Positions 1 through 32,000 of a stretch of DNA of 32,000 bases are shown here, in pieces. A program made the position numbers and the translations under genes. Source of the stretch: Pyrodictium occultum. GTDB lineage: Archaea; Thermoproteota; Thermoprotei_A; Sulfolobales; Pyrodictiaceae. The DNA is taken from the NCBI RefSeq assembly GCF_001462395.1, contig NZ_LNTB01000001.1, forward strand, positions 1,320,001 to 1,352,000. The letters are read 5' to 3'. Numbering within the stretch: the first letter of the stretch is position 1; every line of letters starts with the position of its first letter. Under the pieces are notes generated by a model, which did no database searches, was not told the origin of the DNA, and was given only the letters and a program-made list of their open reading frames with translations.

Positions 1-189
1 GCCCAGGTGGACGGGTATGTGCTCCGCCTGCGCCACCAGCTCGCCCTCGGGGCTGAGGACCGCGCAGGAGAAGTCCAGCCGGTCCCGTATATTCGGGCTC
101 ATTGACGCGTTGCGGAGCACAACCCCCATCTCCTCGGCGGCCGCTATAGCGGCGTGCCTCACCACCTCCACGGTAACCCGGTCGACCAT
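1..189 (-). CDS. hyuB: Hydantoinase B/oxoprolinase family protein, N-terminal part (runs off the window start)
   Basis: Not in the ORF track because there is no stop inside the window. The reverse-strand ATG at 189 gives [63 protein letters not shown], open to position 1. This fits the conserved HyuB N-terminus (SPNI..R.DFSCA....[13 protein letters not shown]). It begins 15 nt downstream of the hyuA stop at 204. Confidence 0.8.
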
Positions 190-203
190 CCCCGCCACCC
201 CTC

Positions 204-1640
204 CTAGACCCTCTCGATGTGGAGCGCGTAGAGCCCATCCACCCGGGCAGCGTGGCCCGGCGGCACCAGGACGGTGGAGTCCTCCTCCTCGACCACCGCG
301 GGGCCCGTGATCTCGGCCCCAGGCCTCAGGAGGGGCCTCCAGTACACCGGGGCCTCAACCCAGCCCGCCTCCTCGAAGTAGACGCGCCTCCGCCCCCGCG
401 GCTCTGGCCGGTGGGGCCTCGGCTCCCCCTGCGGCAGCCTGGGCTTCCCCGTCCTCCCGTAGGCGGTGAGCCGGGCCGCGACTATGAAGACCGGCGCCTC
501 CCGGAGCCTGTAGCCGTACCGGGCCTCGTGGAGCCGGTGGAACTCCTCCACCGCCTCGCCCAGGCTGCCGCGGTAGGGGACCGTGATGCTGTAGGCCTGG
601 CCCATGTACCTCATCTCCAGGCTCCTTGTCATCACTATCTTGTTGCCCGGCACGCCCTCCGCCCTGAGCATTGCCAGGGCCTTCTCCGCGAGGCTCTCGA
701 ACACCCTGTCGAGCTCCTCCTCGGAGACCTCGCCGGCGGCCCTCGCCACAGCCGCGTGGAGGTCGTGCCGGTAGTCGGTGAGCAGGAGCCCGAGGGCGGA
801 GAAGACGCCGGGCATCGGCGGGACCACGACCCTCTCCATCCCCAGCTCCCCCGCCAGCTCAGCCGCGTGGAGGGGCCCGGCGCCCCCATAGGCGTAGAGG
901 GTGAAGCGCCGGGGGTCGTAGCCCCTCTCCACGGTCACTATCCGGAGCGCCCTCGCCATAATAGTGTTGGCTATCCTAACCACCGCCGCCGCTGCCTCGA
1001 CCAGGTCCATGCCCAGCTTCTCCCCGAGCCCCGTGAGAGCCTCCAGCGCCAGGTCCCTGCGGAGCCGGAGGACGCCGCCGGCGAGGGCCTCGGGGAGCCT
1101 CCCGAGGACGAGCTGCGCGTCCGTAACCGTCGGCTCCCTCCCGCCCCGGCCGTAGCAGGCCGGCCCCGGGTCGGAGCCCGCGCTCACCGGGCCCACGCGG
1201 AGCGCGCCCCCCGCGTCGACCCAGGCGATGCTGCCCCCGCCCGCGCTGACCTCCACGAGGTCTATGAAGGGGTAGCGTACCGGGTACCCGGAGCCCCTCA
1301 GCTTCCTCCCCATGTGGGCCCTGCCGCCGACCTCGTACTCGCCCACCACGAGCGGCTCCCCGCCCACCACGGCGACAGCCTTCGCCGTGGTGCCGCCCAT
1401 ATCGAAGCCCACGGCGTGCTCGACCCCCATCAGCCTGGAGAAGTAGGCCGCCGCGACCGCGCCGGCGGCGGGCCCGCTCTCGATGAACGCCGCGGGCCTC
1501 TCGACAGCCTGCTCGACCCCGGCCACCCCGCCGCTGCTCTGCATGACCAGGAGCGTCCCCCGGAACCCGCGGCGCCGCAGCTCCTCCAGGAGCCTGGCCA
1601 GGTAGCCGGAGAGCAGCGGCCGGAGCAGCGCGTTCACCAC
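204..1640 (-). CDS. hyuA: Hydantoinase A/oxoprolinase family protein, C-terminal 2/3 fragment (frameshifted gene, see findings)
   Basis: 478-aa ORF with actin-like ATPase-fold hydantoinase A motifs ([38 protein letters not shown]). The homologous sequence [13 protein letters not shown] continues upstream of the listed GTG start in the same frame. Confidence 0.85.
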
Positions 1641-2266
1641 AGCGGTGCTGGCCCTCTCGTACTCGCGGGCGCAGGGTCTACCTCATGGCTCGCCACCACC
1701 TCGGCGCCGGGGCACTCCTTTAGGATAATCCTCTTCGCCTCCTCCTCGTGCCCCGGGTTGGCGTAGCTATGGAGGAACGAGACGACGAACACCCTGGCTC
1801 GGCCGCACCACTCCCTCGCGATCCTCCTGACGGCCTCCCCGTCGAGGGGCTCTATCTCTTCCCCGCGGGGCCCTACCCGGCCCCTGACGGTCAGCCTCCG
1901 CTCCCTGGGCACGAGGGGCCTGGGCCGCTGGAAGAAGGGGTCGTAGAGGGTGGGGCGGGCCTGCCTGCCCAGCTCCAGCACGTCCCGGAAGCCTTCATTG
2001 GTCACGAGGACTGCCTCCGGCGGCTCCAGCCCCTCCTGGCCCAGGAACATGTTGGTGCCAAGGGTGGAGGCGTGGACTATGACCTCCACTGTGTCGAGGC
2101 TCCAGCCGAGCATCGCGAGGGCGTTCAGCACGCCCCTCCACGGCTCCCTCGGGGTGGTGAGGGTCTTGAGGCTCACAACCCTCCCCAACTCCTCGTCGAA
2201 GGCTACGAGGTCGGTGAAGGTGCCCCCGATGTCAACCCCTATCCTCCTCAAGGCCCGGGCCGGCAC
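1634..2266 (-). CDS. hyuA: Hydantoinase A/oxoprolinase family protein, N-terminal fragment (Hydant_A_N-like)
   Basis: 210-aa ORF starting MPARALRRIGVDIGGTFTDLVAFDEE, the classic hydantoinase A N-terminus. After SHEVDPAP it ends in out-of-frame sequence and overlaps the C-terminal fragment by 7 nt. Confidence 0.85.
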   Translation of the reverse strand: MPARALRRIGVDIGGTFTDLVAFDEELGRVVSLKTLTTPREPWRGVLNALAMLGWSLDTVEVIVHASTLGTNMFLGQEGLEPPEAVLVTNEGFRDVLELGRQARPTLYDPFFQRPRPLVPRERRLTVRGRVGPRGEEIEPLDGEAVRRIAREWCGRARVFVVSFLHSYANPGHEEEAKRIILKECPGAEVVASHEVDPAPASTRGPAPLW

Positions 2267-2317
2267 CCCAGAGGGGCTGCGGCGCCGCCGGCCTAATACC
2301 AGGGCCCCCCGGGGGGC

Positions 2318-2905
2318 TTAGCCGGCGCGCGTCCTGGGCAGGGCACGGTAGCCCTCCACAAGCCTCTGGGCGAAGGTCGTCCACGCTAGGACGGCTAGCA
2401 GGCTGTAGAGGTACACGGCCACCCCCACGCCCAGGGCGGCGTGGACCAGGAGCACGAGCAGCTGCGCCACCACCCGGTCGCTCCTCTCGAGGAGCCCCGT
2501 CCCCTCCATGCTCCCGCCCGCCAGCGACTCGTAGCGGGCGCGGGCGTAGCTGGTCAGGAGCGCCCCGGTGAGGAAGGCGAGCACCGCCCAGGCGGGGTAG
2601 CCCAGCTCCATGAAGCCGGCGGCGTACACCGTGTCCTCCACGCGGTCCAGGAGGCTGTCGAGGTAGGCCCCCCGCGGCCCCGCCTCGCCGCGCAGCCTTG
2701 CCACCGCGCCGTCGAGCGCGTCCAGGAGCCCGCTCACCGCGAGGAGGAGCACGGCGAGCAGGGGGCTCCCCGCGGCCGCGGCGGCGAGGTAGGCCAGGGA
2801 GGCAGCCAGGCCCAGCAGCGTGTAGACGTCACCCGGCAGCGAGGCCAGGGGCCTGGCCGCCGCCTCCACGAAGCCCTTTATCCTCCCACGTAGCCTGCCC
2901 ATCAA
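2318..2905 (-). CDS. CDP-alcohol phosphatidyltransferase family membrane protein (archaeal polar-lipid head-group synthase type)
   Basis: Exact family signature D-G-x2-A-R-x8-G-x3-D-x3-D in DALDGAVARLRGEAGPRGAYLDSLLD. About 6 hydrophobic segments, 195 aa. There is a TTG at 2905 and an ATG at 2902. Confidence 0.85.
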   Translation of the reverse strand: MMGRLRGRIKGFVEAAARPLASLPGDVYTLLGLAASLAYLAAAAAGSPLLAVLLLAVSGLLDALDGAVARLRGEAGPRGAYLDSLLDRVEDTVYAAGFMELGYPAWAVLAFLTGALLTSYARARYESLAGGSMEGTGLLERSDRVVAQLLVLLVHAALGVGVAVYLYSLLAVLAWTTFAQRLVEGYRALPRTRAG

Positions 2906-2923
2906 GGCTCCCGGCCGCCCCGG

Positions 2924-4141
2924 CTACTCGTGAGCCATGTCCAGGCCTGCGAGGAGCGCCTTGAGGGTATCGGCCTCGGGGTCCCCCTCGGGGAGCGTAG
3001 CCCTGGCTATGATCTCCCTGTAGACCAGCTCGGCCAGGCCCCTGCGGAGCCTCGCCTTCTCGTGGGCCAGGACCACTGGGAGCGGGTGGCTCTGGCCGGG
3101 CAGGGTCAGTCCGTGGGCGGCCGCGGCCAGCCTCTCCATGACGGCGTGGGGGTCGCCGCCCTCGGGGACCGGCGCCTCCAGCCGGTATGGCCGGAGCGTG
3201 TAGGGGGAGACGGTGTAGCTCGCGTAGATCCTCAGCCCCCTGCGGCGGTAGCAGCGGTAGACGTCCCTGGGGATGCTGGAGGCCTCCAGGGGCTCGGTGT
3301 AGAAGGGCCTGCCCAGCCTGGAACGGGCCGCGGCCGCGAGCGCGGCGGCCAGCTCCTCGTCCCCCATGCCGGGCAGCCCGGCTGCGCTCCGGAGCCTGGA
3401 GGCGAGGAGCCGGACCCTGCCGATCCTCTTCACCACGCCGGCGGCGAGGTGGCCCCGCTCGAGCAGGGCCGCCACCACGGCTGCCCGGGCGCAGTGGTAG
3501 CCCTCCACCAGCCGGAGGGCCTCGGAGGGATCAACCCCCAGGAGCCCTGCCACCGCCCGCGCCGAGGCGGCCGGGTCGAGCCTGGAGGGCGGGTCGGCCA
3601 CCGGCCCGTCGATAAACACAACGCCGGGCTCCATGCACTCCAGCCTGGAGAGGGCGAGGGTCTCCAGCACCATCTGGGCGGCCTCCGCCGCGGCCTCGGC
3701 GGCGGCGCCGGTGGGGTCGAGGATCTCGACCACCTCGGCCCCCGGGTAGAGGATGACCGGGCTCCTCGACGCGATGCCCTCGGGGAGGCCTACCACCACG
3801 GCGGAGAGGAGCGCGTAGTAGCTGCCCATGCCCCCGCCCACCAGCTGCCGGGAGCCGTCCGCCCCGTAGCTCCTCGCGGACGGCTCAGGCTCCGGCGCCT
3901 CGCGGATGAGGCCGCGGCTGAGCGCCTCCCGGAGAGCCTCCACCCCGGCCTCGCGGAGCCTCTGGTAGATGTCCCGCCTCTCCCTCGCCCTCTGCAGCGC
4001 CTTCTCCAGCAGCCTCTGGACCAGCGCGGGCTCGCTCCTCTCCAGGTCCATCATCTCCCTGGCCTTCCTGGCCAGGGGCTCTGGGAGGCCCCAGCTGCTA
4101 GCCACTACCACCACCCCCGTATAGGCGGCGGAGCGTCTCAA
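2924..4141 (-). CDS. NurA-like nuclease domain protein
   Basis: Motifs in NurA order: GADGSRQ (DGS aspartate), MVLETLAL (Glu), VVFIDGPVADP (DG motif), HPLPVVLAHEKARL (C-terminal AH). It sits immediately downstream of the HerA-like gene. The start is uncertain: TTG 4141, GTG 4105 (8-nt overlap with the upstream stop) or ATG 4054. Confidence 0.65.
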   Translation of the reverse strand: MRRSAAYTGVVVVASSWGLPEPLARKAREMMDLERSEPALVQRLLEKALQRARERRDIYQRLREAGVEALREALSRGLIREAPEPEPSARSYGADGSRQLVGGGMGSYYALLSAVVVGLPEGIASRSPVILYPGAEVVEILDPTGAAAEAAAEAAQMVLETLALSRLECMEPGVVFIDGPVADPPSRLDPAASARAVAGLLGVDPSEALRLVEGYHCARAAVVAALLERGHLAAGVVKRIGRVRLLASRLRSAAGLPGMGDEELAAALAAAARSRLGRPFYTEPLEASSIPRDVYRCYRRRGLRIYASYTVSPYTLRPYRLEAPVPEGGDPHAVMERLAAAAHGLTLPGQSHPLPVVLAHEKARLRRGLAELVYREIIARATLPEGDPEADTLKALLAGLDMAHE

Positions 4142-5756
4142 CTACCCTGGTCCTCCCCATTGCGTGGCCCACGCTCCTCCTCCCGGTCCGGACCAGGGCG
4201 GGGAAGCCCAGCATGTTCATCTGCCCCGTCACCACCGCCACGCCGCGGGGGAGCCTGGTGAGCCTCCTCTCGAGCCCCGCTGGGAGCCCCCCGGCCGCCC
4301 GGGAGACGTAGGCCACGTCCTCGACGGGGAGCCTGTAGATGATCCACGTGTTGAGCATCGAGAGGACCACGGGGTCCACGAAGACCGGGCGCTGGCTCAC
4401 CAGCACCAGGCTGAGGCCGAACTTCCTCCCCTGCGTGGCTATGAGGGAGAGGTAGTCCCTCGCCAGGCTCCAGGCCACCGGGTAGCTGCGGGGGTTGGGC
4501 GCGTAGTTCTGCGCCTCCTCCAGGACCAGGACCAGGTAGCGCTCCTCGCCCCTGGTCTTGTAGCCCGTGAACTGCTTGTAGAGGAGCCTGGCCAGGTACG
4601 CGACCACCAGCTGGCGGACAGGCAGCGGCACTCCCGGTGCGCCCTCAGCGGAGAAGTCTAGTATGGCGAGCCCCGGCTCCCGAGTCAGGGTGTCCACGAA
4701 GCCCGGGTCCAGGCTCGGCCTCCCGGAGATCACCCGGTAGCCCTCGACTATGTCGCGGTGGAACTTCTCCACTGCGGCGCGGACAGCCCTCGCTGTCTGG
4801 GCGTGGATGGGCGCGCCCCTCCCCGTGCTGAGATCCTCCAGGGTCTCGTAGACGAGGCCCACCCTGGACGTGAGGAGCTCCGTGAACCCGTAGCCCATTG
4901 CCTCCAGCTCCCGGAGCGCCCTCTCCAGCGCCGAGACCTGGAGCTCGTTGAGCTCCACGCCCCCCGTCTTGTAGGTTATTATGAACTCCGCCAGCTCCCT
5001 GGCGGTGAAGCCGTCGAGGCTTATCGTTATCGGCAGGGTGTAGGGCCGGTACCTCGCCGGGCTCCCGGGGAACACGAGCCTGTAGACCCTCCTGTAGGCC
5101 CCCACCTTCCTGCCGGAGGCGTAGGCCTCGTGGTAGTCCATGTAGTCCCCGTTGGCGTCCACTACTATTGCCGGGAGGGCGCCCTCGAGGCCGCCGCCGA
5201 GGGGGATTCTGGAGAGCAGCTCGAGGAGGTAGCCCACCCCGTAGCTCTTCCCGCTCCCCGTCTCGCCGAACACGCCGACATGCATGGTTATGTTCTCCAC
5301 GTCGAGGGGGAGGCCTAGGCCCTGGTAGCCGAGCAGCTCACCGAACCACACCACCCCTGGCTCCTCCTCGCCGAGGCCCAGTGCCTCTCTCAGCTCCCCC
5401 GGTCCCAGGAGCCGGACACGGTCGCCGGGGAGGGGCGGTGCTTGCAGCTCCTCCAGCCCCCGGTCCCCGGGGCGGCCGAGCACCGTCGCCTCGGCCACCG
5501 TGTAGCGGCGGGCCGCCTCCTCTAGCAGGGGCGGCTCGAGGCCACGGCGCCTAGCCTCGCTCCAGAGGTCGCCCTCGAGGTAGAACTCGTTGACGGGGAC
5601 TATCCTGTCTATCCTCGCCAGGGCCCTGTCCTCGCCCCTCCGGGCCTCCACCAACACCAGGAGGCCCTCGCGGGCCAGCCTCTCCCCCTCGAGGGTGAGC
5701 TGTATCTTCAGGGTCTCCGTTGTGGAGCCGCTGAGCACCACTCCTATCGGCTTCAA
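4098..5756 (-). CDS. HerA-like (DUF87/FtsK-HerA superfamily) hexameric ATPase
   Basis: N-terminal barrel-like segment (IGVVLSGSTTETLKIQL), Walker A GVFGETGSGKSYGV, Walker B LVLVLEEAQNYAP, and LVSQRP near the C-terminus. 552 aa, TTG start at 5756. Confidence 0.85.
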   Translation of the reverse strand: MKPIGVVLSGSTTETLKIQLTLEGERLAREGLLVLVEARRGEDRALARIDRIVPVNEFYLEGDLWSEARRRGLEPPLLEEAARRYTVAEATVLGRPGDRGLEELQAPPLPGDRVRLLGPGELREALGLGEEEPGVVWFGELLGYQGLGLPLDVENITMHVGVFGETGSGKSYGVGYLLELLSRIPLGGGLEGALPAIVVDANGDYMDYHEAYASGRKVGAYRRVYRLVFPGSPARYRPYTLPITISLDGFTARELAEFIITYKTGGVELNELQVSALERALRELEAMGYGFTELLTSRVGLVYETLEDLSTGRGAPIHAQTARAVRAAVEKFHRDIVEGYRVISGRPSLDPGFVDTLTREPGLAILDFSAEGAPGVPLPVRQLVVAYLARLLYKQFTGYKTRGEERYLVLVLEEAQNYAPNPRSYPVAWSLARDYLSLIATQGRKFGLSLVLVSQRPVFVDPVVLSMLNTWIIYRLPVEDVAYVSRAAGGLPAGLERRLTRLPRGVAVVTGQMNMLGFPALVRTGRRSVGHAMGRTRVVETLRRLYGGGGSG

Positions 5757-5870
5757 GGCTTATGCCCATCCCCGGCTTATCCTGGGCGGGGCCCTAGCTA
5801 TATCCGCCCGGGGCCGCTGCCCGGGAAGGGGCTGCGGAGAGGTAGAAGGGGGAGGGGAGGCACGGAGCTG

Positions 5871-7058
5871 TTGACGCCCAGCATTGGGGGCTGGTGCCCG
5901 GGGCGCTGCGAGGCCCAGGAGATAGACAGTGGCGTGTACATGCTCAGGATCGCCGACTATAGGGTCAAGTTCTTCGACTCTGTCTGGGAGGTCCCGGAAG
6001 GGGTAACCTACAACGCCTACCTGGTGGCCGGGCCGGAGAAGCTGGTCCTCGTTGGGCTCGCGGAGAGGAGGCATGCCGCGGCGCTGCTGGAGCTGCTCCG
6101 GAGAGCCGCCGGGCCCCGGGACCTGGATGCGGTTGTCCTCCAGCACACCTCCCACCTGGCCGCGGCCGAGCACCTGCTCCGGGAGGCTGGCGGCGTGAGG
6201 CTCTACACCCTCCCAGGGCTCGGGGAGCCGCCGGGCCTCAGGGCGGCCGTGCTGGAGCCCGGGGAGGGCATCAGCCTCGGGGGCGGCTGGAGGCTCTTCC
6301 TGCCGACGGGGCAGCCGCCCTGGCCCGGAGGCATCCTAGTGCTGGAGCCCCACGGCCTGGTGTTTACCGGCGACCTGTTCTCCGGCTACTCCACGCCCCC
6401 CATAATGGTTGACCGCGAGGACGTGGAGCTGTTCAGCTACTACACCTACTTTATGAGGAAGTACTTCGCCACTGTCATAGGGCCCTACAGGGGTAGGCTC
6501 CAGAGGCTGCTGGAGAAGCTGGCTGCCCTCGGCCCCAGGCTGCTGGCACCTCTCCACGGCCTGGCGCTGGAGGCCCGGGCCGCGGAGGCGCTGCAGCTCT
6601 ACACTGGCTGGGCCCGGGGCAGGCTGGACCCGGGCAAGGCTGTCGCGGTCTACCTCGACCTGGACTCGGGCCCGGTGGCCGAGGCGGTTGAGAGGCTCGC
6701 CGAGGCCCTGGAGGAGAAGGACGTGGATGTCGCTGTTTACGGGTTCACCGAGACCCGGCGGCCCAACATCTCGGAGATCCTGGGCGACGCTGTCGACGCC
6801 GCCTACATAGTCATGGGCTTCGGCCGGCCCTGGGACGGGGGAGCGCCGCCGCCCCTCTCATTCCTCGTCAACCTCCTCTGCAGCCACGCCGCCTCCAGGC
6901 AGAGGCTGCTCATCCTCCACGGCCCCGGCGCCACGTCGCCCGCGGCCCTTCTCGCGGCCAGGCTCCAGGCCTGCGGCATGGAGGCTCTGGGGGCTCTGGA
7001 GCCCCGGGGAGACTGGCTCCACCGGGCCCTGGGGAAGCTGCTATCCGGGCCAGGCTAG
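5871..7058 (+). CDS. Metallo-beta-lactamase-fold + flavodoxin-like two-domain protein (flavodiiron/FprA-like, ligand motifs degenerate)
   Basis: The FprA-like N-terminus is RVKFFDSVWEVPEGVTYNAYLV. Later come FTGDLFSGY and APLHGLAL, then a C-terminal alpha/beta domain (KAVAVYLDLDSGPVAEAVERLAEAL). The more likely start is ATG 5940 (MLRIADY...); the ORF track begins at TTG 5871. Confidence 0.6.
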   Translation: MTPSIGGWCPGRCEAQEIDSGVYMLRIADYRVKFFDSVWEVPEGVTYNAYLVAGPEKLVLVGLAERRHAAALLELLRRAAGPRDLDAVVLQHTSHLAAAEHLLREAGGVRLYTLPGLGEPPGLRAAVLEPGEGISLGGGWRLFLPTGQPPWPGGILVLEPHGLVFTGDLFSGYSTPPIMVDREDVELFSYYTYFMRKYFATVIGPYRGRLQRLLEKLAALGPRLLAPLHGLALEARAAEALQLYTGWARGRLDPGKAVAVYLDLDSGPVAEAVERLAEALEEKDVDVAVYGFTETRRPNISEILGDAVDAAYIVMGFGRPWDGGAPPPLSFLVNLLCSHAASRQRLLILHGPGATSPAALLAARLQACGMEALGALEPRGDWLHRALGKLLSGPG

Positions 7059-7096
7059 CCCCGGGGGCGCAGCCCGGGGGGAGGAGAAGGGAGGCG

Positions 7097-8470
7097 TTGG
7101 CGCCCGGGGAGGAGCTGCAAGAGGCGCTTGCAAGGCTCGGCTGGCTCCGCGAGCCCAGCGTCCCCGTCATCGGCTGCAGGGGCTCCGGCCGGGCCTGCTG
7201 GAGAGTCCGGGGGGACTACTGGCTGGCGGGCCGCTACGAGAAGAGGATCCTAGACTCCCTGGCCCAGCTGGCCTTCGGCGTAGACCCGGGGCTCCGGGAG
7301 AAGCTGGTGGTCCTCCACCGCGCCCCCGCGCCGGGCGGCGAGTACGCCGCCGAGGCCTTCGGGGAGGCCCTCCGCCTCGGCGTGGTGGAGTACACGAGCA
7401 GGGGCTGGAGGCTCCACCCCAGCGGCGCCCTGGCGAGCCTGGCCGCCAGCCTCGGGGCCGAGGCGGTGCAGGCCCCGGCAGGGGGGAGGCTGAAGGGCAA
7501 GCGTGTCCGGCTCCCCGCGGGGGCCTGCAGGGGCCGCCGCTGGGTCATCGTCTCCTCCCGGGGCTGGCTGGGCCCGGCGAGGGTGGACCGGGTCGAGGAC
7601 GGGGCCTGCCTGGCCAAGGTCAAGGACATGGCGCCGCGGGGTCTGGAGCCGCTCCCGCCGGCCGGGCTCGACGAGGCCGTGGAGAGGAACGCCGAGCTGG
7701 TCGGCGCCCTGGCCTCCGAAGCCAGGGAGTTCATCAGGAGGGCCTACGCGAGGGTGCAGGCGAGCAGGGGCAGGGTCTACGTAGCCTTCAGCGGCGGCGC
7801 CGACTCCACCGCAGTGCTCAGCCTCGCCAGGGAGGCGCTGGGCGCCGAGAGGGTGGTGGCGGTCTACGCCGACACGGGGATGGAGTTCCCGGAGGCGAGG
7901 AGGCACGTGGAGAGGATAGCCTCCATCCTCGGCGTCGACCTCGAGGTCGTGGAGCCAGGCGTCGACCCCCTGGAGGAGATAGAGAGGAGGGGGTTGATGA
8001 CGAGGGATAATAGGTGGTGCACCAGGGTCTTCAAGCTCGGGCCCCTCCGCCGCTTCTACCAGCGGGTCGGGGCGAGGCTCATCCTCGACGGGGCCAGGCG
8101 GTGGGAGAGCAGCAGCCGGGCCAGGACGCCGAGGCTCGGGGAGAACCCGCTCATCCCCGGCGTGGCGAGGGCGCTGCCCATCCACCACTGGCCCCGGCTA
8201 GCAGTCCAGCTCTACCTGGCCGAGAGGGGGATCCCCCTGAGCCAGCTCTACCAGGAGGGGCTGACCAGGATAGGCTGCATCGCCTGCCCCGCGATGCACC
8301 TCTACGAGATCCACCTCGCCTACCGGCTCCACCCATCCTGGTACCGCCGCCTCGCCGAGGCGGTCGCCCGGAGGGAGGGCATCGACCCCGGGGAGGCGCT
8401 GCGCCTCCTCCTCTCCGGCCGGTGGCGCCGCCAGGGGGAGCCCGGGACCTGGATCCAGGACCGGGGCTAG
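7097..8470 (+). CDS. PP-loop ATP pyrophosphatase / PAPS-reductase-family protein with a ~220-aa N-terminal extension
   Basis: PP-loop motif VAFSGGADSTAVLSLA, then DTGMEFPE, NRWCTRVFKLGP and a C-terminal RIGCIACPA cysteine motif. TTG start 38 nt after the preceding gene. Confidence 0.8.
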   Translation: MAPGEELQEALARLGWLREPSVPVIGCRGSGRACWRVRGDYWLAGRYEKRILDSLAQLAFGVDPGLREKLVVLHRAPAPGGEYAAEAFGEALRLGVVEYTSRGWRLHPSGALASLAASLGAEAVQAPAGGRLKGKRVRLPAGACRGRRWVIVSSRGWLGPARVDRVEDGACLAKVKDMAPRGLEPLPPAGLDEAVERNAELVGALASEAREFIRRAYARVQASRGRVYVAFSGGADSTAVLSLAREALGAERVVAVYADTGMEFPEARRHVERIASILGVDLEVVEPGVDPLEEIERRGLMTRDNRWCTRVFKLGPLRRFYQRVGARLILDGARRWESSSRARTPRLGENPLIPGVARALPIHHWPRLAVQLYLAERGIPLSQLYQEGLTRIGCIACPAMHLYEIHLAYRLHPSWYRRLAEAVARREGIDPGEALRLLLSGRWRRQGEPGTWIQDRG

Positions 8471-9798
8471 CCGGGGATACGGCCCTCCGCGGCCTCGGCC
8501 CTGCTCCTCCTGCTCAGCTCCTCAGCCGCCTCCGCGACCGCCTCGGCGTCCAGCGCCTCGTCCAGCCCCCGGGGCGGGGCCGTGAAGCCCTCAAGCGCCA
8601 CGGCGCCCGCCCTGGGTATGCCCAGGCCCCGTATCCAGGAGGCGTAGCCCTCCGCCTCCCCCGCGGCCATCCTCCCCATCTTCACCTCGTACCCTATGAG
8701 CGGGCGCCCCCTCCCGTCGAGGAGCACCACGTCCACGTCCCTGCCGCTGGGCTGGAGGGAGTACCCCCTCCGGGCCCCGTGAAGCCTGGCGAGAAGCTCG
8801 CCCAGGGTGAACTGCAGCTCCACCCCGTACCTTGAGCGGAGGGCCTCCACGCTGGGCGGCTGGCCCAGCTCCTCCACCACGTCGGCGACGCTGTAGAGGA
8901 GGGAGAGGAGGGGCGACCGGTGCCGGTAGTAGACGCGGGCGCCCCGGGTCCTCCAGAGGGGCACCCTCTTCACCAGCCCCATCTCCTCCAGCACCCTGAG
9001 CACTCCGGTGGCTGAGCCGGGCTGCGGGCTCGAGACGAGCCCCGCCTCGTAGAGCCTTGCCGCTATCTCGGCGGCCCTCCAGTAGCCCTCGGCGAGCAGG
9101 CGGAGCACGGCATCGTAGACCCTGGTGAGCTGCCTCTCCTCCTCCTCGAACACCTCGCCCACCAGCCCCCGGGCGGCCGGCGTGAGGCCCGCCGCGTGGG
9201 CGGCTAGAGCCCTCCAGGGGTCCCCCCGGGGCTCCACGTGGCGGAGCAGCCAGGGGTCCCGGGCCACCACAGCCCAGAGCACGGCCTCCCTGGCCCCGAG
9301 GCCCAGGCGACGCAGCGACGCGATGGCGTCGGCTACGTCGACCAGGTCCACGTGGAAGGCCTCGAAGAGGCCCAGGAGGGGGCTACGGCGGTCGAACACC
9401 CGCCGCACCACCCCCATGCTGGAGCCGCAGGCTATGAGGCCTGGCTCCGCCTCCCCCGCCACAGCGGCTAGGAGCTCCCAGTAGCGCCGGGGCAGCCTCT
9501 GGAACTCGTCGAGCACCGCCAGGCCCCGGCCCCTCCGCAGCCACCCGGCGACCAGGCTGACACAGTCGCCCAGCCCCGTTATCCTCGGGCCGCCGCCCCT
9601 CTCCTCCACGATGCACTCGCCGTCCCCCGTGGCTGTGGCGTAGAGCCCCCAGTCGACGCAGCGGCGGAGCAGCCAGGTCTTCCCCGTCTTCCTCCTCCCG
9701 TAGACCAGCAGCCAGCCCTGGCGCCGCGAGGCGAGGTAGCTGCACTCCCACCGGTCCAGCGCCGCCGGCAACCCCGAGGACCTCCAGGACACTACCAC
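8467..9798 (-). CDS. Archaeal ATPase (Arch_ATPase-like P-loop) with a C-terminal wHTH and DUF234-like domain
   Basis: Walker A LLVYGRRKTGKTWLL and Walker B LAVLDEFQRL. The C-terminal DVDVVLLDGRGRPLIGYEVKMGRM resembles the DUF234 nuclease-fold tail. GTG start at 9798. Confidence 0.75.
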   Translation of the reverse strand: MVVSWRSSGLPAALDRWECSYLASRRQGWLLVYGRRKTGKTWLLRRCVDWGLYATATGDGECIVEERGGGPRITGLGDCVSLVAGWLRRGRGLAVLDEFQRLPRRYWELLAAVAGEAEPGLIACGSSMGVVRRVFDRRSPLLGLFEAFHVDLVDVADAIASLRRLGLGAREAVLWAVVARDPWLLRHVEPRGDPWRALAAHAAGLTPAARGLVGEVFEEEERQLTRVYDAVLRLLAEGYWRAAEIAARLYEAGLVSSPQPGSATGVLRVLEEMGLVKRVPLWRTRGARVYYRHRSPLLSLLYSVADVVEELGQPPSVEALRSRYGVELQFTLGELLARLHGARRGYSLQPSGRDVDVVLLDGRGRPLIGYEVKMGRMAAGEAEGYASWIRGLGIPRAGAVALEGFTAPPRGLDEALDAEAVAEAAEELSRRSRAEAAEGRIPG

Positions 9799-9820
9799 TA
9801 TATAACAGCCACTATATAAC
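9795..9820 (+). promoter_or_regulatory. Tandem direct repeat of a TATA-containing 12-mer (CCACTATATAAC x2, 14-nt period)
   Basis: The copies are at 9795-9806 and 9809-9820, separated by AG. They lie in the divergent region between the ATPase gene (GTG 9798) and the CYTH gene (9910). Confidence 0.4.
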
Positions 9821-9909
9821 CAGAGTTACAGGGCATCGGCAGCCCCCTTGGAGGGCTACCCCTTTATCCGCCCAGCCGGGCCCTAGGGGCCAGCAGCGGG
9901 GACAGTGTA

Positions 9910-10470
9910 TTGGCTGGGGGCGGGGTTGAGGTTGAGGCCAAGCTGAGGCTCCGGGACTGCAGGGAGCTGGAGGAGGTCGAGAAGAGGCTCCAGGAGCTGG
10001 GGGCGGTCCACGAGGAGGATGTTGCAGAGGAGGACACCTACTACCAGCACCCCTGCCGCGACTTCGCAGAGACCGACGAGGCCCTCCGCGTAAGGCTCGT
10101 AGACGGCAGGGCGGAGCTGACCTACAAGGGGCCCAAGAGGATAATCGGGGGCTCCAAGGCCAGGGCAGAGTACACAATAACGCTCGAGGACCCCAGCAGC
10201 GCCAGGAGGATACTGGAGGCCCTCGGCTTCCGGCCCGCCGCAGTGGTGAGGAAGAGGAGAAGCTACTACCGGCTGGACGGCGTATCAGTCTCCCTCGACA
10301 GGGTGGAGGGGCTCGGCTGCTTCCTCGAGGCAGAGTACACGGGCGAGGGGGGCCAGGAGGCGGCGAGAGCTATAGAGGAGGCCCTAGAGAAGCTGGGCGT
10401 CGCAGAGAGGGAAAGGATCTACAAGTCCTACCTAGAGCTCCTCCTGGAGAAGAAAGCTCCGGAAGCCTAG
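9910..10470 (+). CDS. CYTH-domain protein (class IV adenylate cyclase / triphosphate tunnel metalloenzyme family)
   Basis: N-terminal ExExK signature (VEVEAKLRL), then ALRVRL...AELTYKGPK and a C-terminal DRVEGLGCFLEAEY. 186 aa is the typical CyaB/CYTH size. Confidence 0.8.
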   Translation: MAGGGVEVEAKLRLRDCRELEEVEKRLQELGAVHEEDVAEEDTYYQHPCRDFAETDEALRVRLVDGRAELTYKGPKRIIGGSKARAEYTITLEDPSSARRILEALGFRPAAVVRKRRSYYRLDGVSVSLDRVEGLGCFLEAEYTGEGGQEAARAIEEALEKLGVAERERIYKSYLELLLEKKAPEA

Positions 10471-10623
10471 GGGGCCACGGGGCTGGATGGGTGCCCCGCA
10501 GCCCCCGCAGCGGTACACCTTGCACCGGGAACCCGGTCCTATATGGGGTGCTGGTTCCATAAGGCTACGATTATCACCAATATCGTCTATGACACTGTAT
10601 GGCGGGGGTGGCTGGCGGCGGGT

Positions 10624-11868
10624 CTATGGCCTGCAGTGTGGAGGGTCTGTGGTGTAGTCGAGCACTATGCTGATGCAGTGAAGCTTGTCGTTCCTGTCTA
10701 CTGTGGCCTCTATTCTTGCCTGGAGCACTGCCGCGGGGTAGGTTCGGTCTCCGAGTCTTAGCTCGACGCAGTTGGATTTGTCTATGGGTATGGTTGCCGC
10801 TGGTTTCTGCGGTGTTAGGGTGGCTTTGTGCTCGTGGGCTGGGCTGTAGAGGTCTATTCTCAGGCTGCGGATTAGTGAGCACGGGTGCATGGATTTGAGG
10901 GCTATTGTCAGGGCGTCTATGGGTGCGCCCCCGCTGCAGCCGCAGCTGCGGTCGAGTATGATGTAGAGCGTGTAGTTCGCTACTAGCCTGCATATCCCCT
11001 CCTCCTCGCCGTGGTCTGCGGCTTTGCAGCTGCAGTCGAGGCGGATGGGGATGCTTGTTCTCCCGTGGAGTACCCAGGCGCGGGGGCAGTGACGGCCCTC
11101 TTCCTCTTCCTCCTTGGAGGTGTTGGTGGCGCTGGTGGTGCTCGTGCCGCTCCTCGTCCCCGTAGTGCTGCTCCATGTGCTAGTTGTGGCTCTGGTTGTT
11201 GTGATGGTTGTCGTGTTGCCCTGGGGGGCTGTGGTGCCTGTGGCTGTCGGGGCGGCTGGCGCTGTGGCCTGGCCCGTGGTGGTTGGCTGGGTGGTCTGCG
11301 TTATGGTGGCTCTGGGGGTTGCTGTGGGTGTGAAGTATATTGTGCCCGTCTCCTCGTCGGATATGGAGACCAGGACTGGCAGCTGCACCGCTGCCGTGCA
11401 GTTTCTCGGCATGTAGTATATCCTTGCCCCGAGGACCGCGTAGCGGCTGTCGCCGCTGCCGGCCCAGCTATCCGCGTCGAGCACTATGGCTGCTGAGGGC
11501 TTGTCGAGGGACAGTGTTGCGAGCAGCTCGTTGTTAAGCGTGTTGTAGACCTCGATGTGGAGGTAGCTGAGCCAGGCCCTCAGCAGGCTGGCGTCCGCTA
11601 GGCTGACCACCAGCTTGGCCAGCCGCACCCCCGGGGCCGGCTCTACGCGGATCCACCTGCCGACGTCGAGGCTCTCGACGCTGCAGGCCCCTCCCGTCCT
11701 GAGCACGGGCGTCTCTATGATGGAGACCTCCACCGGCTTGTGGACGGCCCTGGCCCCGCCCACGGCGTAGAAGTCGTTCAGGGGGCTCAGCGTGGTGGCG
11801 AACACCGCCGCCAGCGCAAGGGCTAGCGCGGATAGTATCAGCGCCAGGGCGAGGCTGGCACGCCTCAT
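10624..11868 (-). CDS. Secreted/surface protein: signal or anchor + beta-rich domain + Thr-rich stalk + Cys-rich repeat of the same domain (paralog of 20283-21551)
   Basis: ATG start. The hydrophobic N-terminus is MRRASLALALILSALALALAAVFA, followed by TTLSPLNDFYAVGGA. A 70-aa Thr-rich tract and KEEEEE follow, then a C-terminal domain with 11 Cys. There are several N-x-S/T sequons. Confidence 0.7.
   Translation of the reverse strand: MRRASLALALILSALALALAAVFATTLSPLNDFYAVGGARAVHKPVEVSIIETPVLRTGGACSVESLDVGRWIRVEPAPGVRLAKLVVSLADASLLRAWLSYLHIEVYNTLNNELLATLSLDKPSAAIVLDADSWAGSGDSRYAVLGARIYYMPRNCTAAVQLPVLVSISDEETGTIYFTPTATPRATITQTTQPTTTGQATAPAAPTATGTTAPQGNTTTITTTRATTSTWSSTTGTRSGTSTTSATNTSKEEEEEGRHCPRAWVLHGRTSIPIRLDCSCKAADHGEEEGICRLVANYTLYIILDRSCGCSGGAPIDALTIALKSMHPCSLIRSLRIDLYSPAHEHKATLTPQKPAATIPIDKSNCVELRLGDRTYPAAVLQARIEATVDRNDKLHCISIVLDYTTDPPHCRP
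11116..11331 (-). repeat. Low-complexity Thr/Ala/Pro-coding tract (ACN-rich) inside the 414-aa gene
   Basis: Encodes TPTATPRATITQTTQPTTTGQATAPAAPTATGTTAPQGNTTTITTTRATTSTWSSTTGTRSGTSTTSATNTS. On the + strand it reads as GGT/GTG-rich repeats that create the shadow ORFs 11011-11496 and 11114-11416. Confidence 0.7.
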
Positions 11869-11924
11869 GCAGGACGGCCTCCCCGAGGGACAGCGTACCC
11901 CGGGGGCGGCTGGGCACTGGAGAC

Positions 11925-11937
11925 GCTTATATAGTGC
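11925..11937 (-). promoter_or_regulatory. TATA-like box GCACTATATAAGC (- strand) upstream of the 414-aa secreted-protein gene
   Basis: It shares the 10-mer CACTATATAA with the two copies at 9796-9819. It is centred about 63 nt upstream of the ATG at 11868. Confidence 0.35.
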
Positions 11938-12040
11938 AGGCCCCGTGTTTCAAGGCAGAGCCTGTAGCCAGGAGCACCACGCGCAAGGTTTTGCCGGGGT
12001 CTGAGGGCCACCCGGCTGGCATCGACGCCTCTGGGCAGAG

Positions 12041-13189
12041 GTGTACTCTATGAGGCTGAGGCTTCCCCGGCGCGCGAGGGTGAGGAGGGAGCTGAGGCTA
12101 GCGGACGTCTGGCTCATGGAGCGCTGGCCGGTGGAGACCCTCGACGCCTCCAAGATGACTGACCCACCGTTCGCCGACATAGGCGGCGCCGGCTCGGTTC
12201 TGGAGAGCCTCGTGGACCAGGCGGTGTCGGGCAGGGGCGGGATATACGTAGTAGTCGGCGGCCCCGGCTCGGGCAAGACGACGCTGCTCAAGACGCTTCA
12301 CAGCCGGCTCCGCCGGGGAGGCGTGTACTCGGTCTACGTCAACGCCTCGGGCCGCAGCCTCGACGACCTGGTGGCCGGCCTCTGCACGATACTCGGCTGC
12401 ACCGAGCCGAGCCTCGACTCGCTGAGGGAAAAGCTCCGGGAGAGGGCCGCCGAGAAGGGGGCTATGGCTCTGCTAGTAGACGATATCGACAGGATGGCGG
12501 GCGGGAACATCGACGACGTGATCAAGCTGCTCACAACCCTCACCTCGGCCCAGCGGGAGCTGGGCCGCAGCCTGCTCATAGTGTTCAGCATGGCCCGTGA
12601 CACCCTGGCGAGGCTCAGCCTCGACCCGCTCACCAGGGGGCTGATAAAATCCTACATGGAGGTTATAGACATGGACGAGCACCTGGTGAAATCCCCCAGC
12701 GACCTGGCGAGGCTTATCTACGCCCACTTCCAGCGGGTACGGCCCCGCAGCCTAAGCAAGAAGGCGGCCGCCACCCTGAGCCGCTACCCCCTCCACCCCA
12801 TCAGGGACCAGAGCGTCATAAACGTGCTCTACGACGTGATAGGCGATGACACCCCCCGCGTGTACCTAGAGAAGCTCGACGAGCTCCTAAGGATAGCGGC
12901 CAGCTCGCGCTCACGCCTGGTAAGCGTTTCACACGCGAACGTGCTCGCCAGAAGGATCCTCCAGGCCCGTCGCGGGGCGATACCCCTAACCCAGATCCGA
13001 GCCGTCATCCTACGCCGCTACGTCAACGGCCTCCTGGCCGGCGGGCTCGTAGTACTGGGCACGATGGCCGTAACACTCTCAATGATAAACCTCGTGCCAC
13101 CAGGCCTCAAGCTGCCGTACATAGTCGTGGGCCTGGTGCTGATGCTGGTAGGCGTGCTCGTGCATATGAAATCCGTATCGGCCCCCTAA
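12041..13189 (+). CDS. Membrane-tethered P-loop NTPase (AAA_22/ORC-like ATPase core with two C-terminal transmembrane helices)
   Basis: Walker A YVVVGGPGSGKTTLLKTL and Walker B ALLVDDIDRM. The C-terminal hydrophobic helices are LLAGGLVVLGTMAVTLSMINLV and YIVVGLVLMLVGVLVHM. There is a GTG at 12041 and an ATG at 12050. Confidence 0.75.
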   Translation: MYSMRLRLPRRARVRRELRLADVWLMERWPVETLDASKMTDPPFADIGGAGSVLESLVDQAVSGRGGIYVVVGGPGSGKTTLLKTLHSRLRRGGVYSVYVNASGRSLDDLVAGLCTILGCTEPSLDSLREKLRERAAEKGAMALLVDDIDRMAGGNIDDVIKLLTTLTSAQRELGRSLLIVFSMARDTLARLSLDPLTRGLIKSYMEVIDMDEHLVKSPSDLARLIYAHFQRVRPRSLSKKAAATLSRYPLHPIRDQSVINVLYDVIGDDTPRVYLEKLDELLRIAASSRSRLVSVSHANVLARRILQARRGAIPLTQIRAVILRRYVNGLLAGGLVVLGTMAVTLSMINLVPPGLKLPYIVVGLVLMLVGVLVHMKSVSAP

Positions 13190-13216
13190 AGAGGGGCCGC
13201 GCCCCCCAGGCTGCAG

Positions 13217-13810
13217 GTGGGGGATGGTATGAGCAACGACTACCTAGACCTCACTGTGCCGGAGGAGGGCTCACTGACTGGAGCCCTACTAGCCCTGGCC
13301 GTGCTCGGCGTCATTGTAGCGGTTGGGCTAAGCCTGCGGGGCACTCTGCCGCGCTTCGCGGTGATCCAGACGACGAGCATGGTTCCAACCCTCGTGCCCG
13401 GCGACGTTGTTATGATAACCCATGTAAACCCTAATGACATACACATAGGTGACATAATAGCCTTCAACCTGGTGGCATATGATATCGATAGCCAGGGGAG
13501 GCCCGTAGACGTAAGACGCACGGTAATAGTGGTCCACCGCGTGATAGGCAAGAAGGTTATCAACGGGCACCTCTACTTCCGCACCAAAGGCGACAACAAC
13601 CCCACGCCAGACCCCTGGTATGTGCTCCCTCAGGGCGTGCTGGGCAAGGCCGAGAAGGTGGCCAGCCTGGGCAGCTTCGGCCTGGTGCTAACCAACCCGG
13701 TAGGGAGGATATTCGTGATAGTCATGATGCTCTCGTCCCTGGTGCTCCTGCTAAGCACTGTGAGGAGCTATAGTAAAGGTATACGTGAGGACCTCGAGAG
13801 CTACATGTAG
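13217..13810 (+). CDS. Type I signal peptidase, Sec11/SipW (Ser-His) type
   Basis: S26 boxes: TTSMVPTLVPGD (catalytic Ser), VVHRVIG (His), TKGDNNPTPD. It has N-terminal and C-terminal TM segments. It lies 27 nt downstream of the ATPase on the same strand. Confidence 0.85.
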   Translation: MGDGMSNDYLDLTVPEEGSLTGALLALAVLGVIVAVGLSLRGTLPRFAVIQTTSMVPTLVPGDVVMITHVNPNDIHIGDIIAFNLVAYDIDSQGRPVDVRRTVIVVHRVIGKKVINGHLYFRTKGDNNPTPDPWYVLPQGVLGKAEKVASLGSFGLVLTNPVGRIFVIVMMLSSLVLLLSTVRSYSKGIREDLESYM

Positions 13811-13860
13811 ATGTCTCGGCAAACGCTAGAAACACTAATGCGGTAGGCTGGCGGGTAGGA

Positions 13861-14268
13861 CTACCGGGAGGCACTGGTGTTGCTGCCGGCGTGCAGGAAG
13901 GGCCTGCATATGGCTAGCTTCTCTGCCAGCGTCTGGTTGAGGCTGTAGATCTGCCTGCACACCTCCCCAAGCTCCTCGCTGTTAACCAGCGTCTTGAAGC
14001 CGTTAACATCAAGTATGAAACTGCTATTACCGAGAGGGTGGAGGCTTATCATCAACGTGTTAGACTTGTTTACAATACTTATAAAGTCGCTGCTAACCTT
14101 GTCAACTATTGTCCTATTCAGCTTGTTCTGTGCAATCGCGTTAGCCACCTCCACGAGATCCATACCGGCCTGGTTTACGACCGTCTTAACGTACTGGGCT
14201 ATGACGCCTATTATGAGTGATGACGCGATGAGCGCTATGAGGCCCGGTACAATGAACTCTTTTAGCAT
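13861..14268 (-). CDS. Small N-terminally anchored extracytoplasmic protein, unknown function
   Basis: 135-aa ORF with ATG start. The N-terminal TM is FIVPGLIALIASSLIIGVIAQYV. It has four N-x-S/T sequons (NRT, NKS, NSS, NQT, plus NTS near the end). It sits in the most AT-rich stretch of the window, and no family was recognised. Confidence 0.55.
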   Translation of the reverse strand: MLKEFIVPGLIALIASSLIIGVIAQYVKTVVNQAGMDLVEVANAIAQNKLNRTIVDKVSSDFISIVNKSNTLMISLHPLGNSSFILDVNGFKTLVNSEELGEVCRQIYSLNQTLAEKLAICRPFLHAGSNTSASR

Positions 14269-14347
14269 GCAGAACCACCACTAATGCCGAGGATTATCAA
14301 CTATAATGCCTAATATAACGGTAACGTGGCTGGGCCACGAAAAGCGT

Positions 14348-14417
14348 AGAGCAAACCCAGGGTTTATCCCCCGAGGATTCTGCGGGGAGAAGGGCTACCT
14401 AAACCCTGGATGGCTCT
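14348..14417. other. Nested inverted repeat / candidate structured RNA or operator in a 217-nt intergenic region
   Basis: A perfect 10-bp stem pairs CCAGGGTTTA (14357-14366) with TAAACCCTGG (14400-14409). It encloses an inner CCCCG (14369-14373)/CGGGG (14383-14387) hairpin and is flanked by AGAGC (14348-14352)/GCTCT (14413-14417). Confidence 0.35.
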
Positions 14418-14447
14418 GCTCCTCCAGGCCCCCGGGTATCAACGATG

Positions 14448-14455
14448 ATTTTTAG
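14448..14455 (+). promoter_or_regulatory. TATA-like box (ATTTTTAG) upstream of the 54-aa ORF
   Basis: An AT patch centred about 35 nt upstream of the ATG at 14486, consistent with archaeal TATA spacing for a short-leader transcript. Confidence 0.3.
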
Positions 14456-14485
14456 CGGGCTGACGCCCATAATTCTCTAGCGGAG

Positions 14486-14650
14486 ATGAGGGGCGTGCCC
14501 GACCAGCCCGGCTACAGGGATGAGGAAGACGAGACAAGGTACTGGATTGGTATTGCGCTCATAGTCATCGGCGCGCTGCTCATACCCTTCTCGCTGGTGA
14601 TTGGCGCCATCCTCGTAGCCGTGGGCGCTGTCCTCCTGGCGTCCCGGTGA
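14486..14650 (+). CDS. 54-aa small membrane protein (below the ORF-track cut-off)
   Basis: ATG 14486 to TGA 14648-14650. Translates as MRGVPDQPGYRDEEDETRYWIGIALIVIGALLIPFSLVIGAILVAVGAVLLASR: an acidic head plus about 34 hydrophobic residues. GC3-rich codons match the host usage, and a TATA-like box lies upstream. Confidence 0.4.
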   Translation: MRGVPDQPGYRDEEDETRYWIGIALIVIGALLIPFSLVIGAILVAVGAVLLASR

Positions 14651-14698
14651 GGAAGCCCCTGGGCTTCCCTCTTTTCCGGCCGGCAGCGCCGGAGGGCT

Positions 14699-15268
14699 CT
14701 ATATGTTGAAGCCTATCTCCCGTAGCTTGTTGGCCACAAACCGCTTGTCCTCTTCGGGCAGCAGCTCTATGCCCTGCCTGATCAGCCTCTCGTCCACCTT
14801 GAGCCTGCCCTCGTCTATGTACTCGCGTATTATCTTCAGGTCCTCTATGTCGGTCTCCCGCGCCGCCTTCGCCTTGAGCACTATGTAGTCTTCGAGCCTT
14901 AGCAGCCTGGCCTCGATGTTCCCTAGCCTCCTCTTGCCCGCCCTCTCGAGCATCTCGGGCGGTATGTAGTAGTCGTGGATATTCTCGTAGAACTCCACTA
15001 TAACCTCCTCGCCGCTGGGGAGCCTCGCCACGAACTTCGGCGTGCCCAGCGCCGTGTAGGCTACCTGCCAGCCCTCCTCCTCCGCTATGGCGTGGTACCT
15101 TTCCTCCTCTATCAGCGGGCTGGGCTCCAGGGCGAAGATGTCTACGTCGTCCTCGAACCGTCTACGCCGCAGCTCTAGCTCTACGACCGTGCTCCCCACT
15201 ATGACCCCTTTCACCCCGTGCCGCTGCAGCCTCGAAAGCAGCCACGCCAGGTCCTGAATGCTGTACAC
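14699..15268 (-). CDS. Nucleotidyltransferase-fold protein (DUF2204/minimal NTase-like), function unknown
   Basis: 189-aa ORF. GVIVGSTVVELELRRRRFEDDVDIF fits the G-[SG]...D-x-D pattern of pol-beta-fold nucleotidyltransferases. The family assignment is tentative. Confidence 0.5.
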   Translation of the reverse strand: MYSIQDLAWLLSRLQRHGVKGVIVGSTVVELELRRRRFEDDVDIFALEPSPLIEEERYHAIAEEEGWQVAYTALGTPKFVARLPSGEEVIVEFYENIHDYYIPPEMLERAGKRRLGNIEARLLRLEDYIVLKAKAARETDIEDLKIIREYIDEGRLKVDERLIRQGIELLPEEDKRFVANKLREIGFNI

Positions 15269-15358
15269 GGGCTATGCACCCTCCAAGGGAGCGGTGGGCC
15301 TCCCCCATGTGGCCCGCTAGTGGCGGCCCCTGGGTTTAGGGTTTAGATGGCTACCGCC

Positions 15359-18300
15359 TCATGGCCCCCGGCTGGCCCTCCTGGCCCCGCGGCTGCGCCT
15401 GAGCCTCAGCTTGCCCATGGCGGCGAGCAGCGAGACCACCGCCACGATGCTGACCGCAAGCACTATGAGGGCCCGCTGGCGGCGGGTCAGCGTCACCCCT
15501 CCCGCGGCGGGTGCGGGCGTGGCGTGGGCGGCCGTGGTGGGTGTCGCGGCGCCTCCCGCCGGCGTTGCTGTGGTGGGTGTCGTAGGCCTCTGGGACGCCG
15601 TGGTGGGACCGGCGCGGCTCGGGCCGAGGGGTATCTGCCCGCTTGTGCTTGCCAGTGTGAATGACTCGCTCGCCCCATCCGGCACCGCTCTAAGCACGAC
15701 GCTGTATGGTATGCTGCTGCCGCTCCTCAACGCCACCTTCACCCTCATGGACAGGGTCTCGCCTGGGCGCAGCAGGCCGCTCCGCAGGGAGGCGGTCCCC
15801 GCCGTGTGGTTGCCCGGCTCGGCTTCGAGCACTGTCACACTATCTGGGAACGATATGCTGAGTATGGCGTTCTTGAAGTCTATGGAGTCTAGGTTGGCCA
15901 CGCTGACCTCCAGCACTGCGAGGTTCCTATAGCTCTCCAGCTTCTTCACCTCAAGCTTCACGTAGGGCACCTTGACCCTGATGGGCACTGTTGCCAGCGC
16001 CTGGCCGCCCAGCCGGAGCACGAGGTACAGCGTGTCCTCGCTCCCCGGCGCGGCCACCGGGGACACCTGGACCCCGGCCCACAGGGTGGTGAACTCCCCA
16101 GGCTCTATATCCACGCGGGTTGCCGGGAGGAAGAGCCTGGCTATGGAGCTCTCGTTAACCGGCTCCAGCGCCGCGCCCGCTATCCTGACGCCCGAGGAAA
16201 CCACTATCTTGACGTCAACCTTGCCGCCGGGCGGGGCGGCGATGTAGCTGGGCGTCACGTCGACCCCCACGCTGCGGCGCAGGAGCTCTATCACCGGCAC
16301 CCTGGCAATCTGGTACCTCTTGAGCAGGTAGCTGCCCGTGTCATCGTAGATCTCCAGGACCACGCTCAGAACGTCCAGGGGCTTGAGGCTCACCGTTCCC
16401 AGGCTCATGCTCACGTCCAGCGTGCGGTGGCTCCTAGCGGGCACCGTGACTACCTGGGCGTAGTCGTAGATGGCGCAGGCGCTGACGTTCACACAGTTCC
16501 CCTGGCCCCTGACCACCAGGAACCTGGCCAGGAACACAGAGTCGCGCTCGCTGGGGTTGTAGAAGGATACGTGGGCCACCAGCCCCCTCCTAGCTATGTC
16601 GACGCTCGCGCTCTCGAGCTGCGGCTCCACAACCACCGACCGTATCCTTATGCTCGTAGTGGCCGTGGCTACAGCCCTGCCGCTCGAGTCCAGCACCTCT
16701 ATGCTGGCCGTGTAGGTGCCCGGGTAGGCTGTAGGGGGGACTGGGATGCTCACTATGAAGCTCGTGTCGCCGCCCAGGGGGACCAGCTCCTCCGCCGAGT
16801 CGGCCTCCCCAAGGCCCTCTATGGATATGTGGACCCTCAGCTTGGCCGCCGTGTTCCCCTCGTTGGCCACCTTCACCTCTACCCGGAAGCTCTTACCCAC
16901 AACGGGCAGGTCTAGGACACGCACCTCCTCCACGCTCGCGGAGACCACGGGCTTGACCTGGAGCAGGTTGTGGAGCCTCCAGGAGGCGTAGGGCTTGCCC
17001 GCTATGTAGAGCGTCGCGCTGGCGTCGTAGCTGCCGGCGGCCGCGTCCCTGGGGACCTGGATGGGGACCTCCACTACGTTCGCGCCGGGGAAGAGGGGGG
17101 CCTTGGCGCTGTAGCTCTTCCCGAACATGTTTATGACGAGCGTCGCGTCGACCGAGCCCTCGCCCTCCAGCCGCAGCCGGAGGGTGGCTATCGCCTGGCC
17201 GCCTGGGTCCACGCTCCCGGGGGACGCCGTGTAGCCCGTGAGGGATACCCGGTAGGACACCACCTCTACCGCCGCGCCGGCCTTCGCGGGGGCGTAGAGG
17301 CTGTCCCCCTCGAACCTGGCCACTACATCGTGCCTGCCCAGCCCGAGCCATGAGGTGTCAAACTCCACCACCGCCACGCCGCTGCGGTCGGTGCGGCCCG
17401 TGCCGACGAGCCTCCCATCCACGTAGAAGCTGACAGAGCGCCCCACGATGGGCCTGCCCGAGAGCCCGTCGAGGAGCCGAGCCTCTAGGCGGGCCAGGCT
17501 GCCGCGGGTGACGATTATGCTCTGGGCCTCTACCCTGGCGGGCCTCCTGAGCACCTCTATAGCCGCCGTCTTCGAGCCCCTCAGCCCCGTGTTGTCGACT
17601 ACGGTGAGCGTGACGTTGTAGACGCCGGGCTTCTCGAAGACGTGCGTGACTATCGCGCCGCTCGCCACCGTGCCGTCGCCGAAGTCCCAGTGGTACTCCG
17701 TGATGTTGCCGTCGGGGTCGTAGGAGAGGAGCCCGTAGAAGGTGACGTTGGAGCCCCAGTAGACGCGTCTAGGCGTGAACCAGAAGCCCGCCACGGGGGG
17801 CCTGCCCTTCACGCACCAGGTGGGCCGGGTGGTGAGCCAGGGCCGGTAGTCGACCGTCGCCTTCTCGCCGAGCATTATCCTGCTCCCCTTGCCGCCCGTG
17901 TTCCCGGGGGCTGCGGGGCCGGAGGGGTCGCCCCACCAGTTGTGCCCCGCGTAGACGTAGCCGCTGTCCACCCGGAGCCCGTAGAGCCCCTGGCCCAGGG
18001 GGCAGCTGTAGCTCACCACCGCCGTGGCGTCTTCAACGCTCTTGATGTATATGCCGCCGTTGATCCTGGAGTATAGGACAAGCAGCCTCGCCTTATTGCC
18101 CACGCCGCCCTTCTCGCCGTCCACGGTCAGGCTGTCGAGCTGGCACCTCTCAAGCCTCATAACCGTCGACTTCCCGTAGAGGCCCCAGTCCTCGCGTATC
18201 CAGTTGTCCGCTATGCTCTCCCCCCTCACAGCCACGGAGCCTAGGACGGAGTTCACCGCCGTGAAGCTCGAGTAGTCAAGCGCCCGGCCGGAGGAGGTCC

Positions 18301-19249
18301 CGTTGTAGAGGCCGTAGCCGTGGAGGACGACGCCCTCCAGCGAGGAGTCGAGCACGCTGAACTGGGAGGAGAGGAGCCCGTCAGGGCCCTCCACGATGAG
18401 CTTGCCGAGCCTGACGCGCTCCAGGGTTACGGTGCTGCGGAACACCGCCGCCCCCTCCCCGGCGTAGCTCCTGTCAACCACTATGCTCATGTTGGAGAAG
18501 CTGGAGTCCGACACCGTTATGTTGGAGTCGTACACGGCGTACATGATGGCTGGTATGAGCTTGTAGCTGGTAACAGTGACAGTCTTATTGCCGGCGGTCA
18601 CGTTGTAGGTAACGGGGACCCGCAGCTGCAGCCCCGTCGCGCGCGCGTGTATCGTGAAGGCGCCGGTGGCGTTGACGCGGCTCAGCTCTATCCGGGACCC
18701 GTAGACCACTGTAGACTCGTTACCCAGGCCGATAGACTCCAGCTCAAGGTCCCCCTGTATGGTCACGTTGTCCAGCAGGAGGCTTGAGTTGTAGAGGCTC
18801 CTGTATGCTGACCGGAAGGAGATGCCTCCCTGCACCACGGAGTCTATGAACGTCGCGTTGGAGCTTGTGAACTCTGCGAACTCAAGCCCGTTTCTCACCA
18901 CGACGTGCTTGAAGACGAGCACAGAGCTAACAACCACGAGGGTGCCGCGGCCGACGAGGATGACGGGCTCGCTCCGCGTGCCCTCAGCGAGTATAACCCC
19001 CCGCTCCACAGTGACGGTGACGCCGGGCGCGAATATGATTGTGACACCGCTCTCTATCTTGACCTGCGCCATTATGCGTATATCCCTGGTTACCACGTAG
19101 GGGCTCCCGTCGCGGGTCAGAACAGTGTTAACCGTTATATCGCGGTCTATCGCCGTGGGCCCGCTCGCCCCCGCCGGGAGGCCTGCGAGCAGCGGCGCCG
19201 CGAGCGCTAGTAGGAGGAGAATGAGCATCAACAGCCTTCCGGGCTTCAA
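15359..19249 (-). CDS. Large surface glycoprotein: signal peptide, right-handed beta-helix region, PKD domain, multiple Ig-like/CARDB-like domains, Thr/Pro stalk, C-terminal TM anchor
   Basis: 1296 aa. Signal peptide MKPGRLLMLILLLLALAAPLLAGLPAGASG. Beta-helix repeats end in GHNWWGDPSGP. The PKD signature is YDPDGNITEYHWDFGDGT...GVYNVTLTVVDNTG (about 17552-17800). The C-terminus is TTPTTATPAGGAATPTTAAHATPAPAA + LIVLAVSIVAVVSLLAAM + RLRRSRGARR. There are many N-x-S/T sequons. Confidence 0.85.
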   Translation of the reverse strand: MKPGRLLMLILLLLALAAPLLAGLPAGASGPTAIDRDITVNTVLTRDGSPYVVTRDIRIMAQVKIESGVTIIFAPGVTVTVERGVILAEGTRSEPVILVGRGTLVVVSSVLVFKHVVVRNGLEFAEFTSSNATFIDSVVQGGISFRSAYRSLYNSSLLLDNVTIQGDLELESIGLGNESTVVYGSRIELSRVNATGAFTIHARATGLQLRVPVTYNVTAGNKTVTVTSYKLIPAIMYAVYDSNITVSDSSFSNMSIVVDRSYAGEGAAVFRSTVTLERVRLGKLIVEGPDGLLSSQFSVLDSSLEGVVLHGYGLYNGTSSGRALDYSSFTAVNSVLGSVAVRGESIADNWIREDWGLYGKSTVMRLERCQLDSLTVDGEKGGVGNKARLLVLYSRINGGIYIKSVEDATAVVSYSCPLGQGLYGLRVDSGYVYAGHNWWGDPSGPAAPGNTGGKGSRIMLGEKATVDYRPWLTTRPTWCVKGRPPVAGFWFTPRRVYWGSNVTFYGLLSYDPDGNITEYHWDFGDGTVASGAIVTHVFEKPGVYNVTLTVVDNTGLRGSKTAAIEVLRRPARVEAQSIIVTRGSLARLEARLLDGLSGRPIVGRSVSFYVDGRLVGTGRTDRSGVAVVEFDTSWLGLGRHDVVARFEGDSLYAPAKAGAAVEVVSYRVSLTGYTASPGSVDPGGQAIATLRLRLEGEGSVDATLVINMFGKSYSAKAPLFPGANVVEVPIQVPRDAAAGSYDASATLYIAGKPYASWRLHNLLQVKPVVSASVEEVRVLDLPVVGKSFRVEVKVANEGNTAAKLRVHISIEGLGEADSAEELVPLGGDTSFIVSIPVPPTAYPGTYTASIEVLDSSGRAVATATTSIRIRSVVVEPQLESASVDIARRGLVAHVSFYNPSERDSVFLARFLVVRGQGNCVNVSACAIYDYAQVVTVPARSHRTLDVSMSLGTVSLKPLDVLSVVLEIYDDTGSYLLKRYQIARVPVIELLRRSVGVDVTPSYIAAPPGGKVDVKIVVSSGVRIAGAALEPVNESSIARLFLPATRVDIEPGEFTTLWAGVQVSPVAAPGSEDTLYLVLRLGGQALATVPIRVKVPYVKLEVKKLESYRNLAVLEVSVANLDSIDFKNAILSISFPDSVTVLEAEPGNHTAGTASLRSGLLRPGETLSMRVKVALRSGSSIPYSVVLRAVPDGASESFTLASTSGQIPLGPSRAGPTTASQRPTTPTTATPAGGAATPTTAAHATPAPAAGGVTLTRRQRALIVLAVSIVAVVSLLAAMGKLRLRRSRGARRASRGP

Positions 19250-19282
19250 GCTTGGCCCCGGCTGAGCCCCAGCATGCTAGTA

Positions 19283-19290
19283 CTTAAAAA
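19283..19290 (-). promoter_or_regulatory. TATA-like box (TTTTTAAG on the - strand) for the 1296-aa gene
   Basis: The only AT patch between 19250 and 19330, centred about 38 nt upstream of the start codon at 19249. Confidence 0.35.
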
Positions 19291-19334
19291 CCGTAGTCCA
19301 GCCTCCAGGGAGGGTAATCAGCCTAGCCCTACGT

Positions 19335-19345
19335 AACATAATAGG
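19335..19345 (+). promoter_or_regulatory. TATA-like box (AACATAATAGG) for the PP2C-like gene
   Basis: An AT patch about 42 nt upstream of the GTG at 19382 in the divergent intergenic region. Confidence 0.3.
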
Positions 19346-19381
19346 GTCTTTGGGTGCTACCCGGGGGAGGGGCCGCGGAGG

Positions 19382-20227
19382 GTGGCGTGGCGCGCCTGGG
19401 TGGCAACCGCGAACACGGTCCACTACGAGGACGACGCCAGCCTGTGGCTCCACGGGGGCTACGGCGCCATAGCCGTGGCGGACGGTGTCTCCACGAGCCG
19501 CGGCGGGGGAGCCTCCCTCCTAGCAGCCTGGGGGTTCACAGCGTTCTGCAGGGCCGTCCTGCCGGGGTGGCGGGGGAGCATAGCCGGCGCGGCGCGCCGC
19601 TGCCTAGAGCTCCTCGACGAAGCGGCTCGGGAGGCGTCCCCACGCGACGCCGACACCGCGGCGGAGGCTAAGCGCCTCTACTACAGGGGCTGCGGGGCCC
19701 CCTGCACCAGGCCGATGAGCCCATGGGAGCCGGCTAGGCTCGAGGCCCAGGCCCCGCAGGAGGGGGGCGGCGGGCAGGCGCCCTCCACGACCCTTCTAGC
19801 GGCCCTCCTGGGCCCCGGGGGCCAGCTGGCACTGGTGCTGGCGGGCGACGGCGTGGTTGTGGCTACGACGGGGAGCAAGGAGTCCACCTGGCTCCTATGG
19901 GGCGCGCTGCCACAGTTCTACGAGGGGAGCCGGCTAGCCCGCTTCATCGAGGTCGGCAGGGGGCTCCAGGGGGAGCCGGTGGTCCTGGAGACCAGGCTCC
20001 CAGGCGACACCCTGCTGGCGCTCGCGACGGACGGGGTGGATCCCGCGGCGCTGGCGGAGGAGCTTGTGGAGCTGGCCCGAAGAGGGGTGCCGGAGGACGC
20101 GGCGGAGGGGAACCCCGCCTCCCTGCTGCTCAGCCGCATCCAGCAGCGGGCCGGGGGGCTGGAGGATGATGCGACGATAGCGCTGGCGTATTGGGCCAGC
20201 CAGGCCCCCGGGCGGCTAGGGCGCTGA
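19382..20227 (+). CDS. PP2C/SpoIIE-like (PPM family) protein phosphatase domain protein
   Basis: Motif order is typical of PPM phosphatases: AIAVADGVSTSRGGGAS, LVLAGDGVVV, LLALATDGVDP, LEDDATIALAYW. 281 aa, with host-like high GC. Confidence 0.6.
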   Translation: MAWRAWVATANTVHYEDDASLWLHGGYGAIAVADGVSTSRGGGASLLAAWGFTAFCRAVLPGWRGSIAGAARRCLELLDEAAREASPRDADTAAEAKRLYYRGCGAPCTRPMSPWEPARLEAQAPQEGGGGQAPSTTLLAALLGPGGQLALVLAGDGVVVATTGSKESTWLLWGALPQFYEGSRLARFIEVGRGLQGEPVVLETRLPGDTLLALATDGVDPAALAEELVELARRGVPEDAAEGNPASLLLSRIQQRAGGLEDDATIALAYWASQAPGRLGR

Positions 20228-20282
20228 GAGGCGGGGATGCAGAGGGAAAAAGGTGTGAGGTGTGCCCTGGGGCCGCCGCCCC

Positions 20283-21551
20283 CTAGCCCGTCTCAACCAC
20301 CCTGGCGTTGATCACCAGGGGCACGCTGTCGAAGAGCACGCCCTCCCTAGCCTCGTAGTACACCCGGGCGCCCAGGACCGCCGCCCGGCCTCCATCGTAG
20401 AGCCAGGAGGAGTTGTCCAGCACGAGCACAGCCTCCGGCACGGACCAGCCGCTGGAGGAGTCAAAGCCGAGCACAACCCTGGCGCCGGCATGCCCGCCCT
20501 GGCCGGCCCGAGCAGCCTGGACGGGCACCGCCTGGGCGGAGACTGTGGCGCCCTCTTTAACGTCTATCCAGTTGTACCTGCCCCGCTGTGGTACAGTAAT
20601 ATTGGCGTTGCCGATAGTGACGCTGCTCTTATTGACATAGGTGTAGTAGCCGCGCCACCATATGCTGAAGAGCCACCGGCCGCTGGCGTCGTAGAAGTCT
20701 AGGGAGAGGGTCCAGTTCAATGCAGAGTAGACGATGTCAAACCCTCCCTCGACGCTGCCATTGAGCAGCCAGACCCCGTAGTCCCTAGAGTCGAGTACAA
20801 CCCTCTCAAACCGCCATGGGCCAAGTACGCCGGCCTGCATGTACACCGACAACCTAGCCCCCTGCGGCGGCTCGCGGTCAAGCACGTACGCGAAGAGCTT
20901 ACCCCTCTTCAGCGAGTCCACAATAATGCCTGGAGCGGTGCTGTTCTCCGGCGCCAGGCTTACCTCCCCGCCGGCAGTGGAGTTGCCGTACGAGAACCTC
21001 ACTACAGCGTAGGAGGCATTGCGCCAGAGCCTGTTTGCGGCAGCGTTTGCATTCTTCACGCCCGCCTTGGCCAGCGCGTTGCTCAGCAGCCATAGGGCTT
21101 CAGTCCTGTCCACCAGCGCCCCCCACCAGCAGTCGAACATGTAGAGGGGGGCGTCCACCAGCGTAACGTTGTAGCTCATAGCGGGGGGCGGGGCGGCGCT
21201 CCCGGCGGCGGGCTCCCCCACCTCTACGACCACGGCCAGGTACCTGAAGAGCCTCTCCAGGTACTCTATGTTCTCCAGGCTCAGCTCCAGCTTCACATAG
21301 TCGACATCACTGTGCCTTGTTATTTTGAGCCAGGTGGTCACCTCCACTACTCCCTGGGAGCCCGCTGCGGGGCTTATGGTTATGCTGCCGAGCTGCTGGA
21401 GGCTTATGGGCTCGTTGGGCGCCTGCGCGCCGCCCACCGCGTGGAAGCTGCTCAGCGGGCTCTGGGTGGTGGCGAAGCCTGCTAGCAGGGCGAGGGCGGC
21501 AGCCGAGGCGGCGAGGGCGGCCAGGGCGAGGGCTGCTGAGCGGTGGTTCAA
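20283..21551 (-). CDS. Secreted protein, paralog of 10624-11868 with a large central insertion
   Basis: The hydrophobic N-terminus AALALAALAASAAALALLAGFA is followed by TTQSPLSSFHAVGGAQA. The C-terminus is LVLDNSSWLYDGGRAAVLGARVYYEA. Both segments align with the 414-aa protein. There are several N-x-S/T sequons and a TTG start. Confidence 0.75.
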   Translation of the reverse strand: MNHRSAALALAALAASAAALALLAGFATTQSPLSSFHAVGGAQAPNEPISLQQLGSITISPAAGSQGVVEVTTWLKITRHSDVDYVKLELSLENIEYLERLFRYLAVVVEVGEPAAGSAAPPPAMSYNVTLVDAPLYMFDCWWGALVDRTEALWLLSNALAKAGVKNANAAANRLWRNASYAVVRFSYGNSTAGGEVSLAPENSTAPGIIVDSLKRGKLFAYVLDREPPQGARLSVYMQAGVLGPWRFERVVLDSRDYGVWLLNGSVEGGFDIVYSALNWTLSLDFYDASGRWLFSIWWRGYYTYVNKSSVTIGNANITVPQRGRYNWIDVKEGATVSAQAVPVQAARAGQGGHAGARVVLGFDSSSGWSVPEAVLVLDNSSWLYDGGRAAVLGARVYYEAREGVLFDSVPLVINARVVETG

Positions 21552-21712
21552 GGCTCTAGGGCACCCGGGCTGCCCTAGCCATGAATGTTAAGCTGCAAAG
21601 CCGGGTATAGGCTGGGCGAGGCGGCATTAAATAAGTGCAGTGTAGCATTATGTGCTGTGCCTAGCGGGCTGCTGGCCTGTCTTGGGCTGTGCGGCCCCCG
21701 GGGTTGGGGAGG

Positions 21713-24583
21713 CTAGGGCTCTAGGCTTAGCACCAGCTCCTCGCCTTCTATTCGCCACTTCTTCCCGTCTCTAGGCGGGCTGGAGGCTAGCTCGATGCTG
21801 CCGACCCTCACCTCCCGTGCTATCAGCTCCCGGTGCCTCTCCACCGCCTCCCGCAGCTTCCCCGTGGCGTAGACTAGGAGCCTCCTAGCGGTGTGGTCTA
21901 CGGGGAGGTCCAGCTCCTTCCTGAGCACCTGGGCGCGGCGTATGACCTCCCTGGCGAGGCCCTCCAGCATAGTCTCCTCGTCCAGCTGCATGTCCACGTA
22001 CACTGTCATGCTGCTGGTCTCTATTTTCTCCGCTCTGGGGGCCCAGCCGGGCTCCGAATCCACCACCTCCACTGCCTTTATGTTGGCGAACCTGGCTAGC
22101 ACGTCAGCTGCCTCCCGCAGCCTCTCCACTGGGAGGCTGGAGCCGGGCTTGGCTGCTATAGCGGCGCGGCGGAGGGGCCAGCGCCTCTTCAGCCTCCTCT
22201 CGCTCCTCAGTGCGAGCACCTTCTCCGCCGCCTCTAGCGCCTCCTCGACGGCGAGGTAGCTCTCCTCGTCGAGGAGCTTCTCGTCGACGCTCGGCCACTC
22301 TAGCATGTGGACGCTCTCGGGCGCCCCGGGCTCGTACTTCTTTACGAAGGCCTGGTAGAGGTACTCGGCTATGAAGGGCGTGAAGGGCGCCATGGCGGCT
22401 ATGGTCCTCCGGAGCACGTAGTAGAGGGTGGCGTATGCCGCCTCCTTGCTCTCTGTGGCCTCCTCCTCCCAGACCCTCGGCCTGACCAGGGGGATGTAGC
22501 GGTGGCTCAGCTGCTCCACCACCAGGTCGACCAGCGTCTGGAGCGCCTGGTGCATGTTGTCGTTCTCGACCGCCTCCTCCACCCTCTTCAGCGCCTGGCT
22601 TAGCCTGTAGATTATCCAGCGGTCCTCTGCCTGGAGCCTCCCGGGCTCCGGGGGCCCGGGGCTCCACTTGTCGAGCTCCATGTAGGTGTCGGCGAACTTC
22701 ACGGTGTTCCATAGTATGTTGAGGTAGCCCCGGTACCTCTCCACCTCGTCGGGGTCGAAGTTCACGCTGTCCCAGGGCGCGCGGCTCAGGAGAAGCATCC
22801 TCATAGGGTCGGCGCCGTGCTTCTCCATCCACTCCAGCGCCCACACCACGTTGCCCTTGCTCTTGCTCATCTTCTTGCCCTCCTTGTCCAGCACGTGGCC
22901 CTGGAGCAGCACCGAGCGGTAGGGGGCCTTGCCGTGCCACACCACGCCGGTCACGAGCAGTGTGTAGAACCAGCCCCTGGTCTGGTCAGCGGCCTCGGTT
23001 ATCCAGGTGTAGGGGTAGAGCTGGTCCCATAGCCTGAGCCAGCCGTACTGCTTCAGCGCCGCGGTGTGGGCCACGCCGCTGTCCATCCAGACGTCGACCA
23101 CGAACGGCTCCCTCCTCATCACGCCGCCGCACTTGGGGCAGCGGAGCTCCACACGGTCTATGTAGGGCCGGTGGAGGTCGTCGGGCACGCTGGAGGGGTC
23201 CACGGCTAGCCTCCTGAGCTCCTCGAGGCTCCCCACGACCACAGTGTGGCCGCAGCTGGTGCAGCGCCACACGGGGAGGGGGGTGCCCCAGTACCGCTCG
23301 CGGCTTATACACCAGTCGCGGGCGTTCTCAACCCAGTCGCTCATCCTCCTGGCCGCCCAGCTGGGGGCCCAGCGCATCGAGCGTACCCCGTCGACCATCT
23401 TCCTCCGGATCTCGTCCGTTATCCTTATGAACCACTGGCGGGACGCGTAGTAGAAGAGCCTGGTGCCGCAGCGCCAGCAGAACGGGTACTCGTGTCTCAC
23501 CGTGCCCGCGTGGACTAGGAGCCCCTTGCCCCGGAGTACCTCTATCACCTTCTCCCCGGCGTCCTCGAACCACATGCCCTTGAAGGCGCCGGACTCGGGG
23601 CCGAAGTAGCCGTCCTCGCGGAGCGGGGTGTAGGCCTCTATCCCCCTCTTGCTGCACTCCTCAAAGTCCTCGGGGCCGTGGGCGGGGGCCAGGTGCACTA
23701 CCCCGGTGCCATCCTCCATGGTCACCCAGTTGGCGGCGAGCACCGTGTGGTAGGGGGGCTCGTGGCGCTGGTGGTAGGGTACCTCCTCCGCCAGGGGGTG
23801 CCGGTACCTCATCCCCGCGAGGGTGGCGCCCTTCACCCTCTCGACAACCATGTACTTCTCCAGCCCCACCTCCCTGGCGAAGGCCTCCAGCCTCTTCTCA
23901 GCCACCACCCATATCTCATCGCCGACTGAGATGAACACGTACCACTCGTCCGGGTGGACGGCCGCCGCCTCGTTGGCTATTATCGTCCACGGCGTGGTGG
24001 TCCAGGCTACAAGGTAGGTGTTGTCGAGCCCCTCCAGGGGGAGCTTGAAGTAGACGCTGGGGTCATCCACCTCCTGGTAGCCCTGCGCCACCTCGTGGCT
24101 GCTGAGCGCTGTGCCGCAGCGGGGGCACCGGGGGACCACGCGGCGGCCCTCGTAGAGGAGCCCCTTCTCATGCGCCTTCTTGATGAACTCCCAGATAGCC
24201 TCTATGTAGCGGGGGTGCCTCGTCTGGTAGGCGTGGCCATAGTCCAGCCACAGCCCGAGCCTCTTGCTCGCCCTCTCCCAGTGCTCGATGTAGTAGTCTA
24301 CCAGCCGCCTGCACTCCTCGATGAAGCGGTCGACGCCGTATCGCTCGATATCCCTCTTGCTCCTCATGCCAAGCTTCTTCTCCGCCTCAAGCTCCACGGG
24401 GAGCCCCTGGGTGTCCCAGCCGGCCTGGTCCCAGACTCGGTAGCCCCTCATCCTGGCGTAGCGCAGCTTCACGTCCTTCAGGGTCCTGCCCCTGGCGTGG
24501 CCCACGTGCATGAACCCGTTGGCGGTCGGCGGGCCCTCAAGGAACGCGAATAGAGGCGCATTGGGCCTCTCGTCCCACGTCAT
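21713..24583 (-). CDS. ileS: Isoleucine--tRNA ligase (class Ia)
   Basis: HIGH-region PPTANGFMHVGHARG, GWDTQGLPVE, editing-domain WTTTPWTIIANEA, KMSKS loop KKMSKSKGNVV, and Zn-type CxxC pairs. The conserved N-terminal sequence continues upstream of the listed ATG (see findings). Confidence 0.9.
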   Translation of the reverse strand: MTWDERPNAPLFAFLEGPPTANGFMHVGHARGRTLKDVKLRYARMRGYRVWDQAGWDTQGLPVELEAEKKLGMRSKRDIERYGVDRFIEECRRLVDYYIEHWERASKRLGLWLDYGHAYQTRHPRYIEAIWEFIKKAHEKGLLYEGRRVVPRCPRCGTALSSHEVAQGYQEVDDPSVYFKLPLEGLDNTYLVAWTTTPWTIIANEAAAVHPDEWYVFISVGDEIWVVAEKRLEAFAREVGLEKYMVVERVKGATLAGMRYRHPLAEEVPYHQRHEPPYHTVLAANWVTMEDGTGVVHLAPAHGPEDFEECSKRGIEAYTPLREDGYFGPESGAFKGMWFEDAGEKVIEVLRGKGLLVHAGTVRHEYPFCWRCGTRLFYYASRQWFIRITDEIRRKMVDGVRSMRWAPSWAARRMSDWVENARDWCISRERYWGTPLPVWRCTSCGHTVVVGSLEELRRLAVDPSSVPDDLHRPYIDRVELRCPKCGGVMRREPFVVDVWMDSGVAHTAALKQYGWLRLWDQLYPYTWITEAADQTRGWFYTLLVTGVVWHGKAPYRSVLLQGHVLDKEGKKMSKSKGNVVWALEWMEKHGADPMRMLLLSRAPWDSVNFDPDEVERYRGYLNILWNTVKFADTYMELDKWSPGPPEPGRLQAEDRWIIYRLSQALKRVEEAVENDNMHQALQTLVDLVVEQLSHRYIPLVRPRVWEEEATESKEAAYATLYYVLRRTIAAMAPFTPFIAEYLYQAFVKKYEPGAPESVHMLEWPSVDEKLLDEESYLAVEEALEAAEKVLALRSERRLKRRWPLRRAAIAAKPGSSLPVERLREAADVLARFANIKAVEVVDSEPGWAPRAEKIETSSMTVYVDMQLDEETMLEGLAREVIRRAQVLRKELDLPVDHTARRLLVYATGKLREAVERHRELIAREVRVGSIELASSPPRDGKKWRIEGEELVLSLEP

Positions 24584-24687
24584 CCGCTTGACCTTCTCAT
24601 ATACCTTGTTCTTGTCCCAGAAGCGGAGAACCCACTCCTCGACCTCTAGGGGGCTATAGCTTCGCTTCAGCGGGGGCCTCGCGGATA

Positions 24688-25395
24688 ATGGGCATCACCG
24701 CTGGCCATCGTGGCAGGGCCGGCTCCCTTAAACCCTCCGCGGCCGCCCCTCTGCACGTTTTTAGTACACGCCACGGCTCTACGCCTAGGGGCCTGCCTCC
24801 CATGCTAGGCCAGCGGCTGCTACGGGTCTTCTACCGCCGGGGGCCGCTCTTCCTACACCACTCGGCGGCCAAGGCCCTGGCGGAGGCTGGGCCCCGCCTC
24901 GTGGCTGATATAGGCTCGGCCAACGCCCTCCTAGCCCGGGCGCTAGAGGACCATGGCTACCTGCCGAGCTACTACCTCGCGCTCGACGTCGACAGCCTCC
25001 TCCTCGCGGCAGCCCCCTCCAGGGCCTGGATCGAGAGGATCCAGGCCTCCGCCGAGAGGCTCCCCCTCCGAGGCCGCGCGGTCGACATGGCTGTGCTGCA
25101 TGACGCCCTTCACCACTTCCACCGGCCCTGGGAGGCTCTAGCGGAGGCGGCGCGGGCGGCAGAGTGCATCCTAATAGACGATATCGACGCCGGGAGGCTC
25201 TCCGGCAAGCTGGTGGAGCTAGCCGAGAGGCTCCTCGGCTTCCCCGCTAGGTTCGCGAGGCCCAGCGAGGTGGCGGAGAAGCTGCAGGAGAACATGATGA
25301 GGGTGGTAATGATGGAGGCCGACCAGGGGCTTCCGACCTACAGGATGCTGGCCTGCCGCGCGGCCGCCCCGGGGAGCAGCCGGGCCCGCCCCTAG
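24688..25395 (+). CDS. Class I SAM-dependent methyltransferase-like protein (weak motifs)
   Basis: Motif I-like LVADIGSANALL, post-I LALDVD, and AERLPLRGRAVDMAVLHDALHHF. The more likely start is ATG 24802 (MLGQRLL...), because 24688-24801 overlaps the ileS 5' region. Confidence 0.5.
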   Translation: MGITAGHRGRAGSLKPSAAAPLHVFSTRHGSTPRGLPPMLGQRLLRVFYRRGPLFLHHSAAKALAEAGPRLVADIGSANALLARALEDHGYLPSYYLALDVDSLLLAAAPSRAWIERIQASAERLPLRGRAVDMAVLHDALHHFHRPWEALAEAARAAECILIDDIDAGRLSGKLVELAERLLGFPARFARPSEVAEKLQENMMRVVMMEADQGLPTYRMLACRAAAPGSSRARP

Positions 25396-28300
25396 GCCCC
25401 ACCCGGGGGCTCCTGCTGGACTGGCAGCAGGCGCTCGGCCTCCTCCCCGGTGAGGCCGCTCTGAGGGCTGTGGAGGGCCCTGCGCAGCTCCTCGAGGACC
25501 TCGCTGAGCACCTTCTGGTAGTCCACGGCGCCCTCTTCTATCCTGTCCATGGTGTCCTGCAGCCTCCTTGTGACCTCCTCTGAGACCAGGCCGCCGAACC
25601 TCTTCATGAGGAAGTCGTAGACCCCTATGCCCCGCGTGGTGGCTATCATAGCCCCCGCCCTGCCGGCGGAGACCACGTAGCCGCGGCGAAGCAGTGTGTC
25701 GATGATCTTGGCGTAGGTGCTGGGCCTCCCTATGCCCCTCTCCTTCATCATCCTCACCACCTCCGCCTGGCTGAGGAGCCGGAGGGGGCTCCAGACCCTG
25801 ACCCCTACACTCTCCAGCCGGTACTCGCCCGGCTCCAGCCGTGGCTGAGGCCTCACCGCCTGGTAGACGTCGAGCCAGCCCGGCTCAATGACCTCGACTA
25901 TGCGCTCCTCGGTCCTCTCAATTCTCTTCGGCTTCTCGCCGGGCAGGCTGATCTCCACCGTTACCCTCGCCCTCTGCCTCCTCACCCTTGCAGACCCCAT
26001 CTGGCTCGCTATGAACCTGCGGAATATGAGGTCGTAGAGCCGGTAGTGGCGCTGCGTCAGCGGCCTCGCCAGCTGGAGCGCGCCCTCCCCGACTAGGCGG
26101 CGGAGGGTCTCAGAGTCGATGGGCCTGGTGGGCCTTATCGCCTCGTGGGCCCCGCCCTCGCCCCAGCGGCGGGGCTGGAACACCTCCTCCAGCCGGTCCT
26201 CGCCGTAGCGGTAGCGGAGATACTCCCTGGCCACTGTTAGGCCCGCGTCGCTCACCCTGGTGCTGTCGGTGCGGTGGTAGGTTATTAGGCCGAGCTCGAA
26301 GAGGTCCTGGGCCAGCTTCATGGCCTCGGGCGCTGAGAGCCCCAGCCTCGCCGCAGCCTCCGCCAGCATGGCGTCGGTGGTGAAGGGTGGGAGGGGCTTC
26401 AGCTCGTCCTCCCACTCCTCGACGTCACCCACCACGGCCCTGACGGCCGCGCCCCCGCGGAGCGCGCTGTTGACCTCCCTTATCACCCTGGCCTTCCTCC
26501 GGCGCGCCTCCTCGAGCCCGCCGAGCCTCTCCAGCACCTCGTGGCGGCGCAGCGCCTCCTCCAGCAGCCCCCTGGCCTCCTCCAGCGCCTCTCTTATCCT
26601 ATCGCTGGCCTCGTCGCCCCTCACCTCGACCTCCAGCTCCCTGCCGTCCCCGTCGCGGAGCCGGAGCCTGTAGAGGGGAATGCGGAGAAACCTGGCGCCC
26701 AGCGTGTGCTCCACTATCCAGCCGAGCACCGGTGTCTGGACGCGGCCGGCGCTGAGGTTGTAGTTGGGCCTGCTGCACTCCTCTCTAAGCATCGCATCCC
26801 TCTCCATAGCATTGAGCATTGCCTTGGCGTCCCTCAGCCTTCTCCTGGCGCTCTGGAGCCGGGACTCGCGGCTCCAGGTGCAGAAGCGCGGCCAGAACTT
26901 GGTCCAGAGCACCGGGCTCAGTGTGAAGCCTATCCAGCGGTCCTCCACCCTCCGGACTATCTGGGCCTCCACCAGCCTCTCGAGGAAGGGCCTTGCCCCG
27001 TGTATAGCCTCTAGTATCGCGCGGCGGGTTATCTCGTGAAACTCCACCCTCACAATGCTCCTCGCCATGGGTCTTATCAGGCTGGCCAGGTCCCAGCCTA
27101 TCTTCTCGCCCTCGGTGTCGGGGTCAGTGCCTATCATCACCACGTCAACCTCGCTGGCCAGGTCGCGGAGGGCCTCCACTATGTCCCAGCTGCTCTTCAC
27201 CAGCGGCGAGCCGCAGACGGGGCAGCGCAGCTCCCCCCTCCCGGTGACCGGGTTGTAGTCCTCGGGGCTCACTGGCCACTGGTGGCCGCAGGCGAGGCAG
27301 CGGGCCAGGGGGGCGTAGACGGGCAGGAAGCGCCTCCCACCCCCGCGGGCCACCAGGACGCCGTGGACATTCCGGGCGCTGGGCCAGTCGTAGCCCTCCA
27401 CAGAGCCCCGCAGCTCGTCGAGCAGCCACTCGGGGCCCGCCAGCTCTCGGGGCGTGGCGGGCTTCACGAGGTCGTAGACGTGGCCCCCGCTCGCAGCGAC
27501 TAGGAGGACGTAGTCGCCGGTGGAGACCTCGTAGACCCTCAGCGGGCCTATCTGCCGGGCGCTGGGCCTCCCGAAGAACCCTGCTATAGTCCTCGCCTTG
27601 TTCGGGCTCTCCACCACCAGCAGCGCCGTCCTGACGAGCTCCATGGTCTCCGGCTTAACCCTCCCCTCGAGGACCGCCCTGACCCTCTCCCTGTCCATGT
27701 TTATCTCGCGGAGCAGCGATGGGAGGTCCAGCTCCTCGAACCTCCTCCACTCCGCCTCCACCAGCCAGCGGGTCCTCCTCATCAGCCCGTTGAGCAGCCT
27801 CGGGTCGTCGGCCACAACCACGCTCAGCCCCTTGGTTATCCCCCCGGCGAAGAGCCTGCTCGTCCTGCCCGAGGCCTGGATGTAGGTGGCTACATCGGGC
27901 ACCAGTATGTAGGCCCGCCCCTCCTCCCTCACCACTGCTATGTCGTCGGCCCGCTCCAGGGCCCTCCAGACATCCTCCCTCCTCATAGTGTCCCGGAGCC
28001 ACTCGAGAGCCGAGGCGAACTCCCTGGCGGCATCGCTCCCGGGCCTCCCGCTCCGGAGCTCCTCCGCGACCCTCGCCAGCGCCGCCTGGCTCAGTCTCCG
28101 GGCGAGCGCCCTCAGCTTGCCCAGGAGCGTCTGCGCCCTCTCAGCCACGTCCCTCGGCGCGTGTTCGGCCAGCACCGCGAGGGCGCGGAGGATGCTCAGG
28201 GGGTGCGGGTCCTCGAACCTGGCGCTGAAGCGGAGCCGGGGCACGCCGGCGAAGACCGCGTAGCGGATCCTCTCCGGCAGATCGAGGCCCCTCACAGCCA

Positions 28301-29696
28301 CGCCGTAGTAGACGGCTACGCCCACCAGCACCTGGGTCTCGCCGCTCCGGAACCTCTCCAGCGCCCCTGGGTTCTGGGAGGTGAACGCCTCCGCCGCCAC
28401 CCCGCGGCTGCGGAGGAGCTCGGCGAGCCTCTCAGCATACTCAGCGCCCCGGTCCACCGGCACGTACACTAGCCCGCCGTCCCCCAGCTTCGAGACTATC
28501 TCGACAACCCGCTCCTCGAGCCCCCCGGGGCCGGGGGAGGTGTAGGAGTCCACGATGTTCCTTATCGCCTCCCCCGCCGAGCCCGCCTGGAAGCCGAGCA
28601 GCGCCTGGAAGAGCCTCACCCTGCTGCCCCTAGGCCTCCCGGTGGCGCTGCTGACCACGAGCACCGCCGCCCGGCGCCGGGCCTTCTCGAGCCTCTCCTC
28701 TATCCTCCTCAGCTCCCGGTAGAGGGGCTCCAGGGTCTCCTCGAACACCCTCCTACGCAGCTCCCGCACCTCCTCGGCGGTGAGGCGGCGGCCCCTCCTC
28801 CTGGCCTGCTGCCTCAGCCTCTCAAGCCTCCTGGCCAGCTCCTTCTGGGCCCTCCGGGTCTCCCAGACGAGGCGGCGCTGGAGCTGGAGGAGCCTCCAGC
28901 CCAGCTCCACCTCCTCCCTGCTGAACCCCACCACGCGGAGGACCGCGTCTACGCTCCTCCCGCTTTTCAGCACCGCGTCCACGTCGTCCACGAATACGAA
29001 GCGGAAGCCCCTCCCCCACTGCTCCCTGAGGCCGGCGAGCGTCTCAGCGTTCCTCACTAGGTACTGGCTGGTAGTGATCAGTATGTCGAAGTCGCCCTCC
29101 GCCACCCTCTCCAGCAGCCGCCTCCTCTGCTTCTGGGAGAGCCGGCTGTGGAGCGCTACTATCCTAGCCGGGACCCCCGCGGCGTCGGCCAGGCGGAGAG
29201 CCCGCTCCTCAACCATCTTCACCAGGGGCGTGGTGGGGACAACTATGTAGCTCTTCTCCCCCCGCGAGGCCAGGTAGACGGCCATCAGCACGCCGAACGT
29301 GGTCTTACCCACACCAGTCGGGGCTATGGCCGCGAAGCTCTTCCCCTTAAGCACCCTCCTAACCCATGCACGCTGCGCGCTCCAGAGCCTGGAGCCCGTA
29401 GCCTTCTCGAAGAGAGCCTCGACCTCCCTAGCCTCCCTCTCAACCCTCGCATAGCGCTCCAGCGGGCTCCCCTTCCTCAGCCCCCTAGCCTTCTCCACAG
29501 CCTCCGCCACATCGAGGACGGACTCGGCGGCAACCCGCTCCGGCAGGCAGCGGGGGCAGGGGAGCCCGAGCTGGAGCCGGTCATCCCCCTCTGGGCCGCA
29601 GCAGCCCGGGCAGGAGAAGAAGTACACACCCCTAGCAGGCTCGGAGCCACCGGCCCAGCTCAAGGCAGCACCATTCCCCGCGTAGAGGCCATACAC
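25392..29696 (-). CDS. rgy: Reverse gyrase (SF2 helicase-like domain fused to type IA topoisomerase)
   Basis: The N-terminal Zn finger is FFSCPGCCG...CPRC. Helicase motifs are APTGVGKTT, VFVDDVD and VSSATG. The Toprim/topo IA part has LLVVESPNKA, IGTDPDTEGE, a second Zn finger CLACGH...CPVCGS, and ITYHRTDST (catalytic Tyr). 1434 aa. Confidence 0.95.
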   Translation of the reverse strand: MYGLYAGNGAALSWAGGSEPARGVYFFSCPGCCGPEGDDRLQLGLPCPRCLPERVAAESVLDVAEAVEKARGLRKGSPLERYARVEREAREVEALFEKATGSRLWSAQRAWVRRVLKGKSFAAIAPTGVGKTTFGVLMAVYLASRGEKSYIVVPTTPLVKMVEERALRLADAAGVPARIVALHSRLSQKQRRRLLERVAEGDFDILITTSQYLVRNAETLAGLREQWGRGFRFVFVDDVDAVLKSGRSVDAVLRVVGFSREEVELGWRLLQLQRRLVWETRRAQKELARRLERLRQQARRRGRRLTAEEVRELRRRVFEETLEPLYRELRRIEERLEKARRRAAVLVVSSATGRPRGSRVRLFQALLGFQAGSAGEAIRNIVDSYTSPGPGGLEERVVEIVSKLGDGGLVYVPVDRGAEYAERLAELLRSRGVAAEAFTSQNPGALERFRSGETQVLVGVAVYYGVAVRGLDLPERIRYAVFAGVPRLRFSARFEDPHPLSILRALAVLAEHAPRDVAERAQTLLGKLRALARRLSQAALARVAEELRSGRPGSDAAREFASALEWLRDTMRREDVWRALERADDIAVVREEGRAYILVPDVATYIQASGRTSRLFAGGITKGLSVVVADDPRLLNGLMRRTRWLVEAEWRRFEELDLPSLLREINMDRERVRAVLEGRVKPETMELVRTALLVVESPNKARTIAGFFGRPSARQIGPLRVYEVSTGDYVLLVAASGGHVYDLVKPATPRELAGPEWLLDELRGSVEGYDWPSARNVHGVLVARGGGRRFLPVYAPLARCLACGHQWPVSPEDYNPVTGRGELRCPVCGSPLVKSSWDIVEALRDLASEVDVVMIGTDPDTEGEKIGWDLASLIRPMARSIVRVEFHEITRRAILEAIHGARPFLERLVEAQIVRRVEDRWIGFTLSPVLWTKFWPRFCTWSRESRLQSARRRLRDAKAMLNAMERDAMLREECSRPNYNLSAGRVQTPVLGWIVEHTLGARFLRIPLYRLRLRDGDGRELEVEVRGDEASDRIREALEEARGLLEEALRRHEVLERLGGLEEARRRKARVIREVNSALRGGAAVRAVVGDVEEWEDELKPLPPFTTDAMLAEAAARLGLSAPEAMKLAQDLFELGLITYHRTDSTRVSDAGLTVAREYLRYRYGEDRLEEVFQPRRWGEGGAHEAIRPTRPIDSETLRRLVGEGALQLARPLTQRHYRLYDLIFRRFIASQMGSARVRRQRARVTVEISLPGEKPKRIERTEERIVEVIEPGWLDVYQAVRPQPRLEPGEYRLESVGVRVWSPLRLLSQAEVVRMMKERGIGRPSTYAKIIDTLLRRGYVVSAGRAGAMIATTRGIGVYDFLMKRFGGLVSEEVTRRLQDTMDRIEEGAVDYQKVLSEVLEELRRALHSPQSGLTGEEAERLLPVQQEPPGGA

Positions 29697-29744
29697 GCCC
29701 CGAGGGGCCCGGGCCCTGGAAGCCCCAAGCCCCCGTGCAGCGAG

Positions 29745-29767
29745 CTTATAATTGTAATAACGTTTTT
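29745..29767. promoter_or_regulatory. AT-rich patch (CTTATAATTGTAATAACGTTTTT) in the rgy/purE divergent intergenic region
   Basis: The only AT-rich block in 29697-29911. It contains TATA-like elements on both strands, about 50-70 nt upstream of the rgy GTG at 29696. Confidence 0.3.
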
Positions 29768-29911
29768 GCGTCCCCGGGCCACGCAGCCCCTATGTCAACC
29801 CACCGTCCGCGGGCCCGGCGAGCGCCTAGCCCCGCTGCTGCAGCCCCGGGCTATAGCCTTGCTTGGAGCCCTTCCTAGGCTGCCCCCGGCTACTGCTACG
29901 CGTATGCAGGG

Positions 29912-30445
29912 TTGAGCGTCTTGATGGCGTCTAGGGCTTCTAGCGCGTGGCCCAGCCCCCGGGGGCTCTATGGTTTTCTAGCTGCTCCGGGGATGCTGCG
30001 GCCCCCGGGAGGCGGGGTTCCTGGCTTGCGCTGCCGGGGCCGTGTAGCGGTCGTGGTCGGTAGTAGGAGCGACTTGGAGTATGCGGAGCGTGCCGAGAAG
30101 GTGCTGCGTGGGGCCGGCGTGGAGGTTGAGGTCCGGGTTTTGAGCGCGCACCGGGACCCGGAGGCTCTCGACGAGTTTATCCGGTCTAGCTGCGGCAGGG
30201 TGGACGTCTACATCGCTATGGCCGGGCTTTCCGCCGCGCTCCCCGGGTATATTGCCTCGAGGTGCGGTAAGCCTGTCGTGGGCGTCCCCCTGCCGGTGGG
30301 CCCGTTGAAGGGTGTTGACGCCCTCCTCTCCATCGTGCAGATGCCCCGGGGTGTGCCGGTGGCCTCTGTGGGCATCGGCGCCGCGGAGAATGCTGCGCTG
30401 TTCGCCCTCCGGGTCCTGGCCGCCGGGAGCCGCTGCGGGGAGTAG
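29912..30445 (+). CDS. purE: N5-carboxyaminoimidazole ribonucleotide mutase / AIR carboxylase catalytic subunit
   Basis: VAVVVGSRSDLEYAE, RVLSAHRDPE, IAMAGLSAALPGYIAS, PVVGVPL and SIVQMPRGVPVASVGIG are the conserved PurE blocks. The likely true start is ATG 29993 or 29924 rather than TTG 29912. Confidence 0.9.
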   Translation: MSVLMASRASSAWPSPRGLYGFLAAPGMLRPPGGGVPGLRCRGRVAVVVGSRSDLEYAERAEKVLRGAGVEVEVRVLSAHRDPEALDEFIRSSCGRVDVYIAMAGLSAALPGYIASRCGKPVVGVPLPVGPLKGVDALLSIVQMPRGVPVASVGIGAAENAALFALRVLAAGSRCGE

Positions 30446-30447
30446 AG

Positions 30448-30455
30448 CTTTTTAT
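30448..30455 (+). promoter_or_regulatory. T-rich element CTTTTTAT: purE terminator and/or hypA TATA box
   Basis: A T5 run lies 4 nt after the purE stop and about 50 nt upstream of the hypA TTG at 30502. The role is ambiguous from sequence alone. Confidence 0.3.
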
Positions 30456-30465
30456 CCACGCGCTG

Positions 30466-30921
30466 GTGCACCTCTCCTTGTCGCGGGGTGCGCCCAGGGC
30501 TTTGCACGAGTGGGCGCTCGTGAACGCGATAATAGCGGAGATAGAGGACAAGGTGCGCCAGGGCTACGGGGTGGAGGAGGTCAAGATTATCCTCGGGGAG
30601 CTGCAGAACGTCGACCGCGGCGTTGTCGAGGCGTACCTGGGGAAGGCTCTCCCCGAGATAGCCCCCGGGGCTAGAGTGGTCTACGTGGAGGAGCCCGCCA
30701 GGTTCCGCTGCAGGGTCTGCGGCTACGAGTGGGGCCTCGACGAGGTGGAGCTGGACGAGGAGACCCGTGAGGCCATCCACTTCGTGCCGGAGGCCGTCTA
30801 CAGCTTCGTCCGCTGCCCCCGCTGCGGGAGCAGGGACTACGATATAGTCCAGGGCCGCGGGGTTAAGCTCGCCCTGGCCGTTAGGAGGAAGGGCGAGGAG
30901 GCGGCGGGAGAGGGGAGGTGA
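30466..30921 (+). CDS. hypA: Hydrogenase nickel-incorporation/maturation factor HypA
   Basis: HEWALVNAII..., VKIILGELQNV, the zinc motif CRVCGYEW ... CPRCGS, and IHFVPE resemble archaeal HypA end to end. The family N-terminus MHEWAL maps to an in-frame TTG at 30502, so the likely CDS is 30502-30921. Confidence 0.9.
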   Translation: MHLSLSRGAPRALHEWALVNAIIAEIEDKVRQGYGVEEVKIILGELQNVDRGVVEAYLGKALPEIAPGARVVYVEEPARFRCRVCGYEWGLDEVELDEETREAIHFVPEAVYSFVRCPRCGSRDYDIVQGRGVKLALAVRRKGEEAAGEGR

Positions 30922-31688
30922 GCCCGGGGATGGCGCGTGGAGAGGCCGTGCTCGACCCCAGGCTGGCCGGAGCGAGGCAGATGCTCTCCAGGGTCAGGGC
31001 CGTGGTCCCCGTTATGAGCGCTAAGGGCGGCGTCGGCAAGACCCTGGTGGCGGTGATCGCCGCGCTCCACGCCGCGAGGCGGGGTAGGAGGACCGGGCTC
31101 CTCGACCTGGACGTGACGAGCCCCTCCGCCCACATAGCCCTCGGCGTGGACCCGGGGAGCCTGCAGCCGGAGGAGAAGAACGGCGTAGTCCCCCCGCTCG
31201 TGGCGGGCGTCAGGTTCATGACAGTGGCCTACTATACCTGGGACAGGCCGACGCCGCTCCGCGGCCAGGCCGTCGACGACGCTATCAGGGAGGTGCTGGC
31301 AGTCACCAACTGGGGGGAGCTGGACCTGCTGATAGTCGACACGCCGCCGGGCCTCCGGGACGAGGCCCTGGACACGCTGGAGTACCTGCCGGACCCCAGG
31401 GTGGTGGCTGTCGCCACTCCCTCGAGGCTGGCCCGCGCCGGGGTGGAGAGGCTGCTAGCCCTGCTGGAGGAGCAGGGACAGCCCCGCTACCTCCTCGTCA
31501 ACATGTACGCGGGGGGCGACGGGCTCGAGGACCTGGCCGAGAAGTACGGGGCCAGGTACCTGGGGAGGGTGAGGCTCGACCCCTCCGTCGAGGAGGCCCT
31601 CGGCGACCCCGAGAAGTTGCTCTCAACCGGCATGGCCAGGGACGTCGCGGAGGCGGTTGACAGGCTCCTCGAGGACCTCGGCATCTAG
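30918..31688 (+). CDS. hypB: Mrp/MinD-family P-loop ATPase (ATPase-type HypB candidate)
   Basis: Deviant Walker A VMSAKGGVGKTLVA and Walker B DLLIVDTPPG. A GTGA start/stop overlap with hypA gives the same hypA-adjacent arrangement known for ATPase-type HypB in Thermococcales. Confidence 0.7.
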   Translation: MSPGMARGEAVLDPRLAGARQMLSRVRAVVPVMSAKGGVGKTLVAVIAALHAARRGRRTGLLDLDVTSPSAHIALGVDPGSLQPEEKNGVVPPLVAGVRFMTVAYYTWDRPTPLRGQAVDDAIREVLAVTNWGELDLLIVDTPPGLRDEALDTLEYLPDPRVVAVATPSRLARAGVERLLALLEEQGQPRYLLVNMYAGGDGLEDLAEKYGARYLGRVRLDPSVEEALGDPEKLLSTGMARDVAEAVDRLLEDLGI

Positions 31689-31713
31689 CCCACGCCGCGC
31701 CGCCGGCCCCGGG

Positions 31714-32000
31714 CTAGTCCCCGGGCATCGGGTTCTCGTAGAGGGGGCGCCCCATCCTAGTGGGAGGGGCTAGCCAGTCCACCACCGCTCTCGGGTCCCT
31801 GTACTCTACGATGAAGGTTATCGGGCCCATCGCCGCCTCCGCGTCCATGTCTACGAGGCTCAGCCTGCCCACATAGGCCGCCTGCTTGTTTATCTTAAAC
31901 ACCAGCACGCCCTGGTCGATGCCGTGGAGCATGTAGCTGCGGGCTGCGTCCAGGATCCTCTCGCGGCGGAGCAGCTCGTGGAGCCTCAGGAGGCTGCGGA
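31714..32000 (-). CDS. Hypothetical protein, C-terminal part (ORF open to the window end)
   Basis: The frame stays open upstream of the listed ATG at 31932 (..RSLLRLHELLRRERILDAARSYMLHGIDQGV...). Codon usage is host-like. No family was recognised. Confidence 0.45.
   Translation of the reverse strand, partial: RSLLRLHELLRRERILDAARSYMLHGIDQGVLVFKINKQAAYVGRLSLVDMDAEAAMGPITFIVEYRDPRAVVDWLAPPTRMGRPLYENPMPGD

Follow-up and report, generated by a model that had tools for sequence, protein, structure and literature searches.

A signal peptidase I and a membrane-tethered AAA+ ATPase encoded beside cannula-type genes in Pyrodictium occultum

We analyzed a 32,000-nucleotide stretch of DNA (the window) whose source is Pyrodictium occultum and in which every listed open reading frame is present at its given coordinates. 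A gene for a secreted homolog of cannula subunits, the building blocks of this archaeon's extracellular tubes, stands there beside genes for a membrane-tethered AAA+ ATPase and a type I signal peptidase. It seems reasonably likely to us that these genes represent a conserved three-part module, composed of one or more Can-like subunits, a signal peptidase I of a narrow clade and a hairpin-tethered AAA+ ATPase that acts in subunit release. In the initial annotation, the genes had been proposed to encode a filament system whose subunits are exported by Sec and joined by donor strands; a SipW-like peptidase would serve it, and the tethered ATPase would be a new component. This proposal is supported by homology to CanX and CanA and by a conserved gene neighborhood. 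The same annotation called the system undescribed, which does not hold for the filament: it belongs to the known Pyrodictium cannula family, and the novel part is the linkage of ATPase and peptidase only. The region is best explained as part of the P. occultum cannula gene cluster.

Genes and proteins of the locus

The 414-aa protein encoded at 10624..11868 on the minus strand begins with a hydrophobic signal peptide, in agreement with its earlier description as secreted, followed by a CanX-type jelly-roll domain with a donor strand; its mature N-terminus is approximately TTLSPLNDFYAVGGA. The protein also has a Thr-rich linker (approximately residues 176-260) and a Cys-rich C-terminal domain, with 12 Cys residues and 4 sequons in all. 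A phmmer search of the PDB matched it to CanX (9h8b, E 4e-21) and CanA (7uii, E 5e-10). When the C-terminal domain was aligned with the Can domain using hhalign, a probability of 88.6% was obtained (E 2.6e-6), and this domain is probably a second, degenerate Can-like domain. Orthologs of 398 aa (E 5e-106) and 399 aa are found in Pyrodictium abyssi and in locus L001, respectively. A second Can-like secreted protein, of 422 aa, is encoded at 20283..21551 on the minus strand, and the end of locus L002 carries its P. abyssi counterpart. An insertion of approximately 260 aa (residues ~110-371) interrupts its CanX-type jelly roll, and its phmmer match to CanX falls in two stretches (residues 5-110 and 371-419; E 1e-32), with CanA matched at E 1e-18. 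Its donor strand (TTQSPLSSFHAVGGA) is intact. As had been suggested, it is a true paralog of the 414-aa protein (BLASTP 1e-8; phmmer 4e-18).

The N-terminal donor-strand sequence is kept between these two proteins and the solved Can subunits, and judged by their sequences both proteins are homologs of the cannula subunits CanX and CanA. CanX and CanA belong to the TasA superfamily and polymerize by donor-strand complementation (PMC12518558). The P. occultum proteins share the signal peptide and the donor-strand N-terminus with the P. abyssi subunits (PDB 9h8b, 7uii, 9dlo and 9hdi; PMC12518558), the P. abyssi region orthologous to the window includes canX itself, and the cannula paper (PMC12518558) mentions large domain insertions of the kind present in the 422-aa protein. 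Unlike P. abyssi, P. occultum lacks a short CanX-type gene at this position in the window, and the 414-aa class differs from CanX and CanA in having a KPV-x-V / YY-x-P-x-x-C signature and the additional Cys-rich C-terminal domain.

The gene at 12041..13189 on the forward strand had been read as encoding a P-loop NTPase tethered to the membrane by its C-terminus, a reading confirmed by an AAA_22 match (Pfam PF13401; 53.6 bits, cut-off 27), by Walker motifs and by two C-terminal hydrophobic helices. The protein is 382 aa long, or 379 aa from the RefSeq start at 12050. Its Walker A motif is GGPGSGKTT (residues 73-81) and its Walker B motif is LLVDDID, with D147 in the LLVDD portion. Across the family, Walker B has the form D-[D/N] and lacks the catalytic Glu, and in L001 the Walker A Lys is changed to Arg. 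Alignment of the family reveals an invariant PPFAD-x-x-G motif at the N-terminus (PPFADI in most members) and invariant glycines (G330, G334 and G340) in the C-terminal transmembrane hairpin, which is formed by the two hydrophobic helices (approximately residues 328-380). The predicted extracellular part is only a loop of 5-10 residues. An AF2 model of moderate confidence (pLDDT 80-90 in the core and 65 for the model) gave Foldseek matches to ORC/Cdc6, TRIP13, p97, TnsC and FtsH. Searching 1.84e9 representative proteins with an ATPase profile returned five full-length clusters and one fragment, the rest being generic AAA_22 proteins. The earlier statement that type IV pilus hallmarks are absent stands for the ATPase, with T2SSE scoring 15.6 bits against a cut-off of 24.9.

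On the same strand, 27 nt past the ATPase stop codon, lies a gene at 13217..13810 for an archaeal/ER-type signal peptidase I of 197 aa (193 aa from the RefSeq start at 13229), an assignment confirmed by its match to TIGR02228 (83.6 bits, cut-off 51.85). It is predicted to have one N-terminal and one C-terminal transmembrane helix. The alignment shows no variation at the catalytic residues Ser54, His107 and Asp126, and with these retained the enzyme looks active. The clade to which it belongs is marked by a specific insertion, and the megabase-size contigs with matches to this clade are those of P. occultum and P. abyssi only. The initial annotation had raised the possibility that this is the only signal peptidase I gene in the genome. 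The point was checked in P. abyssi, which has at least one other, the AbpX-linked WP_338249487.1; thus, the locus peptidase is not the sole signal peptidase I of P. abyssi. Since this other known enzyme is of an atypical 10-transmembrane type, the two-helix locus enzyme could nevertheless be the general peptidase.

Two small proteins are encoded beyond the peptidase gene. The first, of 135 aa (13861..14268, minus strand), has the N-terminal anchor and N-glycosylation sequons (five NxS/T) ascribed to it, gave no Pfam or NCBIfam match, and has a 137-aa ortholog (E 1e-36) and a 123-aa paralog in P. abyssi. The second, an unlisted membrane peptide of 54 aa (14486..14650, forward strand), does exist and has one transmembrane stretch (residues 17-54); tblastn aligned it with positions 11288-11440 of L002 at 45% identity (E 1.6e-8), and the syntenic P. 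abyssi site keeps the open reading frame although it is uncalled as a gene. The earlier inclusion of both proteins in the module is not borne out: outside P. occultum they occur only in P. abyssi, the locus comparison found no homolog of the 135-aa protein in other lineages, and both fall outside the cross-lineage core. Their membership is uncertain. The description of the region as an AT-rich patch is correct insofar as GC falls below that of the surroundings (57% in the peptidase gene and 51% in the 135-aa gene, compared with 68% for the whole window), but this is a relative dip. The 414-aa and ATPase genes diverge from a 172-bp intergenic region that contains TTATATA (11927..11933), a TATA-box-like sequence that may be a promoter element.

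Conservation of the gene neighborhood

In P. abyssi, canX (encoding 174 aa with the very sequence of 9h8b) is followed by the genes for the 398-aa ortholog, the ATPase (WP_338251952.1) and the peptidase (WP_338251954.1), in agreement with the accession order in PMC12518558. The ATPase and peptidase genes are thus 1-2 genes from that of the major native cannula subunit. As the initial annotation had anticipated, the neighborhood is kept in relatives: the ATPase gene adjoins a Can-like gene in all eight readable lineages, and it adjoins the gene for a narrow-clade signal peptidase in six of seven readable cases. There are four different gene orders. Both Pyrodictium species have Can-like <-> ATPase -> peptidase. 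L001 and L007 show Can-like genes <-> ATPase, whereas L004/5 and L006 show Can-like -> peptidase <- ATPase; L008/9 has peptidase -> ATPase -> Can-like genes, and L010/11 has Can-like -> ATPase <- peptidase. Peptidase-clade members adjoin the ATPase in P. abyssi, L004/5, L006, L008/9 and L010/11. With a Can-like gene beside the ATPase gene in eight of eight lineages and in four gene orders, the arrangement is beyond chance.

An all-against-all comparison of the loci found that the Can-like, ATPase and peptidase families are the only ones common across lineages, with no fourth gene family. Identities across lineages are 40-57% for the peptidase and 27-38% for the ATPase, and the same two lineage groups emerge from both proteins, indicating co-divergence. 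Two loci depart from this pattern and count against the module reading. In L001, a multiheme-cytochrome-like gene, and no peptidase gene, follows the ATPase gene. No ATPase occurs within 10 kb of the orthologous peptidase (55% identity) of L003, which lies beside a large PKD surface protein.

A possible role in subunit release

It is from gene neighborhoods that we infer how the module functions, including the role of the ATPase, any physical interactions and the dedication of the peptidase to Can proteins. Can-like preproteins would be exported by Sec and would remain anchored in the membrane through their signal peptides. The adjacent peptidase would then cut between VFA and TTLSPLN...; since the donor strand immediately follows the cleavage site, this cut would free the strand and license calcium-driven donor-strand polymerization outside the cell. 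The ATPase, with its whole nucleotide-binding body predicted to be cytoplasmic and almost nothing outside, probably uses its glycine-rich transmembrane hairpin to associate with the peptidase or the Sec site, and probably serves as a nucleotide-dependent gate or organizer that concentrates subunit release and times it. An unfolding motor is a less likely role, given the D-[D/N] Walker B motif without a catalytic Glu and the Lys-to-Arg change in one member. Peptidases and accessory proteins are common at TasA-superfamily loci (SipW/TapA; DUF5305) (PMC9245690; bioRxiv 10.64898/2026.01.04.697558). As a counterpoint, recombinant CanA and Hyper2 polymerize in vitro with calcium alone (PMC12518558), so a helper for polymerization is not strictly needed, and many Can-like genes of each genome stand in other clusters, where the ATPase-peptidase pair is missing (PMC12518558).

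Other explanations of the locus can be weighed against this one. The peptidase might do the housekeeping work of the cell's signal peptidase I, with the ATPase as its general accessory and with Can-like genes nearby only as the most abundant Sec substrates, so that the unit would serve secretion and processing rather than cannulae specifically. We regard this as unlikely, although the ordinary two-helix architecture, the score as the archaeal equivalog TIGR02228, the atypical nature of the sole other reported P. abyssi peptidase, the retention of the peptidase without the ATPase in L003 and the far better conservation of the peptidase all fit it. However, the peptidase clade and the ATPase family are equally narrow, and a general enzyme would be expected at >50% identity in P. 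delaneyi, Hyperthermus and Pyrolobus, whereas no close ortholog appears on megabase-size contigs beyond the two Pyrodictium species, assuming that the database holds those genomes. Moreover, the ATPase adjoins a Can-like gene in L001 although the peptidase does not, and Can-like -> peptidase is operon-like in L004 and L006.

Somewhat less probable again, in our estimation, is that the ATPase works independently of the peptidase, as a switch or scaffold at the membrane, perhaps marking where or when cannulae emerge at cell division or sensing the state of the envelope, the peptidase adjacency being secondary. The ATPase-Can link is indeed the tightest of the associations, the Walker substitutions suggest slow, switch-like hydrolysis, profile matches to STAND, NACHT and AAA_16 were observed (albeit weak), and cannulae arise during division (PMC12518558). 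Yet the protein lacks a sensor, DNA-binding or effector domain, it exposes just its short loop outside the cell, and peptidase adjacency in four gene orders would be difficult to account for if the two proteins were not functionally linked. That the neighborhood is a coincidence, with an ATPase from a mobile element or defense system, or an unrelated archaeal ATPase, beside unrelated small membrane proteins, strikes us as very improbable. The lower GC of the region could be read this way, as could the occurrence of AAA_22 domains in transposition proteins (TniB/TnsC), with TnsC among the Foldseek matches, and a weak PADLOC match to mad8 (27.9 bits). These PADLOC and TniB-type matches are generic to P-loop proteins, however; no transposase, integrase or repeats accompany the locus, which sits among the core genes for IleRS and reverse gyrase, and the ATPase-Can pairing recurs in eight lineages ranging from 38% to 68% GC and in four gene orders.

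Relation to other secretion and fiber systems

GspA/ExeA has a role in an envelope secretion system. Like it and the PEP-CTERM/exosortase-associated ATPase (TIGR03015), the Pyrodictium ATPase has a cytoplasmic AAA_22-type P-loop domain that is tethered to the membrane and encoded with envelope secretion or sorting-protease systems. The match to TIGR03015 is weak (E 1.4e-5; 24.7 bits against a cut-off of 324.5). Those proteins have a single transmembrane helix and a periplasmic peptidoglycan-binding domain, whereas the Pyrodictium ATPase has a C-terminal hairpin, is archaeal and has different partners.

The Bacillus subtilis tapA-sipW-tasA operon likewise combines a TasA-superfamily donor-strand subunit, a co-encoded signal peptidase I and a larger secreted accessory or minor protein (PMC9245690; bioRxiv 10.64898/2026.01.04.697558), and L004 and L006 show the same succession of subunit and peptidase on one strand. 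However, no ATPase is encoded in the Bacillus operon, the beta-sandwich fold of TapA is a different one while the 414-aa protein is itself Can-like, the Bacillus product is a thin fiber rather than a calcium-stabilized 26-nm tube, and the locus peptidase scores only 36 bits against the SipW NCBIfam model (cut-off 190). Archaeal AbpX/Tafi loci encode a signal peptidase I and a DUF5305 "SPase I accessory" protein (bioRxiv 10.64898/2026.01.04.697558). The Pyrodictium accessory is instead an AAA+ P-loop ATPase that has no extracellular beta-sandwich and gave no DUF5305 match in a Pfam search, and the AbpX-linked peptidase has 10 transmembrane helices, compared with two in the locus enzyme.

According to Sleutel et al. 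(Nat Commun 2025, PMC12518558), Can loci contain no dedicated peptidase or chaperone genes. In contrast to this published statement, a peptidase and an ATPase accompany cannula-type genes in P. occultum and most of the readable relatives.

Cannula-type proteins encoded in the window

All open reading frames listed in the initial annotation were found at their positions, and the two large secreted proteins, of 414 residues (10624-11868, minus strand) and 422 residues (20283-21551, minus strand), were confirmed to be related to each other and to carry signal-like segments at their N-termini (hydrophobic, residues 1-30). When the 414-residue protein was compared by sequence search with the proteins of the PDB, it matched the cannula subunits CanX (9h8b, E 4e-21) and CanA (7uii/9dlo/9hdi, E 5e-10). 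Likewise, the 422-residue protein matched CanX (E 1e-32) and CanA (E 1e-18). A hidden Markov model of the Can domain scored 232 bits for the 414-residue protein and 137 bits for the 422-residue protein. By these sequence comparisons, both proteins are members of the CanA/CanX family, homologous to its jelly-roll domain. PMC12518558 presents CanA and CanX as subunits of Pyrodictium cannulae, which are 26-nm extracellular tubes that polymerize via N-terminal donor-strand complementation and calcium coordination, and assigns them to a divergent branch of the TasA superfamily. An undescribed filament system had been proposed for this locus; the homology to CanX and CanA supports a donor-strand filament family, but the filament is the already known cannula and its subunits are already known as the CanA/CanX family.

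After the signal peptide, the two proteins keep a donor-strand sequence (FATTLSPLNDFYAVGG and FATTQSPLSSFHAVGG) that can be aligned with CanX and with the start of mature CanA, the family pattern being TTxSPLNxFYAxG, and from this alignment we infer the signal-peptide cleavage site of each. As possible counterparts of the acidic residues that bind calcium between subunits, the 422-residue protein keeps, as judged by eye in alignment A5, acidic positions of the EP-I and YYEAREG type; the class of the 414-residue protein has KPVEV and YYMPRN in their place. The jelly roll of the 422-residue protein is interrupted by an insertion of approximately 260 residues, an insertion-split variant such as PMC12518558 mentions for P. 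abyssi. In the 414-residue protein, the Can domain is complete, and a Thr-rich linker connects it to a Cys-rich C-terminal domain, for which conserved counterparts exist in P. abyssi and on one metagenome contig. Profile-profile comparison of this C-terminal domain with the second half of the Can domain using hhalign gave a probability of 88.6% and an E value of 2.6e-6, which was the only signal obtained; a profile search of the PDB with the domain returned no match. Judged by this profile similarity, the domain probably represents a second Can-like domain in degenerate form. For the 414-residue protein, AF2 without an alignment gave a model too poor for use (pLDDT 42).

The ATPase and the signal peptidase

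The gene at 12041-13189 (plus strand) encodes a 382-residue product that is 100% identical to P. occultum WP_058371153.1 and that had been described as a membrane-tethered P-loop ATPase. Our searches agree with that description. The protein matches AAA_22 (PF13401) with 53.6 bits against a cut-off of 27, as well as other P-loop families, it contains Walker A (GGPGSGKTT) and Walker B (LLVDDID) motifs, which across the family take the forms GxPGSGKT and hhhhD[DN], and its C-terminus carries two hydrophobic helices (approximately residues 328-380). AF2 also predicts a helical hairpin, which is confident in the model, as is the AAA+ core (residues ~50-210, pLDDT 80-90); the lid is less so. The inter-helix loop of the hairpin is only 5-10 residues long, suggesting that essentially nothing would be exposed outside the cell. 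With its Walker A and Walker B motifs and a modeled alpha/beta core with a helical lid, the protein is, as judged from the model, a member of the AAA+ class. A Foldseek search of the PDB with this model returned ORC/Cdc6, TRIP13, p97, TnsC, FtsH and Apaf-1 with E values of 4e-5 to 1e-3. The TM-scores of these matches are only 0.3-0.4, which indicates a generic AAA+/STAND-like fold and no specific family.

Three short motifs are invariant across the ATPase family: PPFAD-x-x-G at the N-terminus (mostly PPFADI), P-x-HP (mostly PLHP) and PR-x-Y (with R273). Also invariant are Walker A, the Walker B residue D147, which is followed by D or N in place of a catalytic Glu, and G330, G334 and G340 in the first membrane helix. 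In the ATPase homologue of the metagenomic locus L001 (2745-3914, plus strand, 48% identity), the Walker A Lys is replaced by Arg (GSHGSGRST). Searching an ATPase profile against 1.84 billion representative proteins recovered five full-length clusters and one fragment (P0035), the latter on a 534-bp contig that is too short for gene context; the remaining matches in this set were generic AAA_22 proteins with E > 6e-8.

Other identities for the ATPase were tried and rejected. A PilB/ArlI-type ATPase of a type IV pilus or archaellum was dismissed on a T2SSE score of 15.6 bits against a cut-off of 24.9, and the secreted proteins have class I-type signal peptides, in line with the earlier remark that no type IV pilus hallmarks were seen. 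The ExeA (GspA/ExeA)/PEP-CTERM-associated equivalog TIGR03015 reached 24.7 bits against a cut-off of 324.5. PADLOC produced only generic P-loop matches to the ATPase (mad8, 27.9 bits) and no defense-model match to the other genes of the locus. Readings of the locus as a defense system, mobile element or type IV pilus were dropped on these Pfam and PADLOC results.

The signal peptidase I gene reported in the initial annotation indeed starts 27 nt downstream of the ATPase gene (13217-13810, plus strand), and its 197-residue product is 100% identical to P. occultum WP_058371154.1. It scores 83.6 bits against a cut-off of 51.85 for TIGR02228 (archaeal signal peptidase I) and 27.6 bits against 22.9 for PF10502, is predicted to have one N-terminal and one C-terminal transmembrane helix, and contains the catalytic residues Ser54, His107 and Asp126, which are invariant across the 13 sequences of our alignment. 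By sequence, this protein is an archaeal/ER-type signal peptidase I (TIGR02228, Peptidase_S26). A search with the peptidase profile gave 6,971 matches, dominated by bacterial SipW-like sequences, and no new Pyrodictium protein was present among the best 120. If the window's enzyme were a dedicated, SipW-like filament peptidase, a separate housekeeping copy would be expected in the genome; the second P. abyssi peptidase, WP_338249487.1, is of the 10-TM, AbpX-linked type.

In alignment A3, an insertion that separates the Ser box from the His box (LVAYDIDSQGRPVDVRRTVIV) is common to the ATPase-linked clade of peptidases. A cytoplasmic tail with the sequence KGIREDLE-x-YM is also shared by the Pyrodictium peptidases and the orthologue encoded at the locus L003, and in the N-terminal tail the similarity is loose (LD/LN-x-x-P). 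Both tails are candidate docking sites for the ATPase.

Gene neighborhoods in P. occultum and its relatives

We read the gene context of every ATPase cluster and of three further relatives. The locus of P. abyssi AV2 (L002) opens with a gene for a 174-residue protein that has exactly the sequence of CanX in 9h8b, followed by the 398-residue orthologue of the 414-residue protein and, divergent to it, the gene for the ATPase (WP_338251952.1). Next are the peptidase (WP_338251954.1), a 137-residue orthologue of the 135-residue protein encoded at 13861-14268 (minus strand) in the window, an uncalled homologue of the window's 54-residue open reading frame (14486-14650, plus strand), a DUF2204 gene (11482-12051), a gene for a 1260-residue PKD protein (12680-16462) and further Can-like genes. 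This order agrees with the accessions given in PMC12518558, WP_338251948.1 for CanX and ...946 and ...950 for its two neighbors. Thus, the ATPase-peptidase pair lies one gene from that of the major native cannula subunit. By canX, where WP_338251946.1 is expected, L002 has a 115-residue open reading frame in which the Can domain is represented by its N-terminal half only, together with one of 91 residues (5928-6525, minus strand), and a 355-residue 'PaREP1' gene at 4687-5754 (minus strand) weakly matches the Can C-terminus; together these may be an insertion-bearing or disrupted Can-like gene.

In the other relatives, L004/L005 and L006 have a Can-like gene followed by the peptidase, with the ATPase gene convergent to it, and L008/L009 have peptidase, ATPase and a Can-like gene with an insertion in one direction, followed by two more Can-like genes. 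In L010/L011, a Can-like gene precedes the ATPase, with a convergent peptidase gene cut by the contig end. Can-like genes are divergent to the ATPase in L007, where the contig ends, and in L001, which has two of them and a multihaem-cytochrome-like gene after the ATPase. The product of that last gene (4180-5271, plus strand) has several CxxCH haem-binding motifs and is not a signal peptidase. These loci range in GC content from 38% to 68% (L004 is crenarchaeal by PCNA comparison), and their ATPases are 27-48% identical to that of the window. When the loci were compared all against all, no more than three families proved common across lineages, namely the Can-like proteins, the ATPase and the peptidase, which is co-inherited with the other two. 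The adjacency of ATPase, peptidase and secreted paralogue noted at the outset is conserved, in four gene orders.

One exception is L003, in which a peptidase orthologue (55% identity) follows a PKD protein gene and no ATPase is present within 10 kb. At the edge of the stretch fetched from this 52-kb contig, approximately 10 kb from the peptidase, is the C-terminal end of a Can-like gene (20428-20594, minus strand; 310 residues as called).

The 135- and 54-residue proteins, both predicted membrane proteins, had been counted as part of the same system. Homologues of them were found only in P. abyssi, and they do not belong to the core common to the lineages. The 135-residue protein has no match in Pfam, NCBIfam or PADLOC and no homologue beyond Pyrodictium. 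GC content across the peptidase and 135-residue protein genes is 51-57%, against 68% window-wide, and Rfam and tRNA scans of the window found nothing. A DUF2204 nucleotidyltransferase (14699-15268, minus strand, 225.8 bits) holds the same position in P. abyssi and was not found in the other lineages. Beyond it, 15359-19249 (minus strand) encodes a secreted protein of 1296 residues, in which PKD and Big_3_5 domains are combined with a stalk rich in Thr and Pro and with a transmembrane anchor at the C-terminus. Synteny of its gene with that of the peptidase extends to P. abyssi, and in L003 the PKD protein gene (5863-9858) immediately precedes the peptidase gene. The protein may belong to the S-layer or be anchored at the surface, and it may be a further client of the peptidase. 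Flanking the 414-residue protein gene are a 443-residue archaeal ATPase_2/AAA_22-like protein (8467-9798, minus strand) and a CYTH-domain protein (9910-10470, plus strand), which are not syntenic in P. abyssi and so are probably unrelated to the module. Genes for isoleucyl-tRNA synthetase (21713-24583, minus strand) and reverse gyrase (25392-29696, minus strand) are nearby, indicating that the locus belongs to the chromosomal core of a hyperthermophile and not to a mobile element.

A possible role in cannula biogenesis

How cannulae are built in vivo has been called a mystery (PMC4187195). A 2025 structural paper concludes that no dedicated machinery is required for their assembly, in part on the ground that Can loci showed neither peptidase nor chaperone genes, and the absence of dedicated signal peptidases and chaperones from these loci is stated at two places in its text (PMC12518558). 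Our results do not contradict the in vitro self-assembly reported there; what they call into question is the conclusion drawn from genomic context about assembly in vivo. That subunits of the TasA superfamily are encoded next to a peptidase is well known, as in tapA-sipW-tasA and in AbpX loci with a peptidase and DUF5305 (PMC9245690; bioRxiv 10.64898/2026.01.04.697558). We found no description of any ATPase as a conserved partner of TasA-superfamily loci, and a full-text literature search found no paper in which cannulae are connected in such a way to both an ATPase and a signal peptidase. What appears to be new, from sequence comparison, is the coupling of signal peptidase I and Can-like genes to a conserved AAA+ ATPase that has a membrane hairpin and a very narrow distribution.

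We tentatively propose, as a possibility that we rate as less likely than not, that cannula biogenesis in vivo is not helper-free and that the hairpin-tethered AAA+ ATPase, paired with its own signal peptidase I, is an obligatory cytoplasm-side gate or organizer of Can export and donor-strand release. A more general mechanism, which we consider the most likely one, starts from the homologies, catalytic residues, predicted topology and conserved three-gene neighborhood described here. Can-like preproteins would cross the membrane via Sec and stay held by their signal peptide. Since the donor strand begins at the predicted cleavage site, cleavage by the neighboring peptidase would free the strand and thereby permit calcium-driven polymerization. 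The ATPase would be cytoplasmic, anchored beside the peptidase or the translocon, and its nucleotide state would gate, cluster or time the release step; judging by its Walker B chemistry, it is more likely to be a switch or scaffold than a motor. The tandem 414-residue protein would be a candidate minor subunit (initiator, adaptor or anchor), a role in which TapA and AbpB may be comparable (PMC9245690).

With two strands and a rise of 3.18 Å, a cannula contains ~6,300 subunits per µm. Elongation reportedly proceeds at ~1 µm/min, a figure attributed to Horn et al. 1999, and thus each growing tube would take up roughly 100 subunits per second. A flux of this size, which is a rough estimate, would favor an organized site of export and processing.

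It is also possible, though less likely, that the peptidase is a general enzyme and the ATPase its general accessory. Apart from it, P. abyssi is reported to have just the atypical peptidase tied to AbpX, and L003 has a peptidase with no ATPase near it, both of which are consistent with a general function; however, the peptidase clade matches the ATPase family in narrowness, and close orthologues were not found on any other megabase-size contig. Alternatively, and again less likely, the ATPase could be a stand-alone switch or scaffold that makes no contact with the peptidase. That the neighborhood reflects coincidence, a mobile element or a defense system is effectively excluded by the pattern of conservation across lineages.

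The gene neighborhoods provide two candidate components, an ATPase and a peptidase, whose genes adjoin canX and accompany Can-like genes in lineages that have diverged widely: WP_058371153.1 and WP_058371154.1 in P. occultum and WP_338251952.1 and WP_338251954.1 in P. abyssi. In vivo cannula assembly thereby becomes testable without Pyrodictium genetics, which is also relevant to the engineering of cannula-based materials. Archaea are not known to have SecA, and the ATPase, if the proposal is true, may also reveal the means by which they power or regulate high-flux assembly after Sec. A filament class thought to be self-assembling would then gain a component that depends on ATP, and no other nucleotide-dependent assembly factor would precede it among filaments that belong to the TasA superfamily or form by Sec-dependent donor-strand exchange.

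What the first reader, a model, noticed from the sequence alone, without database searches (positions are those of the whole stretch)
20283..21551. Two secreted paralogs 8.4 kb apart share a conserved motif right after the hydrophobic N-terminus and a C-terminal AVLGAR[IV]YY strand
Directly visible alignments:
- FATTLSPLNDFYAVGGARA (414-aa protein) against FATTQSPLSSFHAVGGAQA (422-aa protein). In both cases the motif follows an Ala/Leu-rich hydrophobic segment.
- WIRV..VRLAKLVVSLAD..LSYLHIEVY against WLKI..VDYVKLELSLEN..FRYLAVVVEV.
- VLDADSWAGSGDSRYAVLGARIYY against VLDNSSWLYDGGRAAVLGARVYY.

The 422-aa protein looks like the 414-aa N-domain split by an insertion of about 230 aa.

A conserved block placed exactly at the signal-peptide boundary recalls cognate-peptidase recognition motifs, such as the SipW-dependent signal class. 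It may instead be an N-terminal donor strand. I did not recognise the family. The two genes bracket the giant surface protein and the peptidase module.
Basis: seen in the sequence. Interest (0 to 1): 0.6.

Follow-up and report, generated by a model that had tools for sequence, protein, structure and literature searches.

The report
Cannula-subunit paralogs of Pyrodictium occultum
The two secreted proteins are divergent copies of the building block of "cannulae", the protein nanotubes that link Pyrodictium cells, and the shared motif after the signal peptide is the strand each subunit inserts into its neighbour; the family was described in 2025, so the finding is real but largely explained.

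Summary
The window is Pyrodictium occultum. The 422-aa ORF (CF15_07065) and the 414-aa ORF (CF15_07030) share two significant blocks (BLASTP E 8e-9 and 3e-7), with about 246 aa inserted between them in the 422-aa protein.

Both proteins belong to the CanA/CanX cannula-subunit family. This is a small Pyrodictiaceae-restricted branch of the TasA superfamily, with cryo-EM structures published in 2025.
- PDB sequence hits: CanX E 1e-32 and 4e-21.
- Fold match of the 422-aa core to CanX: TM-score 0.72.

"[FY]A" is the end of the signal peptide. [quoted passage not shown] "AVLGAR[IV]YY" is the penultimate strand of the jelly roll.

The 422-aa protein carries an orphan, sequon-rich domain in a loop where CanA carries one of its extended loops, which project from the tube's outer surface. 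The 414-aa protein is a Can domain, a Thr-rich linker and a second, Cys-rich Can-like domain. Its P. abyssi orthologue lies directly upstream of canX.

One point goes beyond the literature. A 2-TM signal peptidase I and a membrane AAA_22 ATPase sit beside Can genes in three genomes, and the ATPase also in a fourth (cut contig). Whether that peptidase is dedicated or housekeeping is open.

Verdict: new members of a known kind, of modest interest.

The parts
20283..21551 (-). Gene for the 422-aa Can-family paralog with an inserted domain (P. occultum CF15_07065; TTG start)
   Evidence: 100% identical to P0001. PDB sequence hits are CanX 9h8b at E 1e-32, CanA 7uii at E 1e-18 and Hyper2 9bab at E 6e-12. 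Foldseek of the AF2 model gives CanX TM-score 0.72 (target-normalised) at E 6e-6.
21471..21551 (-). Signal peptide, aa 1-27, ending ...LLAGFA. Cleavage is inferred after Ala27.
   Evidence: Aligns residue for residue with the CanX precursor ...LLAGFA|TTQSPL. The CanX ex vivo model lacks the first 25 residues: 174 deposited against 149 modelled. Cleavage of this particular protein is an inference.
21411..21470 (-). Donor strand A of the mature protein, aa 28-47: TTQSPLSSFHAVGGAQAPNE
   Evidence: The groove-facing residues F-A-G-A-A, the central Gly and the Pro are identical to CanA and CanX. The roles of these positions are taken from PMC12518558.
21222..21410 (-). N-terminal half of the Can jelly-roll core, aa 48-110, including the PAAGSQG loop (equivalent to CanA Ca loop 34-40)
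   Evidence: AF2 pLDDT is 81-92 over this stretch. Alignment A10.
20484..21221 (-). Inserted orphan domain, aa 111-356 (246 aa). It holds 8 of the protein's 9 N-glycosylation sequons and the conserved motif SA.N[YFW]TL.L.FYD..G.WLF.I.W.
   Evidence: Shared by 8 long family members. No PDB, Pfam or Can-profile relationship was found. AF2 confidence is low, 33-66. Sequon count.
20286..20483 (-). C-terminal half of the Can core, aa 357-422. It contains strand AVLGARVYY (aa 391-399, nt 20355-20381), the Ca-loop motif EAREGVLFDSVPL (aa 400-412) and the last strand ...VINARVVETG.
   Evidence: BLASTP segment 2. HMMER alignment to the C-termini of CanX, CanA and Hyper2. pLDDT 83-91.
10624..11868 (-). 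Gene for the 414-aa tandem Can paralog (CF15_07030)
   Evidence: 100% identical to P0004. P. abyssi orthologue P0005 is 44% identical over 95% of the length. PDB hits are CanX at E 4e-21 and CanA at E 5e-10 over aa 1-168.
11737..11868 (-). Signal peptide (aa 1-24, ...AAVFA) plus donor strand (aa 25-44, TTLSPLNDFYAVGGARAVHK)
11344..11736 (-). Can jelly-roll domain, aa 45-175, ending ETG. The Ca-loop motifs are replaced, and Cys62 and Cys157 are invariant among the three orthologues.
   Evidence: Alignments A1 and A10.
11098..11343 (-). Thr/Ser-rich linker, aa 176-257 (49% Thr+Ser)
   Evidence: Conserved in kind in P0005 and P0006.
10627..11097 (-). Cys-rich C-terminal domain, aa 258-414. It is a probable second, diverged Can-like jelly roll that lacks the canonical donor strand.
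   Evidence: hhalign against the short Can family gives probability 87.7%, E 3.4e-6, over 67 columns. The AF2 model is all-beta with pLDDT 70.8. The best Foldseek hits are CanA monomers 9hdi, 7uii and 9dlo, with TM-scores (query/target) of 0.48/0.46, 0.40/0.37 and 0.45/0.47 and E 2-5e-3.
12041..13189 (+). AAA_22 P-loop ATPase with two C-terminal hydrophobic (predicted membrane) segments. It is divergent from the 414-aa gene across a 172-bp gap.
   Evidence: Pfam AAA_22 at E 3.8e-14. Orthologues lie next to Can genes in L002 (71% identity), L003 (38%) and L005 (43%).
13217..13810 (+). Signal peptidase I of the archaeal S26/Sec11/SipW type, 197 aa. I read two TM segments from the sequence, plus the motifs TSMVPTL, VHRV and KGDNN.
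   Evidence: TIGR02228 at 83.6 bits against a cutoff of 51.85. Orthologues in L002 (71%) and L003 (52%) are also above the cutoff.
15359..19249 (-). 1296-aa surface protein with a signal peptide, PKD/Ig-like domains, a Thr/Pro-rich stalk and a C-terminal TM anchor. It is a syntenic member of the cluster.
   Evidence: 67% identical to the P. abyssi orthologue in the same position.
19382..20227 (+). PP2C_2-like protein, 281 aa. It is convergent with the 422-aa gene and is a syntenic cluster member.
   Evidence: 73% identical to the P. abyssi orthologue, which lies next to the CanA-like 230-aa gene P0034.

Best explanation
Both genes encode paralogs of the cannula subunit (CanA/CanX family, a divergent branch of the TasA superfamily) of Pyrodictium occultum.

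**Proposed mechanism**
- Each precursor is exported by Sec.
- Signal peptidase I cuts after ...G/V-F-A. This frees an N-terminus TT(Q/L)SPL..F(H/Y)AVGGA(Q/R)A.
- That segment is donor strand A. One face of it (F, A, G, A, A) docks into the hydrophobic groove between the first core strand and the last strand of a neighbouring subunit. This completes the neighbour's jelly roll (donor-strand complementation).
- The shared C-terminal block is the penultimate strand (AVLGAR[IV]YY). It is followed by the loop that binds calcium in CanA and then by the final groove-forming strand.

**The 422-aa protein**
- It keeps both calcium-loop motifs.
- It carries a 246-aa, heavily sequon-bearing orphan domain in an inter-strand loop where CanA has an outward-projecting loop.
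- It most likely acts as a decorated minor subunit that co-assembles with the short major subunit and displays the extra domain on the outside of the tube.

**The 414-aa protein**
- It keeps the donor strand.
- It has lost the acidic calcium-loop residues and gained a Cys in each loop.
- It carries a second Can-like domain on a long Thr-rich tether.
- It most likely acts as a specialised end, nucleator or adaptor subunit, comparable to TapA for TasA.

**Shown and inferred**
- Shown here: homology, fold of the core, motif conservation and gene order.
- Taken from the solved homologues: cleavage site and strand function.
- Inferred: co-assembly, and the roles of the extra domains.
For: **Identity of the genes**
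- Both ORFs are exact matches to P. occultum proteins.

**Family membership**
- phmmer against PDB sequences hits CanX, CanA and Hyper2 with both halves of the 422-aa protein and with aa 1-168 of the 414-aa protein.
- An AF2 model of the 422-aa protein is confident over its core (pLDDT 81-92).
- By Foldseek that model matches CanX, CanA and Hyper2. TM-scores normalised to the target are 0.72, 0.56 and 0.67, at probability 1.00.
- An exhaustive phmmer search of 1.84 billion representative proteins finds only 26 relatives. This is consistent with the reported restriction of the family to Pyrodictiaceae.

**Donor strand**
- The published structures and mutants show three things (PMC12518558):
  - mature residues ~1-20 are strand A;
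  - there is an aromatic residue at pocket P1, small residues at P2-P5 and an essential central Gly;
  - Hyper2 G13A and deletion of the first 10 residues of CanA both impair or abolish polymerisation.
- Both window proteins have exactly F-A-G-A-A at these positions.
- The 422-aa donor strand differs by one residue from that of the short P. occultum Can protein CF15_06965.

**Calcium loops**
- PAAGSQG and YYEAREGVLFDS are kept in the 422-aa protein.
- The 414-aa protein and its orthologues replace them with GAC.. and YY.PR.C...

**Mosaic conservation between the two long P. occultum paralogs**
- Signal peptide: 100% identical.
- Cores: 73-76% identical.
- Insertion: 27% identical.
- 8 of the 9 sequons lie in the insertion.

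**Position of the 414-aa orthologue**
- The P. abyssi orthologue sits directly upstream of canX, the gene for the major ex vivo subunit.
Against: - No experiment shows that either protein is made, cleaved or built into cannulae.
- In P. abyssi the authors searched ex vivo cannulae for projecting extra domains and found none. Any such subunits are therefore rare or used elsewhere.
- The inserted domain could not be modelled with confidence (pLDDT 33-66). Its fold and its orientation relative to the tube are inferred only from the alignment position.
- The 414-aa protein lacks the calcium-loop residues that the published model makes necessary for opening the groove. It may therefore not accept a donor strand in the same way, or it may not join the lattice at all.
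- The assignment of its C-domain as Can-like rests on moderate scores (hhalign 87.7%; best Foldseek TM-score ~0.46-0.48).
Confidence: 0.85

Rival explanations
1. The conserved block is mainly a recognition element for a dedicated SipW-like signal peptidase encoded in the same cluster, as in tapA-sipW-tasA. On this reading its conservation reflects peptidase specificity rather than subunit-subunit contacts.
For: - A TIGR02228 signal peptidase I lies 1.35 kb from the 414-aa gene.
- Its orthologues lie next to Can genes in P. abyssi. In a more distant MAG the order S26-AAA_22-Can is co-directional, with gaps of 73 and 128 bp.
- Can proteins are reported to belong to the TasA superfamily, whose members are often linked to a dedicated peptidase.
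Against: - In the solved filaments these residues are the donor strand, and their alternating conservation fits the groove pockets.
- Mature recombinant CanA and Hyper2 assemble without any peptidase.
- A G13A change in the strand impairs assembly of an already mature protein.
- Neither protein hits any signal-class model in NCBIfam.
- The peptidase is a 197-aa enzyme of the ordinary type (I read two TM segments from the sequence), whereas the dedicated AbpX-linked enzymes are described as having ten TM helices.
- Family members with an N-terminal extension (P0017, P0023) keep the strand far from the cleavage site.
Confidence: 0.1
2. The two proteins are Can-fold homologues that no longer take part in cannulae. 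They would be stand-alone surface or matrix proteins, for example adhesins or S-layer-associated proteins, or they would form separate filaments of their own.
For: - No projecting domains were seen on ex vivo P. abyssi cannulae.
- The 414-aa lineage has lost the calcium-loop residues.
- The cluster also encodes a large membrane-anchored PKD protein that could be their partner.
- P. abyssi carries 15 Can-like genes but only one was identified as the major subunit in the ex vivo tubes.
Against: - The groove-facing donor residues are identical to those of the major subunits.
- The 422-aa donor strand is nearly identical to that of the short P. occultum paralog.
- The cores are held at 73-76% identity between long paralogs while the insertion drifts to 27%. 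This is what lattice constraints would give.
- The 414-aa orthologue lies directly upstream of canX, in what the authors take to be the canX operon.
Confidence: 0.25
3. The similarity is an artefact: chance resemblance of low-complexity, high-GC translated sequence, or non-coding ORFs.
For: The window is 61-74% G+C and is full of long spurious ORFs on both strands.
Against: - Both ORFs match annotated proteins.
- They have homologues in other genomes with conserved architecture.
- They hit solved structures at E 1e-32 and 4e-21.
- The core folds with high confidence.
Confidence: 0.01

Closest known systems
Cannula subunits CanX, CanA (Pyrodictium abyssi) and Hyper2 (Hyperthermus MAG); PDB 9h8b, 7uii, 9bab; Sleutel et al., Nat Commun 2025 (PMC12518558)
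   Same: - Same family by sequence and fold.
- Same Sec/SPase I signal ending in G-F-A.
- Same donor strand with F-A-G-A-A facing the groove.
- Same C-terminal strands.
- The 422-aa protein keeps both calcium-loop motifs.
- Same narrow taxonomic range.
   Different: - The 422-aa protein has a 246-aa orphan domain where CanX has a short loop and CanA a slightly longer one.
- The 414-aa protein has lost the acidic calcium-loop residues, gained a Cys pair, and carries a Thr-rich tether and a second Can-like domain.
- The paper mentions paralogs 'with substantial domain insertions' and five P. occultum homologues. It does not characterise them.
tapA-sipW-tasA of Bacillus subtilis, and the archaeal AbpX/AbpA bundling-pilus loci (TasA superfamily)
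   Same: - Donor-strand-complemented jelly-roll fibres.
- A minor, larger paralog encoded next to the major subunit.
- A signal peptidase I gene in the locus.
   Different: - No Pfam Peptidase_M73 or TasA hit for either protein. The relationship is reported only at the HHsearch level, below 20% identity.
- The peptidase here is of the ordinary 2-TM type, not the 10-TM AbpX-linked type. It is paired with an AAA_22 ATPase that those loci are not reported to have.
- The product is a wide tube held together by calcium sites, not a thin fibre.
Chaperone-usher pilins (FimA, PapA) and two-domain tip adhesins (FimH)
   Same: - N-terminal donor strand with alternating small hydrophobic residues and a register-setting Gly.
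- Specialised multi-domain subunits at filament ends.
   Different: - No periplasmic chaperone or usher genes.
- Assembly of the solved homologues is triggered by calcium and needs no chaperone.
- The fold is a jelly roll rather than an incomplete Ig fold.
- In the 414-aa protein the extra domain is C-terminal to the pilin-like domain, the reverse of FimH.
Sulfolobus thread subunit Saci_0406 and its putative cap Saci_0405 (PMC9715654)
   Same: An archaeal Sec/SPase I-dependent donor-strand filament with a neighbouring paralog proposed to act as a cap or nucleator.
   Different: - A different family within the superfamily.
- Threads use isopeptide bonds and have no calcium sites.
- Saci_0405 lacks an acceptor groove and a Sec signal, whereas the 414-aa protein has a signal and a full Can domain.
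Flagellin-type architecture (conserved termini, variable inserted surface domain). This is an analogy only.
   Same: The polymerisation-competent ends are strongly conserved between paralogs (73-100%), while the inserted, glycosylated middle diverges (27%).
   Different: Unrelated fold, secretion route and assembly mechanism.

Membership tests
Can (cannula subunit) family | Significant sequence similarity to CanA, CanX and Hyper2 across the jelly-roll core | tested here: met
   The 422-aa protein hits at E 1e-32, 1e-18 and 6e-12, in two collinear stretches. The 414-aa protein hits at E 4e-21, 5e-10 and 6e-4 over aa 1-168.
Can (cannula subunit) family | Jelly-roll fold that superposes on solved Can protomers | tested here: met
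   For the 422-aa protein the AF2 core has pLDDT 81-92. Foldseek gives CanX TM-score 0.72 and Hyper2 0.67 (both target-normalised), at probability 1.00. The N-domain of the 414-aa protein was not modelled; it is assigned by sequence only.
Can (cannula subunit) family | Sec signal peptide cut by signal peptidase I just before TTxSPL | tested here: inconclusive
   The signal region aligns exactly with CanX, whose ex vivo model lacks the first 25 residues. Small residues sit at -3 and -1 (G/V, A). No cleavage predictor or experiment was available for these two proteins.
Can (cannula subunit) family | N-terminal donor strand with an aromatic residue at P1, small residues at P2-P5, a central Gly and a preceding Pro | tested here: met
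   Both proteins have F-A-G-A-A, the central Gly and SPL. The pattern holds across 25 distinct homologues.
Can (cannula subunit) family | Calcium-binding loop motifs (equivalents of CanA residues 34-40 and 161-173) | tested here: met
   The 422-aa protein keeps PAAGSQG and YYEAREGVLFDSVPL. This was tested at motif level only. The individual liganding residues are not listed in the text I could read.
Can (cannula subunit) family | The same calcium-loop motifs, in the 414-aa protein | tested here: not met
   The loops read ..TGGACSVE.. and YYMPRNCTAAVQLPV. The acidic residues are absent and Cys62 and Cys157 are invariant in the three orthologues. The protein is a family member by homology but departs from the canonical assembly switch.
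Can (cannula subunit) family | Polymerises into ~25-nm tubes with Ca2+ | not testable with these tools
   Needs recombinant protein or analysis of native cannulae.
TasA/SipW-type system (dedicated peptidase plus cognate signal class) | Match to TasA/camelysin (Pfam Peptidase_M73) | tested here: not met
   No Pfam family for either protein at E <= 0.01. The published link is at the HHsearch level only.
TasA/SipW-type system (dedicated peptidase plus cognate signal class) | SipW-cognate signal peptide class | tested here: not met
   NCBIfam returned no signal-class model for either protein at E <= 0.1. That the library contains the SipW-cognate model (TIGR04088) is from my memory and was not checked.
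TasA/SipW-type system (dedicated peptidase plus cognate signal class) | Dedicated signal peptidase I encoded in the locus | tested here: inconclusive
   A TIGR02228 peptidase is present and syntenic in three genomes. It is of the ordinary 2-TM type, and I could not count the paralogs in each genome.
Chaperone-usher pili | Periplasmic chaperone and outer-membrane usher genes | tested here: not met
   Neither is found among the Pfam and NCBIfam results for the window's genes. The organism is an archaeon without an outer membrane.

The most novel reading that the evidence does not exclude
Cannula loci may encode a conserved, so far unreported biogenesis module, together with specialised minor subunits. 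The proposed module is a membrane-anchored AAA_22 ATPase paired with a 2-TM signal peptidase I. The proposed minor subunits are these:
- A tandem Can protein whose calcium switch is replaced by a disulfide. It would act as nucleator, anchor or cap, analogous to TapA.
- Insertion-bearing subunits that decorate the tube surface.

If so, cannula assembly in vivo would not be the machinery-free, purely calcium-driven process currently proposed.
Probability: 0.2. Interest if true: 0.6.

Novelty: new member of a known kind. Interest (0 to 1): 0.33.

Why it matters
- **Annotation.** Two "hypothetical proteins" of P. occultum, a species in which cannulae have been seen, can now be given a function.
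- **The specialised architectures.** These are an orphan glycosylated insertion, and a tandem protein with Cys-substituted calcium loops. Both are concrete candidates for minor subunits of cannulae: decoration, nucleation, anchoring or capping. The published structural work asked about such subunits but could not detect them.
- **The conserved neighbours.** Can genes lie next to a signal peptidase I and a membrane ATPase across genomes of 38-70% G+C. This qualifies the published statement that cannula loci contain no dedicated protease or accessory factor. It also gives a testable lead on how these nanotubes are started and attached in vivo.
- **Materials interest.** Cannula proteins are being pursued as thermostable materials. 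The naturally tolerated insertion site is a possible guide for engineering surface display on such tubes.

Tried and rejected
- **Family libraries.** Pfam and NCBIfam gave nothing for either protein. The family has no model in these libraries.
- **Word-indexed homologue searches.** These returned few relatives (3, 3 and 11). The exhaustive HMMER search was needed to find more.
- **Genome-contig scan.** It returned only one Hyperthermus MAG contig. P. occultum contigs could not be fetched for CF15_06945 or CF15_06965. I therefore could not read the rest of the P. occultum Can region or count signal peptidase paralogs.
- **The inserted domain.**
  - AF2 with an 11-row alignment gave low confidence.
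  - A profile against PDB sequences found nothing, and Pfam found nothing.
  - hhalign against the Can profile and against the 414-aa C-domain gave 0.1% and 0.5%.
  - I rejected the idea that the insertion is a nested Can duplication.
- **The 135-aa ORF beside the peptidase (13861-14268 -).** I tested whether it is an AbpX/TasA-like subunit. It has no PDB or Pfam relationship.
- **The AAA_22 ATPase.** It has no informative structural relative beyond the P-loop. Its match to the PEP-CTERM-associated ATPase model is far below the cutoff (24.7 against 324.5 bits).
- **Context of the medium-insertion paralog P0003.** The contig is short and shows no module genes.
- **Mobile island.** I considered whether the lower-GC block at 10-22 kb is a mobile island. 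The window has no tRNA, and the block is syntenic with P. abyssi including the flanking hydantoinase genes. Vertical inheritance is more likely.
Full report
**What is in the sequence**

The window is G+C-rich (61-74%) and encodes a reverse gyrase (25392-29696 -), so it comes from a hyperthermophile. Exact protein matches identify it as Pyrodictium occultum:
- The 422-aa ORF at 20283-21551 (-) is CF15_07065.
- The 414-aa ORF at 10624-11868 (-) is CF15_07030.

BLASTP of the two proteins gives two collinear significant segments:
- aa 26-109 against aa 23-107, E 8e-9.
- aa 372-422 against aa 124-175, E 3e-7.

The description "N-domain split by an insertion" is correct. Using motif anchors I place the insertion at aa 111-356, which is 246 aa.

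The genes between the two paralogs are these:

| Coordinates | Strand | Product |
|---|---|---|
| 12041-13189 | + | AAA_22 ATPase with two C-terminal hydrophobic segments |
| 13217-13810 | + | archaeal-type signal peptidase I (TIGR02228, 83.6 bits, cutoff 51.85) |
| 13861-14268 | - | 135-aa membrane protein |
| 14699-15268 | - | DUF2204 nucleotidyltransferase |
| 15359-19249 | - | 1296-aa PKD-domain protein with a C-terminal anchor |
| 19382-20227 | + | PP2C_2-like protein |

**What the proteins are**

Neither protein matches any Pfam or NCBIfam model. Searched against the sequences of solved structures, both hit the cannula subunits:

| PDB entry | 422-aa protein | 414-aa protein |
|---|---|---|
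| CanX (9h8b) | E 1e-32 | E 4e-21 |
| CanA (7uii) | E 1e-18 | E 5e-10 |
| Hyper2 (9bab) | E 6e-12 | E 6e-4 |

In the 422-aa protein the N- and C-terminal halves match the two halves of the ~150-residue subunit.

An AF2 model of the mature 422-aa protein is confident over the two core segments (pLDDT 81-92) and poor over the insertion (33-66). Foldseek places the model on CanX (TM-score 0.72 normalised to the target), Hyper2 (0.67) and CanA (0.56), all at probability 1.00.

An exhaustive HMMER search of 1.84 billion representative proteins finds only 26 relatives. This agrees with the published statement that CanX homologues detectable by HMMER are confined to Pyrodictiaceae.

**What the shared motifs do**

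This part rests on the published structures (Sleutel et al., Nat Commun 2025, PMC12518558).
- Cannulae polymerise by donor-strand complementation. The N-terminal strand A of one subunit lies in a groove between strands B and K of the axially adjacent subunit.
- An aromatic residue sits in pocket P1, small residues in P2-P5, and there is a conserved central Gly.
- Hyper2 G13A, and deletion of the first ten residues of CanA, impair or abolish polymerisation.
- The deposited CanX sequence has 174 residues and the ex vivo model has 149. This fits removal of the 25-residue signal peptide ...LLAGFA.

- [FY]-A is the last two residues of the signal peptide.
- TTxSPL..F.AVGGA.A is the donor strand.

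Both window proteins present exactly F-A-G-A-A on the groove-facing side, as CanA and CanX do. Across 25 distinct family N-termini the groove-facing positions are almost invariant and the alternate positions vary. This is the signature of a strand with one buried face.

The 422-aa donor strand differs by a single residue from that of the short P. occultum paralog CF15_06965.

It precedes the loop equivalent to CanA 161-173, one of the two loops that bind calcium and gate the groove, and then the final strand.

**How the two paralogs differ from the canonical subunit**

*The 422-aa protein*
- It retains both calcium-loop motifs, PAAGSQG and YYEAREGVLFDS.
- Its insertion falls in the inter-strand loop where CanA has one of its two extended loops. 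The paper says these loops project from the outer surface. An outward orientation of the insertion is inferred from this.
- The insertion is shared by eight long family members and has its own conserved motif.
- It holds 8 of the protein's 9 N-glycosylation sequons.
- It has no detectable relative in PDB sequences, Pfam or the Can profile.
- Against the other long P. occultum paralog, CF15_06945, identity is 100% in the signal peptide, 76% and 73% in the two core halves, and 27% in the insertion. This is what one expects if the ends are constrained by lattice contacts and the middle is exposed.

*The 414-aa protein*
- It has a signal peptide, a donor strand and a Can domain ending in ETG, then a 49% Thr/Ser linker and a Cys-rich C-domain.
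- The C-domain is probably a second, diverged Can-like jelly roll:
  - hhalign against the short Can family gives 87.7%, E 3.4e-6.
  - The best Foldseek hits for its AF2 model (pLDDT 70.8) are CanA monomers, at probability 1.00 and best TM-scores of about 0.46-0.48.
- In its N-domain both calcium loops have lost their acidic motif. Each has gained a Cys that is invariant in the three orthologues. A disulfide replacing the calcium switch is my inference and is not tested.

**Genomic context**

The P. abyssi AV2 locus L002 is syntenic with the window:

| Gene | Identity to window orthologue |
|---|---|
| PP2C-like | 73% |
| PKD protein | 67% |
| DUF2204 | 81% |
| small membrane protein | 40% |
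| signal peptidase I | 71% |
| AAA_22 ATPase | 71% |
| tandem Can | 44% |

- Immediately downstream of the tandem Can gene in P. abyssi lies canX itself, followed by a long insertion-type Can gene that is split over three frames in that assembly.
- The 414-aa protein is therefore the orthologue of the gene directly upstream of canX, in what the authors take to be the canX operon.
- In P. abyssi the position of the 422-aa gene, beside the PP2C-like gene, is held by a 230-aa CanA-like protein.

In a more distant MAG (L003, 61% G+C) the order is signal peptidase I (52% identity), AAA_22 (38%), long Can. All three are co-directional with gaps of 73 and 128 bp, and more Can genes follow.

On a 38% G+C metagenome contig (L005), a short Can gene is divergently adjacent to the AAA_22 gene, at which point the contig ends.

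The published paper states that no dedicated signal proteases or chaperones were identified in cannula loci, so this linkage appears not to have been described.

There is a caveat. The peptidase is the ordinary type (two TM segments by my reading of the sequence), whereas the AbpX-dedicated enzymes are reported to have ten TM helices. It may therefore be the cell's general signal peptidase. I could not count the paralogs per genome.

**Verdict**

- The first interpretation (cognate-peptidase motif) does not explain the block, although a peptidase gene is indeed conserved nearby.
- The proteins are new, uncharacterised members of a family published in 2025. That paper already notes paralogs with large insertions and five P. 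occultum homologues.
- What this analysis adds is the dissection of the two architectures, the orthology to the canX-flanking gene, the Cys-for-calcium substitution, and the conserved AAA_22/signal peptidase neighbours.
- I rate the novelty as "new member of a known kind" and the interest as modest (0.33).
- There is a ~20% chance that the locus encodes a genuine, unreported assembly or anchoring module.

Noticed in passing
window 12041-13810; L002 7970-9771; L003 7335-9138; L005 1512-1994: An AAA_22 P-loop ATPase with two C-terminal hydrophobic segments lies directly beside Can genes in four genomes spanning 38-70% G+C. In the three loci that extend far enough, a 2-TM signal peptidase I lies beside it; the L005 contig ends inside the ATPase gene. 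The published cannula paper reports no dedicated protease or accessory genes in these loci.
   Followed up: partly
window 11344-11736 (aa 62 and 157 of the 414-aa protein); P0005, P0006: In the tandem Can lineage, both loops that bind calcium in CanA have lost their acidic motif. Each carries a Cys that is invariant among the three orthologues, which suggests a disulfide in place of the calcium switch.
   Followed up: partly
L002 12027-13100 (P. abyssi AV2, downstream of canX): The long, insertion-type Can gene next to canX is broken into three reading frames. Its last piece runs on into a PaREP1-like ORF. This could be a pseudogene or an assembly error. An intact 389-aa paralog (P0008, PABY_07030) exists elsewhere in P. 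abyssi.
   Followed up: partly
L007 8053-10531 (P. abyssi AV2): The orphan short Can gene P0028 lies directly downstream of a 169-aa Exosortase_EpsH-family gene and a family-2 glycosyltransferase.
   Followed up: no
window 204-2266 (-): Hydantoinase A is split into two ORFs that overlap by 7 nt. One is the N-terminal domain (210 aa) and the other holds the catalytic and C-terminal domains (478 aa). The P. abyssi gene is a single 682-aa ORF. This could be a frameshift, a sequencing error or a genuinely split gene.
   Followed up: no
window ~10000-22000: The Can/peptidase/PKD cluster has lower G+C (0.61-0.68) than the flanks at 1-10 kb (0.68-0.74, mostly about 0.72). The window contains no tRNA, and the block is syntenic with P. 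abyssi, so it is probably not a recent island.
   Followed up: partly
P0017, P0023, P0025 (P. abyssi and relatives): Some Can-family members carry long acidic or Cys-rich N-terminal extensions between the signal peptide and the donor strand. In these proteins the strand is not at the mature N-terminus.
   Followed up: no
window 2924-5756 (-) and 25392-29696 (-): A HerA-like helicase (DUF87) sits next to a weak NurA-like ORF, and there is a full-length reverse gyrase. These are ordinary genes for a hyperthermophilic archaeon.
   Followed up: no
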